Below are positions 1 through 64,000 of a stretch of 64,000 nt of DNA, in pieces. The stretch lies in the NCBI GenBank assembly GCA_949293815.1, contig CASFEZ010000018.1:28048-92047 (forward strand), in the 5' to 3' direction. Position numbers and translations under genes: made by a program. Below the pieces are notes generated by a model, which worked only from the letters and a program-made list of their open reading frames with translations, was not told the origin of the DNA and ran no database searches. Source of the DNA: an uncultured Eubacteriales bacterium (GTDB lineage: Bacteria > Bacillota > Clostridia > Oscillospirales > Acutalibacteraceae). Numbering within the stretch: the stretch's first letter is position 1; each line of letters opens with the position of its first letter.

Positions 1-343
1 TCGCGGATATACGCTACTTCTGATTTCGGCTTTAACAGCATAACAATGTTCATTCCGATTCATCCTTTCCGCCGCATGCTGCGGCGATTGCTGCCGCGCT
101 TTTTTCTCTTTCTTTTTGCGGCTTACTGTTCCTTCTTTTTCTTCCCAACCTTATTGTAACCGATTTTAACCGACCACATATAAAGAACATGTAAACAAAA
201 AGGAAAAAATGCCAGTACAATTCTTTCTTTTTTTGTTCCATTTTTCCTTGTTAAACAATTATAAAATTTCTGCCAATATTTGGTCATTTCTATTGTTAAT
301 TCCCCAAAAAGCGCGTATACTATAAATATTCTATCTTTCATGT

Positions 344-1024
344 TTGGGAGGGCTGTTCTTGAAAGAGCTGGAAATAACCGCGCTGTTTGCGCTGGATTAT
401 ACCCTTGCAAAAACCTTTCTTGCCCGTTTTTGCTACCCGTGGGAGGCGCTGGGCGAAATCGGCGAATTTCTTACGGCGCTCGGCGCGGCGCTGCCGGAAG
501 GCTATGAACAGAAAGCGGAAGGCATTTGGGTGCATAGAACCGCAAAAATTCACCCAAGCGCACAGATTGCCGCCCCCTGTATCATCGACGAGGGCGCCGA
601 GCTGCGTCCCGGTGCATTTTTGCGCGGGAATGTACTCGTCGGAAAACACACGATCATCGGCAACTCCTGTGAGGTAAAAAATGCCATTCTATTCGACGAT
701 GTGCAGGTGCCCCATTTTAACTATGTGGGAGATTCCATCCTTGGGCACCTTTCGCATATGGGCGCGGGCGCAGTTACCTCCAATGTCAAAGGAGACCGGC
801 AGCCGGTATCCATTCACACGCCGGCGGGCGATTTGGCAACCGGCAGGAAAAAAGTGGGGGCGTTTCTCGGTGACGGCGCGGAGATTGGCTGCAACAGCGT
901 ATTAAATCCGGGCACAGTGATTGGGCAAGGTGCGCGGGTATACCCGCTCTCCTGCGTTCGGGGAACGGTTCCGGCAGGCTGTATCTATAAGAACGAAGAC
1001 ACCATAGTACCCATACAAAAATAA
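344..1024 (+). CDS. Hexapeptide-repeat (left-handed beta-helix) acyltransferase, GlmU C-terminal-domain-like
   Basis: 226-aa ORF with a recurring hexapeptide pattern (IIGNSCEVKNAILFDDVQV; IGCNSVLNPGTVIGQGARV). It lies 17 nt upstream of glmM. The ORF-track start is TTG at 344. An in-frame TTG at 359 follows a GGGAGGG RBS, so the 5' end is uncertain by 15 nt. Confidence 0.7.
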   Translation: MGGLFLKELEITALFALDYTLAKTFLARFCYPWEALGEIGEFLTALGAALPEGYEQKAEGIWVHRTAKIHPSAQIAAPCIIDEGAELRPGAFLRGNVLVGKHTIIGNSCEVKNAILFDDVQVPHFNYVGDSILGHLSHMGAGAVTSNVKGDRQPVSIHTPAGDLATGRKKVGAFLGDGAEIGCNSVLNPGTVIGQGARVYPLSCVRGTVPAGCIYKNEDTIVPIQK

Positions 1025-1041
1025 CGAAACGGAGGCTTATT

Positions 1042-2397
1042 ATGGGGGTTTTATTTGGAACAGACGGCATTCGCGGGATTGCCAATCAGGATTTGACGCC
1101 GGAGCTGGCCATGAGCGTCGGCAGAGCGGCGGCAGCGGTGCTGTCAGCGGACAACCGCAGGCATCCGAAATTTGTTATTGGCTACGACACGCGCCTGTCC
1201 TCGGGTATGCTTTCCTCAGCAGCCATCGCCGGGCTTTGCTCGGTGGGGGCGGATGTGATTGATTTAGGGCTGGTGCCCACCCCGGCCGTAGCCTATCTGG
1301 TAGGCAAATACAAGGCGGACGCGGGCATTATGATTTCCGCTTCGCACAATCCCTTTGCCTATAACGGGCTGAAAATTTTCAGCGGCGATGGCTACAAGCT
1401 GCCCGACGCGCTGGAAGAGGAAATCGAAAACATCATCACCGGCAATTCCCACCGCCACCCGCAAATGACCGCCGAGCAGGTCGGCCAGGTCAGCAAAGCA
1501 GAATGCGCGGTGAAGGATTATGTCCATCACTTAAAAAGCACCGTACCCTATTCGCTGGACGGCATGAAAATTGCCGTAGACTGCGCCAACGGCTCCGCGT
1601 CTGCCACAGCGAAACGGCTGTTTGGCGAGCTGGGCGCCGAATGCCATATGCTCTACAGCGAGCCCAACGGCACCAATATCAACGAGGGCTGCGGCTCTAC
1701 CCACCCGGAAGCGCTGTGCGCCTATGTAAAAGAGCACCATTTGGACGCGGGCTGTGCCTTCGACGGCGACGCCGACCGCTGCTTCTGCGTGGATGACAAG
1801 GGCAATTTGATTGACGGGGACAATATTATGGCCATTTGCGCGCCGGATATGAAAATGCGCGGCAAGCTGGCGAAGAATACCATTGTGGGCACCATTATGA
1901 CCAATCTGGGGTTTGTGAAATTCTGTGAAGAAAACGGCATTGCCTTTGCCGCCACCAAGGTCGGCGACCGGTATGTTTTGGAGCAGATGCTGCTGGAGGA
2001 TTTTAACTTCGGCGGAGAACAGTCCGGGCATATTATCTTTCGCGACTTCGCCACCACCGGCGACGGGCAGCTGACCGCCATTCAGCTGCTATCGCAAATC
2101 CGCCGCACCGGCGAACGGCTTTCTGATTTGTCACACTGTATGAAAAAATTCCCCCAGACCATGATTAATGTTACCGTCAGCGCAGAAGGAAAGCTGGCTT
2201 TCTACACCGACCAGAAAATTAAGCAGGCATCGGAAGAAGCCCGGGAAAAGCTCGGTGAGGACGGGCGGCTGGTGCTGCGCGCCTCCGGTACGGAACCGCT
2301 GATTCGCGTCATGACCGAGCACAAAAATGCCGAAATTGCCTCGTCTGTAGCAAAAGAGCTGGCGGAAGTGGTGCAGACACGGCTGGGCAGCAAATAA
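1042..2397 (+). CDS. glmM: Phosphoglucosamine mutase
   Basis: 451 aa. N-terminus MGVLFGTDGIRG, active-site phosphoserine loop SASHNP, and FDGDADR metal loop. GGAGG RBS 6 nt upstream of the ATG. Confidence 0.95.
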   Translation: MGVLFGTDGIRGIANQDLTPELAMSVGRAAAAVLSADNRRHPKFVIGYDTRLSSGMLSSAAIAGLCSVGADVIDLGLVPTPAVAYLVGKYKADAGIMISASHNPFAYNGLKIFSGDGYKLPDALEEEIENIITGNSHRHPQMTAEQVGQVSKAECAVKDYVHHLKSTVPYSLDGMKIAVDCANGSASATAKRLFGELGAECHMLYSEPNGTNINEGCGSTHPEALCAYVKEHHLDAGCAFDGDADRCFCVDDKGNLIDGDNIMAICAPDMKMRGKLAKNTIVGTIMTNLGFVKFCEENGIAFAATKVGDRYVLEQMLLEDFNFGGEQSGHIIFRDFATTGDGQLTAIQLLSQIRRTGERLSDLSHCMKKFPQTMINVTVSAEGKLAFYTDQKIKQASEEAREKLGEDGRLVLRASGTEPLIRVMTEHKNAEIASSVAKELAEVVQTRLGSK

Positions 2398-2528
2398 ATC
2401 CGCCCTGTTTCACCGCAAAAATGCGCTGACCGGCATCAAACGCAAAAAGCGCGGATCGTTTCTGCGTTTGCAAATAAAGATAAATCCGCTTCAGAAAAAT
2501 TATCGGCGTATCCATGTCCACAGCATCG

Positions 2529-2560
2529 CAAAAAAACCGCTCTTTGGGCGGTTTTTTTTG
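2529..2560 (+). terminator. Intrinsic terminator-like hairpin downstream of glmM
   Basis: AAAAAAACCGC-tctttgg-GCGGTTTTTTTT. Short GC stem followed by a T8 run, flanked by an A-run so it could act in both directions. Confidence 0.55.
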
Positions 2561-2845
2561 CGATCCGGCTTTGCGGCTAGCGCATGGAGAAAAAACAGCC
2601 ATCCCGAGCGCTTCTGTTTTTTACAAAAGAAACATCGGCGGTCATACGGATTCTGCCGGTTTTGTGCGTTGTTTGCCTGCCTTTTTCGTCCTTTGGGCGC
2701 CGGATGATTTTTTGACACCCGCCCGCCGATTACAGAATAGGATGTATCGAAAATAAGCGCAGCCCGAACCGCCGGAGGCGCAGCCGCTCAGATGACCGTC
2801 GGCTCAAAAGGGCTTCGCATAACATACAGCGCCCGTGTATTGCCG

Positions 2846-2876
2846 CGGCGCATGCCTGAGGCATGCTGCGTTTTTT
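2846..2876 (+). terminator. Orphan plus-strand intrinsic terminator (no upstream ORF)
   Basis: GCGCATGCC-tga-GGCATGCTGCG followed by TTTTTT. No convincing plus-strand CDS lies between glmM and this hairpin. Confidence 0.5.
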
Positions 2877-2889
2877 ACCGATTGGCGCA

Positions 2890-2931
2890 CAAAAAACCGA
2901 ACCCTGCCCACGCGCAGCAGGGTTCGGTTTT
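2890..2931 (-). terminator. Intrinsic terminator of the acidic Zn-ribbon gene
   Basis: 11-bp perfect stem CCGAACCCTGC/GCAGGGTTCGG. On the minus strand it is followed by TTTTTT. It sits 20 nt after the stop at 2950. Confidence 0.8.
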
Positions 2932-2949
2932 GTACGCCGTAAACAACGA

Positions 2950-3366
2950 TTATTCGTCGTCTTCCTCTTCGATGGTCAAATCTTCCAGTTCGGCGCCGCA
3001 GGCCGGGCAGACAATGGGATCGTCGGAATCGAAAATGCTCTCGTCTAAATAAATGGTCTTGCCGCAGGCGGGGCATTCCAGCTCAAACATGGTATCATCG
3101 TCACAGCAATCACAATCACAGTCATCATCACAGCAATCGCAATCGTCATCGTACACATACTCTTCCAAATCGCCCAAATCCTCATCTACCGCGTCGAGCT
3201 GTTCGGTGACGGCTTCCATCTGGTCATCCAAATCGGTGATGCAAAGCGCCAGATCGTCGATAATTTCAACAACCTTTTTCAAAAGCTTTACGGAATCCTT
3301 GTCGTCGTCCAGCTTGGCAGCATCGGCAAAGCCTTTCAAATATGCGGCTTTTTCAGTAATCGTCAT
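2950..3366 (-). CDS. Highly acidic Asp/Cys-rich protein with C-terminal CxxC...CxxC zinc ribbon (resembles clostridial CD1247-N-terminal-domain proteins)
   Basis: 138 aa. Helical acidic N-terminal part, then the tract DDDCDCCDDDCDCDCCDDD, then CPACGKTIYLD...VCPACG. AGGAGG RBS 7 nt upstream. Confidence 0.75.
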   Translation of the reverse strand: MTITEKAAYLKGFADAAKLDDDKDSVKLLKKVVEIIDDLALCITDLDDQMEAVTEQLDAVDEDLGDLEEYVYDDDCDCCDDDCDCDCCDDDTMFELECPACGKTIYLDESIFDSDDPIVCPACGAELEDLTIEEEDDE

Positions 3367-3404
3367 GAGATAAACCTCCTAAAAAAGGGAATCGTTTTTT
3401 GTTC

Positions 3405-3962
3405 TTACGCTCTGGACATATATTCGCCCGTTCTGGTATCGACCTGAATCATTTCGCCCTCATCAATGAAAAGCGGAACCTTGATTTCAGCGCCGGTTTC
3501 CAGCGTGGCGGGTTTTAAGGTATTGGTCGCCGTATCGCCCTTAAAGCCGGGGTCGGTTTTGGTGACCTGCAGGGTAACAAAGTTGGGGGGTTCTACGCCG
3601 AACACCTTGCCTTTGTAGGAAAGGATGCGGCAGACCATCTGCTCTTTCACGAACTTGAAGTTATCGTCCAGCTCGCTGGCGCTGATGGGAATCAGCTCAT
3701 AGGAATCGGGGTCCATAAAGTAATACAGGTCGCCGTCGTTATAGGAATACTCCATCTCTTTTCTCTCGACAAAAGCGGTGGGGAATTTATCCGTCGGGCT
3801 GAAGGTTTTTTCAACCACAGAACCCTGAATCACATTTCTGAGCTTTGTACGAACAAACGCCGCGCCTTTGCCGGGCTTAACATGCTGAAATTCAATAATC
3901 TGCCAAACCGCGCCATCCATTTCAAAAGTTACGCCGTTTCTGAAATCACCGGCTGTTACCAT
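3405..3962 (-). CDS. efp: Elongation factor P
   Basis: [17 protein letters not shown]...[18 protein letters not shown] is the canonical EF-P N-terminus. The ORF-track start (TTG at 3971) was trimmed to the ATG at 3962, which has a GAAAGGA RBS upstream and gives 185 aa. Confidence 0.93.
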
Positions 3963-4089
3963 AGTTTTCAAATCCTTTCTTCACAGCGGCCGATTGCCGC
4001 ACAAAATAACAAGAATATAATATAATATTTCCGGCGGCATTGCAAGTATTTTTTCACTAAAGCCGCCAAATATACGCGATATATTGATA

Positions 4090-5172
4090 TTATAAAACAA
4101 TAAGCGCTTCCGGCGCCTCGGTCAGGCGGCGGCAGCCGTTTTTTTCAATCAAAACCATATCTTCGACCCGCACACCAAAGCGCGAGGGAAGATAGATCCC
4201 CGGCTCCACGGTCACCACATTGCCCTCGCACAGCACATAGTCCGAGCGGGGGGAAAGATTGGGGAACTCGTGGATTTCCAGCCCGACGCCGTGACCGGTG
4301 CTGTGGCGGAAAAAACCGCCGTACCCGGCGTCTTCAATCACCTGGCGGGCAGCCTTGTCGCCGTCCGACGCGCGAACACCGGCGGAAAGCATCTGTTCGA
4401 CGGTATTTTTCGCGTCCAATACGGTTTGATACACCCTCTTCTGCTCTTCGCTGACAGAACCGACCGCAACGGTACGGGTCATATCGCTGTGCAGACCGCC
4501 GACCACCGCACCGTAATCCATGGTGACAAAATCGCCGTTTTGCACCTGCCGCGCCCCTGGGACGCCATGGGGCTTGGAGGTATTTTCGCCGCTGATGGCA
4601 ATGGTCTCAAAGGAGAGCGCCTCTGCTCCGTGGGAAAGCATAAAATAGTCCAGCTGCAGCGCAATCTCACGCTCGGTGACACCGGGACGAATAAAGCCTA
4701 AAATATGTTCAAAAGCCTGCTCGGCAATGCGCTGCGCCGCAGCGATTTGCGCGGTCTCCTCTTCGGTTTTGATACACCGCAGCGCGTCCAGACAGTCATC
4801 GACCGCGCCGGTCGTAAGCACCGTTATTCTTTCCAGCGCTGCCTGCAATTTCGCTGCCTCGCGGCAGGAAAGCCGCCCGGCTTCGATCTCCACCTTGTCG
4901 ATTTGATTTTTATCAAAAAAAGCGGCAAGCTGGGCATACAGCTTGTCCTGTTCGCAAACAGGCATATCGGTTACACTTTGCTGCGCCGCCTCAATATACC
5001 GGCTGTCGGTCAAAAACAGCGCGTCCGCTGGGCTGATGAGAACAAAACCGTCCGAAGAGGCAAAGCCGGTCATATACCGGCGGCTGACCTCGGAGGTCAG
5101 CAAAATCGCTGTTGTTGTATCTGCGCCGCCCTCGCGGTAAAACAGGGCGCGCAGGGCGTCAAGATTACTCAT
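4090..5172 (-). CDS. Xaa-Pro aminopeptidase / M24 family metallopeptidase
   Basis: 360 aa. Creatinase-like N-domain plus M24 pita-bread motifs (HSTGHGVGLEIHEFP, EPGIY). AAGGAGG RBS. The start overlaps the yqeG stop (ATGA). Confidence 0.88.
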   Translation of the reverse strand: MSNLDALRALFYREGGADTTTAILLTSEVSRRYMTGFASSDGFVLISPADALFLTDSRYIEAAQQSVTDMPVCEQDKLYAQLAAFFDKNQIDKVEIEAGRLSCREAAKLQAALERITVLTTGAVDDCLDALRCIKTEEETAQIAAAQRIAEQAFEHILGFIRPGVTEREIALQLDYFMLSHGAEALSFETIAISGENTSKPHGVPGARQVQNGDFVTMDYGAVVGGLHSDMTRTVAVGSVSEEQKRVYQTVLDAKNTVEQMLSAGVRASDGDKAARQVIEDAGYGGFFRHSTGHGVGLEIHEFPNLSPRSDYVLCEGNVVTVEPGIYLPSRFGVRVEDMVLIEKNGCRRLTEAPEALIVL

Positions 5173-5678
5173 TTGACCTCCTTGTACTCAATGCCGTATT
5201 TTTCGCAAAACTCTTTTTCTCTGGCTCTGCGGCGGGCAAACTTTTTGGCAAAAATCTTCTCCTTCATAAACGGGCGCACCCAAATCGAGATAGCGCCGCA
5301 CTCGTTCGCCGCCTCCACATCGGCAAACAGCTGGTCGCCGATCATGGCGAAATTTTCCAGCGGCACGCCAATCTGCGAAGCGGCCTTTACCACGTTTTTG
5401 GGGTCGGGCTTATTGGACAGCGCCAGATACGGCACGCCGAATTTTTTGGAAATCCAACGGGCACGCAGCGGATAAGTATTGGAAATAATGATAATCGGAA
5501 TCCCCGCAGCTTTGACCTTGCGAATCCAGGGAAGAACCCCCTCCCGCGGGCGCAGGGTAGAGTCATAGACCGTGGTATTATCCAGGTCGATGCCGACAGC
5601 CACGGCGCCGATGCGCCGCAGTTCCTCAGGCGTAATTTCTGTAATAGAATTGTAGATATATTTCGGCATTGCGTCCAT
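5169..5678 (-). CDS. yqeG: YqeG-family HAD-IIIA phosphatase
   Basis: GIDLDNTTV (the DxD HAD motif I) and MIGDQLFADV (motif IV). About 170 aa, as for YqeG. Start placed at ATG 5678 (MDAMPKY), 6 nt after a GGGGGGTG RBS. Confidence 0.75.
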   Translation of the reverse strand: MDAMPKYIYNSITEITPEELRRIGAVAVGIDLDNTTVYDSTLRPREGVLPWIRKVKAAGIPIIIISNTYPLRARWISKKFGVPYLALSNKPDPKNVVKAASQIGVPLENFAMIGDQLFADVEAANECGAISIWVRPFMKEKIFAKKFARRRAREKEFCEKYGIEYKEVK

Positions 5679-5703
5679 ACGGCCCACCCCCCTTGGCGAA
5701 AAT

Positions 5704-5731
5704 AAGGCGGGCTCAAAACTTGAGTCCGCCT
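5704..5731 (-). terminator. Intrinsic terminator of rpsU
   Basis: GGCGGACTCAAG-tt-TTGAGCCCGCC on the minus strand, followed by TTATTTT. It begins 7 nt after the rpsU stop. Confidence 0.75.
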
Positions 5732-5737
5732 CACACT

Positions 5738-5914
5738 TTATTTATACTTGCGTTTCCGAGCGGCTTCCGATTTCTTTTTGCGTTTTACGGAAGGCTTCTC
5801 GTAATGTTCTCTCTTGCGGACTTCCTGAATCACGCCGTCCCTGGAGGTCTGACGCTTAAATCTTCTCAGAGCGCTATCAAGAGATTCATTTTCTTTTACT
5901 TTTACCTGGCTCAT
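5738..5914 (-). CDS. rpsU: 30S ribosomal protein S21 (58 aa, below the ORF-track length cut-off)
   Basis: Hand translation gives [71 protein letters not shown] upstream. Confidence 0.9.
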
Positions 5915-5986
5915 ATATTCCCTCCCTCCGCATAAGCAGGGGTATTATTCCCGTATTACATCAACACTATCTGCTGATACTGTATT

Positions 5987-6015
5987 AGTATATATCACAC
6001 AAAGTTGCTTGTCAA
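5987..6015 (-). promoter_or_regulatory. SigA-type promoter for rpsU
   Basis: On the minus strand: TTGACA, 17-nt spacer, TATACT. Located about 70 nt upstream of the rpsU start. Confidence 0.55.
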
Positions 6016-6088
6016 TAAGTTTTTTTCATTAACCTTCCAAATTTTATAATTTTTTTTTGCTGAGAGGCTGTGCTTTGACGATTTTCCC

Positions 6089-6116
6089 TTGATTTCCTGT
6101 CAAAAACAGATATAAT
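6089..6116 (+). promoter_or_regulatory. SigA-type promoter for the murL-like/murD pair
   Basis: TTGATT, 16-nt spacer, TATAAT. Located about 20 nt upstream of the ATG at 6135. Confidence 0.45.
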
Positions 6117-6134
6117 CTAATACAGGTGATGTGA

Positions 6135-7508
6135 ATGAAACTGAAAGACTTGGCTTTTCGCCGGGATTATCCCGCTTTTCACTATAAAAGCTATCATATA
6201 CAAAAGGACGATGGGCGCATTACCCTGCGCTTTGATTTTGAAATTCCCGGGCTGTGCACCTTTTCGCCGACTACGGTTATTGAAACCGGCAATCTTTCCC
6301 TGATGAATCCGCCGGACGATGAAGCGGCAAGAGAACTGGTGTTTTCCTTAGGGCTGGTGGAGTGCGTCAGCTATTTGAAGGCGGTCTGTCCCGAGCGCCT
6401 TGTGGTGCATTGCGGCGCGCTTTCCGAAGAAGACCGGCGGTGGTGGCAAAAGCTTTATTACCACGGGCTGGGTGAGTTTTTATACCGCAACGACCTTCAG
6501 ACCGATGAACAGTCGCTTCTGACCATCTGCGCCCCCGAAAAGAAAGAGGCGTCTGCTCCGGCTGCCCGTTTTGGGATGGATGTAATTATCCCCGTCGGCG
6601 GGGGCAAGGACTCCGCCGTGACGGCGACGCTTCTGAAAAACTGCGGAAAGCGCATTCGGTATTTTACCGTGAATGACCAGCCCGCCCGCACCGCAACGGT
6701 TCTCGCGGCGGGCGGCAGCGAAAGGGATATGATTCGCACCCGACGCACCATCGCCCCCAATCTTTTGAAACTGAACCGGGAGGGCTTTTTGAACGGGCAT
6801 ACGCCTTTTTCCGCGATTGTGGCGTTTTTGGCAGCCTACTGCGCCTACCTGACCGGCAGCAGGGATATTGTGCTTTCCAATGAGGCCAGCGCCAATGAAT
6901 CGAATATTGCGGGCCTTCCGGTCAACCATCAATATTCCAAATCCTACGAATTTGAACAGGATGTCAGCGATTATATTCAGAACCGGCTCGGGCTGCCCAT
7001 GCGCTATTTCAGCCTGCTGCGCCCGTTTAACGAGCTGCAAATTGCCAAATACTTTGCCGCGCTGCCGGCGTTTCATCCGGTGTTCCGCAGCTGCAATGCG
7101 GGCAGCAAGCAGAATATCTGGTGCGGTCACTGCCCGAAATGCCTGTTTGTTTACTGCATTTTGGCACCGTTTCTGCCAAAGGACGCGCTGGATCGCATTT
7201 TCGGCGGGTGCCTGACGGACAAAACGGAGCTTCTGGAAGATTTTAAGGGGCTTTGCGGTCTGTCGCCGGTTAAACCCTTTGAATGCGTGGGAACGGTCTC
7301 CGAGCTTTGCGCCGCGCTTCAGATGACCATTCAGAAATACCAGAAAGAGGGCATCCCCCTGCCCGCCCTGTTGGCATATTATGCAAAGGAAACCGAAAAC
7401 CGCCCGGCGCCCCACGATTTTCTTTCCGATTACAACGAGGAAAACGGCATACCCGCAGAATACCTGCCCTATGTAAAGGAGATGTACCGCTATGTTTCGC
7501 AGCATTGA
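6135..7508 (+). CDS. murL: PP-loop ATP-pyrophosphatase-fold protein, candidate UDP-MurNAc-L-Ala-L-Glu epimerase (MurL-like)
   Basis: 457 aa. PP-loop VIIPVGGGKDSAVTA in mid-protein and a Cys cluster WCGHCPKCLFVY. Its 3' end overlaps the MurD-type ligase gene by 17 nt. The MurL assignment is from memory of the MurD2/MurL pairing and was not searched. Confidence 0.55.
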   Translation: MKLKDLAFRRDYPAFHYKSYHIQKDDGRITLRFDFEIPGLCTFSPTTVIETGNLSLMNPPDDEAARELVFSLGLVECVSYLKAVCPERLVVHCGALSEEDRRWWQKLYYHGLGEFLYRNDLQTDEQSLLTICAPEKKEASAPAARFGMDVIIPVGGGKDSAVTATLLKNCGKRIRYFTVNDQPARTATVLAAGGSERDMIRTRRTIAPNLLKLNREGFLNGHTPFSAIVAFLAAYCAYLTGSRDIVLSNEASANESNIAGLPVNHQYSKSYEFEQDVSDYIQNRLGLPMRYFSLLRPFNELQIAKYFAALPAFHPVFRSCNAGSKQNIWCGHCPKCLFVYCILAPFLPKDALDRIFGGCLTDKTELLEDFKGLCGLSPVKPFECVGTVSELCAALQMTIQKYQKEGIPLPALLAYYAKETENRPAPHDFLSDYNEENGIPAEYLPYVKEMYRYVSQH

Positions 7509-8811
7509 CACCCTCATTGCCGATTTGGCTGACAAGCGCATTCTGATTCTCGGTTTTGGTCGGGAGGGGCGCTCCAGCTATGCCTTTTTGCGCAAGCATT
7601 TCCCGGATAAACCATTGGGAATAGCGGATAAAAACAATATCACCCTTACTGACCCGGCGGTAACGCTGCACTGCGGGGCGCAGTATCTGGACGCGATGGG
7701 CGACTATGATATTGTTTTGAAAAGCCCGGGCATCCCCTTTGTGGGCGTGGACATTCCGCCCCGGTGCACAGTGAGTTGCCAGACGGACTTGTTTTTGAAA
7801 TATTCCGACAGCACCGTCATTGGCGTAACGGGCACCAAGGGCAAAACCACCACCGCGACCCTGATTTTTCGTATGCTGCAAGCGGCGGGACTGCGGGCGC
7901 GCCTGGTGGGGAATGTGGGCGTGCCGGTGCTTGACCATATTGGGGAAGCTGAAAACGAAATTACGGTCATGGAGCTGTCCTGCCACCAGCTGGAATTTAT
8001 GACCACCTCGCCCCATATCGCCGTAATCACCAATATCTACGAGGAACATCTTGACCACTATAACAACGGCTTTGCGGGGTATTTGGCGGCAAAAATGAAC
8101 ATTGCCGCCCATCAGCAGGCCAACGATTTCTTTATCTACAACCCGAAATCCACTGCCGGGGATTATATTACTCCCGAAACTCTGCCGGCGAAGGTGATTT
8201 TGGCAGACCCGACTGCGCCGGATGCATTTCTGGACGAGCTGGCTGCCGCCAATCCCCATTTGCGGGGCAGCCATAACCGCCAGAATATCTGCGTTGCCAT
8301 GGCGGTCGTGCGGCGATTGGGTGTGCCGGACGCGGCGATTCGCAAAGCCATTTTGGATTTTGAGGGCATTGCCAACCGGATGGAGCTGGTGGGCATTTAC
8401 AACGAAGTCGCCTATTACAACGACAGCATTGCCACCATTCCCTATTCGGTAATCATGGGGGTGGATTCGCTGGGGAATGTGGGTTCTCTGCTCATCGGCG
8501 GTATGGACAGGGGGTTGGATTACCGGGACTTTGCCGACCAGCTTGCCCGCCGCCAGATTGACAATATCATCTGCCTGCCCGACACCGGTCACCAAATCGC
8601 CGAGCTGCTGCAAGAGCGCCATTGCCGCTCGAACATTGTCCTTGCCGCTGATATGGAGGAAGCGGTACGCGCCGCCGTAAAGCTTACCCCAAAGGGCAAG
8701 GCCTGCGTCCTCTCCCCCGCCGCCGCGAGCTATAATGTCTATCGGGATTTTGAGGAAAAGGGCAATCATTTTAAAACGCTGGTCAAGCAATACGGTAAAC
8801 AGCAGGCGTAA
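7492..8811 (+). CDS. murD: UDP-N-acetylmuramoyl-L-alanine--glutamate ligase (MurD type; possibly the L-Glu-adding MurD2 subtype)
   Basis: 439 aa. N-terminal Rossmann segment ILILGFGREGRS and Mur ligase P-loop GVTGTKGKTTTATL. Size and layout match MurD. Confidence 0.85.
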   Translation: MFRSIDTLIADLADKRILILGFGREGRSSYAFLRKHFPDKPLGIADKNNITLTDPAVTLHCGAQYLDAMGDYDIVLKSPGIPFVGVDIPPRCTVSCQTDLFLKYSDSTVIGVTGTKGKTTTATLIFRMLQAAGLRARLVGNVGVPVLDHIGEAENEITVMELSCHQLEFMTTSPHIAVITNIYEEHLDHYNNGFAGYLAAKMNIAAHQQANDFFIYNPKSTAGDYITPETLPAKVILADPTAPDAFLDELAAANPHLRGSHNRQNICVAMAVVRRLGVPDAAIRKAILDFEGIANRMELVGIYNEVAYYNDSIATIPYSVIMGVDSLGNVGSLLIGGMDRGLDYRDFADQLARRQIDNIICLPDTGHQIAELLQERHCRSNIVLAADMEEAVRAAVKLTPKGKACVLSPAAASYNVYRDFEEKGNHFKTLVKQYGKQQA

Positions 8812-8894
8812 AAAAGGGTCGGCAGCAGCCCTCTCTCGCTTACCAAATCAAAACCATATTTGCGGGAATGCCCGTTTTATCCAAATACAGCGCA

Positions 8895-8935
8895 CAAAAG
8901 AGCCGCTCCGGCGAACCGGGGCGGCTCTTGTTTTA
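8895..8935. terminator. Bidirectional terminator between the convergent murD and giant genes
   Basis: AGAGCCGC-(15-nt loop)-GCGGCTCT, flanked by AAAA on one side and TGTTTT on the other. Confidence 0.65.
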
Positions 8936-8961
8936 CTTAACGGACATAAGCAGCTGCTCTG

Positions 8962-11900
8962 TTAGTTCAGACCAAACAGCGAACGCAGCCATTCGATAAT
9001 CGTCTTGAAGAAGTTGATAATCTTCTGGAAGAAAGGCACCAAACCGCTGGAGGCTATGCCATCCTCATCGATTACATCATCGGTAATGCCGAACAATTTA
9101 TCCAGCGCATCGCCGAAGTTAATCAGGTAATCGGACTCGGCCTGGTCAAACAGGTCCATAATAAACTTCCACTTGCCGTTTACATCATCGAACCAGTCGT
9201 TGGTCTCATCGACCGCAATGTCCAGTCCGTAGAAGATATAATACAGAACGCCGAGCATCATGTTGATGCCGTGATCCTTGTTCAGGTAGGAAACCAGCGT
9301 CTCGTAAGTGCCGATGACATACTCCGCAGCTTCCGCATCGGGGATGTACTGGGTAATCAGCGACTTCACGGTCTCCTGGTTCTCCGGCATGGTGATCCAC
9401 TTCAGCGCGAAGCGCAGAATAATGGTCAGCATATCCGCGGAACCGGCAAGGTTCGCGTCACCCTCCACATATTCCATGGTAACGGCCTGTTTGCCGTTCT
9501 TGGAGGTGAAGGTGACCAGTTTACCCATGGTCATATCGGAAATCGCGTTGCCCACAGCGGGAACCAGCTCTTCGCCCAGACCCTCGCCGAGCATATCGAC
9601 AAGCATATTGAACAGATACTCGAAGTCTACCGTTGCCAAATCGATACCGATAACATCATACAGATTGACAGGACCGGTAATCGGCTCAATGGCGGTCAGA
9701 ACATCCGTTACCGGACGAACAATGTTCTTGAAAGCGGTATCCAGACCCTTGGAGTTGATGAAGTATACCAGCGAGGGCATGGATGCCAGCAGGTTGTTCA
9801 TCGGATCCTCAAGGACATAATCCAGGAAATCAAAGACCGGAACCAGAATGTCACGAATGAGCGCTTCGGGATCGTTTTCGATGTCCGCATAGTACTCTTC
9901 CGCCGTCTTAATGTTCGGATTGTCGCGGTCAAGCGCTTCCAGAACCGGAATCACCGCATACTTGTAGCCTTCCGCGCCATAAACGGTAATGGCGTTATTG
10001 CCTTCTTTGTCCACCAGCAGGCTCAGATCCTCGCCGGTCAGAACAACCTTCAGAATGGGCGCGATGGGCATCAGAAGTTCAACAATCGCATCGGTGAACT
10101 GCTCTTTGTTGCCGGTTTCAATGCCGAAGTCGTAATCGCCGCCGGCATATTTCTCGTAAACCGTCAGATCAACATCCAGCACTTCTTTCAGCGCATCGGT
10201 AATAATACCGTCTTCGTAATCGGAGAACTGGGCAACCAGATCCGCAACCGTCTTGGCAAGAGATGCCGCATTGGCGTTGGTATACAGGTTTTCACCAATC
10301 AGCTGTTCAATGATATCGCCGATGTCCTCCAGGTTGACACCGTCAATCTGAACGCCCAGCAGCTTAATCAGACCATTGATGAAGTCGTTGAGATTATCGG
10401 CAACATAGGTTGCTTTCTCGCGGGTCCAGTATTCGTCATAGCCGTAATTGAACGTACCGTCGTTATCCTTGAGCGGCGAGAAGACCTTATCTTTGTACTC
10501 GTCAAGGATATTGCCGTTGCCGTCGGTGTACAGCCAGTTTACATCCTGATACGCGCCGTCGCCGGTCATGCTGAACAGGTTCATAATGCCTTCATAGACA
10601 TTTTCGCCGAACCAGCCAACAACGGTGTCCTTATTTTCGGGATACTGGAGCACATCCAGCGCCGCGCAAAGGATAACAGTCAGAACATCTCTCTGGGTGG
10701 TACCGTCGGCAGTGGGCATGGCTCTGAAGTAGCGCATACCGGTGACGGTTTCGGTGTTTTCTACCAATTCACCAACAAACAGGTCGCCAAGGTAGTTGTA
10801 TTCCACCGGGTTGCCGTTTTCATCGTTGATGGTCACGGAAACCGCATCCTGAATATTCAGCCCGACCAGGTCTTTGACAATATCGCCAACCGTAGCGAAG
10901 CTGATCTCATTCAAATCAAGCGTAATGCCGCTGTCGGCAATCAAATCGTTAATCAGGTCGGTCAGGTTGCCATCCATGCCGGTCAGCGGAGCGGCAGCTT
11001 CCACAAGGGCGTTGACGCTCATCAGCAGGTTGTTGACCGCAGCGGTCACACCGCCGGCATTCATGAAGTAGATCAGGTTGGGCAGATGGTTCAGCATAAC
11101 CTGAAGGGCAGCTTCGCCATCGCCTGCGTTGCAGATTTCATCAATCTTCGCCATAATGGCAAGGAATACATCCTCTGCCATGGTGGCAACACCGGGCTCG
11201 TCATAGTCCGCCGGGTTGGGCGCAGTGATTTGCAGCGCTTCGAGAATCGGCGCAAGACCGGTGGTGTAGCCCTCGGTGCCCGCGAGCACGATGGCATCGG
11301 AACCGTCTTTGCCGTAGAAGAACTTGTAATCCTTACCGAAGAGCAGCCAGTCAAGCAACGGAGCCGCCGGTTCGAGCATGTCGGCAAGTCTTGCCGCAAA
11401 TTCCTCGTTGGACAAAATGACATCTTTCAGGGACTCATCGGGATCGACCGTGAACTGCTTGTAATAATCCAAGTCTACATCCACAACAACGCCGATGATG
11501 TTCAGATACGATTCGGGTACCTGATTAAGCAGGTCGCCCAGCATATAGCCGAGTTTTTGCAGGTTGTATTCGCTGTACAGTTTGCCGTTTGCAAATTCAT
11601 TGGCAAGAACCGTGTTCAAATCGGCGCCGCGTTCGGCTTCGACAATCATGTCAATGATTTTCACGATATTCTTGCTCAGGAAGTCTGCGGAGGATTCGGT
11701 CCACAGGTTGCCTTTGGCTTCGTAAGCGTATCTCAGATAGGAGATGGTATCGCCGGAATAGTCGCGGCTGGAGGCAATGAAGTCTGCCAGATTCTCCGCG
11801 TCCGGATCAAATTCTACCATATAGAACCAGTCGGGCTCCTGAACAACCAAATCGGGGTTCTCATAATTGAGAAGCGTGACGATGGTCTGCATAATGTTGG

Positions 11901-14900
11901 AATCCTCGCCGATCAGCGCGTCAATCTTTTCCGCGTTGCCGGGGTACTTTACAAGATCCAGCGCCAAGCTCAGAAGCACGGTCAGCGTATCCGCTCTGGT
12001 GTAGCGAATGGCATCCTCAGGCGCAGCACCCTGGTGCTGCGAGCCGGAGAAGCTGATGGTCTGACGCTGATTGTTCAGGAATACACTCTTGGATTCTTCC
12101 GTCACAATGCCGCTGTAGTAGAACAGACCTTCGAGCGCATAGGACAGCACATCGGAAACTTCAATACCGGTGAAGGCTTCTACCAGCGCATAGACCGCGT
12201 TCATATCCAAATCGCGGACATCAATCATAAAGCGGGTTTCATCTTCGGGGTCATAGTCCTCGTTCATGCCGGCTGCCGCTTCGTCAATCACATCCTGAAG
12301 CAGCGCGTTGATATCCAGATTGTAAATCGGACGGATGGTGTCCAGCAGAACCGCGATGGGTTTTACAAGGTTCAGCACTGCGCTGGACAGACCGCCGCTT
12401 TGCAGGAAGTACAGCAGACCGGGAGCAACATCGAGAATCTGACCGACCATATCCTCTGCGGTCCAGTCGTCAATCTTCTGGAACAGGGTATTTACAATGT
12501 AATGCAAACCGCCTGCGGCATCCAAACCGAACTGAGCGGCATATTCTTCCTGCGTCAGCGCGTCATCTACGCCGAGGGCTTCCACCAGCGGCAGGATAGC
12601 TGCGTCATAGGTGTCATAGCCGAGCACCTCAATGGCGCCGTTAAACAGGGAGATATCTTCGCCCAAAAGAATACGGTTCAGAATCGGGGCAAGTTCATCC
12701 AAAACAACCAGCAGCGCCTCAACAAACAGGTCGCGGTCGCCATCTACAAGGGTCGTGCCGTTCAGCGTCCAGACAACGGAGCCGTCCGCCTGCATTTCGC
12801 CGACCAGACCGCCGAGCTGCGCTTCTGCACGAACAAAGGTTACATCACCGAATGCAGGCATTTCCAAACCGAACAGGTCAGCGTACTGCGCCGTCCAGAT
12901 ACCCATATCCACATCAAACTGATTGCGGATCAGGTTGCCGATGGCGCCGACGCCGGCAGCGCCGAGATTCTCGGCAAGCGCCTTGACCAGAGCGGTCAGG
13001 TTATTATTGGTAAACAGGGAGTTCAGCATGTCGTTGAGCCATTCGCCCACTGTCTTGCCGTCGGTAGTGCCTGCCAAAGCGTCATTCAGAACCGCTTCGA
13101 GATTATCCACCACACCAAGGGCGGCAGCTTCATCCCAGTCGTTGGTATAGTACAGATATGCATAAGAGAAGTCACCGGCAGCAATGCCATCGGTCAGAGC
13201 ATCATCATTGGTATACCAGTTATAGGGCTGCATATCATAGGTCTGGGGAACCAGAAGCTCCGTCACCGCCGCCAGCGCCTGATCGGGCTGGGTGGAAATG
13301 GTGGCAAGGATCTCATCCACAATCTCCGGCAGTTCGAGCTCGGGGTCAATCATATTAAAGAGCTGACCCATAAATTCCTCATCACCGACAGCGCCAGCAA
13401 TATAATCCCACAGGACCCAGAACAGATCGGCTTTGTCGGTGGTAAAGTTGATGCGGGTTCCGGATGTGCGCTGACTGGATGCGTTTCGATCCAAATCCGC
13501 AGCAGTAATCAAATCGGATGCGTTCAACAGAGGAAGATCCAGATTGATACCCGCCGCCTCAGAGAGGATGTAATCAATCATCGCATTCAGGTCGGTATAG
13601 TTGAAAGGAAGCATGGAAGCAAGGGAGCCGCCAAGCAAATCACCTATATTAAGAGACTGGCTGATTTTCAGGCTGTCCTTAACAAGGTCAACAATCCACT
13701 GGGTGATGGTTTCACCAAGAGAACCACTGTCAACATCTACATCCAATCCAACATTCAGATTCAATGTAATCTGATTGACCAGATCCGTCAGCTTATCGGC
13801 CACCAGACCATAGGTCAAATTGGGCAGGATTTCCAACAGCGTGTTCAGCGGATTCGCTGTAATCTGATCTACCAGTGCCAATATGGGACTGAGCACGCAG
13901 TCCAAAATCTCCACCGTAGAAGAACTGGCATCAGGAATAGTAAAGTCATAATCCGTCAGACCGAGCGCTTCATAAATCGGGATAACAAGATCCTGGAATC
14001 CGGTATAACCGCTAATAGTCAAGTTTGCGCTTGCCCAGCCGGTCAAATTATAAGGAATCCAGAAAAGAACCTTATACTCCAAGCTAACGTCCGCATAAGC
14101 GGCGTTATTTACTGTAGCGTTTAAAGGCGCATTGGCAAGCAGGGTGCGCAGCAGCGGCGTAATGCCGTCAAGGCACGCAGCCATTGCGTCAACAAAGGAT
14201 TCATAGTCCGTAACACCCCAGGTCATGGATTCCCAATCCACTTCATCCCAGTCATTCAGATCGGTATAATCGCTATCTGCCCCCTGCTGCAATGCAGCGC
14301 GAACAGCAGGATAATTTGCAATCAACGAAGACTGAGCCAGCGTGGTAGGCGTGATGCGCAAGCCGAGCTGCTCAAAGAGCTGTTCATAATAGTTTGAACC
14401 TCTGTCACCGTTCAGATACAGCCAAAGCGTACCTCTTAAGTTATCCTGCCCCAGCGAACCAAGATCCAACGGGTTCAGATCAGCGATTAGCTCGGGAATC
14501 ATGGTCATGATGGTGTCATAGATCATCGGATAGAATGCCTGCATGATCATGGTAACGGTTTCATCATTAAAGAGATTCTCATTCAGCATACTCCAGACGA
14601 ACTCGTTAAGGGTCATCACATTGCCTTCATCGTCTGTGAATATACTGTCCTCAATATTGCCGTTTTCCATCAGCTGTGCCATCAAATCGGTGAATTCCGT
14701 GGAGCCGAGGAAGGTGTCCACCTTGTTAATCAAGGTTTCCAGTGCCTGATTGTCAACGGTGTAGTCCTCACCCTCGGTGCGGGCGATATCACCGGCAAGT
14801 CCGCCGTAGCGAACGGTATAATAGCCGTTTTCGGCGTCATATTCTACATGCTGGAACTCGTCAAGGAATCTGTCCTCAAACTGTTCCACCAAAACCAACA

Positions 14901-16890
14901 GGTTTTCGAGCGCGGCGTATTTGGTTCTCAGATCCTGGGTCAGCAGAGAGGAATAGTTGGTGTTCAAATATTCATAAACATCGTCCTCCACAGCATTGAC
15001 TGCGGATTTAATCATCGTAAAGTTTGCCAAATCAACAACCACGGAACCGCTGCTGACAACATCCCAGCCGCCTGCCGCGTTGATTGCGGTTTCGACTTCA
15101 TTGGTCAGAACGGTAGCCAGACGCACGGGCAGCGCATCGAGGTAAGCGGCGATTTCCTCGCCGAAATCCGCAAACTGCGACAGATACCCTTCGGGCAGCT
15201 GCGCTTCATACTGGGCGTATACGCTCAGATATTCATTGTATTTTGCCGTATCATCCGTAATCATATTGCGGATATTGGCAGTGGAATACAGATACAACTG
15301 ACCATTGTTGGCCTGATTGATTAAAGGCGTAAAGTAAGTCACATAAGGCGCAAGAGCCGCTTCGGCTTCACGACCGACCATTTCTACGCGATAGGCTTCG
15401 CGGAAGTCGGCAACATAGCCGGTGTCCTCGGTAAAGACCGCAGCAATGACTGCATCGGTATAGGCATTGATTGCCGTTACATAGGCAGACATCTGGGTAT
15501 AAACATCCACAACCGCGGCATCGGTCATGGCTTCCATGCCGGCAGTGGGATACTGCGCCATATAATTGTCGATTTCTGCTTTCAAAGCAGCCAGATCGTA
15601 GCAGTCGATGTAATATTTCAGCGCGGCAAGTTTTGTCTGCACCGTGGCGGCATCGTAACCGTCAACCGATACATACCGTTCATAAGCCGTTACATAGCTG
15701 GTCTTAACGGTCTGCTCCATATAGTTGTAGTAGTCCGTGCCGGTGCTCAGAACTGTGCGCAGCTCGTCATTGACTTCCGCATAGGTATAATCCAGTGCGT
15801 TCAAACGATCCGCATCCAGCGTGGCAATATTCGCCATCAGCCAATCGACCTTGTCTTTATTGGCAAAATAGGTCATGGCGGAAGCGCATTCCGTCGCCCA
15901 GGCGTCTACCGCGCCGGTACCATTGGGGCCATACTGCATTCTGGCAAAGTACTGCACCACGGTATTGCTTAAAGAACCGGCAGACACTGCGTTGGCAAGG
16001 GTGTTCTGCTGGGTGGTATTGGTGTTGACCAACGCCTGCAGCTGATCCTGGGTATCAAACGAATAGGTCTCGTAGGGGTCGGTTGCAAGCAAAGCAGTGG
16101 TGAAGTAGTCCAGATATGCCTCCAGCGTGGCAATATTCGTATTCGCTGTGGAAGCATTGCGGGTAATGGACATACCGCTGAAATACTGCCAGGCCTGCCG
16201 GCGATAAAAGATCTTATCGCTGGAGCACGCCCCGCCGTCTTCCTTACGGGTCGTGTCTTTTCTATATACATTTGAAGATACAGTGATACGATAGGAGGTT
16301 TCCACATTTGCGGGCACCTGATCGATGCTGTCGTAGCCCAGAATGGCATTATCACGGGATCTCGTCACCGTAATATTGACCGCAGCAGGAGCGGAAGGAC
16401 CGGCAGGATAACCGCCCTCCTGTTCCTGATTAAACTGATTGCTTCTGGTGTAACTGAAATTGCTGTTGTTGACAATGGTGTCAACCAGCCTATCCAGCGC
16501 GGTTTTTACGGAACCGGAATATACCGAACCGAGATTGGACGCCAACACGCTGTCCATGCGCGAATTCAGTTCTGTCGGATAGTTATACGAAGAACCGCTG
16601 GCTTTGCCCATTTCCGCGTTGATAATGGTATACAACGCGGCTGTGACATTCCAAATCGCGCCGGATGTGGTATTGTCCGTAATGGTTCGGGTTGTGGAAC
16701 TCGCGTTGCCGCTAACGGAGAAGTTACCGGTGTTCAAGTCCGAACCGGCGGCCGTAACCGCATTTCTCAGGGTATTCCACTGTCCTGCATTAGCAGCCGC
16801 GCCTGCGATGGTCGGCAGTGTTGCCGTCAGGCACGAGAAAGCCATCAACACAGCGAGGAACACGCTGAGGACTTTTTTCGTCACTTTCAT
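8962..16890 (-). CDS. Giant secreted protein (2642 aa) of unknown function with four diverged tandem ~440-aa modules
   Basis: Uninterrupted 7.9-kb ORF. Start trimmed to ATG 16890 (AAGGAAG RBS 5 nt upstream). N-terminus MKVTKKVLSVFLAVLMAFSCLTATLPTIAGAAA is a Sec signal peptide. The protein is D/E/N/L/A-rich. I recognised no LPXTG, SLH, cohesin or dockerin. Confidence 0.85.
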   Translation of the reverse strand: MKVTKKVLSVFLAVLMAFSCLTATLPTIAGAAANAGQWNTLRNAVTAAGSDLNTGNFSVSGNASSTTRTITDNTTSGAIWNVTAALYTIINAEMGKASGSSYNYPTELNSRMDSVLASNLGSVYSGSVKTALDRLVDTIVNNSNFSYTRSNQFNQEQEGGYPAGPSAPAAVNITVTRSRDNAILGYDSIDQVPANVETSYRITVSSNVYRKDTTRKEDGGACSSDKIFYRRQAWQYFSGMSITRNASTANTNIATLEAYLDYFTTALLATDPYETYSFDTQDQLQALVNTNTTQQNTLANAVSAGSLSNTVVQYFARMQYGPNGTGAVDAWATECASAMTYFANKDKVDWLMANIATLDADRLNALDYTYAEVNDELRTVLSTGTDYYNYMEQTVKTSYVTAYERYVSVDGYDAATVQTKLAALKYYIDCYDLAALKAEIDNYMAQYPTAGMEAMTDAAVVDVYTQMSAYVTAINAYTDAVIAAVFTEDTGYVADFREAYRVEMVGREAEAALAPYVTYFTPLINQANNGQLYLYSTANIRNMITDDTAKYNEYLSVYAQYEAQLPEGYLSQFADFGEEIAAYLDALPVRLATVLTNEVETAINAAGGWDVVSSGSVVVDLANFTMIKSAVNAVEDDVYEYLNTNYSSLLTQDLRTKYAALENLLVLVEQFEDRFLDEFQHVEYDAENGYYTVRYGGLAGDIARTEGEDYTVDNQALETLINKVDTFLGSTEFTDLMAQLMENGNIEDSIFTDDEGNVMTLNEFVWSMLNENLFNDETVTMIMQAFYPMIYDTIMTMIPELIADLNPLDLGSLGQDNLRGTLWLYLNGDRGSNYYEQLFEQLGLRITPTTLAQSSLIANYPAVRAALQQGADSDYTDLNDWDEVDWESMTWGVTDYESFVDAMAACLDGITPLLRTLLANAPLNATVNNAAYADVSLEYKVLFWIPYNLTGWASANLTISGYTGFQDLVIPIYEALGLTDYDFTIPDASSSTVEILDCVLSPILALVDQITANPLNTLLEILPNLTYGLVADKLTDLVNQITLNLNVGLDVDVDSGSLGETITQWIVDLVKDSLKISQSLNIGDLLGGSLASMLPFNYTDLNAMIDYILSEAAGINLDLPLLNASDLITAADLDRNASSQRTSGTRINFTTDKADLFWVLWDYIAGAVGDEEFMGQLFNMIDPELELPEIVDEILATISTQPDQALAAVTELLVPQTYDMQPYNWYTNDDALTDGIAAGDFSYAYLYYTNDWDEAAALGVVDNLEAVLNDALAGTTDGKTVGEWLNDMLNSLFTNNNLTALVKALAENLGAAGVGAIGNLIRNQFDVDMGIWTAQYADLFGLEMPAFGDVTFVRAEAQLGGLVGEMQADGSVVWTLNGTTLVDGDRDLFVEALLVVLDELAPILNRILLGEDISLFNGAIEVLGYDTYDAAILPLVEALGVDDALTQEEYAAQFGLDAAGGLHYIVNTLFQKIDDWTAEDMVGQILDVAPGLLYFLQSGGLSSAVLNLVKPIAVLLDTIRPIYNLDINALLQDVIDEAAAGMNEDYDPEDETRFMIDVRDLDMNAVYALVEAFTGIEVSDVLSYALEGLFYYSGIVTEESKSVFLNNQRQTISFSGSQHQGAAPEDAIRYTRADTLTVLLSLALDLVKYPGNAEKIDALIGEDSNIMQTIVTLLNYENPDLVVQEPDWFYMVEFDPDAENLADFIASSRDYSGDTISYLRYAYEAKGNLWTESSADFLSKNIVKIIDMIVEAERGADLNTVLANEFANGKLYSEYNLQKLGYMLGDLLNQVPESYLNIIGVVVDVDLDYYKQFTVDPDESLKDVILSNEEFAARLADMLEPAAPLLDWLLFGKDYKFFYGKDGSDAIVLAGTEGYTTGLAPILEALQITAPNPADYDEPGVATMAEDVFLAIMAKIDEICNAGDGEAALQVMLNHLPNLIYFMNAGGVTAAVNNLLMSVNALVEAAAPLTGMDGNLTDLINDLIADSGITLDLNEISFATVGDIVKDLVGLNIQDAVSVTINDENGNPVEYNYLGDLFVGELVENTETVTGMRYFRAMPTADGTTQRDVLTVILCAALDVLQYPENKDTVVGWFGENVYEGIMNLFSMTGDGAYQDVNWLYTDGNGNILDEYKDKVFSPLKDNDGTFNYGYDEYWTREKATYVADNLNDFINGLIKLLGVQIDGVNLEDIGDIIEQLIGENLYTNANAASLAKTVADLVAQFSDYEDGIITDALKEVLDVDLTVYEKYAGGDYDFGIETGNKEQFTDAIVELLMPIAPILKVVLTGEDLSLLVDKEGNNAITVYGAEGYKYAVIPVLEALDRDNPNIKTAEEYYADIENDPEALIRDILVPVFDFLDYVLEDPMNNLLASMPSLVYFINSKGLDTAFKNIVRPVTDVLTAIEPITGPVNLYDVIGIDLATVDFEYLFNMLVDMLGEGLGEELVPAVGNAISDMTMGKLVTFTSKNGKQAVTMEYVEGDANLAGSADMLTIILRFALKWITMPENQETVKSLITQYIPDAEAAEYVIGTYETLVSYLNKDHGINMMLGVLYYIFYGLDIAVDETNDWFDDVNGKWKFIMDLFDQAESDYLINFGDALDKLFGITDDVIDEDGIASSGLVPFFQKIINFFKTIIEWLRSLFGLN
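9300..14300 (-). repeat. Protein-level tandem repeat region of the giant gene (4 modules, period ~1.30-1.40 kb)
   Basis: Conserved cores: VIPIYEALGLTDYDF (~13921-13992), ILPLVEALGVDD (~12562-12597), LAPILEALQITAP (~11220-11272), VIPVLEALDRDNP (~9901-9960). Each is followed ~50-60 aa later by a LPNL(I/V/T)YF(M/I/L)N/QxGG(L/V) box. The outer boundaries are approximate. Confidence 0.6.
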
Positions 16891-17347
16891 AAAATCTTCC
16901 TTTGCTAAAAAGTAGTATTGTTTTATCCGTCCCCCTCCGGGGACGCCGGAAAGCATTTGCGAGAGGCAATCACTCCGTTTCTACCAATGATGGATCTGAA
17001 TAAATTAACATCTTATATATACATCCTGCATAAAGCAAAATGATAAACAAGTTGTTACAAGACTTTGAATCAATGTTACAGAAATTTACGCTTCTTTTTT
17101 CGCTCAAAAGCCCCCGTTATCCGGCGCCGGACATTGTCCGGAACCAAATACGGGGGGCTCATTGGAAACACAGGCGGAGATACCCCCCAAAAAACAGGGA
17201 ACTGCCGCTGTCACCCTAAGATAATAATACCAAACTGTGAATTTTCTGTCAAGACCATTTGACCGAACATCTGTCTATTATCACTGTTTTTTTCGCCCCT
17301 CCCCCACCAATTTTACCGGTTATTTCCACATTTTCCGCCTCCGGATA

Positions 17348-17381
17348 CAAAAAAAGCCCCCTGCTACAAAGCAAGGGGGCG
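17348..17381 (-). terminator. Intrinsic terminator of the dockerin-protein gene
   Basis: Minus strand: GCCCCCTTGC-tttgta-GCAGGGGGC followed by TTTTTTT. About 90 nt after the stop at 17472. Confidence 0.8.
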
Positions 17382-17471
17382 TTTCCAGACAAATGGATTG
17401 TTTACAGCGCGGGGCGGGCGGTTCGACCGCTTACCGGAGGCGGCGGTTTTTGAGAACCGGCGGGTACGCTG

Positions 17472-19265
17472 TTATTCATCCTTGGGGAAATAATCCAAAA
17501 GGTCTACTGCGTAACGAAGAATATAACGCGCATCGGTAGAATTGATTACACCGTTACCGTCTACATCCGCGTTCTCCCACTGGGCGCCGCTGAGCGTAAC
17601 CAATTCAACGGCGGCACGCAGCGCCAGACGGGCATCTTCTGTCGTAACATAGCCGTCCAGATTCACATCACCGGTAATATTATAATCGGGCGCTTTCAGG
17701 AAGCGGTCGTTAAAACGGTCATACTCGATAAACTGCGGATAATAGCCGTTGTCGCGAATGGTGCGCTGTTCATCCGCAAAGACCAGCCAGGAAATAAAGT
17801 AATAGGCATCCTGGCTCTCATAGTGCAGGTAATCGTTTTTCAAACCTTTGATAAACCAGGTACTCTCCGGCAGTGCGCAGGTAGAAGCATCCGTACCAAT
17901 CGTATGCGTGTCACTGACCTGTACATCGGTATGGTTATGACCATCGTCGATAACCTGCTCCACCAGATCCTTGCCAACCCAAACATCATTCAGATAAGCG
18001 CAGGTTGCGCCGAAGCTGGAATACTTGGTATCTACAATACCGTCGGAATTTTCAGAAGAACCCTTGTTGGAATCCAAACCGTCATACACAGGCAGCGCCT
18101 GAATATTGTAGCCGGAAACCACCGCTGCATGCACACCGGCTTTCTGGGCATTTTGCAGCGTAGCGCCTGCGGTGCGCTGCACCTCGTGGAACTCATCGAT
18201 TTTGTTTTCCAGCGTGGCGTTCATATGCAGCTGATTGCCTTCGCTGTCTGTATACATAAATTCTTTTGCCTGGTCAAAAATCTCGTCATCTTCCGTCCAG
18301 GGAATCAGCGCCCACAGACCAGCGGTGTAGCAAAGAATTTCACGGGCGTACTGATCATACAGCCGATCCAGTTCATGAATCAGATAGGCATCGATGGTGG
18401 CAACCGCGTGATACAGCTCCCATTCTTTATTCAAAATATAGTTCGTAAGCCAGAATGCGAAAGCAACGGGGACATTGTCGGGCTGGTCGTTGATCCAGCG
18501 AACCACACCGTTGGGGTCAACATCGATATTGCCGGTATACAGCGCGCCGATGGTGGACATGCCCTGAGCGGTGGAATTAATCAGCACATAGTTGTCAACC
18601 GAAGAGAAACCACGCGGCTCCTGATACTTTTTCATATAAGCGGAGGCAACATTCGCACCCATGCCCTCAGCAAGAATATTGACTTTATCTTCGCCGGTTT
18701 CTTCCAGCACGGTATCCTCAATGAACTCGTCCAGCTCGGAGGCAAGATCCATGGGGGACAGGCGCCAGTCGTAAGAGAACACATAAACCCTGTCATAACC
18801 TGCCTCGGAAGCGCAGATTTTGCCCAAATCACCGGCGATGCTGTCAATCAGGTCGGTATTTTTCTGGTAATATGCCAGCGAATGGGTCAGCTTTTTCACG
18901 CCCACATTGGTTTTGGGCGTGCCATCGTTATTACAGGGGATATATTTGAAAAAGCTGGACACTTTGGGTCCGATATAATCGGTAACCTCTTCATAATACC
19001 CTTCGCCCATCATGGTATACAAAGAAATGATTTCGGCAAGCGTAATCGCGTCATTGGTAACAGGCGGAAAAACCTGCTCCGCGCGGCTGGACTCGGGGTT
19101 AATAAAAAGCGGGTTGTTCTGCCACCCGTTGATTACCACAACGGGATTAGCCCCCTGAGAGGTAACCAGCGTCGGCGCAGAGGCTGCGGCAGCGGTTACG
19201 GGGAAAATCATCAGCATTGACAAGCAGAGGACAATGCAGATGACCTTTTTAAGGGTACTTTTCAT
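17472..19265 (-). CDS. Secreted LCAT/lipase-like alpha/beta-fold protein with C-terminal type-I dockerin; nucleophile motif apparently degenerate
   Basis: Start trimmed to ATG 19265 (AAGGAGG RBS). Signal peptide MKSTLKKVICIVLCLSMLMIFPVTAAAA. LCAT-family hallmark YDWRLSP. Where GHSMGG is expected the sequence reads AEGMGA. The C-terminus has two dockerin Ca-binding repeats, DVNLDGYVTTEDARLALRAAV and DVDGNGVINSTDARYILRYAV. Confidence 0.75.
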   Translation of the reverse strand: MKSTLKKVICIVLCLSMLMIFPVTAAAASAPTLVTSQGANPVVVINGWQNNPLFINPESSRAEQVFPPVTNDAITLAEIISLYTMMGEGYYEEVTDYIGPKVSSFFKYIPCNNDGTPKTNVGVKKLTHSLAYYQKNTDLIDSIAGDLGKICASEAGYDRVYVFSYDWRLSPMDLASELDEFIEDTVLEETGEDKVNILAEGMGANVASAYMKKYQEPRGFSSVDNYVLINSTAQGMSTIGALYTGNIDVDPNGVVRWINDQPDNVPVAFAFWLTNYILNKEWELYHAVATIDAYLIHELDRLYDQYAREILCYTAGLWALIPWTEDDEIFDQAKEFMYTDSEGNQLHMNATLENKIDEFHEVQRTAGATLQNAQKAGVHAAVVSGYNIQALPVYDGLDSNKGSSENSDGIVDTKYSSFGATCAYLNDVWVGKDLVEQVIDDGHNHTDVQVSDTHTIGTDASTCALPESTWFIKGLKNDYLHYESQDAYYFISWLVFADEQRTIRDNGYYPQFIEYDRFNDRFLKAPDYNITGDVNLDGYVTTEDARLALRAAVELVTLSGAQWENADVDGNGVINSTDARYILRYAVDLLDYFPKDE

Positions 19266-19432
19266 GGGAAAATCCTCCTTATGTATATACATCCGATATC
19301 ATTATACAATAGACTTTTCGATTTTTCAACTGTTTTATCAGCAAATGGTTAAAATTTTCATAAATTGTTTGCGCTTTTTGTGGCGGTGTGGTATATTTTA
19401 CTATAGATTTTTCTGCATATAGGAGGTCGCCT

Positions 19433-20122
19433 ATGCTTGGCGTATTGGTGAATACCGCTGCCGTTCTGGCAGGCGGCACGCTGGGGCTGCTGCTCAAACG
19501 GGGCATTCCCGAAAAAATCAGCGACACGCTGATGAAGGGCATTGCCCTTTGCACGATTTGCATCGGCATTGCCGGCGTTATAAAAGGCGAAAACACGCTG
19601 GTTATGATTTTATCCGTTGTTTTGGGCGGTCTTATCGGGGGTCTTCTGAATTTGGACGGGCTGCTGAACCGGTTTTCGCAGTTTCTTGAAAAAAAAGTAC
19701 AGGGAAAACAGAAAAAGGGCGGCGGTGTTTCGATAGCGCAGGGCTTTATCAGCGGCAGCCTGCTGTTCTGCGTGGGCGCGATGACCATTGTGGGCTCGCT
19801 GAACGCCGGGCTTTCCGGGGACAATGAAATGCTGTATGCAAAATCCCTGCTGGATTTGATTTCCTCCTGTGTATTGGCGGCCACACTGGGCGCGGGGGTT
19901 TTATTTTCGGCGGCGTTTGTGCTGCTTTTTCAGGGGGCGATTGCGCTGGCGGCATCCTTCGCCGCGCCGTATCTGGCAGACAGTGTGATTACGGAGATGA
20001 CCTGCGCCGGTTCGGTGCTGATTTTTGGCTTGGGGCTGAATTTACTGCATATTACGGATATTAAGGTTGCCAACTACCTGCCTGCTGTTTTTCTTCCCAT
20101 TCTGCTGTGTCTGTTTTTATAA
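19433..20122 (+). CDS. DUF554-family integral membrane protein
   Basis: MLGVLVNTAAVLAGGTLGLLLKRGIPEK matches the usual DUF554 (YdfK/YqgA-like) N-terminus. Multiple TM segments. Start set at ATG 19433, 6 nt after AGGAGG. Confidence 0.75.
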   Translation: MLGVLVNTAAVLAGGTLGLLLKRGIPEKISDTLMKGIALCTICIGIAGVIKGENTLVMILSVVLGGLIGGLLNLDGLLNRFSQFLEKKVQGKQKKGGGVSIAQGFISGSLLFCVGAMTIVGSLNAGLSGDNEMLYAKSLLDLISSCVLAATLGAGVLFSAAFVLLFQGAIALAASFAAPYLADSVITEMTCAGSVLIFGLGLNLLHITDIKVANYLPAVFLPILLCLFL

Positions 20123-20249
20123 CCGTATACGGCGGATGGGTGCTGCAAAATTTTTCAGCGCCGTTTGCGTGCGCCTTTTTCTGCGTATTCCAAAGAAGGG
20201 ATTGCATTTTGCCTCTTTTTCCTGTATAATACATGAGGAGGTATGGAAA

Positions 20250-20858
20250 ATGACTGATTTTTTTGTTTGTCTTGCACAATACAACGAAGATGAACAGAAA
20301 ATCAGAGCGCGGACTTTCGTAAAAGAAAACGCCCGGCAGGCCGATATACGGCGGGTAGAATTTGCCGGGTGCAGCTTTTCGGGCTGCCAGCTCGGCGGAG
20401 CGGATTTTACCGGCGCCTCGTTTCAAAACACGACCTTTGCCGCCTGTGATTTTTCCAATGCCTGTTTGCGGAACGCCTATTTTGACAACTGCCGTTTTTC
20501 CGACTGCCGGTTGATAGGCGCGGATTTTTCCCAGAGCCTTTTGCAAAAAACCGTGTTTTGCGCCTGCCCGCTGCGCAGCGCCTGCTTTGATATGGCCGAT
20601 TTACGCTTTGTTTCGGCAGAGGACTGCGATTTTTCTGAGGCAAGCATACGGGAATGCAAGCTCAAAAATGTTCGGCAGGAGAACTGTATTTTTATTCGCA
20701 ATAACTTTTTTAAAACAGCCCTGAAAGGCATCGATTTTTCTACCGGTGTTTTTTCAGCGCCGACCGTATCCATGCCGCCGGAGGAGCTGCGCGGCATCCG
20801 CATCAGCGCCATGCAGGCGGCAGACCTGATTCAGCTGTTTGGTATTGAGGTTATATAA
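20250..20858 (+). CDS. Pentapeptide-repeat protein
   Basis: 202 aa after trimming to ATG 20250 (GAGGAGG RBS). Long run of A(D/N)LxX-type pentapeptides (GCQLGGADFTGASFQNTTFAACDFSNACLRNAYFDNCRFSDCRLIGADFSQS). Confidence 0.85.
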   Translation: MTDFFVCLAQYNEDEQKIRARTFVKENARQADIRRVEFAGCSFSGCQLGGADFTGASFQNTTFAACDFSNACLRNAYFDNCRFSDCRLIGADFSQSLLQKTVFCACPLRSACFDMADLRFVSAEDCDFSEASIRECKLKNVRQENCIFIRNNFFKTALKGIDFSTGVFSAPTVSMPPEELRGIRISAMQAADLIQLFGIEVI

Positions 20859-20888
20859 ATCAATTGGAAAAGAGAAAGGATGAGCGCC

Positions 20889-21464
20889 ATGACGCGTTTT
20901 GACAGCGCCGTATTATTTGCGGTGAACAGCCATTCGGGAACCACCAGAAAAGGTTCTACCAACCCCTATATCCTGCACCCCATGGAAACGGCTGCCATTG
21001 CTGCCAGCCTGACAACCGACGAGGACGTGCTGATTGCCGCCCTGCTGCACGACACCATTGAGGACGCAGGGCGCAGCCCGGAGGAAATCAAAGAAGCCTT
21101 TGGCGGTCGGGTGCTGGCGCTGGTATTGGCCGACACCGAAAAAGTTGACCCCTCCCGCCCGGAAATTGACACCTGGATGGAACGCAAAAACGCCATGATT
21201 GAATATATAAAGGAAAAAGCAACCAAAGACGAAAAGCTGATCATTCTTTCCGACCGTTTGGCAAACCTGCGGAATATTCACAGCGACATGCAGGTGATGG
21301 GCGAGGAGGTTTGGTCTTTGTTCCATACCCAGACGGATAAGCAGGTACAGGGCTGGTACTATCACAGCATTGCGGATGAAATGACGGAGTTCGCCGGAAC
21401 CGCCGCCTATGAAGAATATTTATCCCTGATTCGCACTGTGTTCGGCAGCGAACCCACGCGCTGA
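20889..21464 (+). CDS. HD-domain protein, RelA/SpoT-type (p)ppGpp hydrolase-like (small alarmone hydrolase candidate)
   Basis: YILHPMETAAIAA...ALLHDTIEDAG is the His...HD signature of SpoT-like hydrolase domains. About 190 aa, stand-alone. The start could be 20880 or 20889; 20889 has the better RBS spacing. Confidence 0.7.
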   Translation: MTRFDSAVLFAVNSHSGTTRKGSTNPYILHPMETAAIAASLTTDEDVLIAALLHDTIEDAGRSPEEIKEAFGGRVLALVLADTEKVDPSRPEIDTWMERKNAMIEYIKEKATKDEKLIILSDRLANLRNIHSDMQVMGEEVWSLFHTQTDKQVQGWYYHSIADEMTEFAGTAAYEEYLSLIRTVFGSEPTR

Positions 21465-21495
21465 AACCGGCGTTCTACTGCTGTTTTTACAACCA

Positions 21496-21535
21496 AAGGA
21501 CCGATGGGCACTGGCTCATCGGTCCTTGTTTTTTG
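21496..21535 (+). terminator. Intrinsic terminator of the HD-domain gene
   Basis: AAGGACCGATG-(10-nt loop)-CATCGGTCCTT followed by GTTTTTTG. Confidence 0.8.
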
Positions 21536-21716
21536 TGTATTCCGGACGGGTACCGGCTGTGTTTATACGGCAGGTTTCGATAAAACGCCTTATTTTTTCT
21601 CCTCCGGGAGCACGAAGTCGCATTCTTCTTTTTCCAGCGTATCGTACAGCGGATGCAGCGCACCGGCTCTCTGGAGCTGGTCAAAGGCAACCGCAGAGAA
21701 AATAAGAATATCCGGG

Positions 21717-24626
21717 TCATGGGGCAGCTTTAAGGGTATGGGTATGGGTGATTTCATACGCCAGCGTGCAGGGCTTGACATAGCCCTTTTCCCGCATACC
21801 GTACAAATCCCATGCGCCGATCGCCTCGAAGCAGTCGGGAATGAACACCTCGTGCGCCTCGCCGCCGGAGGTGAACACGGCTTTCTTATCGCCGCCGATG
21901 CTGGTCAGAAGCAGCGCGACCGAGCGGCAGTTTTCCGGCAATGTCAGGGTCTGACCATCGCAAACTGCCGCCTGGTACCCCTTTTCTTTCAGCGTAAATA
22001 CCGCATTTTTGCAAGTAACGGTTTTCGGGAACAATTCAGTCGGCAGGGAATTGCCGTGGAACATACCGTTCTTCGGATGGAAATCGGAGGAGGTCACATG
22101 CACCGAATAGGGCAAATCAACCTTTGTCTTTTGCATCGGATGCGCAGACCGCGCGCCGAAAGGTTTCAGTGCCACCGCAAAGGTTTTGGGCGCATAGGGC
22201 GTCAGGGAGAATACCAGCTCGCCGTCTTTGACCACCGCGTCGCCAATCGGCTCTTCGATGCCGTTGACCTCTACGGCGGACAGGATGCCGTTCCCCATTT
22301 TCAGATGTATATCCTCCTGTATCTTTCCGGCGCATTCCACCACGCGTACAATCACGCGGCTGCCGTTCAGCTCTTTTTTCAGGGCTTTTATCATCACGCT
22401 CGGATTGCTGAGAGCGGCGAAGGAATATTCGCCCGGAAGCGCCCCTTCGTTGCCGGGCACAGCGGCAAAGACACACAAGGGACGGCTGAACGCCGCGCCC
22501 GCCTGCTGGGTGGCGGTTAAATCCGCGCCGTCATGGGAGAAAACGCCGAAAGCATAGCGGTTCTTGCCCAAATCCATCAGACTCTGTTTGCTGTCGCGGC
22601 GATAGTCCTTGGCAGGGGTATGGATGCCCGTCAGGCGCAGTGTATCGGCAGTGGGATGATCCCAGCCGTATTTGCATTCGCTGAGCACGGAAACGCCCCA
22701 GCTTTCATCGCTGATATCCGCCCAGTTCTGACCGGGAACCTCATACAGCTTCGGGGTATTCAGCCCTCTGCGAATGACGCCCAGCCCCAAATCATAGGAG
22801 GCCTCCTCGTTTTCAACTGTAAAGGTAAAGGGCGTTTTCAGCAGCTTTTTCAGCCCGCGCCACTCAATTTCATTTTCCACGCGCACAACGTTGCTGCTCT
22901 CACCCAGGATGATTTTCTGCACAAAGACGGATTCGCCGTACTGCCGCACGGTTTTCAGCACCGCACGAGCCGCGCCGACGCTTTCGGCAAAGAAGACCGG
23001 GTTCTGCGCCTTTCCCTCGGGAGCAGCCATCACTTCCGGATAGTCCAGCTCCCAGGCCGGCCAGATGATGCTGCCGTCATAGGAATGAATATCCATGGAG
23101 ATCGGCGCTTTCAGCAGCTCTTTTTGCAGCTCTTTATCATAAATCGACGCGATGTCTCCGTTTTCGTTTAAGGAAACGGCATACTTCTTATTTTCCGCGT
23201 GCCGTACCGAAGCGGAAAGCCCCGTGGTCTTGGCGTAGGGCTTGGCGGCAGGCAGAATGGTGTATACGCTGTAGCCGTTGCCGGGAACGGTGGCGGTAAA
23301 AATAACCTTGCCGTCCTCCAGCTGGGAGGGAACTTCTTTTCCGGCGCTGTTTTTCACCTTGACAAAAGCGGTATCCTCGGGCAAATCCACCTCGCAGGCA
23401 ACCCAGTCGGTAACGGGACAGTCCACGGTATTGCTGACGATAACCGCTGCGCCCCGGGTTTTGGGCACGCTGACCATAGAGGAAACGGCAGCCATGGCGT
23501 TTTCATAGGTCGCGCCGAACTGATTCAAAGACAGCATATATTCGTTCCAGCTTCTCTTATACGCCCGCTGTACGGAGGTGCCGGGCAAATCATCGTGGAA
23601 CTGGTGGGCGATGACCCGTTTCCAGGCGGTGTCCAGCACCTCGGCGGGGTAAGGAGCCGCGCCGAGCCACTGCGCCAATACGCTGGTGCGCTCCGCCGCG
23701 TCCGCCAGCTGTTCATTGCGCTTGTTCCAGCGCTTGCCGATGGCGCGGGAGGTGTAGCCGCCGACGCCGTGGTCGGTGGATACCAGCTCGTTGTTCCAGA
23801 CCGGCAGCTTTTTCTTCTGTTCGTCCGACAATTTGTCCATTTCACGGAACACATTGTCCACGCTTTCGATGGTCACTTCCACATCCTCTAATGTATTCCG
23901 CCCTTTTTCGCGCACCGTGGTTTCCACCGAGCCGTCGGTGGGCGAACCGCCGATATCGCCGGTGCCGTGCAGCACATGGGTCATGGGCAAATCGTACTGA
24001 CGAATATTGGTTTCCAGCTTTGCTTTGATTTTTTCGTGTTCCCGCACTTTTTCCAGTTTCTGGTTATAGCTCAGGGCATTCAAAGAGGCAAAGACCTCCG
24101 ACCCGTCTACGCCTTTCCAGATTCCCAAATCAAAGGGAATGCCGTAAGCGGAGCTCCAGGTCAGCTTTTGGGTCGTAAAGCCCAACAGACCGGCATGCTT
24201 CATAATACTGGGCAGCGCCCAGCCGAAGCCGAAGCAGTCGGGCAGGTAGATATCCACGCTCTTTTTGCCGAATTTTTTCTGGAAATAATCCTGACCGAAC
24301 AGAATATTTCGCATCAGCGCCTCCGGCGAGGGCACATTGACATCGCCGTTTTCATAGGCGCTGCCGGTTACGAACCAGCGTCCGTCGGCAATATACTTTT
24401 TCAGTTTCTCAAAGCGGATGGGATAATACTCCTCCATCAGCTCATACCGGCGGCTGCCCTCAAAGCTGAATACATAGTCGGGGTATTTTTCAAACAGACG
24501 GAAATTTTTCACCAGCGTATCGCGGATATACAAATCAATCGTGGTTTCAAAATCCCAGTTCCAAATGGTGTCGAGGTGTGCGGTTGCGCAGGTGCGGATG
24601 ACCGGCTTTTTTTCAATCATGGACAT
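21717..24626 (-). CDS. Glycoside hydrolase family 38 alpha-mannosidase
   Basis: About 969 aa. The N-terminal HLDTIWNWDFETT, FSFEGSRRYELMEEY and later HGTGDIGGSPT blocks are typical of cytoplasmic bacterial GH38 enzymes. Start set to ATG 24626, 6 nt after AAGGAG. Confidence 0.85.
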   Translation of the reverse strand: MSMIEKKPVIRTCATAHLDTIWNWDFETTIDLYIRDTLVKNFRLFEKYPDYVFSFEGSRRYELMEEYYPIRFEKLKKYIADGRWFVTGSAYENGDVNVPSPEALMRNILFGQDYFQKKFGKKSVDIYLPDCFGFGWALPSIMKHAGLLGFTTQKLTWSSAYGIPFDLGIWKGVDGSEVFASLNALSYNQKLEKVREHEKIKAKLETNIRQYDLPMTHVLHGTGDIGGSPTDGSVETTVREKGRNTLEDVEVTIESVDNVFREMDKLSDEQKKKLPVWNNELVSTDHGVGGYTSRAIGKRWNKRNEQLADAAERTSVLAQWLGAAPYPAEVLDTAWKRVIAHQFHDDLPGTSVQRAYKRSWNEYMLSLNQFGATYENAMAAVSSMVSVPKTRGAAVIVSNTVDCPVTDWVACEVDLPEDTAFVKVKNSAGKEVPSQLEDGKVIFTATVPGNGYSVYTILPAAKPYAKTTGLSASVRHAENKKYAVSLNENGDIASIYDKELQKELLKAPISMDIHSYDGSIIWPAWELDYPEVMAAPEGKAQNPVFFAESVGAARAVLKTVRQYGESVFVQKIILGESSNVVRVENEIEWRGLKKLLKTPFTFTVENEEASYDLGLGVIRRGLNTPKLYEVPGQNWADISDESWGVSVLSECKYGWDHPTADTLRLTGIHTPAKDYRRDSKQSLMDLGKNRYAFGVFSHDGADLTATQQAGAAFSRPLCVFAAVPGNEGALPGEYSFAALSNPSVMIKALKKELNGSRVIVRVVECAGKIQEDIHLKMGNGILSAVEVNGIEEPIGDAVVKDGELVFSLTPYAPKTFAVALKPFGARSAHPMQKTKVDLPYSVHVTSSDFHPKNGMFHGNSLPTELFPKTVTCKNAVFTLKEKGYQAAVCDGQTLTLPENCRSVALLLTSIGGDKKAVFTSGGEAHEVFIPDCFEAIGAWDLYGMREKGYVKPCTLAYEITHTHTLKAAP

Positions 24627-24646
24627 AGGCAACTCCTTTTCCTTTA

Positions 24647-24889
24647 TTATTCATCTTTTTGACGCGCCGCTTTCTTATTTGCGCGTTTTTCCTGCATGGT
24701 TATCAGGGGTTTGAGCAATTTATTGACCAGCGCGTAAAACTTATCGTATTCCTCTTTGGCCTGCTGCGCGTCCTGCTCCAGGCGGTTTTCCATGTCGTAA
24801 TACAATAAGTTGCAGCCGCAATTGTCGCATTCCTGTTTGACATAAAACAAACTGAGCTTTTTCCCGCATTTCGGACATTTATTTTCCAT
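24647..24889 (-). CDS. Small zinc-ribbon protein with basic C-terminal helix (unknown function)
   Basis: 80 aa. CPKCG...CDNCGC. GGAGGAA RBS. Packed between the transporter and GH38 genes with gaps of 3 and 20 nt. Confidence 0.6.
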   Translation of the reverse strand: MENKCPKCGKKLSLFYVKQECDNCGCNLLYYDMENRLEQDAQQAKEEYDKFYALVNKLLKPLITMQEKRANKKAARQKDE

Positions 24890-24892
24890 GGT

Positions 24893-26362
24893 TTATTCCT
24901 CCGTTGCCGTACCGGCATCGCCGGACACCGCCCTTGTGCGCATTTCCCGATGAATGCGCATCTCTTCGCGGATTTTCTCCAGCTTTTCCCCTTCCAAATC
25001 ATAGAACGCATAGGGAATCAGCGAAATCAGACCCAAAATCGGCGGAATGGCGGTCATCAGCGCCCAGAGCCAGAAACGGACGTTGATATCCGTTTCGGGA
25101 AAAACCGGATTCTCCAAATCCACATTCTGCAAATGAATCAGCGGCATAATCGCGGTGGCCATGGCCGTACTCAGCGAGCCGGTCAGCTTGCTGATAAAGG
25201 TCAAAAGCGAGAAGGACATCCCCTCGTTGCGCTCGCCGGTTTTCCATTCCATATAATCGACCGTATCGCCAATCATCTTGGTGGGCACCACCATTTTGAT
25301 GCTGCTGATGGCGCTGGTAAAAATACCCTGAACGGCCAACAGGGGCACAATCACCGCCGCGTTGGTATAATAGCGGCTGCCAATCAGGAACACAACCACC
25401 GCCAGCGCCGTGTTGAACAGCGAGCAGCCCACCACAATCTGCTTCGAGGAGAACCGCCGCTCTACTGTGGGGATAAACAGATAGGAGAAAAAGCCGGTGA
25501 CCGTACCGGGAATACCCGCCACCAGCGAAAGGCTGGCAATACCCAGCGAGAAAATATAGAAATACTGGCTGAAAGTACCGCTGATACCCTCTACCGTAGC
25601 CAGAATGTTGGAAAGCACAATCAAAAGCAGCGGTTTGTTTTTGAACAGATACTTAAAGCAGGCCAGAAGGCTCGGTTCGTCGTTGGACTGCACTACCCGC
25701 TCCTTGGTAAAAAGCCCGGACAGGCTCATCAGCGCCGTGCCGAGAATACCGGCCAAACAGCCCATAAACAGGAACACCTGTTTCATATCCCATGGGATAA
25801 TGCCGTTGCGGCTCAAATCGATAAAGATGGGAATCATGGAAGAAACCAGACCGCCGAGAATCGAGGAAATCAACCGGGCAGAGGTAATCGCCGCCGAACG
25901 GTCGGAGGGCAGGGGCGAAATGGCGGCAGACAGTCCCCAGAACGGAATATCGCCGATGGTGTAAAAGAACTCCCATAAGAAGTAAACGATGTACATATAA
26001 ATAATCTTCGTTAAATTGGAGTCCACACCGCTTAAAAATTCCGCGCCGCCAAACAAAAGAATGGTCATAATGGCAAGAGGAATCGGCACAAAAATCAAAT
26101 ACGGGCGCAATTTGCCGTAGCGGGTACGGGTTCGATCCACGATACTGCCCATCATCGGGTCATTGATGGCATCCCAAATGCCCATACAGAAAATCATTGT
26201 AGAAACCGCTTCGGCGGGAATGCCGAAAACCGTCACAAAATAAAAGGTCAGCTGCCCGCGCACCAGGTTATAGCCCATCACCTGCCCGCCGTTGGCGATG
26301 CCGTACAAAATGGTTTCCCGGATGCCGACATAGTGCTTTTCCTTGTTTTGCAAATACTGCAT
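24893..26362 (-). CDS. Glycoside-pentoside-hexuronide (GPH) family cation symporter (MFS)
   Basis: About 490 aa with 12 predicted TM segments. N-terminal region GIANGGQVMGYNLV...DAINDPMMGSIVDRTRTRYGKLRPY is the MelB/GPH signature. The start is either ATG 26362 or GTG 26371. Confidence 0.85.
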   Translation of the reverse strand: MQYLQNKEKHYVGIRETILYGIANGGQVMGYNLVRGQLTFYFVTVFGIPAEAVSTMIFCMGIWDAINDPMMGSIVDRTRTRYGKLRPYLIFVPIPLAIMTILLFGGAEFLSGVDSNLTKIIYMYIVYFLWEFFYTIGDIPFWGLSAAISPLPSDRSAAITSARLISSILGGLVSSMIPIFIDLSRNGIIPWDMKQVFLFMGCLAGILGTALMSLSGLFTKERVVQSNDEPSLLACFKYLFKNKPLLLIVLSNILATVEGISGTFSQYFYIFSLGIASLSLVAGIPGTVTGFFSYLFIPTVERRFSSKQIVVGCSLFNTALAVVVFLIGSRYYTNAAVIVPLLAVQGIFTSAISSIKMVVPTKMIGDTVDYMEWKTGERNEGMSFSLLTFISKLTGSLSTAMATAIMPLIHLQNVDLENPVFPETDINVRFWLWALMTAIPPILGLISLIPYAFYDLEGEKLEKIREEMRIHREMRTRAVSGDAGTATEE

Positions 26363-26377
26363 TTGCGCCACCTCTCC

Positions 26378-27355
26378 TTAAGGAACGGCAAACATTGCCG
26401 CTGTTATTGCCAGAAGCTGGTTTTCCTTCTCACCGATATTGCCCCAAAGCTCGATGGAATACCATGCGCCGGGGCGAAAATCCACATCCGCCGCAAACGC
26501 GGTGCAGCGCGATGCTATCGGATATTCACCGCAAACTGCGCCGCCATTGGTACGAATCACAATCTTTCGGCATGCCACCGGCGTATCGCCGTTCAGTTTA
26601 TCATTGCGGGTATAGGAAATTTGCATATCCAACCGATGTTTCCCGGAATTGAGCGTATCGCCCACCGTCAGACCGTCCTCGGCAGATACGGTAAACAGCG
26701 GTCCTGCCGAAACCACCGTCCGTCCCTCGCAAATGGCGGTCAGCATCGCCTGGGGCGACAATTTCGCAGCGGTTGTCCCCAAATAGGTACAGGCGGCAGG
26801 ATATATGTTATTCTCCGGGCGGTGCCAGTCCCGCCCCATGGTGGGCGCCGGGCGCAGCCCCTCGTCCAAAAACGAATGCCACAGCCGAATCGCCCGGCGA
26901 TTGGAGGAATTGAGATAGGGACAGCCCTCTGACCAGATTTCCATATAATCGACTTTGCTTTTGTCTTTTACCAGATAGTCCCAGTGACCGCCGGTACAAA
27001 TCGGCGTACCCAGCTGAAAGGGATGGGCGATCCCCACGGTGCCGCCCGCCTCTTTGGCACGGCGAATCAATAAATCCCCCTGTTCGGCGCTTACATCTCG
27101 CCACTCAACCCAATCCGCCGGGGCTAAAACCGGCATATGCCCATGAAAGGTCGTCAGCTCCACCCCGGGCAGCAGCACCGGCTTTTCGGCATGCGCCGCA
27201 GCAAGGGGCGCGCCGGACATGGTATTGTGGTCGGTCAGGGCGATGCCGTCCAAAAGCCGCGCCCGCGCCGTGTCCATCAGCGATTCGGGGGTAAAGCTGC
27301 CGTCGCTGTGGTTGGTATGGCAATGCAGCTCACAGGCAAACCAGTTACGCTTCAT
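26378..27355 (-). CDS. PHP-domain metallohydrolase (CehA/McbA-like)
   Basis: CELHCHTNHSDG at the N-terminus, then ALTDHN and GIAHP motifs. Start trimmed to ATG 27355 (GGGAGGTG RBS). Confidence 0.75.
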   Translation of the reverse strand: MKRNWFACELHCHTNHSDGSFTPESLMDTARARLLDGIALTDHNTMSGAPLAAAHAEKPVLLPGVELTTFHGHMPVLAPADWVEWRDVSAEQGDLLIRRAKEAGGTVGIAHPFQLGTPICTGGHWDYLVKDKSKVDYMEIWSEGCPYLNSSNRRAIRLWHSFLDEGLRPAPTMGRDWHRPENNIYPAACTYLGTTAAKLSPQAMLTAICEGRTVVSAGPLFTVSAEDGLTVGDTLNSGKHRLDMQISYTRNDKLNGDTPVACRKIVIRTNGGAVCGEYPIASRCTAFAADVDFRPGAWYSIELWGNIGEKENQLLAITAAMFAVP

Positions 27356-27815
27356 CTGCCGCACCTCCCTTGGTGGCAATCAGCAAATGCGCTTCGCAGG
27401 CGTCGGTGACCAGTGCATGGACGCTGACAGTCAGGCGCCAGGCGCCTTTCATAACTTTGCCCGGGTAAAACCCCGGAGAGGCGAACATTTCGCCAATCTC
27501 ATGTTCCTGCTGCGGGTCTTGCCGGTGCGCCGCCCCGCGGAACCCGTTGGGGTCGTCCAGCGACAGGGTCAATAAATTTTTCAGCGGCAGGAACGCTTGT
27601 GGGTCATACCCCTCGCCCCATGCACCGGGGGCGTCCCGCTCGATATTTTCTTTTATCATATGCAGCTGCGCAGCTGTATCCGATGGGGTTTTCGGCGCAT
27701 AAGAAAATCGAAGATACAGTGTTTGCGCGTCCTCCGACAGGAAAAACGGCACCGGGATATTCTTCTGGGAATCCGCCGCTGTCAGGTGCAGCGGCATATC
27801 AAGAATGGTCTTCAT
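27345..27815 (-). CDS. Hypothetical protein (156 aa)
   Basis: ORF in operon context. GGGAGT RBS before ATG 27815. Overlaps both neighbours by 11 and 17 nt. No family recognised. Confidence 0.55.
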   Translation of the reverse strand: MKTILDMPLHLTAADSQKNIPVPFFLSEDAQTLYLRFSYAPKTPSDTAAQLHMIKENIERDAPGAWGEGYDPQAFLPLKNLLTLSLDDPNGFRGAAHRQDPQQEHEIGEMFASPGFYPGKVMKGAWRLTVSVHALVTDACEAHLLIATKGGAADEA

Positions 27816-28797
27816 TTGGTATACTCCCATATCCGTCCGCAGAAGGCTTCTGCGTTAATTTGATAAACGCCTCCACCGCTTTGGTATAGCGCTGCGGGTC
27901 GATATAATAGCTTCTTGCGTGCGGTGCGCCGGGAATGGTCAGCCGGTATTTGTCGGTCGTACAGGCATCATACAGCTGCTCCAGCATATAAACCGGCACA
28001 AAATCATCCGCTCCGCCGTGTATAAACAAGATGGGGCATTTGGCAAACTTCACCGCGTGCAGGGGCGAAGCGTCCCGAAAGGAATACCCGCAAATATGCC
28101 GGTTCAAAAAATCACAGACCGGCAACAGGGGAAATTCAGTCAGATGAAAAGAGGCTTTCATCTGATAGGAAAACTCGTCCCAGGCAGAGGTGTAGGAGCA
28201 ATCGGCAATCATGCCCCGAATATCCGCCTCCGTTCGGTTGTCCCGACTCATCATCAGAACCGTGGCGGCGCCCATGGAAACGCCTAAAAGATATCTTTCC
28301 ATATCCGGGAAATTTGTTTTTGCATATTCCACCCATAAAAAGGCATCCCGGCTCTCATGTGTGCCATAGCCCATATAGTCGCCGTCGCTGTCGCCGCAGC
28401 CCCGGTGGTCGGGCAGAATCAGCGTATATCCCAGCCGGAAAAAATCCGGCGCAAAAAAACAGAACTCCCCTTTGCCGCTGCTGCGCGCGCCGTGGCAGGC
28501 GATAATCAATTTGCCGTTCGGTCTTCTGGGCGAAAGCACCAGAGCGCGCAACTGTGCGCCGTCCCCGGCGGTCAGCTCCACCCGCTGCAAAGGCAATGAT
28601 AAAAACCGCTTTTCCGCCTCGGCGGCATCGGCGGCATAGGCATCCGGCATTTCGTTTCCCTTTATCCATTTCCCCAAAAAGGCGGGCAGCGAAAAGGTCT
28701 TTCGATTCACCAGCTGGCGGCGAATCAATTCGGCAATCAAAAACAACAACCCGACAGCCAAAAGAAGGAGCAAAAGGATAAGCAGAAAATATCGCAT
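27799..28797 (-). CDS. Membrane-anchored alpha/beta hydrolase
   Basis: N-terminal TM helix [28 protein letters not shown] oxyanion region, nucleophile elbow GVSMGA, and late HGGADDFV. Start at ATG 28797 (GGAAGGTG RBS). Confidence 0.8.
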
Positions 28798-28906
28798 AAA
28801 AACACCTTCCATATGATACCTATGATACAGGAAACTTTCACAAAAATCAAGACGAAAAATACTTTGCGCAAAACGGATTTCATCGGAACACGCCCGGCGA
28901 TGCTGT

Positions 28907-28915
28907 ATATACTGT
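28907..28915 (+). promoter_or_regulatory. ATATACTGT box upstream of the split collagen-like gene (possible -10 of a sporulation-sigma promoter)
   Basis: The identical 9-mer occurs at a similar distance upstream of the second collagen-like gene (29934-29942). It loosely resembles the SigK/SigE-type -10 element (CATA..TA). Confidence 0.25.
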
Positions 28916-28962
28916 TACGGGGCGGAAAACGCCTCGCATTTTTACGGATAAGGAGGTTATTT

Positions 28963-29796
28963 ATGAATCCATATAACAATATATTCGGCAACTGCGGCTG
29001 TTCCTCGCGCGATTCGTCTCAGCAGCAATCGGCGCAGAACGCTGCGGCGGTTCAGGCGGCGCAAGCTGCAGCACAGGCAGCGCAGGCAATCAACTGCAAT
29101 AACTGCTGCCAGCCTGTCTGTCCTCCTCCGGTGACCTGCTGCTGTCCGGGTCCCACCGGTCCTACCGGTCCACAGGGTGTACCCGGTCCGCAGGGACCTC
29201 AGGGAATCCCCGGGTTACAGGGAGTTCCGGGGGCTGTCGGCGCAACGGGTCCCACCGGTCCGCAGGGGATCCCCGGTCCGCAGGGAGCGACCGGTCCTAC
29301 CGGTCCGCAGGGTATTCCCGGTGTTCCGGGGGCAGCGGGCAGAATTGGTGACATTGGTCCCACCGGTCCCACCGGTGCAACAGGTCCGACAGGTGCAGCC
29401 GGCGCAACAGGTCCTACCGGTCCGCAGGGAATCCGCGGTGTTGACGGTGCAACAGGTCCTACCGGACCTACCGGTCCGCAGGGAATCGCCGGTGCCGATG
29501 GACCTACCGGTCCCACCGGACCTACCGGTCCGCAGGGCATAGCCGGAACCACCGGTGCAACAGGACCCACCGGTCCTACCGGTCCTGCCGGAACCGGCGC
29601 CGCAGGCGCAACAGGTCCTACCGGTCCCACCGGTCCTACCGGTCCTGCCGGAACCGGCGCCGCAGGCGCAACGGGTCCCACCGGTCCTACCGGACCTACG
29701 GGTGCAGCGGGCGCTGCGGGCGCAACGGGTCCTACTGCTCCGTTCATATATGCACAACAAGCGTCATATCCTGTGCTCAAAACTTTACATACATAA
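28963..29796 (+). CDS. Collagen-like (BclA-type) spore-surface protein, 5' segment of a split gene (277 aa as encoded)
   Basis: AGGAGG RBS 6 nt before the ATG. Cys-rich N-domain ([15 protein letters not shown]), then 196 aa of uninterrupted GXY (GPTGPQ...). The frame leaves the repeats at ...[10 protein letters not shown] and stops 12 codons later with no C-terminal globular domain. Confidence 0.85.
29149..29736 (+). repeat. Collagen GXY triplet repeat DNA (GGN-CCN-ACN rich)
   Basis: 196 consecutive Gly-X-Y residues, including a near-identical 60-bp duplication ([20 protein letters not shown] x2). Confidence 0.95.
29751..29757 (+). repeat. Left copy of the 7-bp direct repeat TGCACAA (putative crossover core, attL)
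   Basis: Read in frame as (TA)T GCA CAA in the 5' gene segment. An identical heptamer lies at 33202-33208. Confidence 0.7.
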
Positions 29797-29933
29797 ATCG
29801 ACGCTTATATTCTATCCGACCGGCTCAGTCACAGTTGGTTATCCTCTTATTTGCGGCAAACATCGTTTTCTTAAGACAGCCTGCAACATCAAAAGTAAAA
29901 ATGCTTTCAAGGAACTATTTAACCCTTTCAAGA

Positions 29934-29942
29934 ATATACTGT
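29934..29942 (+). promoter_or_regulatory. ATATACTGT box upstream of the element-borne collagen-like gene
   Basis: Same 9-mer as at 28907-28915. Located 30 nt upstream of the ATG at 29973. Confidence 0.25.
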
Positions 29943-29972
29943 GATAAACCATAAAAAGAAAGTTGGGAAAGC

Positions 29973-31016
29973 ATGTCAGATTACAACCATAACCAGCCTT
30001 ATTTCAGTTGTCCCCTTTGCAGCTGTAATTGTCTGGATCGCGTTTTGGGACCGACAGGACCGCAGGGCATCCCGGGACCGCAGGGGACAACGGGTCCAAC
30101 CGGACCGCAAGGAATACAGGGGAGCGACGGACAGCAAGGTCCACAGGGACCAACAGGACCCACCGGTCCCACCGGTCCCACCGGCGCGCAGGGAACAACG
30201 GGACCAACCGGTCCACAGGGGATACCGGGGGTTGACGGTCAGCAGGGCGCTACGGGTCCGACAGGACCGCAGGGCATCCCGGGTATTGACGGGGAACAAG
30301 GTCAGCAGGGACCTACCGGTCCCACCGGGGAGCAAGGTGCTGCCGGACCAACGGGACCGCAGGGTGCACAGGGTATTGCAGGACAGCAGGGACCTACCGG
30401 TCCCACCGGGGCACAGGGTGCTGCCGGACCAACGGGACCGCAGGGTGCACAGGGTATTACAGGTCAGCAGGGTCCTACCGGTCCCACCGGGGCACAGGGT
30501 GCTGCCGGACCAACGGGACCGCAGGGTGCACAGGGTATTGCAGGTCAGCAGGGTCCTACCGGTCCCACCGGGGCACAAGGTGCTACCGGACCAACGGGAC
30601 CGCAGGGCACAATGCCTGATGATTCTTTTGCTTCTTTTATCGATTATCAGATGCAGCTTATGCCGAACAGCCTGATTGTTCTGTTCCCGGATATAACGGA
30701 CACTACCGGCAACATCACCTCCGCCGATTTGACGCATATCAGCCTGGCACCAGGGTATTATCTGATAAGCTATGAAGTCTCAGTGGTGTTTAATTCTGCC
30801 AACTATATGCAGGTAACACCGTTTTACAACGGCGCACCGCACCTGGAAACAGGGATTTATTTTGCAACCCGCACCGATGGCTCCAGCGCCTGCGGATCCG
30901 CTTTTTTCATCCTATACGCGCCCGCTGCGACGGAACTTTCCTTTACCTACTCCGGTTCAGCCGAAGGGCGGGACGGTCAGATCACACTGACCATTTTGAA
31001 ATTGCGCCGAAATTAA
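29973..31016 (+). CDS. Collagen-like exosporium-type protein with BclA/C1q-like C-terminal domain (intact, 347 aa)
   Basis: Short Cys-rich N-domain ([10 protein letters not shown]), 187 aa of GXY, then a ~135-aa beta-rich C-terminal domain ([20 protein letters not shown]...[10 protein letters not shown]). Confidence 0.88.
30303..30608 (+). repeat. 81-bp tandem repeat, ~3.8 copies, inside the collagen region
   Basis: Unit [25 protein letters not shown](A/T)G. Copies 2 and 3 differ at 2 of 81 nt. Confidence 0.9.
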
Positions 31017-31032
31017 AAAAGAACACCGGTAT

Positions 31033-31077
31033 AAAGCAGACGCCTGCCCCATCGGCGCAGAGGCGTCTGCTTTATTG
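31033..31077 (+). terminator. Intrinsic terminator of the element-borne collagen-like gene
   Basis: AAAGCAGACGCCT-(15-nt loop)-AGGCGTCTGCTTT followed by ATTG. 13-bp perfect stem. Confidence 0.75.
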
Positions 31078-31146
31078 CCCCGTTCTTCATACGGTACAAG
31101 TCGTAGCGCATATTCTGTAGCATGATAATACCGGGAGGGAAAGCAT

Positions 31147-31401
31147 ATGCCAAGCAAAGCGCAGCTTCAACAAATGCAGGGCGTTGATATAACGCAGACA
31201 GACCGCAGCACGTTGGTTGATATTCGCAATATCCATATTGACCTTTCTTTGCCCGCGGCAAAGAAAATGCAAAGCTACTTCGAGCAGATCGGGAATCCCT
31301 ACTGTTTTCTTTGCGGCAGCACACCCGTAAAAATACGGTTCGTAGCAGAAAATAAAACATTGAAGCAATCCCTGTACGACTATTTTTCAAGTCTGAAATA
31401 G
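31147..31401 (+). CDS. Small conserved-looking protein (84 aa) immediately upstream of the serine recombinase; candidate accessory/directionality factor
   Basis: GGGAGGGAAAG RBS. The sequence ...IGNPYCFLCGSTPVKIRF... resembles, from memory, small ORFs often found just upstream of clostridial large serine recombinases. Confidence 0.6.
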   Translation: MPSKAQLQQMQGVDITQTDRSTLVDIRNIHIDLSLPAAKKMQSYFEQIGNPYCFLCGSTPVKIRFVAENKTLKQSLYDYFSSLK

Positions 31402-31482
31402 CCTGCCTGCATCCCCTGCCCTTACAGAAAACCTTGTGATCCTTGGGCAGCAGTCCTGTACTTACAGGGAAAAGGAGGGTTT

Positions 31483-33147
31483 ATGCCCCGCATACGCAAA
31501 GACAAAATGACACAGCATGCGACAGAACCGTTTTGGAAAATCGGACTGTACATTCGACTGTCCAGAGAGGACGAAAACGAAGACAAGAGCGAGAGCATCA
31601 TCAATCAGGAAAAGATACTCCGCGACTTTACAGACAGCTATTTTGAGCCGGGTACTTTTGTCATTGCGGATGTATTTGCCGATGACGGACTGACAGGCAC
31701 CGACACAGCGCGACCAAACTTCAAACGACTGGAGAGCTGCATTGTCCGCAAAGAAATAAACTGCATGATTATCAAATCCCTGGCGCGGGGCTTCCGCAAC
31801 CTGGCTGACCAGCAAAAGTTTTTGGAGGAATTCATCCCCCTGCACGGCGCCAGGTTTATTTGCACCGGCGCACCGTTCATTGATACCTTTGCAAACCCCC
31901 ATTCGGCAGACGGACTGGAGGTACCGATAAGGGGCATGTTCAATGAACAGTTTGCCGCCGCCACCTCTGAAGAAATCCGCAAAACCTTCAAAATGAAACG
32001 GGAGCGCGGCGAGTTCATAGGAGCGTTTGCCCCTTATGGCTACCAAAAAGACCCAAACGACAAAAACAGATTGCTTATCGATGAAGAAGCAGCGGAAGTT
32101 GTCAAAAGTATTTATCATTGGTTTGTCAATGAGGGTTTCAGCAAAATGGGAATTGCGCAAAGGCTTAATCAGATGGGCGTGCCGAATCCCGAAGCCTATA
32201 AAAAGAAAAAGGGATTGAAGTATACCAATCCCAATTCCGATAAAAATGACGGACTGTGGTCTGCGGGCACAGTTGCTAGAATTTTGCAGAACGAAATGTA
32301 TACGGGCGCCATGGTGCAGGGGCGGCACCGGGTTATCAGCTACAAAGTACACAAGCAGATAAGCGTTCCGGAAGAGGAATGGAGCATTGTACCGGGCACA
32401 CAGGAAGCAATTATCGACAGAAAAACCTTTGAAAAAGCCAAAGCTCTGCATCAGCGGGATACAAGAACGGCACCGGGCAAGCAGAAAGTCTATTTATTGT
32501 CCGGCTTTGTTCGCTGTGCGGACTGCCAAAAAGCCATGCGGCGAAAAACCGCGCGCAAAATTGCCTACTATGCCTGCCGCAGTTATACGGACAAAAAGGT
32601 TTGCAGCAAACATACCATCCGGCAGGATGCATTGGAAAACGCGGTTTTGGCAGCGCTGCAAATGCAAATTGCCCTTGCAGATCAGCTTGCAGAAGAAACC
32701 GAACGCATCCGCAGCGCGCCTGTTCGCAATAGGGAAAACAAGCGGCTATCTGATTCGTTAAAACAAACGGAAAAACAGCTGAAACAATACTATGCCGCTT
32801 CCGACAGCCTGTACCTCGATTGGAAAAGCGGCGAAATTACCCAAGACGAATACCGCCGTTTGAAAGACAGGATTGCACAGCAGATACAGCAGCTTGAAGC
32901 GAATATATCTTATCTAAAAGAGGAAATGCAAAGTACGACTGATGATAGCAGAGCCGACAACCCGTATCTGACCGCCTTTTTGCAACACAAAAATATTCAG
33001 AGCCTGAACCGGGGAATTGTAGTTGAACTGATCAATGCGATTTGGGTGCATAAAAACGGGGAAATAACAGTTGATTTCAATTTTGCCGACGAGTACCGGC
33101 AAATGCTGGCGCGCATGAAAAACGAGCAGTGTGATTACTGGGATTAA
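31483..33147 (+). CDS. Large serine recombinase (resolvase/invertase N-domain + recombinase domain + zinc ribbon + coiled coil)
   Basis: 554 aa. Catalytic-Ser region IGLYIRLSREDENED. Recombinase-domain block APYGYQKDPNDKNRLLIDEEAAEVVKSIY. Zn ribbon CADCQKAM...YYACRSY...CSKH. C-terminal coiled-coil region. AAGGAGGG RBS. Confidence 0.92.
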   Translation: MPRIRKDKMTQHATEPFWKIGLYIRLSREDENEDKSESIINQEKILRDFTDSYFEPGTFVIADVFADDGLTGTDTARPNFKRLESCIVRKEINCMIIKSLARGFRNLADQQKFLEEFIPLHGARFICTGAPFIDTFANPHSADGLEVPIRGMFNEQFAAATSEEIRKTFKMKRERGEFIGAFAPYGYQKDPNDKNRLLIDEEAAEVVKSIYHWFVNEGFSKMGIAQRLNQMGVPNPEAYKKKKGLKYTNPNSDKNDGLWSAGTVARILQNEMYTGAMVQGRHRVISYKVHKQISVPEEEWSIVPGTQEAIIDRKTFEKAKALHQRDTRTAPGKQKVYLLSGFVRCADCQKAMRRKTARKIAYYACRSYTDKKVCSKHTIRQDALENAVLAALQMQIALADQLAEETERIRSAPVRNRENKRLSDSLKQTEKQLKQYYAASDSLYLDWKSGEITQDEYRRLKDRIAQQIQQLEANISYLKEEMQSTTDDSRADNPYLTAFLQHKNIQSLNRGIVVELINAIWVHKNGEITVDFNFADEYRQMLARMKNEQCDYWD

Positions 33148-33201
33148 GAACAAGGCAATATAACAGGCTTTCTGCGCACCGCAAAACAAAATCTACGGTT
33201 G

Positions 33202-33208
33202 TGCACAA
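33202..33208 (+). repeat. Right copy of the 7-bp direct repeat TGCACAA (attR core), embedded in the 10-bp palindrome TTGTGCACAA
   Basis: Read in frame as (TG)T GCA CAA in the 3' gene segment. The palindrome spans 33199-33208. Confidence 0.7.
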
Positions 33209-33913
33209 ATACACGGCTCTACCGGTCCCACCGGTCCTACCGGTCCCACCGGTCCTACCGGTCCCGAGGGCGCTGCGGGCGCAACGGGTACTGCCGGCGC
33301 AACAGGTCCCACCGGTCCTACCGGTCCCGAGGGCGCTGCGGGTGCTGCGGGCGCCGAAGGTCCTACCGGTCCTACCGGTCCTACCGGTCCCGAGGGCGCT
33401 GCGGGCGCGACGGGTGCTGCGGGCGCCGAAGGTCCTACCGGTCCAACAGGACCTACCGGTCCAACCGGTCCCACTGGTCCTGCCGGTGCCGGTCTTGTCA
33501 CCAATGCGGTTAACGCTGCCAATGATGCAGCACAAGTGCCGACGGCTGCCGGAAATGCGCTGAACTTCTCGACCTTGAATGTCAACAGAGGAACAGCCAT
33601 TACCCATATCCCCGGCACCGGACAGTTTAATATTCTGGAAAGCGGTCCGTATGAAATCAGCTATGCCAGCACGGCGGCCAAGGCCTGTCCGTCGCAGAAC
33701 GCAACGGCGCTCCTTTCGCTGAAAATCAACGGCACAACCGTCCCCGGTTCCACAGCAAGCTCGTCTATTTCCGGCGACATACCGGCCATATCTCTTTCCA
33801 ATACATCCATTATGGAAATTACCGCACCGGCAACCCTTACGCTGAACGCGGGCAATACCGGCGCGGAGTTCTCCGCATCATCCATCACCATTAAGAAACT
33901 TGCGAATCTGTAA
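33203..33913 (+). pseudogene. 3' segment of the split collagen-like gene (GXY repeats + BclA/C1q-like C-terminal domain; no start codon or RBS of its own)
   Basis: The frame is open from 33164 ([26 protein letters not shown]...). It has 31 GXY triplets (33215-33493) and then a 139-aa C-terminal domain ([37 protein letters not shown]...ITIKKLANL). There is no ATG/GTG/TTG before the Met at 33536, which is only the ORF-track start. Confidence 0.8.
33215..33493 (+). repeat. Collagen GXY triplet repeat DNA of the 3' segment
   Basis: 31 Gly-X-Y triplets. It shares a 28-bp identical stretch (33219-33246) with the 5' segment (29618-29645). Confidence 0.9.
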
Positions 33914-33933
33914 GCAATAAGGAGAGAAACGCC

Positions 33934-35025
33934 ATGGGGAAATACCGTATCTGCGTCTACGCAATATGCAAAAATGAAGAAAAATTCGTGGAACGCTGGA
34001 TTCACTCCATGCGGGAAGCGGACGGCATTTATGTTACGGACACCGGTTCGAGCGATAAAACCGTTGCGCTTTTGCAAAAAGGCGGCGCCATCGTTCAGCA
34101 AAAAACGGTCTCTCCGTGGCGTTTCGATACGGCGCGGAACCTGTCCATGGATGCGGTTCCCGAAGACTATGACATCTGCGTTTGCACCGACTTAGACGAG
34201 GTGTTCCACCCCGGCTGGCGCAGCGCGCTGGAAAAAGCCTGGCAGCCCGGCACCTTGCGGGCGCGGTACCGCTATACCTGGAATTTCAATCCGGACGGCA
34301 GTGAGGGCGTGGTCTTTTTCGCCGATAAAATTCATGCCCGAAAGGGGTTTCGCTGGGTCAATCCCGTACACGAAGTTTTACGGTACGACGGCGGCGCGTA
34401 CCAAACCGTCACCGTGCCCGGCATACAGCTGGACCACCACGCGGACAATACAAAGTCCCGCGCCCAATACCTGCCGTTGTTGGAGCTTGCCGTTCAGGAA
34501 GACCCGCAGAACGACCGCAATACCCACTACCTGGGGCGGGAATATCTGTTCCGCGGCGAATATCAAAAAGCCATCGACATGCTGCTCCGGCACCTTTCGC
34601 TGCCCGCCGCTACCTGGGCGGATGAGCGATGCGCTTCCATGCGCTATATTGCAAAAAGCTATGACGCGATGAATAACGCAGCCGAGGCGGAGCGGTGGTT
34701 CCTGCGCGCCGAAGCGGAAGCGCCCCATTTGCGCGAGCCGTGGACGGACGCGGCACTGTTTTATTATAGGCAAAAGAACTGGCATGCCATGCTGTTCTGC
34801 TGCGAAAAGGCGCTGACCATAAAAAACCGTCCCGATACCTATATTACCGAAGCAGCCAGCTGGGGCGCATTGCCCTATGACCTGAGCGCCATCGGCTATT
34901 ATTATACGGGCGATCAGAAAAGGGCTGCCAAAGCGATAGAGCAGGCGCTTGTCCTGGCACCGCAGGATGCCCGGCTGCAAAAAAACCACCAGCTGATTTT
35001 AAGCGGACAAACGCAGAATACATAA
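33934..35025 (+). CDS. Glycosyltransferase (GT2-like N-domain) fused to TPR repeats
   Basis: ICVYAICKNEEKFVERWIHSMREADGIYVTDTGSSD...CVCTDLDE (DxD-like) in the N-terminal half. The C-terminal half has TPR-like repeats (YLGREYLFRGEYQKAIDML, AIGYYYTGDQKRAAKAIEQAL). AAGGAGAG RBS. Starts 20 nt after the collagen gene 3' segment. Confidence 0.75.
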   Translation: MGKYRICVYAICKNEEKFVERWIHSMREADGIYVTDTGSSDKTVALLQKGGAIVQQKTVSPWRFDTARNLSMDAVPEDYDICVCTDLDEVFHPGWRSALEKAWQPGTLRARYRYTWNFNPDGSEGVVFFADKIHARKGFRWVNPVHEVLRYDGGAYQTVTVPGIQLDHHADNTKSRAQYLPLLELAVQEDPQNDRNTHYLGREYLFRGEYQKAIDMLLRHLSLPAATWADERCASMRYIAKSYDAMNNAAEAERWFLRAEAEAPHLREPWTDAALFYYRQKNWHAMLFCCEKALTIKNRPDTYITEAASWGALPYDLSAIGYYYTGDQKRAAKAIEQALVLAPQDARLQKNHQLILSGQTQNT

Positions 35026-35040
35026 CATAAAACGACCTCA

Positions 35041-35089
35041 GAAAACGCAGCGCCGGGCAAACCGACCATGTCCGTGCCGCTGCGTTTTC
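35041..35089 (+). terminator. Possible terminator hairpin after the glycosyltransferase gene
   Basis: 12-bp stem GAAAACGCAGCG/CGCTGCGTTTTC, but with a 25-nt loop and only a short T tract. Confidence 0.35.
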
Positions 35090-35337
35090 GGCTGCACAAC
35101 AGGGGTTTTATGGGTTTTTCATAGATTTTTCCTGCGGGATTTGTTGATATTTATCCAGTTTTTTTTGAAAAAAATAGTTTACCTTTTCCCTTGAAATGTG
35201 GTATGATAGTATTGGTTCAGAAGATGAGCCGGCCGGTTATTTTTTACATCAAACCGCCCAAGTTTTACATATTTGTTTGTTTCCCGATAAAGCGGGCTAT
35301 ACTATTGTTAAAAAATACCGGTGGAGGAACACGACCT

Positions 35338-36762
35338 ATGGCTGATACACACAAGTTGACCCGCGCGGCCGCAAGTGCGGTGCTTGACAAAGCGCTGAAA
35401 TATATCGACAAAAACCCGGAAGAAAACGTCATTAAACTGGTGGATCGGGCTTCTACGATGATTCGCGGTATGTTTCCGCCCGAAAACTTTGAAAAAATCA
35501 AGGCGGGTATGCGCGACCCCGACAATGTATACCGGCAATACGCGCTGGATATCATACGGGATATCGACAAGCGAATCATAAAAAATATGATTTTGGCGTT
35601 GGGCATCGAAGCCGCTATGTACGGCACCAAAACCGTGCGCGAGAACCGCGAAAAATATGACTGTAACATTCCCTGGTTGATTTTGTTTGACCCCACCAGC
35701 GCCTGCAACTTAAAATGCAAGGGCTGCTGGGCGGCGGAATACGGTCACCAACAGAATTTGACATACGAAGAGATGCAAAGCATCGTTTCGCAGGGCAAAG
35801 CGCTGGGCACCCATTTTTATATGATGACCGGCGGCGAGCCGTTGATTCGCAAAGCGGACATTATCCGCCTGTGCGAGGAAAATCCTGACTGCGCGTTTTT
35901 AGCGTTTACCAACGGCACGCTGGTTGATCAGAAGCTGTGCGACGATATGCTGCGCGTGGGCAATTTCGGTCTGGCGCTGAGCATTGAGGGCACCGAGGAA
36001 AGCAACGATGCCCGCCGCGGCGGCGGCACCTATAGCCGCACCATCGAGGCTATGGAGCTTCTGAAGAAAAACAAATGTCTGTTTGGTATCTCCGTCTGCT
36101 ACACCCGCCAGAATGACGAATATGTCACCAGCGATGCATTCCTGGATTTGATGGTGGAAAAAGGCGTGAAATTCGGCTTTTATTTCAACTATATGCCCGT
36201 AGGGCACGACGCCGATAAAAATTTCATCCCCACCCCCGAGCAGAGAAAATATATGTATGACTGGATCCGCCGGGTGCGCAACGGCAAAACCGGCAAGCGG
36301 ATGTTCATTTTTGATTTCCAGGATGACGGCGAGTATGTGGGCGGCTGTATTGCCGGCGGACGGCGGTATTTCCACATCAACTCTGCCGGAGATATGGAGC
36401 CCTGCGTTTTTATTCACTATTCCGATTCCAATATCCGTACCCACACGATTTTAGAGGCGCTGCGCCGTCCGCTCTTTATGGCGTACTGCAAGGGGCAGCC
36501 CTTTAACGACAACCATCTGCGCCCCTGCCCCATGCTGGAAAACCCGCAGCTTTTGCGCAAAATGGTAAAAGAGACCGGCGCAAAATCCACCGATTTGCTG
36601 GTGGAAGAGGATGTGGACACCCTGTGCGGGCGCTGCGATGAATTTGCGCTGGAATGGGCGCCTGTGGCTGAGGAGCTTTGGAACTCCCGCCCGCATAAAA
36701 AGACCCATACCGAGTATTACCGTGACCGGCACCCTGAAGAATTTACCAACTCCGGAAACTGA
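35338..36762 (+). CDS. Radical SAM protein (474 aa) with N-terminal helical extension and C-terminal Cys-containing auxiliary region
   Basis: CNLKCKGCW (CxxxCxxC) about 120 aa in. GGEPL motif. C-terminal ...GGCIAGGRRYFHINSAGDMEPCVF...RPCPMLENP. Start trimmed to ATG 35338 (GGTGGAGG RBS). Confidence 0.8.
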   Translation: MADTHKLTRAAASAVLDKALKYIDKNPEENVIKLVDRASTMIRGMFPPENFEKIKAGMRDPDNVYRQYALDIIRDIDKRIIKNMILALGIEAAMYGTKTVRENREKYDCNIPWLILFDPTSACNLKCKGCWAAEYGHQQNLTYEEMQSIVSQGKALGTHFYMMTGGEPLIRKADIIRLCEENPDCAFLAFTNGTLVDQKLCDDMLRVGNFGLALSIEGTEESNDARRGGGTYSRTIEAMELLKKNKCLFGISVCYTRQNDEYVTSDAFLDLMVEKGVKFGFYFNYMPVGHDADKNFIPTPEQRKYMYDWIRRVRNGKTGKRMFIFDFQDDGEYVGGCIAGGRRYFHINSAGDMEPCVFIHYSDSNIRTHTILEALRRPLFMAYCKGQPFNDNHLRPCPMLENPQLLRKMVKETGAKSTDLLVEEDVDTLCGRCDEFALEWAPVAEELWNSRPHKKTHTEYYRDRHPEEFTNSGN

Positions 36763-36794
36763 GCTTTCCTTTGAAAATCTTTCTTTTCCCCAAA

Positions 36795-36835
36795 CCAAAA
36801 AGCTCTGCCTAACATGGCGGGCTTTTTGGTTTTTA
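36795..36835 (+). terminator. Intrinsic terminator of the radical SAM gene
   Basis: CCAAAAAGC-(17-nt loop)-GCTTTTTGG followed by TTTTT. Confidence 0.7.
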
Positions 36836-37035
36836 AACCGGAAAAAAATTTTTCCGATTTACTGAGGATTTTTAGACATATCGTTGTTTTATATAATGGA
36901 AGTCTGTTTTTGGGGTGCATTCGACTGTGCGCAAAATACTTCCGCCCGCAAGCCGCGCAAACACCGCTGCCGGTTGTTTGGCGCCGCCGGTTTGCAGCAA
37001 ATGATACCCAATCCGTATGTTCTGATTCTCCTTAC

Positions 37036-37080
37036 AAAAACAGCACGCTCTCCCGAAAAAAGGAGGGCGTGCTGTTTTTT
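37036..37080. terminator. Bidirectional terminator downstream of the sirtuin gene
   Basis: CAGCACGCTCTCC-cgaaaaaa-GGAGGGCGTGCTG, flanked by A5 and T6. Confidence 0.7.
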
Positions 37081-37088
37081 GCTTTTTG

Positions 37089-37799
37089 TTATAAGGCTGC
37101 GAACACAGAGGAGATATCCTCGTGCAGCACCAAATCCGCCATATTGTCATAGGGGGTGGGGTCGTAGTTGATAATCACCAGCTTTGCTGCGGGCGAAATT
37201 TCCCGCACCAGCCCCGCCGCCGGATACACCACCAGCGAGCTGCCGACAACCACCAGCAAATCACACTTGCGGACGGCACTTACCGCCGCGGCAAGGCGCC
37301 TCTGATCGAGCATTTCGCCGTAAAACACAATATCCGGGCGCAAAATACCGCCGCAATCGCAGTGGGGCACGCCCGCGCTCTTTTTGACATAGGCTTCCGG
37401 GTACTGCTTTTGGCAGCACAGGCAGGAATAGGTGAGGGTGGTGCCGTGAATTTCAATCACATTGCGGCTGCCCGCCGCCGTATGCAGCCCGTCGATATTC
37501 TGGGTGATAACCGCCTGTACCGTATCGCCGAGGGCGGCGATTTTTTGGTGGGCGATATTGGGCTTGGTGTCCCCCACAATCAAAAATTCTTTATAATACC
37601 GGTAAAATAAATCGGGATGGGCGTAAAAATAATCAATCGACAGCAGCGTTTCATAGGGTACCGGGGACTTGCGCTTTTCCAGCCCCTCCTTGCCGCGGAA
37701 ATCCGCAAGACCGCTGGCGGTGGAAATCCCTGCGCCGGTCAAAAAACAAATCTTTTTGCGGCTCTCCATCAGCTGCCGCAGCTGTTCGATATTGGTCAT
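37089..37799 (-). CDS. cobB: NAD-dependent protein deacylase (Sir2/CobB family)
   Basis: FLTGAGISTASGLADFRG, QNIDGLH, and zinc ribbon CLCCQ...CDCGG. Start set at ATG 37799, which overlaps the upstream stop (ATGA). Confidence 0.88.
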   Translation of the reverse strand: MTNIEQLRQLMESRKKICFLTGAGISTASGLADFRGKEGLEKRKSPVPYETLLSIDYFYAHPDLFYRYYKEFLIVGDTKPNIAHQKIAALGDTVQAVITQNIDGLHTAAGSRNVIEIHGTTLTYSCLCCQKQYPEAYVKKSAGVPHCDCGGILRPDIVFYGEMLDQRRLAAAVSAVRKCDLLVVVGSSLVVYPAAGLVREISPAAKLVIINYDPTPYDNMADLVLHEDISSVFAAL

Positions 37800-38893
37800 G
37801 TGGCTCTCCCCTTTCGTTTCCATTTTTTCAGCTCGACTTTTTGCCCGGCGGTCAGGCGGCGGCTTTCCACCGCTTTTTGAATGGTTTTGTTCTGCACCCA
37901 GTCCGAAAGCACGCCGCTTTGCAGGAGAGGGAACACCGCGTCATACTGTTTGGCAAGCGCCGTTGCCAGATACCAGGCAATCATCATATTCACATAGTAT
38001 TCGTCGCTTTTGATGGCGGCAATGCGTTCGGCATCCGCAAAAGAGAACGCCTCATCCAAAAAATAGCGCATAAAGAGTCCAATGCCGTACCGCACCGTAT
38101 ACGGTCTGTTTGAGGCAAGCCATTCTTCCGCCTTTTTTCGCAGAACTGGCAGGTTTTTTTGGAATACCTTTGGGCTCATCTGGTCACAGGTCGCCCAATT
38201 GTCCACATAGGGCAAAAAGGTCTCCACCTCGGCCATGGTCGCATCAAAATCCCTGCCCTGTTCCAAAAGGAAAGCATGCAGGTTGTTTTCGTCAAAATAG
38301 GCGTGGGGCAGCGCTGCCAAAAACGCCTTTGCCGTATCGGTACCGGCAAGCGCTTTGGCATATTTGCGCAGCGCCGGAGTGCGTACCCCCAAAACCACGC
38401 CGGGCGGCAGCGTGGGCAGCAGCGCCCCCTGGAACTGCCGGTACGCCTCCTCCCGCAGGGAGAACAGCTGCGCCCGCACGTCCTTTACCGCCTGCGGCGC
38501 GCCGTGAACGGCCTGGATCTTCGCTAAAATTCCGTCGTCCGCCGGGCAGAAGGAATAGAACGGAATCTCCTCCGGGGTAATCCACCGCAGCTCGGCATGT
38601 TCCTTCCTTTTCGGCTGCCCCTGTACAATCGAAGCGTAAAACAGCGTCAAATGCACCGTAATATCCGGGTAGGCATGGGTGAGTTCGTAAAACGCCTCCC
38701 CCACTGTAACCGTTACATCCAGCTCCTCGCGGCATTCCCGCACAAGCGCCTGCCGGAGCGTTTCGCCCGCCTCTGCTTTCCCGCCGATAAATTCCCATAA
38801 ATTGCCGTTGGATTTCTGCGCCGGGCGCTTGCCCACCAGAAATCTGCCGTTTTCAAATATGAGTGCTGCCGCCACTTCTACTGCCTTTTCCAT
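37796..38893 (-). CDS. Fusion protein: NUDIX (MutT-like) hydrolase + DNA alkylation repair (AlkC/AlkD-type HEAT-like repeat) domain
   Basis: N-terminal Nudix box GGKAEAGETLRQALVRECREELDV. The C-terminal ~230 aa (LPYVDNWATCDQM...YTVRYGIGLFMRY...YYVNMMIAWYLATAL) matches the DNA alkylation repair enzyme family as I remember it. Confidence 0.75.
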   Translation of the reverse strand: MEKAVEVAAALIFENGRFLVGKRPAQKSNGNLWEFIGGKAEAGETLRQALVRECREELDVTVTVGEAFYELTHAYPDITVHLTLFYASIVQGQPKRKEHAELRWITPEEIPFYSFCPADDGILAKIQAVHGAPQAVKDVRAQLFSLREEAYRQFQGALLPTLPPGVVLGVRTPALRKYAKALAGTDTAKAFLAALPHAYFDENNLHAFLLEQGRDFDATMAEVETFLPYVDNWATCDQMSPKVFQKNLPVLRKKAEEWLASNRPYTVRYGIGLFMRYFLDEAFSFADAERIAAIKSDEYYVNMMIAWYLATALAKQYDAVFPLLQSGVLSDWVQNKTIQKAVESRRLTAGQKVELKKWKRKGRAT

Positions 38894-38971
38894 GCGCTTC
38901 CCTCGCTTTCTCAGAATAGAAAAAGCCGTTCCGGCAAAAGGGGCAACGGAACGGCTCAGATTTTACATCGT

Positions 38972-39697
38972 TTACAGCAGTTTCGCGGCGGCGGCTCTGT
39001 CCGCGAAAATCACCGCGTCCGGGTGCTGCTGCAAAATGGACGCCGGGCAGTGGGGCGTTACCTCGCCGCGCACCATGGCGTATACCGCGTTTTGTTTGCT
39101 CTCACCGGTGGCAATCAGCACAATTTTTTTGGCGGTCATAATGGTGCCAACGCCCATGGTTACCGCAAAGCGGGGCATGGCGCCCTCGTCAAAATAGATG
39201 CTGTTGGACTTGATGGTGCTGTCGGTCAGCTTTACTTTATAAGTACCCTCGGTAAAGGTATCCGCAGGTTCGTTAAAGCCGATATGCCCGTTGGTGCCAA
39301 TGCCCAAAAGCTGAATATCCACCCCGCCGATATCGGCAATCATTTTATCATAGCTTGCGCATTCCGCCGCCATATCCGGCGCATTGCCGTTGGGCAGATG
39401 GACATTTTCCTCTTTGATATTTATATGGTTAAAAAGGTTTTCGTGCATAAAGGTATAATAGCTGTTTTTATCGTCCCGGGGCAAGTCGCAGTACTCATCC
39501 AGATTATAGGTTTTCACCTTGGAAAAATCCAGATACCCGTTGCGGTACTGGGAAATCAGATACTGATACATCTTCACCGGTGATGCGCCGGTGGCGAGCC
39601 CCAAAATCGTCTGCGGATTGGTTTTGATTTGCCGGACAAACAATTCACCGGCAGCCACTGCAATCTGGTCGGCAGTATCTAAAATTCTGACATCCAT
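38972..39697 (-). CDS. nagB: Glucosamine-6-phosphate deaminase
   Basis: LGLATGASPV, NLDEY, GIGTNGHIGFNEP. 241 aa from ATG 39697 (GAGGTG RBS). Confidence 0.92.
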   Translation of the reverse strand: MDVRILDTADQIAVAAGELFVRQIKTNPQTILGLATGASPVKMYQYLISQYRNGYLDFSKVKTYNLDEYCDLPRDDKNSYYTFMHENLFNHINIKEENVHLPNGNAPDMAAECASYDKMIADIGGVDIQLLGIGTNGHIGFNEPADTFTEGTYKVKLTDSTIKSNSIYFDEGAMPRFAVTMGVGTIMTAKKIVLIATGESKQNAVYAMVRGEVTPHCPASILQQHPDAVIFADRAAAAKLL

Positions 39698-39804
39698 CCA
39701 AAAACACCTCATCCTGTTTTTTCATATATTTCCATTTTCTCTGCTTCATTGTACCACGGCAACCGGACAAATGCAACCACGGATTACAAAAAAACCGCAA
39801 GCGC

Positions 39805-39836
39805 GAAAAAAGACCGAACGGCAAACCGCTCGGTCT
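39805..39836 (-). terminator. Intrinsic terminator of the lipoprotein gene
   Basis: Minus strand: GACCGA-(11-nt loop)-TTCGGTC followed by TTTTTT. Confidence 0.6.
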
Positions 39837-39849
39837 ACAGAAAATACCC

Positions 39850-40734
39850 TTATGCAACCGTGACAGACGGGTCAACCCAGTCAAAGGTATAATTGTTGGC
39901 GCAGCGAAGCGTAAAGTATATGGTCAATTCACCATAGTCCGCCAGCTGTCCAACCCCCTGGGCATGCGCCGTTACCCGAATCACCGAAGTATAGTTGGCA
40001 TAGTCAACTTGGTCGGTAATACGGTCGGATGAGAAATTGATAGTGTTATCTTCAAACACACAGTCGTAGTCCTGCAAAACAATATAATCATCCATTTTTG
40101 CCATTTCATCTACGATAACATCTTCATCCGGATAGGGGAAAACCGTAGCCAGCACACTGTTGACCGCCAGCGGGTAATTTTCGGGACGGAAAGAGAGATC
40201 GCCGTAATAATAATTGGTATAAACAATCTCCGTATCGCCCTCTTCCGTGGTTTCCTCGCCCATAATACAGCTGGCTTCCTCAACATAAGACAGTTCATCA
40301 ATGTCATTGGGCGCAAGCTCGCCCCAGTCCTCGCCAAAGGCGACAGAAGCGCTGCTGGATTTCACCGCATTGGCGATAAAGGCGCGCACCTCCTGGGCGG
40401 CGGCATTCAGCACATCCAAATCCGGGTCGGACTGCTGACTCCCGTCTTCGTTGGTGACACCCTCCAGCTCCCGGGAAACAATTTGCAAATCGCTGATTTC
40501 ATAGCGGGTTTCGCGGGAAACGCCGGCGCGCCCTTCCTTTGCGCGGGTCAGCAGGTCGTTATAATAGGCAGCAATGGCATCCGTGGAATCCAAATCTTCT
40601 GTACGGCTGGTGGAAAACGGCAGCGTCGTTTCCTCCTCGCTCTGCAAAGAACTGACAAGCGCATCGCAGCCGGAAAAAAAGACTGTAATGACACCCAATA
40701 AAACCGCAACGGCAGCAGCAATGATTTTTTTCAT
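39850..40734 (-). CDS. Putative lipoprotein (unknown function)
   Basis: MKKIIAAAVAVLLGVITVFFSGC gives a signal peptide with an FSGC lipobox. The mature part is acidic. GGAAGGAG RBS. Confidence 0.7.
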   Translation of the reverse strand: MKKIIAAAVAVLLGVITVFFSGCDALVSSLQSEEETTLPFSTSRTEDLDSTDAIAAYYNDLLTRAKEGRAGVSRETRYEISDLQIVSRELEGVTNEDGSQQSDPDLDVLNAAAQEVRAFIANAVKSSSASVAFGEDWGELAPNDIDELSYVEEASCIMGEETTEEGDTEIVYTNYYYGDLSFRPENYPLAVNSVLATVFPYPDEDVIVDEMAKMDDYIVLQDYDCVFEDNTINFSSDRITDQVDYANYTSVIRVTAHAQGVGQLADYGELTIYFTLRCANNYTFDWVDPSVTVA

Positions 40735-40908
40735 ACTCGTAAAACTCCTTCCGCATGATAACGCCGGACAAAAAAACGCACATTTTTGCCTGCGCTTTTA
40801 GGAAAAAACTGCACAATCTGTTGAACAATCCCAGTATAGCACAACTGCCCACCCGCTGACAAGCTATTTTTTACAGACAACCGAATTTCTGCGCGCCCAA
40901 AGCATTCA

Positions 40909-41460
40909 TTACAGAGAAAACCGCTCACAAATCATCTGTGCTGCCGTTTCGGGCGGCAGATTGGTATTGTCAATGCGCATATAATTTTCAAAGGGGATTT
41001 CCCCCGGCAGGCTCTCCAGCCGGTAGGCGGCGTCATCCGCCAGAAGGCGCTGATTGGAGCATTCGATATCCCGCTTGGACGCCTTATTTTTCAGCCGGTT
41101 TTCCGTTGCGTTCCGCTCCAGACGAACCTGCTGGGAAGCGACCAGCTCCACATAATAAAATTCGGTGCCGTAAGGGGCGAAAATCTGTTTGATGTCCTCG
41201 ATATACGCCCAGTCCGACGGCTGGTCAAACGCCCACATATAAGTATAAATCATGCCGTACGCATCCGATTTGGCAAACTCCTCAAACACCGTCCGGCGCA
41301 TACGGCGGATGGCTTCCCCGTGAAAATAACCGAAAATTTCCAGCACCGGTTCAATGGTCATGTGGTTGTGGAACAGCCGAAGACCGGTACGCTTCATCAG
41401 TTCCTGCCCAACGGTCATTTTGCCGACCGCCGCATTGCCAATCAAAAACAACAGCTTCAT
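40909..41460 (-). CDS. P-loop NTPase/kinase-like protein (AAA-family ATPase annotation class)
   Basis: 183 aa. N-terminal Walker A LIGNAAVGKMT. Size and layout resemble small nucleotide/antibiotic kinases. Confidence 0.6.
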   Translation of the reverse strand: MKLLFLIGNAAVGKMTVGQELMKRTGLRLFHNHMTIEPVLEIFGYFHGEAIRRMRRTVFEEFAKSDAYGMIYTYMWAFDQPSDWAYIEDIKQIFAPYGTEFYYVELVASQQVRLERNATENRLKNKASKRDIECSNQRLLADDAAYRLESLPGEIPFENYMRIDNTNLPPETAAQMICERFSL

Positions 41461-41553
41461 GTTTCCTTCTCCTTTCCGAACGAGGTTTTCAGAAAATATA
41501 AAAAAGGGCGGAATCTGCCCGTGATCGGAGATTCCGCCGTTTCCAGTTAAAGA

Positions 41554-42795
41554 TTAGTCATAGGACTCGCAAAGACCTTTTTCGTCAAACAGGTACGCGG
41601 TATTGATCAATACCTCAACGCCCTTTTCGATGGTCTTTCTGTCCATATTGTCCCAGGTGTCGAGCCGGGTATGGTAATATCTCGGCGGACCGGGATCCAT
41701 CGCCGCGTAGCAGGTCGCCGGAACCCCTGCCTGGGTAACCGCCGCCGCATCGGACGCACCGGCGTAAACGCTGGAAAACTCCATTTTCAAACCGCAGAGC
41801 TCGCCCGCTTTTTTCAACAGGTGACAGGCTCTTTTGTCGTGCTTGGTGATACCGGACATATCCTTTGCGTATACCGCCTGGGTCTCATAATCGCGCAGGG
41901 TGTCCACGGCAATAAATACCGTTTCAATACCGGAGGACTTGATATCCTCGGCATGGGCTTTCATATACGCCTTGGCGCCGCGCAGACCGGATTCCTCACC
42001 GCCGGTGGCAATGCAGACCAGTTCCGTGTTTTCAAAACGCAAATCGTTATCCGCCATATATTTCATCACGGCGGCACTCGCAAACACGCCGGTCAGATTG
42101 TCGTTGGCGCCCTGCGCAACGGTCTTTCCGGAAAGGAAGAAGAACAGGAAAATAAAAGCCGGGACGAAAGCAAGGCTGACCCATTGCAGGATATTGACCA
42201 CCGAATTTTCCTCCGGCAGAATCAGTCCGACGATGCTAATCACCAACAGATATACCAAACCGACAATCGCGTAACCAAAGGTAGCAAACAGCAGCACTTT
42301 ACCGCCGTAATAGGTGGGACGCCACTCATAGGAGGAATCAATATGACCGGCAAAGATAATGCGGCGTTTGGTTTCACCCGCAGCTTTTCGTACCGCAACG
42401 GTATTGCAGGAGGTCTTTTTCGGATAAAAGACATCGGTCAGCTCGCGATAGAATAAAAATTCACCGGCAAGAATAACAATGGCAATGGCAATGGGGATCA
42501 ACGCAAATTGCGGAAGCCCCAGAACCGATAAAATGATGGCAATGACCAAAAGGACTGCGTCAATCTTGAACCAGCCCATAAACGCACCGGGATGGGTCTC
42601 AAACTCCTCCAGCCGTGCTTCATCTGCGCAGGTCTTCCATTCATTCATCATGTATTCCTGTGCTTTGCGCTCCGCTTCGCTGCCGCAGGGACGCGGACCA
42701 ATCTCCTTGCAGATTTTGGTGATGCCGCGGACGGCGAAGTTGGTGTATTCCCGTACCTTGGAGGGGAATTGCGGATGGGAATCAGAAGCTTTCAT
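41554..42795 (-). CDS. Membrane-associated M28-family metallopeptidase
   Basis: FAGHIDSSYEW, GANDNLTGV and GGEESGLRGAKAY motifs, with about four TM helices inserted in the middle. AAGGAGGAAG RBS. Confidence 0.8.
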   Translation of the reverse strand: MKASDSHPQFPSKVREYTNFAVRGITKICKEIGPRPCGSEAERKAQEYMMNEWKTCADEARLEEFETHPGAFMGWFKIDAVLLVIAIILSVLGLPQFALIPIAIAIVILAGEFLFYRELTDVFYPKKTSCNTVAVRKAAGETKRRIIFAGHIDSSYEWRPTYYGGKVLLFATFGYAIVGLVYLLVISIVGLILPEENSVVNILQWVSLAFVPAFIFLFFFLSGKTVAQGANDNLTGVFASAAVMKYMADNDLRFENTELVCIATGGEESGLRGAKAYMKAHAEDIKSSGIETVFIAVDTLRDYETQAVYAKDMSGITKHDKRACHLLKKAGELCGLKMEFSSVYAGASDAAAVTQAGVPATCYAAMDPGPPRYYHTRLDTWDNMDRKTIEKGVEVLINTAYLFDEKGLCESYD

Positions 42796-42941
42796 AGTCT
42801 TCCTCCTTAAAAAAAGAATAAATTTATTCTATCACAGTAGACTAATTTTGTCTATAGAGTGACGGAAAAATTAACATTTTACGCCATCTTTGCCGAAAAT
42901 CTTCTCGTATTTTCTTTATACGAAAAACATTTAGAATCCGT

Positions 42942-42970
42942 TTGACAAGATTCGGTCGGGGTAGTATAAT
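42942..42970 (+). promoter_or_regulatory. Consensus SigA promoter of the M15 peptidase gene
   Basis: TTGACA (42942-42947), 17-nt spacer, TATAAT (42965-42970). The ORF-track start codon (TTG at 42942) is in fact the -35 box. Confidence 0.7.
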
Positions 42971-43001
42971 GACAACAGCAAAAAGACGAAGGAGGCAGCC
43001 T

Positions 43002-43880
43002 GTGAAAAAGCTCAATATGCGCGCTGTTTATTTGGCGCTGGTCTTTATCCTTGTGATTGCCGTGCTCAGTTTTTTGATTGGGTTTCTCTACTCGGAGCGC
43101 ACCTCAGAGCAGGACAGCATCATGCCTGAAATCGAAGAAGAATCCACAACCGAACCGCCGTCAACCACCGCCCCCCTGCTGACCGAAAGCGTTTTGGTTG
43201 ACCCGTCGGTCACGCCTGCTGACACCACCTCTGCCAATATTTTGGAAAATGAAAACATCGTCCCTCTGCCGGAGGCGGTAACGATTAAGATAAACGAAGA
43301 TACCTGGTATTTGACCTTGGTCAACGACTATTATAAAATGCCGGAGGACTACGAGGTTATTTCCGCACCGGCCATTCCGGGCTGCCAGTACGAGCTGGAT
43401 TACCGGGTAGCAGAGGCTTACACCGCCATGTACAACGCGGCGGCAGCCGAAGGACTGTATTTAACGCCCTATTCCGGTCTGCGTTCCTACGAGCGGCAGA
43501 CAATCAATTATAACAACAAGATTCAGCAGTATTTGAATCAGGGATACAATGAAACAGATGCGCGGGCACTGGCGGCCATGGTTATCAAACCCCCCGGGTG
43601 CAGCGAGCACAACCTGGGGCTTGCGATGGATATTATCGACACCGCCGATAATTTTTATACCACAGAAGAATACGCCTGGCTGATGGAAAACGCCGCCGAT
43701 TATGGCTTTATTCTGCGCTACCCGCAGGATAAACAGTATATCACCCGGGTGGAATACGAGCCCTGGCACTGGCGCTATGTGGGTGTCGAGCACGCCCACG
43801 CCATGAAAGCGTCCGGGCTTTGTCTGGAGGAGTACTTACAGACCATTAACATGATGCCGACGCCGCTGGCGGAAGGCTGA
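43002..43880 (+). CDS. D-alanyl-D-alanine carboxypeptidase, M15B/VanY family, membrane-anchored
   Basis: GTG start 6 nt after AGGAGG. TM anchor AVYLALVFILVIAVLSFLIGFL. Catalytic motifs SEHNLGLAMDI and EPWHWRYVG. Confidence 0.85.
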   Translation: MKKLNMRAVYLALVFILVIAVLSFLIGFLYSERTSEQDSIMPEIEEESTTEPPSTTAPLLTESVLVDPSVTPADTTSANILENENIVPLPEAVTIKINEDTWYLTLVNDYYKMPEDYEVISAPAIPGCQYELDYRVAEAYTAMYNAAAAEGLYLTPYSGLRSYERQTINYNNKIQQYLNQGYNETDARALAAMVIKPPGCSEHNLGLAMDIIDTADNFYTTEEYAWLMENAADYGFILRYPQDKQYITRVEYEPWHWRYVGVEHAHAMKASGLCLEEYLQTINMMPTPLAEG

Positions 43881-43889
43881 CAGAACAAC

Positions 43890-43928
43890 AAAAATATCCG
43901 GCGCCCATGGGGTTCCGGATATTTTTTT
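43890..43928. terminator. Bidirectional terminator between convergent genes
   Basis: AAATATCCGG-(13-nt loop)-CCGGATATTT, flanked by A and T runs. Confidence 0.75.
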
Positions 43929-43936
43929 ACAGCCAA

Positions 43937-44821
43937 TCAACCGCCGTAGTAATAGGTATTTGCTGTGCTGTCGATTTCGGTGAAATGCAGGATGGTTCCC
44001 GTTTCGCTCGTCCATGTCATGCGGTCATAGGGACCGTCCTCTTCATACACAACCGTATAAACAACCGGCTGCTCGCCGGCGACCTGCAAGGTCACCTGGC
44101 GCGGACTGTCAACGGTATAGGCGGCGGAATAGAACAGCCGGGTGCCAAACAGTATATCCTGTGTCGTCAAATTCATATTTTGCCCATCAAAGGAAATATA
44201 ATAATCCGAAACAAACAACTGCTCCGCAAAGACCTGATCGCTCAGCTCCTGGCAAAGCCAACGGTGCTCATACATTTCCTCATGCAGCTCGCGGGTTTCC
44301 TCTTGCCAGGCATGCCAAATGCCAAATCCCGCGCCGCCGGCGGCGATTGCCGCAACCAGCACAATAATCAACGCCAATAGCCCTTTGGAAAGCTTCTTTT
44401 TCTTCGGTTTAGCGGCGGGATGGGCGGCAAAAACAAAACCGCAGCTGCCGCAGGCTTCTTCTCCCGGCGCGACCGGACTGCCGCAGGCAGGACAAAACGA
44501 GGGACGGCGGTAAATCTCTTCCGGCGTGCGCGGCACCTCCGGCTGCGGCGCGTCCGCCTTCGGCGCCGTTTCCGGTATATCTGGCGGTGTTTCCGGCGTA
44601 CCCGGCGCGGCAGCTTCTCCGGCGGCAGATGGCGCCGCCTCCACTGCGCCTGCCGCAGTTACTGCCGATGCGCCGCACCCCAGCGCGACACAGCGCCCCG
44701 CTGCCTCGCGGCAGGCGACATGCATGGCGGTGCCGCAGTCCGGGCAAACCACAATTTCATCTGTATCCGTTATGGGTATTTTACAATATGGGCAAATTCT
44801 GCCAATGTAGGATTCATTCAT
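43937..44821 (-). CDS. Zinc-ribbon / RING-like membrane protein with Pro/Ala-rich linker (unknown function)
   Basis: N-terminal CPYCK...CPDCG...HVAC...GC. A second ribbon CPACG...CGSCG. A TM helix LLALIIVLVAAIAAGGAGFGIW, then an extracytoplasmic C-domain. Confidence 0.65.
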   Translation of the reverse strand: MNESYIGRICPYCKIPITDTDEIVVCPDCGTAMHVACREAAGRCVALGCGASAVTAAGAVEAAPSAAGEAAAPGTPETPPDIPETAPKADAPQPEVPRTPEEIYRRPSFCPACGSPVAPGEEACGSCGFVFAAHPAAKPKKKKLSKGLLALIIVLVAAIAAGGAGFGIWHAWQEETRELHEEMYEHRWLCQELSDQVFAEQLFVSDYYISFDGQNMNLTTQDILFGTRLFYSAAYTVDSPRQVTLQVAGEQPVVYTVVYEEDGPYDRMTWTSETGTILHFTEIDSTANTYYYGG

Positions 44822-45005
44822 CGATTCCGTTCCTCACTTTCCCGCAGCAACCGAGGGACCCCCTGTTTCTATCGCTTTTCACCGGGAAAAGCGCGTCCCT
44901 GCTTGCGTTTCCTTACTGATAGTATACCATTTTTCACGACAATCGTCAATTCCTGCCACGGCTAAAAATACAAAATCAAAACCGGTTTGCCGGCTGCTCC
45001 TAAAA

Positions 45006-45046
45006 GCAAAAACGACCCCTGCCCTGCGGCAAAGGTCGTTTTTTTG
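45006..45046 (-). terminator. Intrinsic terminator ending the alpha operon (after rplQ)
   Basis: Minus strand: AAAAACGACC..TTGCC-gcag-GGCA..GGTCGTTTTT followed by GCTTTT. Confidence 0.7.
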
Positions 45047-45059
45047 ATTGCGGTTGCAA

Positions 45060-45401
45060 TTACACCAATTCGATGATGCACATTTCCGCGGCATCGCCGC
45101 GGCGGGGACCGGTTTTGATGATACGGCAGTAACCGCCGCTGACCTCCTTATATTTGGGGGCAATTTCATCAAACAATTTTTTCACAACAGCTTCTTTGGT
45201 AATATAAGCCATTGCGGCGCGTTTATTAGCAAGAGAATCTTCCTTGGCAAGGGTAATCATTTTTTCCGCCATGGAACGAACCTCTTTGGCTCTTGTAATG
45301 GTGGTTTCGATTCTGCCGTTTTCCAGCAGATAGGTAACCATAGCTCGCAGCATCGCCCGACGGTGGTCGGTAGGTCTGCCGAGTTTTCTTGTGCCTGGCA
45401 T
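45060..45401 (-). CDS. rplQ: 50S ribosomal protein L17
   Basis: [19 protein letters not shown]... Conserved position after rpoA. Start at ATG 45401 (AAAGGAG RBS). Confidence 0.95.
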
Positions 45402-45431
45402 GTCATTCACTCCTTTACCTTATCTGTAGAA

Positions 45432-46382
45432 TCACTCTTCATCCTGCCGAAGGGAAAGCCCCAGGGACGCGAGCTTGGCAATCACTTCATCCAGCGATTT
45501 TCTGCCCAGGTTGCGTACCTTCATCATTTCGTCCTCGGTTTTATTGATGAGGTCTTCTACCTTGTGAATATTGGCTCTCTTCAGGCAATTGAAGGAGCGC
45601 ACAGAAAGGTCAAGCTCCTCAACGGTCATCTCCAGGATTTGCTCTTTTCCGTTGTCATTCTTTTCGACCATAATCTCCGCGCTGCCTGCCTCCTCGGACA
45701 GGTCAATGAAGAGATTGAGATGTTCGTTGAGAATCTTGGCAGCAAACGAAACGGCGTCCTTCGCAGTGATGGTGCCGTTTGTTTCCACCTCGAGAATCAG
45801 CTTGTCATAGTCCGTGATATTGCCCACACGGGTATTTTCAACGGTATAGGTGACTTTGTTGACGGGGGTATAGATGGAATCGATGGCAATCACGCCAATG
45901 GCGGGATTGAGCATCTTCTTGTTTCTATCCGCCGAAACATAGCCCCGACCGACATCGGCGGTAAGCTCCATCTTGAGGTGCGCGTCAGCGTTAAGCGTAG
46001 CGATAACCTGTTCGGGGTTGATGATCTCAACTTCGGAATCGTGCTGAATATCAGCGGCGGTCACAACTTTTTCGCCGGAGCAGTCGATATACATGGTCTT
46101 GGGACCGGAACCGTAAATCTTCAGAATGACATCTTTCAGATTCAGAACGATTTCCGTCACATCCTCTTTGACGCCCTCGACGGTGGAAAACTCGTGGAGC
46201 ACACCTTCGATATTCACAGAGGTAATTGCGTAACCCTGCAAGGAAGAAAGCAGCACGCGGCGAAGACTGTTGCCCAAGGTGGTGCCGTAGCCTCTTTCCA
46301 GCGGTTCGAGTACAAAGCGGCCTTTGGTTCCGCCCGGGTTGAGATCCTCGGATTCAATTTTGGGCTTCTCAATTCCAATCAT
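45432..46382 (-). CDS. rpoA: DNA-directed RNA polymerase subunit alpha
   Basis: 316 aa. [24 protein letters not shown]-terminal domain [16 protein letters not shown]. Confidence 0.97.
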
Positions 46383-46456
46383 TCAAAACCCTCCTTATAT
46401 GATAACAGGTTGCCCTGCCGTGAAAAACTGAAATCTGTATAGCAATCGTAATGCTA

Positions 46457-47080
46457 TTATTTGGAATAGAACTCGACAATCAGCTGCTCGTCAACCGGAG
46501 CCGTGATTTGATCACGCTCGGGCAGAGCGGCAATGGTTGCCTCGCCGGTTTCTTTGTTCACGCTGACCCAGGACGGAATCATATGAACATCGGCGGAAAG
46601 CAGGGTCTTGAATTTTTCGGAATCCATGCTCTTCTTTTTGATGCTGATAACATCGCCGGCCTTGCAAAGGTAGGAAGGAATATTGACCTTTTTGCCGTTG
46701 ACAAGGAAATGAGCGTGCGAAACCAGCTGGCGTGCTTCGGCGCGGGAAGAAGCGAATCCGCAGGTATATACCACATTATCCAGACGGCTTTCGCAGATAA
46801 TCAGCAGGTTTTCACCGGTCACACCGGTTCTTTTCTGCGCCATCAGGAAATATTTGTTGAACTGGCTTTCGTTAATGCCGTAAAATCTTCTGGCAGTCTG
46901 CTTCGCACGAAGCTGGGTGCCGTAGTTGGACAGCTTTTTGCGACCCTGACCATGCTGACCGGGCGCATAGCTGCGCTTATCCACAGCGCATTTATTGGTA
47001 TAGCATCTGTCCCCCTTCAGGAACAGCTTTTTTCCCTCGCGGCGGCAGAGCTTACATACAGCGTCTGTATATCTTGCCAT
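46457..47080 (-). CDS. rpsD: 30S ribosomal protein S4
   Basis: [16 protein letters not shown]...; 207 aa. Confidence 0.97.
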
Positions 47081-47107
47081 TGTGTGAAAACACCTCCTAA
47101 AATACTG

Positions 47108-47518
47108 TTAAACGCGTCTTCTTTTGGGCGGACGGCAGCCGTTATGGGGAATCGGGGTAACATCCTTAATCATGCTGACATCCAATCCGGCGGTTTGCAG
47201 AGCGCGAATGGCGGCTTCACGACCGGCGCCGGGTCCCTTAATATAAACTTCAACGGTTTTCATGCCATGCTCGATGGCGGCTTTGGCTGCGGTTTCGGCA
47301 GCGGTCTGCGCTGCGAAGGGCGTAGATTTTCTGGAACCTCTGAAACCCATTTCACCGGCGCTTGCCCAGGAAACAGCGTTACCCTGGGTATCGGTAATGG
47401 TTACGATGGTATTGTTGAAGGTGGATTGAATATGGGCAGCGCCGCGCTCAACGTTCTTTTTCTGAACGCGTTTGCGTCCGCCGGCATTTTTCTTAACACC
47501 TGCACCTTTAATAGCCAT
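47108..47518 (-). CDS. rpsK: 30S ribosomal protein S11
   Basis: [18 protein letters not shown]...[11 protein letters not shown]; 136 aa. Confidence 0.96.
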
Positions 47519-47529
47519 AAAAATCCTCC

Positions 47530-47898
47530 TTACTTCTTCTTATTGGCGATTGTCTTCTTCGGACCTTTGCGCGTACGGGCATTGGTCTTGGAACGCTGAC
47601 CGCGAACAGGAAGACCCTTGCGGTGACGAACGCCGCGATAGCAGCCGATTTCAATCAATCGTTTGATGTCGTATGCGGTTTCTCTTCTGAGGTCGCCTTC
47701 CACTTTTACATTGTGGTCGATGTACTCACGAAGCTTGGAAACATCATTTTCGGTTAAATCCTTCACGCGGGTGTCGGGATCTACACCGGTAGCTTTGATA
47801 ATGTCACTTGCGGTTTTACGACCGATGCCGTAGATATAGGTCAGAGCGATTTCCACTCTTTTTTCTCTGGGCAGGTCCACACCGGAAATTCGTGCCAT
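47530..47898 (-). CDS. rpsM: 30S ribosomal protein S13
   Basis: [26 protein letters not shown]; 122 aa. Confidence 0.97.
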
Positions 47899-47933
47899 GT
47901 TATAGTTGCACCTCCAATAACGGTATTCAGGGA

Positions 47934-48062
<129 letters not shown>

Positions 48063-48081
48063 TTACTCTATGCTAAACTGT

Positions 48082-48300
48082 TTATTTGGAACGCCAGGTA
48101 ATGCGTCCGCGGGTGAGGTCATAGGGCGACATCTCAACCGTAACTTTATCGCCGGGAAGGATGCGGATAAAATTCATTCGCAGTTTTCCGGAAATTGTAG
48201 CGAGTATCTGGCAGCCATTTTCCAGCTCTACCTTGAAATTCGTATTGGGAAGAGCCTCGACGACAGTACCCTCTACTTCGATCATATCCTGTTTCGACAT
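48082..48300 (-). CDS. infA: Translation initiation factor IF-1
   Basis: [29 protein letters not shown]...; 72 aa from ATG 48300 (GAGGTA RBS). Confidence 0.96.
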
Positions 48301-48305
48301 GCTGT

Positions 48306-48560
48306 TTATACCTCGCTTTTGTTGTCGGCGCACGCTTTCAGCGCCTTTCTCAACGCCCGGTCGGAGCAAAACGCTTCCGGGGGCAAAACCATTCCGGTCA
48401 GGCGGATATGCCGAGGGTTCTTTTTTTTGGGGCGCCGAAGCGGTCTTTCGCCGCCGTCTGCCACCAGCACCCTGCCGTTTTCCTCGCCGTATACCGCGAG
48501 AAAAGTCCCCCTGTCCCTGCCGGCCTTGGACAAAACAACCGAGCCTTTTTTGATTTCCAT
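48306..48560 (-). CDS. KOW-domain RNA-binding protein (the small ORF commonly found between map and infA in Clostridia)
   Basis: 84 aa. [23 protein letters not shown] is KOW-like. Conserved position. Confidence 0.75.
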
Positions 48561-48575
48561 ACCCTTATAAACCTC

Positions 48576-49328
48576 TCAGTCCGCAAGGGTCAGGATTTCG
48601 CATGTATCGCCGACAATAGCAATCGTGTGCTCGAAATGCGCCGCCGGTTTTCCGTCTAAGGTAACGGTCGTCCAACCGTCGGACAGTATACGAACCTTAT
48701 GCGTTCCCATGGTAATCATTGGCTCTATCGCCAAAGTCATTCCCGGCAGCAGCCGCACGCCATGCCCCGGCGTACCGTAATTGGGCACCGCGGGATCCTC
48801 GTGCAGGTTTCTGCCGACGCCGTGACCGGTAAAATCCCGAACCACGCCGTATCCGCGCTCCTCGCAATAGGAACCGATTGCCGAACCGATATCGCCGAGC
48901 CTGCCGCCTGCGACAGCCTTGGAAAGCCCGACATATAAGGACTCTCTGGTGGTGTCGATCAGCCGCTGTGCCTCGGCGGAAATATCGCCGCAGGCAAAAG
49001 TGGCGGCATTGTCGCCATGATACCCGTCCAGCACGGCGCCAAGGTCAATACTGACGATGTCGCCTTCGCGTAAAATCCGCTTGCGCGAGGGGATGCCGTG
49101 AATCACTTCGTCGTTGATGGAAATACAAGCGGTGGCCGGGAACCCGTTATAGTGCAGGAAATTGGGCCTCGCCCCCTGCCGCAGGATATACTTACGGGCG
49201 ATTTCATCAATCTCGTAAGTGGAAATCCCCGGTTCCACAGCTGCGCCGGCAGCTTTCAGGGCACCGGCGGAGATTCTGCCCGCCTCACGCATTTTTTCAA
49301 TTTCTTTGCGTGTTTTGAGCACAACCAT
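48576..49328 (-). CDS. map: Type I methionine aminopeptidase
   Basis: 250 aa. NEVIHGIP, DIVSIDLG, GHGVGRNLHE, AIEPM. Confidence 0.96.
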   Translation of the reverse strand: MVVLKTRKEIEKMREAGRISAGALKAAGAAVEPGISTYEIDEIARKYILRQGARPNFLHYNGFPATACISINDEVIHGIPSRKRILREGDIVSIDLGAVLDGYHGDNAATFACGDISAEAQRLIDTTRESLYVGLSKAVAGGRLGDIGSAIGSYCEERGYGVVRDFTGHGVGRNLHEDPAVPNYGTPGHGVRLLPGMTLAIEPMITMGTHKVRILSDGWTTVTLDGKPAAHFEHTIAIVGDTCEILTLAD

Positions 49329-49330
49329 GG

Positions 49331-49963
49331 TTAGTCCTCCACCGCTTTCAGCGTAAGAGCCGTGGTATCTTCTACCTTCTCCTGCCCTTTTACGGTACGG
49401 AGCTTGCCGGTTTTCGCATAATAATCTTTCAAGGGTTCGGTTTCCTTGTGGTAAACCCGAAGCCGTTCCAGAACGGTCTGAGGCTCATCGTCCGCGCGGG
49501 TTACCAGCTCACCGCCGCAATCGTTGCAGACGCCGTCCTTTTCCGGTTTCTTATATTCGATGTGGTAAGACGCGCCGCAGTTTTTGCACACACGTCTGCC
49601 GGACATACGCGCTACAATGGCATCATCCGGCACATCGATATCAATCACCCGGTCAATGGCAATCCCCATGCTGTCCAGCGCCTCGGCCTGGGGGATGGTT
49701 CTCGGGAATCCGTCCAAAATAAAGCCGTTCGCGCAATCCGGCTGGGCAAGACGCTCGCGGATGATGCCAATGACGACCTCATCCGGCACGAGCTTGCCCT
49801 GCTCGGTAAATGCTTTGGCTTTTTCGCCCATTTCGGTGCCGTTTTTAATGGCGGCACGAATGATATTGCCGGTGGAAATCGTCGGGATGCCAAAGGTCTT
49901 GCTGACGATTTCCGCCTGTGTTCCTTTGCCTGCGCCGGGAGCGCCCAAAAAGATAATATTCAT
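49331..49963 (-). CDS. adk: Adenylate kinase (Zn-lid type)
   Basis: MNIIFLGAPGAGKGTQ and lid CKNCG...CNDCGG. Start at ATG 49963. Confidence 0.96.
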   Translation of the reverse strand: MNIIFLGAPGAGKGTQAEIVSKTFGIPTISTGNIIRAAIKNGTEMGEKAKAFTEQGKLVPDEVVIGIIRERLAQPDCANGFILDGFPRTIPQAEALDSMGIAIDRVIDIDVPDDAIVARMSGRRVCKNCGASYHIEYKKPEKDGVCNDCGGELVTRADDEPQTVLERLRVYHKETEPLKDYYAKTGKLRTVKGQEKVEDTTALTLKAVED

Positions 49964-49976
49964 TTTTTTCCGCTCC

Positions 49977-51302
49977 TTAATCAAGGAATCCCTTGTAGTG
50001 ACGCATCATCATCTGACTCTCAAGCTGACGCACGGTCTCAAGCGCAACACCAACCAGAATGATGATGGAGGTACCGCCCAAGGCAAGACCGGAAGCGTCT
50101 GCGCCGACCAAATCGGCAATTTGGGAGAAGAGGATGGGGAACAGAGCCACAACGCTTAAAAGCAGCGCGCCCAGCAGCACGATTTTGTTCAGAATCTTGG
50201 CAATATAGTCCGAAGTGGGCTTGCCGGGACGAACAAAGGGCACCGTACCGCCGTTTTTGCGCAGGTTGTTGGCCATTTCCACAGGGTTGTACTGAATCGC
50301 AGAATAGAAGTATGCAAAGAAGATAATCAAAATAAAATAGATAATCGCGTAGAACCAATGGTCCTGCTCAAAGGGAGCAAAGAGCCATTTGTACACACCG
50401 CTCTTCTCATCCGCCTGTACAAACATATTGATGGTGGGAGGAATGGAAAGAATGGAGCTGGCGAAGATAACGGGAAGAACACCGGACATATTCACTTTAA
50501 TAGGAATATAGGAGTTCTGACCGCCGTACATTTTTCTGCCGACCACGCGCTTGGCGTACTGTACGGGAATGCGCTGCTCCGCGTTGTCCATCCAGACGAT
50601 ATACGCAATCATCAAGAGCATTGACAGCGCCGCAAGGGGCATAACCACCAGGTTTGCGCCGCGCTGCTGGAAATGCTGGTACATAATGGTGGCGGTAACG
50701 GGAATCCGGGAAATGATACCCGCGAAGAGGATCATGGAAATACCGTTGCCGATACCTTTTCTGTTAATGGTTTCACCGAGCCACATAATCAGCGCGCATC
50801 CGCCCGTCAGGGTAAAGATAACAATGAGCGCCTGGAACACAGCCCAGAAACCGGTGTACTCGCTGCCGTCCACGGCTGATTCCAGATAACCGCCGCTTCT
50901 GATATACAGGAAATAAGCGGTGCTCTGCACCAGAGCCAGTGCGATTGCAACATAGCGGGTAATGGCAGTGATTTTCTTTCTGCCTTCCTCGCCCTCCTTG
51001 GAAAGCCGTTCCAGGGCGGGAATGGCAACCGTAAGCAGCTGAATGATAATCGAAGAGTTGATGTACGGAGTAATAGACATTGCGAACAATGTTCCGTAGT
51101 TAAATGCTTCACCGGTCATCATGGTAAGGTAAGACATAAAGGTATTGGTATCGTCTGTACCGATAATACCCGACTCACCTATATCAAGGAACGGGACCGG
51201 AAGATTGGCGCCCAATCTGAAAATAAACAAAATCAGGGCGGTAAAAAGAATCTTTTTACGCAGTTCCGGAACTTTCCACGCATTGATCAGTGTTTGCAAC
51301 AT
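49977..51302 (-). CDS. secY: Preprotein translocase subunit SecY
   Basis: 441 aa with 10 TM segments. ...PELRKKILFTALILFIFRLG... Confidence 0.97.
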   Translation of the reverse strand: MLQTLINAWKVPELRKKILFTALILFIFRLGANLPVPFLDIGESGIIGTDDTNTFMSYLTMMTGEAFNYGTLFAMSITPYINSSIIIQLLTVAIPALERLSKEGEEGRKKITAITRYVAIALALVQSTAYFLYIRSGGYLESAVDGSEYTGFWAVFQALIVIFTLTGGCALIMWLGETINRKGIGNGISMILFAGIISRIPVTATIMYQHFQQRGANLVVMPLAALSMLLMIAYIVWMDNAEQRIPVQYAKRVVGRKMYGGQNSYIPIKVNMSGVLPVIFASSILSIPPTINMFVQADEKSGVYKWLFAPFEQDHWFYAIIYFILIIFFAYFYSAIQYNPVEMANNLRKNGGTVPFVRPGKPTSDYIAKILNKIVLLGALLLSVVALFPILFSQIADLVGADASGLALGGTSIIILVGVALETVRQLESQMMMRHYKGFLD

Positions 51303-51363
51303 GTTGTATTACACGCTCCTTCCTCGTTCCGGCTGCACCGGAAGTTTCACTGTAAAAACCAAT

Positions 51364-51807
51364 TCAGATTACTTCTGCGGTGCCGCCGGCTGCTTCGATT
51401 TTCGCCTTCGCAGCCTCGGAGTAAGCGTTTACTTTTACGGTAAACTTCTTCGTCAATTCGCCGTTGCCAAGCACCTTTACGCCGTCCATCTCTTTTTTGA
51501 TAAGACCGGCGGCCTTCAGCGCGTCGATATCCACAACGGCGCCGTCGTCGAACCGCTCGGCAATGGCAGCGAGATTGACAATGGCAATCTCTTTGGCGAA
51601 GATATTGTTAAAGCCTCTTTTGGGAATGCGTCTCTGAAGGGGCATCTGACCGCCTTCAAAACCGGGACGGGGTCCTTTACCGGCACGGGCTTTCTGACCC
51701 TTATGACCTTTGCCGGCGGTTTTGCCCTGACCGGACGCCGGTCCTCTGCCAATCCGCTTAACATCCTTTTTGGAACCGGCGGCAGGCGCTAATTCGTGCA
51801 ATTTCAT
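51364..51807 (-). CDS. rplO: 50S ribosomal protein L15
   Basis: [22 protein letters not shown]... Confidence 0.95.
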
Positions 51808-51823
51808 GCTACCCATCCTTTCC

Positions 51824-52000
51824 TTATTCCTCTACTGCAAGCAGATGACTGATTTTGTTGATTTTTCCGCGGGTCTGCGCGTTGTCAGGCTGCACGGAAA
51901 CATCGCCGATTTTATGAAGACCAAGAGCGGTAGCCGTGGCGATTTGGTCTTTTTTGCTGCCGATAAGGCTTTTGACGAGCTTAACCTTGATATCTGCCAT
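51824..52000 (-). CDS. rpmD: 50S ribosomal protein L30 (58 aa, not in ORF track)
   Basis: Hand translation gives [58 protein letters not shown]. Confidence 0.92.
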
Positions 52001-52013
52001 GAACCAACACTCC

Positions 52014-52517
52014 TTATTCTAAAATTTCCTTAACGGATTTATCTCTGGTCGCAGCAACTTCCTCTGCGGTACGCAGCTGCAAAAGACCGTTCATGGTCGC
52101 GCGAACCACATTGCAGGGGTTGTTGGAGCGCAGCGCTTTGGCACGGATGTCCTTTACGCCGGCCGCTTCCAGAACATCGCGCACCGCGCCGCCGGCGATA
52201 ACGCCGGTACCGGGGGCAGCGGGTTTGAGCAGCACGGAACCTGCGCCGAACTTGCCGATAACCTCGTGGGGGATGGTGCTGCCTTTGAGCGAAACCTTTA
52301 CCAGATTTTTCTTGGCATCCTCAATGCCCTTGCGAATCGCATCGGGTACTTCGCCGGATTTGCCGAGACCGAAGCCCACGGTGCCTTCGCCGTCGCCCAC
52401 AACGACAAGGGCGGCAAACTTGAAGATACGACCACCTTTAACGGTTTTCGCAACACGGTTGATATGAACGACTCTTTCCTGGTATTCATCGTTTTTCGGT
52501 GTATCAAACTTAGCCAA
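52014..52517 (-). CDS. rpsE: 30S ribosomal protein S5
   Basis: ...[27 protein letters not shown]...; 167 aa. Confidence 0.97.
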
Positions 52518-52534
52518 AAGTATTCCTCCCTTTC

Positions 52535-52894
52535 TCAGAACTTGAGGCCGCCCTCGCGGGCGCCTTCGGCCAGGCTCTGTACACGGCCGTGATAGATGTA
52601 GCCGCCGCGGTCATAGACACATTCGGTAATGTCTTTGGCAACAGCGCGTTCTGCCAACAATTTGCCTACCTTAAAGGCAGCATCCTTATTTCCGCCGTAA
52701 TCGGAAAAATCTTTTTCCACAGTGGAAGCGCTCGCAAGCGTAACGCCGTTAACATCGTCGATGAGCTGGGCGTAAATATGCTTGAGAGAACGATAGACGG
52801 AAAGACGGGGACGCGCGGGAGTGCCGCTGATTTTATTGCGGACTCTCTGATGGCGCTTGGCTCTTGCTTTATTGCTGTCCGTTTTTTTAACCAT
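52535..52894 (-). CDS. rplR: 50S ribosomal protein L18
   Basis: ...[26 protein letters not shown]... Start at ATG 52894 rather than the GTG at 52900. Confidence 0.95.
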
Positions 52895-52909
52895 TTCCAC
52901 TCACTCCTT

Positions 52910-53455
52910 TTATTTACCGCCCTTGCCGGCCTTTCCTTCCTTGCGGCGGATATGCTCGTCGGCATACTTGATGCCCTTGCCCTTATAGGGTTCGGGCGGA
53001 CGAACGCCGCGCACCTCGGAAGCGAACTGACCGACCTGCTGTTTGTCAGCGCCGGAAATTATAATCTTGGTGTTGTCGGGTACTTCAATGGTGATGCCCT
53101 CGGGGGCGGTCATATTCACCTTATGGGAATAACCGACGGTCAGGACAAGCTCTTTGCCCTTCATTTCGGCACGGTAACCGATGCCGTTAATCTGAAGCTC
53201 TTTCTTATAGCCGTTGGTCACGCCCTCGACCATATTGGCAATGAGGGTGCGGGTAAGACCGTGAAGAGATTTGTTTGTATTGGTGTCATCGGGGCGGGTG
53301 ACGGTGATCGCGCCGTCCGCAGCCGCGATGTTCATATTGGGATGGAACGTTTCGGTAAGGGAACCCTTGGGTCCTTTTACGGTAACGGTGCTGCCGCTGA
53401 CCGAAACATCAACGCCCGCCGGAATGGCGATAGGCATTCTGCCGATTCTTGACAT
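52910..53455 (-). CDS. rplF: 50S ribosomal protein L6
   Basis: [19 protein letters not shown]...; 181 aa. Confidence 0.97.
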
Positions 53456-53469
53456 ACCAGTTTACCTCC

Positions 53470-53868
53470 TTACCAAATAAACGCCAGGACTTCGCCGCCC
53501 ACATTGGCTTTGCGCGCGTCCTTATCCGTCATAATACCCTTAGAAGTCGAAAGGATTGCAATGCCGAGGCCATTCATCACCTTGGGCATGTTCTCGCAGT
53601 CGGCGTAAATGCGCAGACCGGGTTTGGAAACTCTGCGCAATCCCATCAGAATGCGGGACTTATTGGGTCCGTACTTCAGGGTGATTTCAATCACGCCCTG
53701 TTTGCCGTCCTCTATTACTTTGTAGCTTTTTACATATCCTTCGTCAACAAGAATCTGGGCAATAGCCTTTTTCATGTTGGAAGCGGGAATGCACACCGTA
53801 TCATGCTTGGCCGAATTGGCGTTGCGAATTCTGGTGAGCATATCAGCGATGGAATCTGTAATCTGCAT
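53470..53868 (-). CDS. rpsH: 30S ribosomal protein S8
   Basis: [17 protein letters not shown]...; 132 aa. Confidence 0.97.
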
Positions 53869-53895
53869 GCCGTTAACCTCCTTTAATAAAGCCTA

Positions 53896-54081
53896 TTACC
53901 AGCTTGCTTTCTTGACGCCGGGAATCTGACCCTTATGAGCCAGTTCTCTGAAGCAGATACGACATACGCCGTACTTACGAAGGTAAGCGTGGGGCCTGCC
54001 GCAGATCTTGCATCTGTTATACTGACGGGATGAAAATTTCGCAGGACGAGCCTGTTTTACTTTCATGGATGTTTTGGCCAT
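53896..54081 (-). CDS. rpsZ: 30S ribosomal protein S14, type Z (zinc-binding)
   Basis: 61 aa. [23 protein letters not shown]. Confidence 0.96.
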
Positions 54082-54099
54082 ATCACTTTACCTCCTTTA

Positions 54100-54639
54100 T
54101 TACTTCGCAAACGGCGCGCCCATCAAGGTAAGAAGCTCGCGGGCTTCCTCATCGGTGGTAGCCGTCGTCACGAAGCAGATATCCATGCCGCGTACTTTGT
54201 CTACTTTATCGTACTCGATTTCCGGGAAGATCAGCTGCTCGCGGATACCCATGGAGTAGTTGCCTCTGCCGTCAAAGGAGTTGGGGTTGATGCCGCGGAA
54301 GTCACGAACGCGGGGCAGCGCGAGATTAAAGAAACGATCGATAAACTCGTACATTTTGTCGCCGCGCAGCGTAACCTTTACGCCGTTGGGCATGCCTTCA
54401 CGCAGTTTGAAGTTTGCGACGGACTTTTTCGCCGCGCAAACAACGGGTTTCTGACCCGTAATCTGTGCGATATCGCTGCAGATTGCGTCGATGGCCTTCG
54501 GGTTATCTCTCGCCTCGCCGCAGCCGACATTGATGACAACCTTGTCGAGCTTGGGAATCTGCATAACGCTCTTATAGCCGAATTTTTTCATAAGGGCGGG
54601 AGCGACTTCGCTTTTATAATAGTCTTTCAGTCTTGCCAT
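54100..54639 (-). CDS. rplE: 50S ribosomal protein L5
   Basis: [31 protein letters not shown]...; 179 aa. Confidence 0.97.
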
Positions 54640-54653
54640 GTTTCTGCTCCTCC

Positions 54654-54980
54654 TTATTCAAAATGGGCACCGCAGCCGCTCTTTTTGCAAACGCGCATTT
54701 TCTTGCCCTTTTCGTCTACAACATGACCCACGCGGGTGGGTTTGCCGCATTTGGGGCAGACAAGCTGCACTTTGCTGGCGTACAGCGCGGCTTCCGCTTT
54801 AATCAGGCCGCCCGGCTCACCCATTTTACGGGGTTTGACGTGCTTTGTTACAATGTTGACGCCCTCAACAATCACTTTGTTTTCGGAGGGGCTGACCTGC
54901 ATGACCTTGCCGGTTTTGCCGCGGTCCTTGCCGTTGATTACCATCACGGTATCACCGGTCTTAATGTGTAATTTACTCAT
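54654..54980 (-). CDS. rplX: 50S ribosomal protein L24 (with a C-terminal CxxC...CxxxxC cluster)
   Basis: [26 protein letters not shown] (KOW). Start at ATG 54980, 6 nt after GGAGGTG. C-terminus [12 protein letters not shown]...[12 protein letters not shown]. Confidence 0.95.
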
Positions 54981-54994
54981 CTTCGGCACCTCCA

Positions 54995-55363
54995 TTAAAG
55001 CACTTCGGGGGCAAGAGAGAGAATCTTCAGATAGTCTTTTTCACGAAGCTCTCTTGCGACCGGTCCAAAAATACGTGTGCCTCTGGGGTTTTTATCATCA
55101 CGGATGATAACGGCTGCGTTTTCGTCGAAACGGATATAGGTGCCGTCGTCGCGGCGAACACCGCTGGCCGAACGCACGACAACCGCTTTTACGACATCGC
55201 CCTTCTTTACAACGCCGCCGGGTGTAGCCTTTTTCACGGAAGCTACGATAACATCGCCGATATTGGCATATTTTCTGCCTGAGCCGCCGAGTACGCGGAT
55301 GCACATAAGCTCTTTGGCACCCGTATTGTCGGCAACCTTCAGCAAAGTTTGCTGCTGTATCAC
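54995..55363 (-). CDS. rplN: 50S ribosomal protein L14
   Basis: [28 protein letters not shown]; 122 aa. Confidence 0.97.
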
Positions 55364-55375
55364 GGTATTGCCTCC

Positions 55376-55630
55376 TTATTTCGCTTTCTCAATGATTTTC
55401 ACAACGCGCCATCTTTTATCTTTCGACATGGGACGGGTTTCCATCACGAGAACGCGATCACCGATTCCGCATTCGTTCTTTTCGTCATGCGCTTTGAACT
55501 TGATGGTGTTGTTGACGATCTTTTTGTAAAGAGGGTGCTTAACACGGTCTTTAACGGAAACAACGACGGTTTTATCCATTTTATCGCTGGTCACAATGCC
55601 AACGCGCGTTTTTCTTAAATTTCTTTCCAT
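55376..55630 (-). CDS. rpsQ: 30S ribosomal protein S17
   Basis: ...[21 protein letters not shown]...; 84 aa. Confidence 0.96.
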
Positions 55631-55648
55631 GTGCTGTCCTCCCTACCC

Positions 55649-55852
55649 TTACGCTTCGGAGCCGTGAAGCTCAATGTCACGCTGAACGGTTTTGATGCGG
55701 GCAATGTCTTTTTTTACGGCATGAATGCGCATCGGGTTGTCGAGCTGGTTGATGGTCTGCTGGAAGCGCAGTTTGAAAAGCTCATCCTTCAATTCAAGAA
55801 GTTTCGCATCCAACTCCTCGGAAGACATTTTTCTGATTTCACTGGCTTTCAT
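55649..55852 (-). CDS. rpmC: 50S ribosomal protein L29
   Basis: [31 protein letters not shown]; 67 aa. Confidence 0.95.
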   Translation of the reverse strand: MKASEIRKMSSEELDAKLLELKDELFKLRFQQTINQLDNPMRIHAVKKDIARIKTVQRDIELHGSEA

Positions 55853-56277
55853 TACTGCTCACCACCCTGTTCTTCCTTAGTCACAAATTTACATTTGATG
55901 GGGAGCTTGTTGGCAGCAAGACGCATGGCCTCGCGGGCAACTTCCTCATCAATGCCGGCGATTTCAAACATGATTCTGCCGGGCTTTACAACCGCAACCC
56001 AATATTCGGGGGAACCTTTACCGGAGCCCATGCGGGTTTCGGCGGGTTTTTCGGTAATGGGCTTGTCGGGGAAGATTTTAATCCAAACCTGACCGCCGCG
56101 CTTGGTGTAGCGGGTCATGGCGATACGGGCGGCTTCAATCTGATTGGATGTAATCCATGCGGGCTCGAGCGCCTGAAGACCATACTGGCCGTAAGTGACC
56201 TTATTGCCTCTGGTGGCCTGACCAGTCAGACGTCCTCTTTGAACCCTGCGGTATTTGACTCTCTTAGGCAGTAACAT
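55852..56277 (-). CDS. rplP: 50S ribosomal protein L16
   Basis: [19 protein letters not shown]...; 141 aa. Confidence 0.97.
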
Positions 56278-56948
56278 CAGGCTCTCTCCCTTCTTTGATT
56301 GGTTTTACGGGTGTCGTGAAGAACCTCGCCCTTATAAATCCAAACCTTCACGCCGATACGACCGTAGGTGGTTTTTGCCTCAGCAAAGCCGTAGTCGATG
56401 TCGGCACGGATGGTCTGAAGGGGAATGGTTCCCTCGTGATAGGTTTCGCTGCGGGCGATTTCAGCGCCGCCGAGACGACCGCTGACCTGGGTCTTAATGC
56501 CCTTTGCGCCGAGCTTCATGGTTCTGCCGATGGACTGTTTGAGGGCGCGTCTGAAAGAAACGCGGCGCTCAAGCTGACCGGCAATGTTTTCGGCAACCAG
56601 CTGGGCGTTCAGGTCGGGCTGCTTGATTTCAACGATGTTAATGTAAACATCCTTGTCGCCGCCGAGCATTTTTTTGCAGGTGGCTTTCAGCTTTTCAATC
56701 TCCGAACCGCCGCGTCCGATGACCATGCCGGGTTTTGCGCAGTGAATGTTGATGCGCACTCTTTTGGGGTCGCGCTCAATTTCCACCTTGGGTACACCGG
56801 CGGCAGCCAGGTTTTTCAGCAGATATTCGCGCAATTTGTGGTCGGAAACCAGCGTATCGCCGAACTCGCCTTTGCCTGCGTACCAGCGGGATTCCCAATC
56901 TTTGATAACACCGATACGAAGACCGGTGGGGTTAATTTTCTGTCCCAT
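56277..56948 (-). CDS. rpsC: 30S ribosomal protein S3
   Basis: [24 protein letters not shown]...; 223 aa. Confidence 0.97.
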
Positions 56949-56966
56949 ATTGTTCCTCCTCCCCGA

Positions 56967-57299
56967 TTACTCTTTTTCCGCAAGAGCCAGGTTGATGTGC
57001 GAAGTCTTTTTGTTGATTCTGTAGGCACGACCCTGGGCTCTGGGTCTGATTCGTTTCAAGGTGGGTCCCTGATCGACGCGGCACTCGGCCACATAGCACG
57101 AAGAGAGATCCATATCTTTCATTTCCGCATTGGCCATAGCGGATTTCAAAAGCTTCTGAAGCGGTTCACACGCGGCCTTGGGTGTGAACTTGAGAATAGC
57201 CATCGCTTCATCGACGGGTTTGTTACGGATGAGGTCCAGAACGATCTGCACCTTGCGCGGGGCGATTCTTACGAAGGTCGCCTTTGCCGTTGCTCTCAT
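56967..57299 (-). CDS. rplV: 50S ribosomal protein L22
   Basis: ...[27 protein letters not shown]...; 110 aa. Confidence 0.96.
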
Positions 57300-57321
57300 A
57301 GATTACACTCCTTTCGACCGA

Positions 57322-57603
57322 TTATTTACCTGTATTGGAAGTTTTGGAACCCGCGTGACCCTTAAAGGTTCTCGTGGGGGCGAACTCACCGAGTTTATGA
57401 CCGACCATATCTTCGGTAACGTAGACGGGCACATGTTTGCGGCCGTCATGCACCGCGAAGGTATGACCTACGAAGTCGGGGAAAATCGTTGAGCTGCGGC
57501 TCCAGGTTTTCAGAACGACTTTTTCGCCGGACTTGTTCATCGCTTCGACTCTTGCGAGCAGCTTGGGCTGCACGAAAGGTCCTTTTTTAACGCTTCTGCC
57601 CAT
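57322..57603 (-). CDS. rpsS: 30S ribosomal protein S19
   Basis: [16 protein letters not shown]...[27 protein letters not shown]; 93 aa. Confidence 0.97.
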
Positions 57604-57624
57604 GTAATATGCTCCTTTCCCGAC

Positions 57625-58455
57625 TTACTTACTGTTACGGCGTTTCACGATCATCTTATCGGAACGGTTATGACGACTGCGGGTCTTCAGACCGAGAGCC
57701 GGCTTGCCCCAGGGGGTAACCGGACCGGGGCGACCGATGGGGGATTTGCCCTCGCCGCCGCCGTGGGGGTGATCGTTGGGGTTCATAACAGAACCACGAA
57801 CCGTAGGACGGATGCCCATGTGACGGGTACGGCCGGCTTTACCGATCTTCACATTCTCATGATCGAGGTTACCGACCTGCCCGACAGTAGCCATGCAGTT
57901 GACGGATACATTGCGCAGCTCGCCGGAGGGCAGACGCAGGAGGGCAAGGTCGCCTTCCTTTGCCATCAGCTGTGCGGCGTTGCCGGCGGCTCTGGCCAGC
58001 TGTCCGCCTCTGCCGGGATACAGCTCCACATTGTGTACGAATGTACCGGTGGGGATGTTCAAAAGCGGCAGCGCATTGCCGGGCTTAATGTCCGCATCGG
58101 GACCGGATACGACGGTATCGCCAACCTTTAAGCCTGCGGGCGCCAGAATATAGCTCTTTTCGCCGTCTTCGTATGCAATCAGCGCGATATGCGCGGAACG
58201 GTTGGGGTCGTATTCTAAGGTTTGTACCACCGCAGCGCCGGTTTTGGCTCTCTTGAAATCGATTACGCGATATTTTCTGCGGTTGCCGCCGCCTCTGTGG
58301 CGGACGGTAATTCTGCCGTAGCTGTTGCGACCGGAGTGCTTGGCCAGGGGCTCAAGCAGGCTTCTTTCCGGCGCGACCTTGGACAGCTCGGAGTAATCTG
58401 TAACCGACATATTTCTTCTCGAGTTGATTGTCGGTTTATAGACTTTGATAGACAT
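57625..58455 (-). CDS. rplB: 50S ribosomal protein L2
   Basis: [18 protein letters not shown]...[16 protein letters not shown]; 276 aa. Confidence 0.97.
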
Positions 58456-58590
58456 GCAAATGTCACTCGCCTTTCTTCATATTAGGCATTCGCCTTTTAT
58501 CGTGGTGCAAGCACCCGTTTGCCCTCTGCGCGCTCGGAACTTAGCGGCTCGGCTAGGCCATACATCATTCCTGCGGCAGCGGCGGATTGC

Positions 58591-58887
58591 TTACAGTAAG
58601 CCGTCGAAGAATTCGATGGTTTTGGAATCTTCGGTTAAAGTAACTACAGCCTTTTTCTTGGAGGGAAGATAGCCCTCGAAGCGGCCGTAGCGGCGCAGAT
58701 GTCCTTTGACATTCAGGGTGTTGACCTTCGCGACTTTGACATCGAAGAGGGCTTCAACAGCCTGCGCAATTTCAATTTTGTTGGCGTCCTTTGCAACAAG
58801 GAAAGTATATTTCTTCATTGCGGAAGCCACCATGGTTTCTTCCGTGATAACGGGGCGGAGGATAATATCCTGTGCTGCCTTAGCCAT
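58591..58887 (-). CDS. rplW: 50S ribosomal protein L23
   Basis: ...DIILRPVITEETM...YTFLVAKDANKIEI...; 98 aa. Confidence 0.95.
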   Translation of the reverse strand: MAKAAQDIILRPVITEETMVASAMKKYTFLVAKDANKIEIAQAVEALFDVKVAKVNTLNVKGHLRRYGRFEGYLPSKKKAVVTLTEDSKTIEFFDGLL

Positions 58888-59510
58888 TACGCGTATACCT
58901 CCTCGATTTTGGTAACGGCGTCTTTGAGAACAATAATGGTATCGCTGTTGAGGATATCATATACATTCAAAGAGCCGACGAATGTGGTCTTGGCGCCGGG
59001 AATGTTTCTGGCGCTGAGATAGACCTTGCTGTCCGGTTCGGGAAGAACGATCAGGGGTTTCTTACCGGCTTTCAGCGCGGAGAGCACCTTGACCATCTCA
59101 CGGGTTTTGATTTCGTCCAGGGAAAGAGAATCCAGAACAACCATCTCTTCCGCTGCCACTTTTGAAGAAAGGGCGGACTTCATAGCCAATCTTTTGACTT
59201 TTTTATTGACAGAAAAGCCGTACTGACGGGGCTTGGGACCGAGGGCGATGCCGCCGTGGTACCACTGGGGCGCTCTGGTCGAACCCTGACGGGCGCGACC
59301 GGTGCCTTTCTGGCGCCAGGGCTTTTTGCCGCCGCCGGAAACTTCGGCTCTGGTAAGAGTGGACTGCGTGCCCTGCCGCTGATTGGCGAGATAATTAACT
59401 ACAACAAGATGCATGGCGGAGGTATTGGGAACGATGGAGAAAATCTCTTCTTTCAATTCGATATCCGAAACCTTTTCGCCTGCTGTATTGAGAACTGCGA
59501 TATTCGGCAT
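58887..59510 (-). CDS. rplD: 50S ribosomal protein L4
   Basis: ...RQGTQSTLTRAEVSGGGKKPWRQKGTGRARQGS...; 207 aa. Confidence 0.97.
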   Translation of the reverse strand: MPNIAVLNTAGEKVSDIELKEEIFSIVPNTSAMHLVVVNYLANQRQGTQSTLTRAEVSGGGKKPWRQKGTGRARQGSTRAPQWYHGGIALGPKPRQYGFSVNKKVKRLAMKSALSSKVAAEEMVVLDSLSLDEIKTREMVKVLSALKAGKKPLIVLPEPDSKVYLSARNIPGAKTTFVGSLNVYDILNSDTIIVLKDAVTKIEEVYA

Positions 59511-59524
59511 TTACGATTCCTCCC

Positions 59525-60160
59525 TTACGCTTTCTTAACGGCGTTCGCAACTACAACAATGCCGCCGCGGGGACCGGGAACGGCGCCCTTAATGGCAAGC
59601 AGGTTGTTTTCTGCGTCAACCTTAACAACAACCAGATTTTGAACGGTTACGCGCTCCGCGCCCAAATGACCGGCAGCCTTTACGCCCTTGAATACGCGGG
59701 ACGGGCTGGAGCAGGCGCCGAGCGAACCGGCGTGTCTGGCAACAGGACCGGTACCGTGGGATTCCTTTAAGCGGGAATGGTTCCATCTTTTGATGGCGCC
59801 GGCGGTGCCTTTACCTTTGCCGGTGCCGACAACATCCACATAGTCGCCCGCGGCGAAAATGTCGGCTTTGATAACCGAGCCGGTTTCCAGCTCGGACATG
59901 TCCTCGAGCCTGAACTCTTTCAGGACTTTCTTGGGAGCGACATCGGCCTTTTTGAAATGGCCGGCAAGGGGCTTGGAAACGCGCTGGATTTTCACGTCGC
60001 CGTAGCCTACCTGAACGGCGTCGTAGCCGTCTGTGCTCACGGTTTTCTTCTGGACGACCGTGCAGGGTCCGGCTTCTACAACGGTAACGGGCACAACATT
60101 GCCCTTCTCGTCGAAGACCTGGGTCATGCCGATCTTCTTTCCGATGATTGCTTTTTTCAT
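59525..60160 (-). CDS. rplC: 50S ribosomal protein L3
   Basis: [33 protein letters not shown]...; 211 aa. Confidence 0.97.
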
Positions 60161-60247
60161 CTGAAAATGTTCCTCCTGTCAGATTATTGGTTGACCTTCC
60201 GTCAACTTGACCTGCGATGCGAGCCTATATATGAATAGGTATAGGAA

Positions 60248-60559
60248 TCAGAGCTTGATTTCTATATCCACACCGGCGGGAAGTTCAAGATTCGTCAGCG
60301 CCTCTACGGTTTTGTTCGAGGGTCTGAGAATGTCGATCAGTCTTTTGTGGGTTCTCTGTTCGAACTGTTCACGGGAGTCTTTGTACTTGTGAACGGCGCG
60401 AAGAATGGTAACCACTTCTTTTTCGGTGGGAAGCGGTACGGGACCGGAAACCTGAGCGCCGGTGCGCTTCGCGGTTTCAACAATCATCTCGGAGGATTTG
60501 TCTACGAGATTGTGGTCATAACCCTTCAGTCTGATCCGAATTTTTTCCTTTACTGCCAT
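60248..60559 (-). CDS. rpsJ: 30S ribosomal protein S10
   Basis: ...[30 protein letters not shown]...; 103 aa. AAGGAGG RBS. Confidence 0.97.
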
Positions 60560-60621
60560 TGTTAGCTGCCTCCTTAAAAATTTGGCGGGCTATTCTGATT
60601 TTTTTCGCCACAGCCCCGGGT

Positions 60622-60670
60622 GTTTACCAGGTTTCGTATAAAAAAACCGGTAAACAAAGCGTTTCCGGAA
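60622..60670 (-). promoter_or_regulatory. Terminator-like hairpin plus competing hairpin in the S10-operon leader (possible attenuator)
   Basis: mRNA sense: CGGAAAC-gcttt-GTTTACCG followed by U7. The same GUUUACC can instead pair with the downstream GGUAAAC. Confidence 0.35.
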
Positions 60671-60866
60671 CGAAAAAATCAGCTTTGAACAAAAATATTC
60701 CTGCAAACAGGCACAGAAATACCCCTTGTTCGGTGCAATCGCCCGGTTTGAAATCGGACATACTCCGCGAAAATTCCCTGCATCAAAGTGCAGCCACCTT
60801 TCGCATCAACGCATATCGCACGCAAAAAGGGCATAATACAGCCGTTCTCTTTTCGCATGCCTAGCC

Positions 60867-60895
60867 ATTCTACCATATGCTGCCGGAAAAAGCAA
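60867..60895 (-). promoter_or_regulatory. SigA-type promoter of the S10 operon (extended -10)
   Basis: Minus strand: TTGCTT, 17-nt spacer ending in TGG, then TAGAAT (TGnTAGAAT). It predicts a ~300-nt leader. Confidence 0.55.
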
Positions 60896-61154
60896 CAATT
60901 TTTTTAAAAATTTTTCTGTCAAAACGCCGAAATTTTTTTGCCGACTATATCTTGTTTTGTCCATTGTAGGTATCCCCCATATCCGGTGAAAAATCCTTTG
61001 GCAGCGCCGAATTTTGGAAAAATTTTGCACCGCTTGCCTGCCGGTGCAGGGATTTTTTCCGGTTTTGGCGTATATTTCCGGGGGCGTCTTTCCTTTTGCG
61101 TGAAAATATAGTATAAATAGGTGAATGTCTGCCGAAAAGAAGGAGGTTCTGCCG

Positions 61155-62066
61155 GTGTATATCAACACCTTTCACCGCGCCATGCAGCAGCGCTTCGGCA
61201 AAAAAATGTACCGGCTGGCGCTGGATTTCGGCGGCACCTGCCCGAACCGGGACGGCTCCAAGGGCGTCGGCGGCTGTATTTTCTGTTCCGGCGCGGGGGC
61301 GGGAAATTTCGCGGGTCAAGGCGAATCGCTGGCGGAAAAACTGGCGTCCGCCAAAGCGCGGATTCGTAAAAAGATTGGCGAAAACTGCGGCTATATCGCT
61401 TATTTTCAGTCCTTTACCAATACCTATGCCCCGCTTCCCGACCTGCGGACGCGTTTTACCGAGGTCATAGAGCACCCGGAGATTGATGCCGTTTCCATTG
61501 CCACCCGTCCGGACTGTTTGCCCCAGGAGGTGCTGGATTTGCTGGCGGAGCTGAACCGCCGCAAGCCGGTTTGGGTAGAATTGGGGCTGCAAACCGCCAA
61601 CGAGGAAACCGCCGCGCGCATCCACCGCTGTTATCCGCTCTCCGATTATGACAGCGCCGTCACCGCCCTGCACCGGTGCGGCATCGAGGTAATTACCCAT
61701 CTGATTCTCGGTTTGCCCGGCGAAACGGCGGCAGATATGCTCGCATCCGTTCGGCATACGGCAGAAGTGGGCACCGACGGCGTTAAATTGCAGCTTTTAC
61801 ATGTTTTGAAAAACACCGCTTTAGCGCAGCTGTACCGCACCGGCGCTTATGAACCGCTGACTTTGGCGGACTACACCGACCTGCTTTGCCTGCTGCTGCC
61901 GCAGATTCCCAAAGAAACGGTGATTCACCGCCTGACCGGCGACGGCGACAAGCGGGAACTGGTTGCCCCCTTATGGAGCGCGGACAAAAAGCGGGTGCTG
62001 AATACGATAAACCGTGCGTTTCGGGAGCGGGACATTGTACAGGGAAGCCAATATCCCCCTGCATGA
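61155..62066 (+). CDS. TIGR01212-family radical SAM protein
   Basis: FGKKMYRLALDFGGTCPNRDGSKGVGGCIFCS is the family's characteristic N-terminal cluster region. GTG start at 61155, 7 nt after AAGGAGG, is preferred over the ATG at 61125. Confidence 0.85.
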   Translation: MYINTFHRAMQQRFGKKMYRLALDFGGTCPNRDGSKGVGGCIFCSGAGAGNFAGQGESLAEKLASAKARIRKKIGENCGYIAYFQSFTNTYAPLPDLRTRFTEVIEHPEIDAVSIATRPDCLPQEVLDLLAELNRRKPVWVELGLQTANEETAARIHRCYPLSDYDSAVTALHRCGIEVITHLILGLPGETAADMLASVRHTAEVGTDGVKLQLLHVLKNTALAQLYRTGAYEPLTLADYTDLLCLLLPQIPKETVIHRLTGDGDKRELVAPLWSADKKRVLNTINRAFRERDIVQGSQYPPA

Positions 62067-62108
62067 ACAAGTCCCTCTATCCTATATAAATAGAAAGAAG
62101 AATCCACG

Positions 62109-62771
62109 ATGTCTGCCTTTACCGGCTTTTCCCGGGACTTTCCCCAATTTTTATTTGAACTGCCCTTTGAAAATACCATTGAAAAACAGGCGGAACATGT
62201 CGCCGCCTACAAGGAAATGCTCCTTGAACCGCTCAAGCTGCTGTATGGCGACCTGCTGCCGCTGATGGAATCCTTTGAGGTACTGGAAACCCTGCCCCGG
62301 CGCTGTATTTGCAGCCCCTATACCGACCGGCGGTTCTCCCCCACTGAGCCGCTGAAAGATTATGTCTATTTGAAATTCCGCCAGAGCGATAGAACCGAAG
62401 ATCGGGTCGGGCTGTATTTTGAGATGGGCTGCGAGGCCTACGCCTACGGGCTGCGCTTTTACCGCAAAACCCCGGCGGGCATGAAAGCGCGGCGGGAAGC
62501 CATTGCCGAAAACAGCGAAGCGTATCTGAAAATTTTACCACCTATTTTAAAAAGCGGTTTTTCCATTGTGGGGGAACGCTATAAAAAAGACCATTGTCCT
62601 GACCTTTCCGACCCGCTGTTAAAGGAATTGCTGAATCACAAATATTTCAGTCTGAGCATCACAAAGCCTTTGGATGAAACCGTATTTACCCCCGCCCTTT
62701 CCGAGGTGCTGGCGGAGGGCTTTACCACCCTCCGCCCCATGCTGGAGCTGACAAGCGGGCAAACAATTTAA
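62109..62771 (+). CDS. DUF2461 (TIGR02453) family protein
   Basis: MSAFTGFSRDFPQFLFELPFENT... is the typical family N-terminus; 220 aa. Confidence 0.7.
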   Translation: MSAFTGFSRDFPQFLFELPFENTIEKQAEHVAAYKEMLLEPLKLLYGDLLPLMESFEVLETLPRRCICSPYTDRRFSPTEPLKDYVYLKFRQSDRTEDRVGLYFEMGCEAYAYGLRFYRKTPAGMKARREAIAENSEAYLKILPPILKSGFSIVGERYKKDHCPDLSDPLLKELLNHKYFSLSITKPLDETVFTPALSEVLAEGFTTLRPMLELTSGQTI

Positions 62772-62979
62772 CTTATCAACAAAAATTTTCCACCTCCTGC
62801 CCGCCGCACTTCATACGGTTGAACAGGGCAAGATTCCTTTTCTACCGCGGCGTTTTGCCGAATCTTAAAAAATTTCAAACAAAAACGCATAATCACCCGC
62901 TTTCTGTCCACACTAACAACGGACAATCCGTTTCATTCGGTCTGTCCTGCCGTGTTTCGGCAAGAAGGAGTGAAAAACA

Positions 62980-63204
62980 GTGCTTGACAAAATCTCCCTG
63001 ATTCTTGTTATCATCGGCTCGCTGAACTGGGGAGCCATCGGACTGTTTAAGTTCGATGTGGTATCGTGGCTTTTCGGCGGACAGGCGGCTGTGGTCAGCC
63101 GTATCATATACACCGTTGTGGCTCTTGCCGGCATCTGGTGCATATCCATGCTTTTCAGAGAAAACGAAGTCCTGAAAAAAGCTGACGATCCGGCGAACGG
63201 GTAA
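62980..63204 (+). CDS. DUF378 small membrane protein
   Basis: 74 aa. ILVIIGSLNWGAIGLFKFDVVSWLFGG is the DUF378 signature. GTG start 9 nt after AAGGAG. Confidence 0.8.
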   Translation: MLDKISLILVIIGSLNWGAIGLFKFDVVSWLFGGQAAVVSRIIYTVVALAGIWCISMLFRENEVLKKADDPANG

Positions 63205-63257
63205 CCGACCCGCAAAATCCAAAGGGTATCTGCTCTGAAGATTTTGCGGGTACATAT

Positions 63258-63302
63258 AAAAAATCGAACCGGGAGTATCCCCTCACCGGCTCGATTTTTT
63301 GT
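63258..63302. terminator. Bidirectional terminator between convergent genes
   Basis: AAAAATCGAACCGG-(14-nt loop)-CCGGCTCGATTTTTT. Confidence 0.7.
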
Positions 63303-63314
63303 TTTTACACCCTA

Positions 63315-64000
63315 TCAGCGAAAACAGTTTTGATAGTTTATCATCCAGCGGCGCACGGCTTTTTCGTCCCAATGCTGCGGCAGGGCAGCGCTCAGGGTCA
63401 TGGCGGCGGCGATTTTGGGCACCACTGGCAGCAGTTTTTTCAGCTCCGCCGGATTTTTGACCATGGCCTTTCCTTTTTGCAACAGGTCGGTCGGGTCGAA
63501 ACGAATCAAATCAAACAGGCTGTGGAAATCGGCGGTCATGGTAATATTATCCTCATTCAGCGCGCCGGAGGTAAAGAAGTAGTCGATGTCCGCCGGCTGC
63601 ATAGCCAGCAGCTGCCGTTTCGCCGCGGCCAACGGCGCAAGCCCTCTGCCGAGCTGACGATAATAGCGCAGCTGGTACGACCAAAGGGTTTCGCAGTCAT
63701 ACCGTCCGGCGCTGTCTGCCAAAACAGTGTCCGCCAAATACCGGGCGGCGCGCAGGGCATTGGCAATGCCGGAGCCAATCAGCGGCACGGTCATAAAGGC
63801 GCTGTCCCCAATGGCGGCATACCCGTCCCAGACCATAAGGGACAGGGGCTGCCGGACGGGAATTTGCACAAACTGACCGCCCCGCAGCACTTCTGTGCCC
63901 AATTGGGGGTTGGTCTTTCGCAAAAAGGCGGCAAAGCGCTCCACTTCCGCCAAATCAAAATCGGCGAAGCGTCCAATCAGCAAGTCGGTATGTTCCTCCT
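63315..64000 (-). CDS. FAD-dependent oxidoreductase (geranylgeranyl-reductase-like), C-terminal part; truncated by the window end
   Basis: The frame stays open to position 64000. GDSAFMTVPLIGSGIANALRAA is the conserved GD motif region of this flavoprotein class. Confidence 0.65.
   Translation of the reverse strand, partial: EEHTDLLIGRFADFDLAEVERFAAFLRKTNPQLGTEVLRGGQFVQIPVRQPLSLMVWDGYAAIGDSAFMTVPLIGSGIANALRAARYLADTVLADSAGRYDCETLWSYQLRYYRQLGRGLAPLAAAKRQLLAMQPADIDYFFTSGALNEDNITMTADFHSLFDLIRFDPTDLLQKGKAMVKNPAELKKLLPVVPKIAAAMTLSAALPQHWDEKAVRRWMINYQNCFR

Follow-up and report, generated by a model that had tools for sequence, protein, structure and literature searches.

A miniature serine-recombinase element that splits a collagen-like gene, and its relatives in collagen-repeat DNA of Clostridia

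A collagen-like gene in two parts and the genes between them

The window, by which we mean the whole stretch of 64,000 nucleotides analysed here, contains a collagen-like, BclA-like gene whose two halves are separated by three genes, encoding a collagen-like protein (347 aa), a DUF6870 protein (84 aa) and a large serine recombinase (LSR; 554 aa). The genes at this locus and the signals between them, all on the forward (+) strand, are as follows:

28963..29735, +, 5' part of the target collagen-like gene (ORF and translation); ends at the crossover AC and joins 33223 in frame
29736..29796, +, 20 codons and a stop supplied by the element, ending the truncated 5' product (translation)
29973..31016, +, complete collagen-like cargo gene (347 aa); N-terminus of its own, C-domain (~135 aa) conserved (Pfam Collagen)
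31035..31077, +, terminator-like hairpin with a T-run after it, just 3' of the cargo gene (from the sequence)
31089..31112, +, promoter-like motif ATA-N17-CATA, ATACGGTACAAGTCGTAGCGCATA, 58 nt 5' of the DUF6870 start
31147..31401, +, 84-aa DUF6870 protein, candidate recombination directionality factor (Pfam PF21757, E = 1e-27)
31483..33147, +, 554-aa LSR (Resolvase, Recombinase and Zn_ribbon_recom domains)
33223..33913, +, 3' target part; GXY repeats, then a BclA_C-like C-terminal domain of ~140 aa (open frame; Pfam)
33934..35025, +, glycosyltransferase family 2 (GT2)/TPR gene directly 3' of the target and outside the element (Pfam Glycos_transf_2 and TPR)

The truncated 5' ORF (28963-29796, 277 aa) is preceded by AAGGAGG, and its translation begins with a Cys-rich N-domain of ~61 aa followed by GXY repeats. 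On the far side of the insert, the frame from 33164 to 33913 is open, has no start codon and encodes further GXY repeats and the C-domain. Pfam Collagen matched both the 5' part (E = 1e-28) and the 3' part (E = 4e-14), identifying a GXY stalk in each, and the first-pass annotation, which had described a 5' segment with an RBS, a Cys-rich N-domain and GXY repeats and a start-less frame with GXY repeats and a C-domain, was borne out for both halves. The match of the 3' part to BclA_C (PF18573; precomputed in Pfam for fragment P0241) was weak, at 31.4 bits and E = 2e-7, below the 38-bit cut-off, and a sequence comparison with solved BclA structures matched none. By inspection, the Cys-rich N-domain (CGCSS...) does not contain the Bacillus-type exosporium-targeting motif. 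The family to which the C-domain belongs was always found C-terminally and in collagen-like proteins, and its full-length members have a Cys-rich N-domain, continuous GXY repeats and the C-domain, which is the architecture predicted for the joined product. The GT2/TPR gene also lies downstream of the target in two conspecific contigs (L001 and L088).

The cargo gene recurs, with 76-86% identity in the C-domain, in mini-elements of three other hosts (L028, L037 and L048) that have the same three-gene layout. It had been taken for a paralog of the target, which holds for the collagen stalk only; the C-terminal domains of the two have no BLASTP similarity. For the hairpin downstream of it, the inner five pairs (31054-31070) were computed and a longer stem (31035-31045 with 31061-31071) was read by eye. 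The ATA-N17-CATA motif stands at the same offset in 56/62 relatives, versus 3.3% of control windows. The 84-aa ORF and the recombinase reported earlier inside the insert were both confirmed by Pfam. In 64 of 76 loci the DUF6870 gene is the immediate upstream neighbour of the recombinase gene, and the two have diverged in parallel. By these sequence comparisons the DUF6870 protein is a candidate directionality factor; a single-sequence AlphaFold model of it had a pLDDT of 49. The recombinase itself has the three domains of an LSR (PF00239, PF07508 and PF13408, all above cut-offs) and a YIRLSRED motif with the catalytic Ser, and the nearest solved structures for its catalytic domain are 3g13, from a conjugative transposon recombinase, and TnpX. 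The attP of the element has imperfect inverted arms around a 2-bp non-palindromic core, as expected of an LSR element. The proposal that an LSR element interrupts a collagen-like gene whose C-domain resembles BclA_C is supported. Among the element's three genes we found no relaxase, oriT or transfer gene, which places it outside the conjugative and mobilizable classes.

Crossover at an AC dinucleotide

The attachment sites of the element, again on the forward strand, are as follows:

29710..29733, +, attB left arm (B), GGCGCTGCGGGCGCAACGGGTCCT, coding G-A-A-G-A-T-G-P; fits the attB consensus from 20 left arms
29734..29735, +, crossover AC in attL; the sole sequence common to attL and attR in 7/7 elements with both ends known
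29736..29757, +, left end of the element, the attP P' arm, TGCTCCGTTCATATATGCACAA; kept at the left end of 7 elements
33199..33220, +, right end of the element, the attP P arm, TTGTGCACAAATACACGGCTCT; conserved 3' of the recombinase stop in ~60 loci
33221..33222, +, crossover AC in attR (attL/attR comparison)
33223-33246, +, attB right arm, the start of the 3' target part

attL reads GGGTCCT-AC-TGCTCCGTTCATATATGCACAA and attR reads TTGTGCACAAATACACGGCTCT-AC-CGGTCCC, with a shared core that reads CTAC in the window. Joining at AC defines an element of 3,487 bp and a joined ORF of 487 aa with uninterrupted GXY repeats, and the same join gave a single open frame (N-domain, continuous GXY, C-domain) in all seven elements with both ends known. 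Precise excision restoring one ORF, as claimed before, is supported in silico, but at AC. At its two ends the element carries the inverted arms of an attP that is an imperfect palindrome of 46 bp; 15/22 arm positions match by manual count, and the interrupted gene reads through the P' arm as APFIYAQ. The sequence up to ...ACGGCTCT-AC is conserved beside the recombinase in dozens of unrelated hosts, including those with non-collagen flanks, so this stretch belongs to the element. Orientation follows the dinucleotide: in AC relatives the collagen and recombinase genes share a strand (34 loci, none with opposite strands), whereas in GT relatives they lie on opposite strands (12 loci), with one same-strand exception at a GTT codon. 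These comparisons establish the site anatomy and the position of crossover.

A search for the predicted attP turned up metagenome contig L083, in which the intact site TTGTGCATAAATACACGGCTCT-AC-TGCTCCGTCAATATATGCACAAC comes directly after a 560-aa recombinase, with the P' arm adjoining the P arm, which establishes a free attP in a relative. The L083 site belongs to a relative with 84-85% identity, not to the window element.

The first-pass annotation had placed recombination within the heptamer TGCACAA, with removal of 3,451 bp and a 499-aa product whose collagen stalk would be interrupted by APFIYAQIHGS. Both copies of the heptamer are indeed there (29751-57 and 33202-08), and the in-frame 499-aa ORF results if one of them is removed along with the spacer. 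We rejected this crossover as extremely improbable because the repeat is absent from conspecifics, whose attR reads TTGCGCATAA in L088 (CGCATAA) and TTGTGCATAA in L001 and L091 (TGCATAA); because joining there gives a stop, read as GCA TAA in conspecifics and as an in-frame TAA in 6/6 elements outside the window; because the L083 free attP holds both arms, with 36 bp between its two TGCA motifs; and because TGCA is palindromic, so that crossover there could not set orientation, yet orientation tracks AC versus GT. The IYAQ interruption was also found in none of ten C-domain family proteins inspected, eight of them complete with an N-terminal domain. The heptamer sits in both inverted attP arms, its match at both ends being peculiar to the window strain, and the sizes of element and product are corrected to those given above.

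A recombinase clade with a preference for collagen-repeat DNA

The recombinase belongs to a Clostridia clade with relatives at 39-93% identity, and its identity to recombinases of a phage collection is at most 44%. At least six GXY triplets lay within 450 nt of the recombinase stop in 51 of 77 relatives, versus 10 of 239 control windows, and collagen-repeat flanks were found even for relatives at 39-50% identity, establishing a target preference for the clade. Since ~13 AC-type relatives lie in non-collagen flanks, the specificity is a preference and not absolute. Information in the attB consensus is concentrated at codon positions 1 and 2 of the protein repeat, which implies many sites per genome, and the 64-kb window has 18 candidates. 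The phiC31, Bxb1, A118 and SPbeta integrases follow the same logic, with an attP of ~46-50 bp with imperfect inverted arms and a shorter attB, and in phage LSRs the non-palindromic central dinucleotide alone sets orientation, as AC versus GT does here; the window attB differs from theirs in being defined by codon positions of a protein repeat.

Modules with 84-85% identity occur in many distantly related Clostridia, with hosts that include Lachnospiraceae, Oscillospiraceae and Coprobacillaceae, and this scatter points to horizontal mobility. One of them (L005, 85% identity, the sole upstream region examined for a relaxase) lies in an element with relaxase and ArdA/ArdC anti-restriction genes. 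Relaxase and anti-restriction genes are also what these close relatives share with the clostridial LSR transposons and conjugative transposons Tn4451 (TnpX), Tn5397 (TndX) and C. difficile CTn2, CTn5 and CTn7, which resemble the window element in the catalytic domain (3g13, TnpX), the 2-bp crossover and the position of the recombinase gene at the element end. The window element, in contrast, carries no relaxase, mobilisation gene or TnpV, has DUF6870 as the partner protein where those elements have TnpV/Xis, and targets collagen-repeat DNA. Our literature search found no publication on collagen-repeat genes as the target of such elements, and we are apparently dealing with a widespread, undescribed family that lands in Gly-Pro-Thr repeat DNA of collagen-like genes.

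We consider it probable that the 3,487-bp insert is a miniature integrative element whose LSR uses as attB the DNA of consecutive Gly-(Pro/Ala)-Thr triplets in collagen-like genes. The element would have entered the BclA-like gene through a crossover at AC, within a Thr codon, and in the integrated state the host gene is cut short before its C-terminal domain. For excision, the recombinase would cut both sites at AC, rotate and rejoin, probably assisted by the co-transcribed DUF6870 protein as directionality factor, and would leave a seamless GPT-GPT junction in a 487-aa ORF together with a circle carrying attP. Because the host gene is truncated and the element supplies a complete collagen-like gene in the same orientation, the layout suggests that one surface fibre protein is likely replaced by another. 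The recombination module is that of the larger relaxase-bearing Clostridia elements, whose transfer and regulatory genes the window element has lost or never had. We infer the activity of the recombinase, the role of DUF6870 and the phenotypic effect from the sequence.

Three linked readings follow, which taken jointly we propose only tentatively. If the target is read at the codon level, an LSR clade has evolved to recognise the codon-invariant positions of (Gly-Pro/Ala-Thr)n as attB and would find a landing site in many Clostridia; a protein-coding repeat recognised via codon positions 1 and 2 would be a new class of integration target and may explain how 84-85% identical modules came to lie in three such different families. 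If fibres are swapped, three-gene mini-elements disable a collagen-like spore or cell-surface protein of the host and express their own instead; a collagen-like gene carried by the mini-element points to remodelling of spore or cell surfaces by mobile elements. If excision is regulated, the conserved non-sigma-A promoter would drive it, whether in the mother cell, as somatic gene restoration, or on the signal of a co-resident conjugative element. The collagen-like genes of gut Clostridia are insertion hot spots, and pseudogene-like split collagen-like genes, or contig breaks within them, may often be insertions of this family. The 46-bp attP, the attB consensus and the candidate directionality factor DUF6870 of this uncharacterised LSR group are also candidate parts of a kind sought for genome engineering.

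Control of excision and state of the insertion

Ordinary integration of a mobile element into a preferred attB is the simpler reading of the locus, given the relatives in distant Clostridia and the relaxase and anti-restriction genes of L005. The alternative of a sporulation-specific intervening element, kept in the germline, with excision at AC confined to the mother cell and governed by a sporulation sigma factor, is in our view possible but doubtful. It draws on a likeness to skin/SpoIVCA (sigK), skinCd with CD1231 and CD1234, SPbeta with SprA/SprB (spsM) and gin with GirC/GirX (gerE), in all of which a coding sequence is split by an LSR element, the LSR usually has a small partner protein, and precise excision restores the ORF, as it does here in silico (487 aa). 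Such elements need not be prophages, as gin illustrates (PMC5595907). They are, however, tens of genes long (31 in gin) versus three here, each has one target gene whereas the present family uses a repeat motif common to a gene family in many hosts, and developmental timing, hypothetical here, has been shown for them. No sporulation intervening element in a collagen-like gene was reported in the literature searched.

Also in favour of excision during sporulation are the target itself, with its BclA_C-like C-domain and the GT2/TPR glycosyltransferase gene that follows it, the occupancy of the site in 5/5 conspecific contigs with the 3' fragment intact wherever covered, and the motif before the DUF6870-recombinase operon, which is unlike a sigma-A promoter. 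Set beside the sigma-E consensus (ATA ... CATAcanT) and the SpoIIID box (GGACAAG-like), this motif resembles a mother-cell promoter. The skin directionality factor of Clostridium difficile is sigma-E dependent (PMC5025042), a point that we count on the same side. The 17-nt spacing between ATA and CATA, however, is at or past the long edge of the sigma-E range (PMC517825), the ORFs sampled across the window showed no sporulation gene, and the spread of close relatives over distantly related hosts speaks for horizontal mobility. The motif also precedes the operon on relaxase-bearing relatives with their own Sigma70_r4 gene, for which mother-cell-only excision would be of no use in transfer. Because it is shared with these relatives, the motif cannot settle the question of sporulation; it would suit a mother-cell sigma factor and an element-encoded one equally well. 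Its conservation makes developmental versus element-controlled excision directly testable.

An element-encoded sigma factor is central to another alternative, which we regard as unlikely: that attP, DUF6870 and the recombinase form a non-autonomous hitchhiker whose promoter is read by the sigma factor of a related conjugative element, and which excises only when such an element is active. The promoter-like motif is identical in the mini-elements and the large relatives, and in the latter Sigma70_r4 and HTH_16 genes, which the window element lacks, stand immediately before DUF6870 (as on L083). The order at the element end matches that of the Tn916 module (orf7 sigma-like, orf8 HTH, xis, int), with DUF6870 in the position of Xis; it differs in using a serine and not a tyrosine recombinase and, in the mini-element, in the absence of the sigma and HTH genes from the set. 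No related large element is visible within the 64-kb window, however, and transfer after excision would be unexplained for a mini-element with no recognisable oriT or relaxase.

A dead insertion, unable to excise and flanked by decaying gene remnants, is very unlikely: although no empty site, junction read or circle was observed for the window element, and no uninterrupted allele of the target gene was present among the five conspecific contigs, the recombinase and DUF6870 genes are intact, as are the two att arms, and the 3' fragment keeps its 230-codon frame in every conspecific contig covering it. In the conspecific contigs this site is occupied by diverged or mosaic versions of the element, which points to turnover.

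Layout of the interrupted gene and position of the crossover

The target gene is present in two parts, as the first-pass annotation described: a 5' ORF that exits its repeats and stops 12 codons on, and a downstream frame that is open but lacks a start. The cargo, DUF6870 and recombinase genes, identified by Pfam matches, lie between them.

Features of the target gene and its element in the window
28963-29796: 5' part of the target gene, 277 aa, AAGGAGG upstream, Cys-rich N-domain followed by GXY repeats
29973-31016: complete collagen-like cargo gene, 347 aa
31147-31401: gene for the DUF6870 protein, 84 aa
31483-33147: gene for a 554-aa large serine recombinase (Resolvase, Recombinase and Zn_ribbon_recom domains)
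33164-33913: start-less frame, GXY repeats followed by a C-terminal domain of ~140 aa

As to assignment of the target to the BclA type, the collagen stalk fits, and the C-domain gives a sub-threshold match to Pfam BclA_C (31.4 bits against a 38-bit cut-off). The gene is followed by a GT2/TPR glycosyltransferase gene (Pfam), and the window is chromosomal and includes a ribosomal-protein/secY cluster. No Rfam family matched within 28000-35000. Exact look-up returned no record for the recombinase or the downstream GT/TPR protein and, for the upstream hydrolase, only a contig ending inside collagen repeats. The leader of the target gene carries a GC-rich hairpin followed by T-rich sequence (28918-28936), just 5' of the ribosome-binding site. 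Elsewhere in the window, a 2,664-aa ORF with the look of a secreted or surface protein (8962-16956, minus strand) and a 606-aa dockerin-containing protein (17472-19292, minus strand) suggest a cellulosome-type Oscillospiraceae/Ruminococcaceae host.

To locate the element ends, we compared 80 genome loci carrying recombinase relatives (39-85% identity), together with the conspecific locus L001 (93%) and a further relative, L002 (81%). In nearly all close relatives, the sequence 3' of the recombinase stop codon reads ...AATGTTGTGCATAAATA[A/C]ACGGCTCT-AC and diverges into host sequence only beyond this point, and it is kept next to non-collagen flanks as well. Because it is conserved irrespective of flank, TGCA.AA...ACGGCTCT is element rather than host DNA. 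Both ends could be reached in seven elements spanning 3.2-11 kb (window, L024, L028, L035, L037, L047 and L048), and in all seven the left end is the inverted counterpart, AC-TG[C/T][C/T]CCGT..ATATATGCACAAC. The dinucleotide AC is the sole sequence common to attL and attR in these elements, and joining at AC produced a single open frame with N-domain, unbroken GXY repeats and C-domain in 7/7. In the window, the AC copies lie at 29734-35 and 33221-22, delimiting an element of 3,487 bp; the predicted attB junction joins GCAACGGGTCCTAC to CGGTCCCACCGG and the predicted attP junction joins ACACGGCTCTAC to TGCTCCGTTCATAT.

The crossover had previously been placed in the heptamer TGCACAA, which does occur at 29751-57 and 33202-08 and does yield a 499-aa ORF when one copy and the spacer are deleted. 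This junction is contradicted by other elements and by conspecific contigs. Joining at TGCA creates an in-frame stop (GCA-TAA) in all six elements outside the window. In addition, the conspecific contigs that cover the right junction (L001, L091 and L088, a metagenome contig 98.4% identical to the window across 18 kb) have an attR reading TTGCGCATAA or TTGTGCATAA, so the 7-mer repeat is peculiar to the window strain. The proposal that excision restores one ORF survives in silico, but with the join at AC and a product of 487 aa (left part ending ...GAAGATGPT) rather than 499. We also considered a shufflon or inversion system and dropped it, because the repeats are in direct orientation and the two ends have the properties of attL and attR.

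Tests of the crossover dinucleotide

A crossover at AC requires the two arms to be adjacent in the free element. We scanned metagenome contigs with the pattern TTGTGCA.AAATA....GG.... AC ......CCG....TATATGCACAAC and found a match in L083, a contig carrying a relative of the element, where TTGTGCATAAATACACGGCTCT-AC-TGCTCCGTCAATATATGCACAAC lies directly 3' of a 560-aa recombinase gene. The free attP observed is that of this relative, not of the window element; such a 46-bp arrangement would not be expected under the TGCACAA model. The predicted attP had no match in viral contigs, and four recombinase relatives in IMG/VR have a right junction identical in kind.

In large serine recombinases, orientation is set by the central dinucleotide alone, as established for phiC31 and Bxb1. 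The strand of the flanking collagen gene was tallied over every match to the motif, among them a small number that are spurious or conspecific.

Strand of the flanking collagen gene by central dinucleotide
AC: on the recombinase strand, 34; on the opposite strand, 0; no collagen flank (<4 GXY), 13
GT: on the recombinase strand, 1 (GTT Val codon within GXY); on the opposite strand, 12; no collagen flank, 4

Such a split would be hard to obtain by chance. The AC versus GT rule explains the 'inverted' loci of the L002 type, which had at first looked anomalous, and it supersedes a palindromic GC/TGCA crossover that we had entertained to account for both orientations. The single exception, L026 (10281-10330), is a GT-type element with the collagen gene on the recombinase strand and a GTT (Val) codon in G-A-V-G-P-T, and still fits the central-dinucleotide rule.

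The target C-domain belongs to a family with 121 representatives among 1.8 billion proteins, and its position in them is always C-terminal. We inspected ten members, of which eight are complete, N-terminal domain included. They are built from an N-domain, Cys-rich in most, followed by the GXY stalk and the C-domain. Some of these stalks are broken by a globular insert, and an IYAQ-type interruption was absent from all ten.

Preference for collagen repeats

At least six GXY triplets lie within 450 nt of the recombinase stop codon in 51/77 relatives, compared with 10/239 control windows from the same loci. This preference extends to relatives of 39-50% identity; their outer att arms are different, but GGCTC[C/T]-AC-CGG is kept. 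The attB consensus, GGcCCtACcGGcGCcACnGGcGCa-AC-aGGtCCgACnGGn (20 left arms, 41 right arms), encodes Gly-(Pro/Ala)-Thr triplets in succession, with its information concentrated at codon positions 1 and 2 and near none at position 3. The window contains 18 (G[P/A]T)3G sites, all within three collagen segments, versus 0 in shuffled sequence. Two such attB-like sites fall inside the cargo gene (30147-30184), so further copies could potentially land within the element, or its attP could recombine with these sites in the same molecule.

Because about 13 AC-type relatives reside in non-collagen flanks, which still start AC-NG[G/C]NCC, target specificity is a strong preference and not an absolute rule. 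These flanks may be secondary (pseudo-attB) sites; non-collagen right junctions occur at L006, L008, L011, L013, L014, L019, L034, L049 and L055, one of them in a MAG labelled Collinsella. Targets of GT-type elements (L002 11466-12317, minus strand, and 12418-13278, plus strand; also L029, L032 and L036) have an N-domain with the sequence MS.PSFP..., which resembles a neighbouring gene listed as Pfam A_ENA (PF26595), and belong to another class of collagen-like protein than the Cys-rich one in the window. In two loci (L033 2598-6351 and L036 11723-20151), an intervening host segment begins and ends in collagen-like genes, which has the appearance of separate insertions into adjacent collagen genes, or of elements in tandem or one inside the other.

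Recombinase relatives, cargo and control of excision

The DUF6870 gene lies directly 5' of the recombinase gene in 64/76 loci, and its identity declines in parallel with that of the recombinase. We infer that DUF6870 is a specific partner of the recombinase and a candidate directionality factor. Known directionality factors contact the recombinase at the region of the coiled coil and second DNA-binding domain (PMC12286644). Single-sequence AlphaFold models gave a pLDDT of 49 for DUF6870 and 47 for the cargo C-domain, and a PDB sequence search gave no significant match for either. For the recombinase catalytic domain, the closest solved structures are 3g13 ('conjugative transposon recombinase') and TnpX.

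Relatives at 84-85% identity occur in Hungatella, Clostridium fessum, Flavonifractor, Zhenpiania, Lentihominibacter, Diplocloster, Coprobacillaceae and other hosts, although many loci are MAGs whose assignments may carry binning errors (e.g., the Collinsella MAG). One relative (L005) encodes a MobA/VirD2 relaxase and a polyvalent ArdA/ArdC protein, and L083 has Sigma70_r4 and HTH_16 genes just 5' of DUF6870, an arrangement resembling Tn916 orf7/orf8-xis-int. Among annotated phages and plasmids, nothing exceeded 44% identity to the recombinase. The best phage record, MT837700.1 (L092; 'Bacteriophage sp.', 6.3 kb, human faeces), encodes a Sigma70-like protein, DUF6870 and the large serine recombinase at 44% identity, with neither phage genes nor a collagen gene. 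Several other 5-7 kb 'Bacteriophage sp.' records were among the matches, and such short records may be non-viral elements.

The window element has three genes, with no relaxase, sigma or HTH gene, and the same layout recurs in L028 (uncultured Clostridia), L037 (Candidatus Ruminococcus gallistercoris) and L048 (Lachnospiraceae MAG). Across these mini-elements, the cargo C-domain is 76-86% identical, the stalk varies in length, and the cargo and the interrupted host gene invariably share one orientation. The cargo had been called a paralog of its target, but the two C-domains have no detectable similarity. Judging from the layout, insertion would remove the C-domain of the host protein and supply a different collagen-like protein instead; we infer this surface phenotype, as we do recombinase activity and promoter identity. 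In the window, the interval from the end of the truncated host ORF to the start of the cargo gene lacks a terminator-like site, and a hairpin resembling a terminator lies 3' of the cargo gene. The stretch 5' of the cargo start is conserved in all four mini-elements.

Upstream of DUF6870, a promoter-like motif, ATA-N17-CATA, is conserved at 56/62 loci versus 3.3% of control windows. It lies 51-66 nt before the start codon in nearly all motif-bearing loci and is kept even where DUF6870 is only 28% identical. The motif is also found 5' of the operon on relatives with a relaxase and a Sigma70_r4 gene of their own, which suggests that an element-specific sigma factor reads the promoter and that the mini-element is excised in trans. 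Excision timed to sporulation would accord with the target's resemblance to a spore-surface gene, with the presence of the element in every available conspecific contig and with a conserved motif unlike a sigma-A promoter, but appears unlikely given the Sigma70_r4-encoding relatives and the lack of sporulation genes among sampled window ORFs. We take the motif to resemble the sigma-E type, and the GTACAAG or GGACAAT within its spacer to resemble a SpoIIID box. By the sigma-E spacing rule, 17 nt lies at the long edge (PMC517825). The conserved pre-cargo stretch GAATATACTGTGAT (29935-29972) is similar to one part of the DUF6870 motif, its downstream half GCATATTCTGTA (31109-31120), and one sigma factor might read both.

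Judged by the membership features that can be checked in silico, all of which it has, the window element conforms to the standard type of large-serine-recombinase integrative element. It differs from skin, SPbeta and gin in having 3 genes rather than 31 or more (PMC5595907), and in belonging to a family with a family-wide repeat target rather than a single target gene. Developmental control is demonstrated for those elements and is a proposal for this one. Tn4451, Tn5397 and the CTn elements have a different target and carry transfer functions and TnpV/Xis, whereas the window element has no transfer functions and DUF6870 instead (PMC3158075). Literature outside subscription journals yielded no paper linking serine recombinases with collagen-like genes, none bringing these two together with sporulation, and no mention of DUF6870.

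No uninterrupted ortholog of the target was recovered: matches to the 487-aa joined ORF were dominated by unrelated collagen proteins, and the C-domain query retrieved nothing beyond a 125-aa fragment, encoded by an 897-bp contig starting inside the element end. The insertion site is occupied in all five conspecific contigs, with no empty site among them and no circle seen for the window element. Within the species, the element is more diverged than its flanks. L088 is 93-97% identical to the window in parts of the element and 98-100% in the flanks, and L001 has flanks at 96-100% and a mosaic recombinase gene (L001 43-1707 versus window 31483-33147), with its 5' half (~1.2 kb) at 82-92% and its 3' half (~400 bp) at 99-100%. 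This pattern suggests recombination among element variants at one chromosomal site, or variant replacement.
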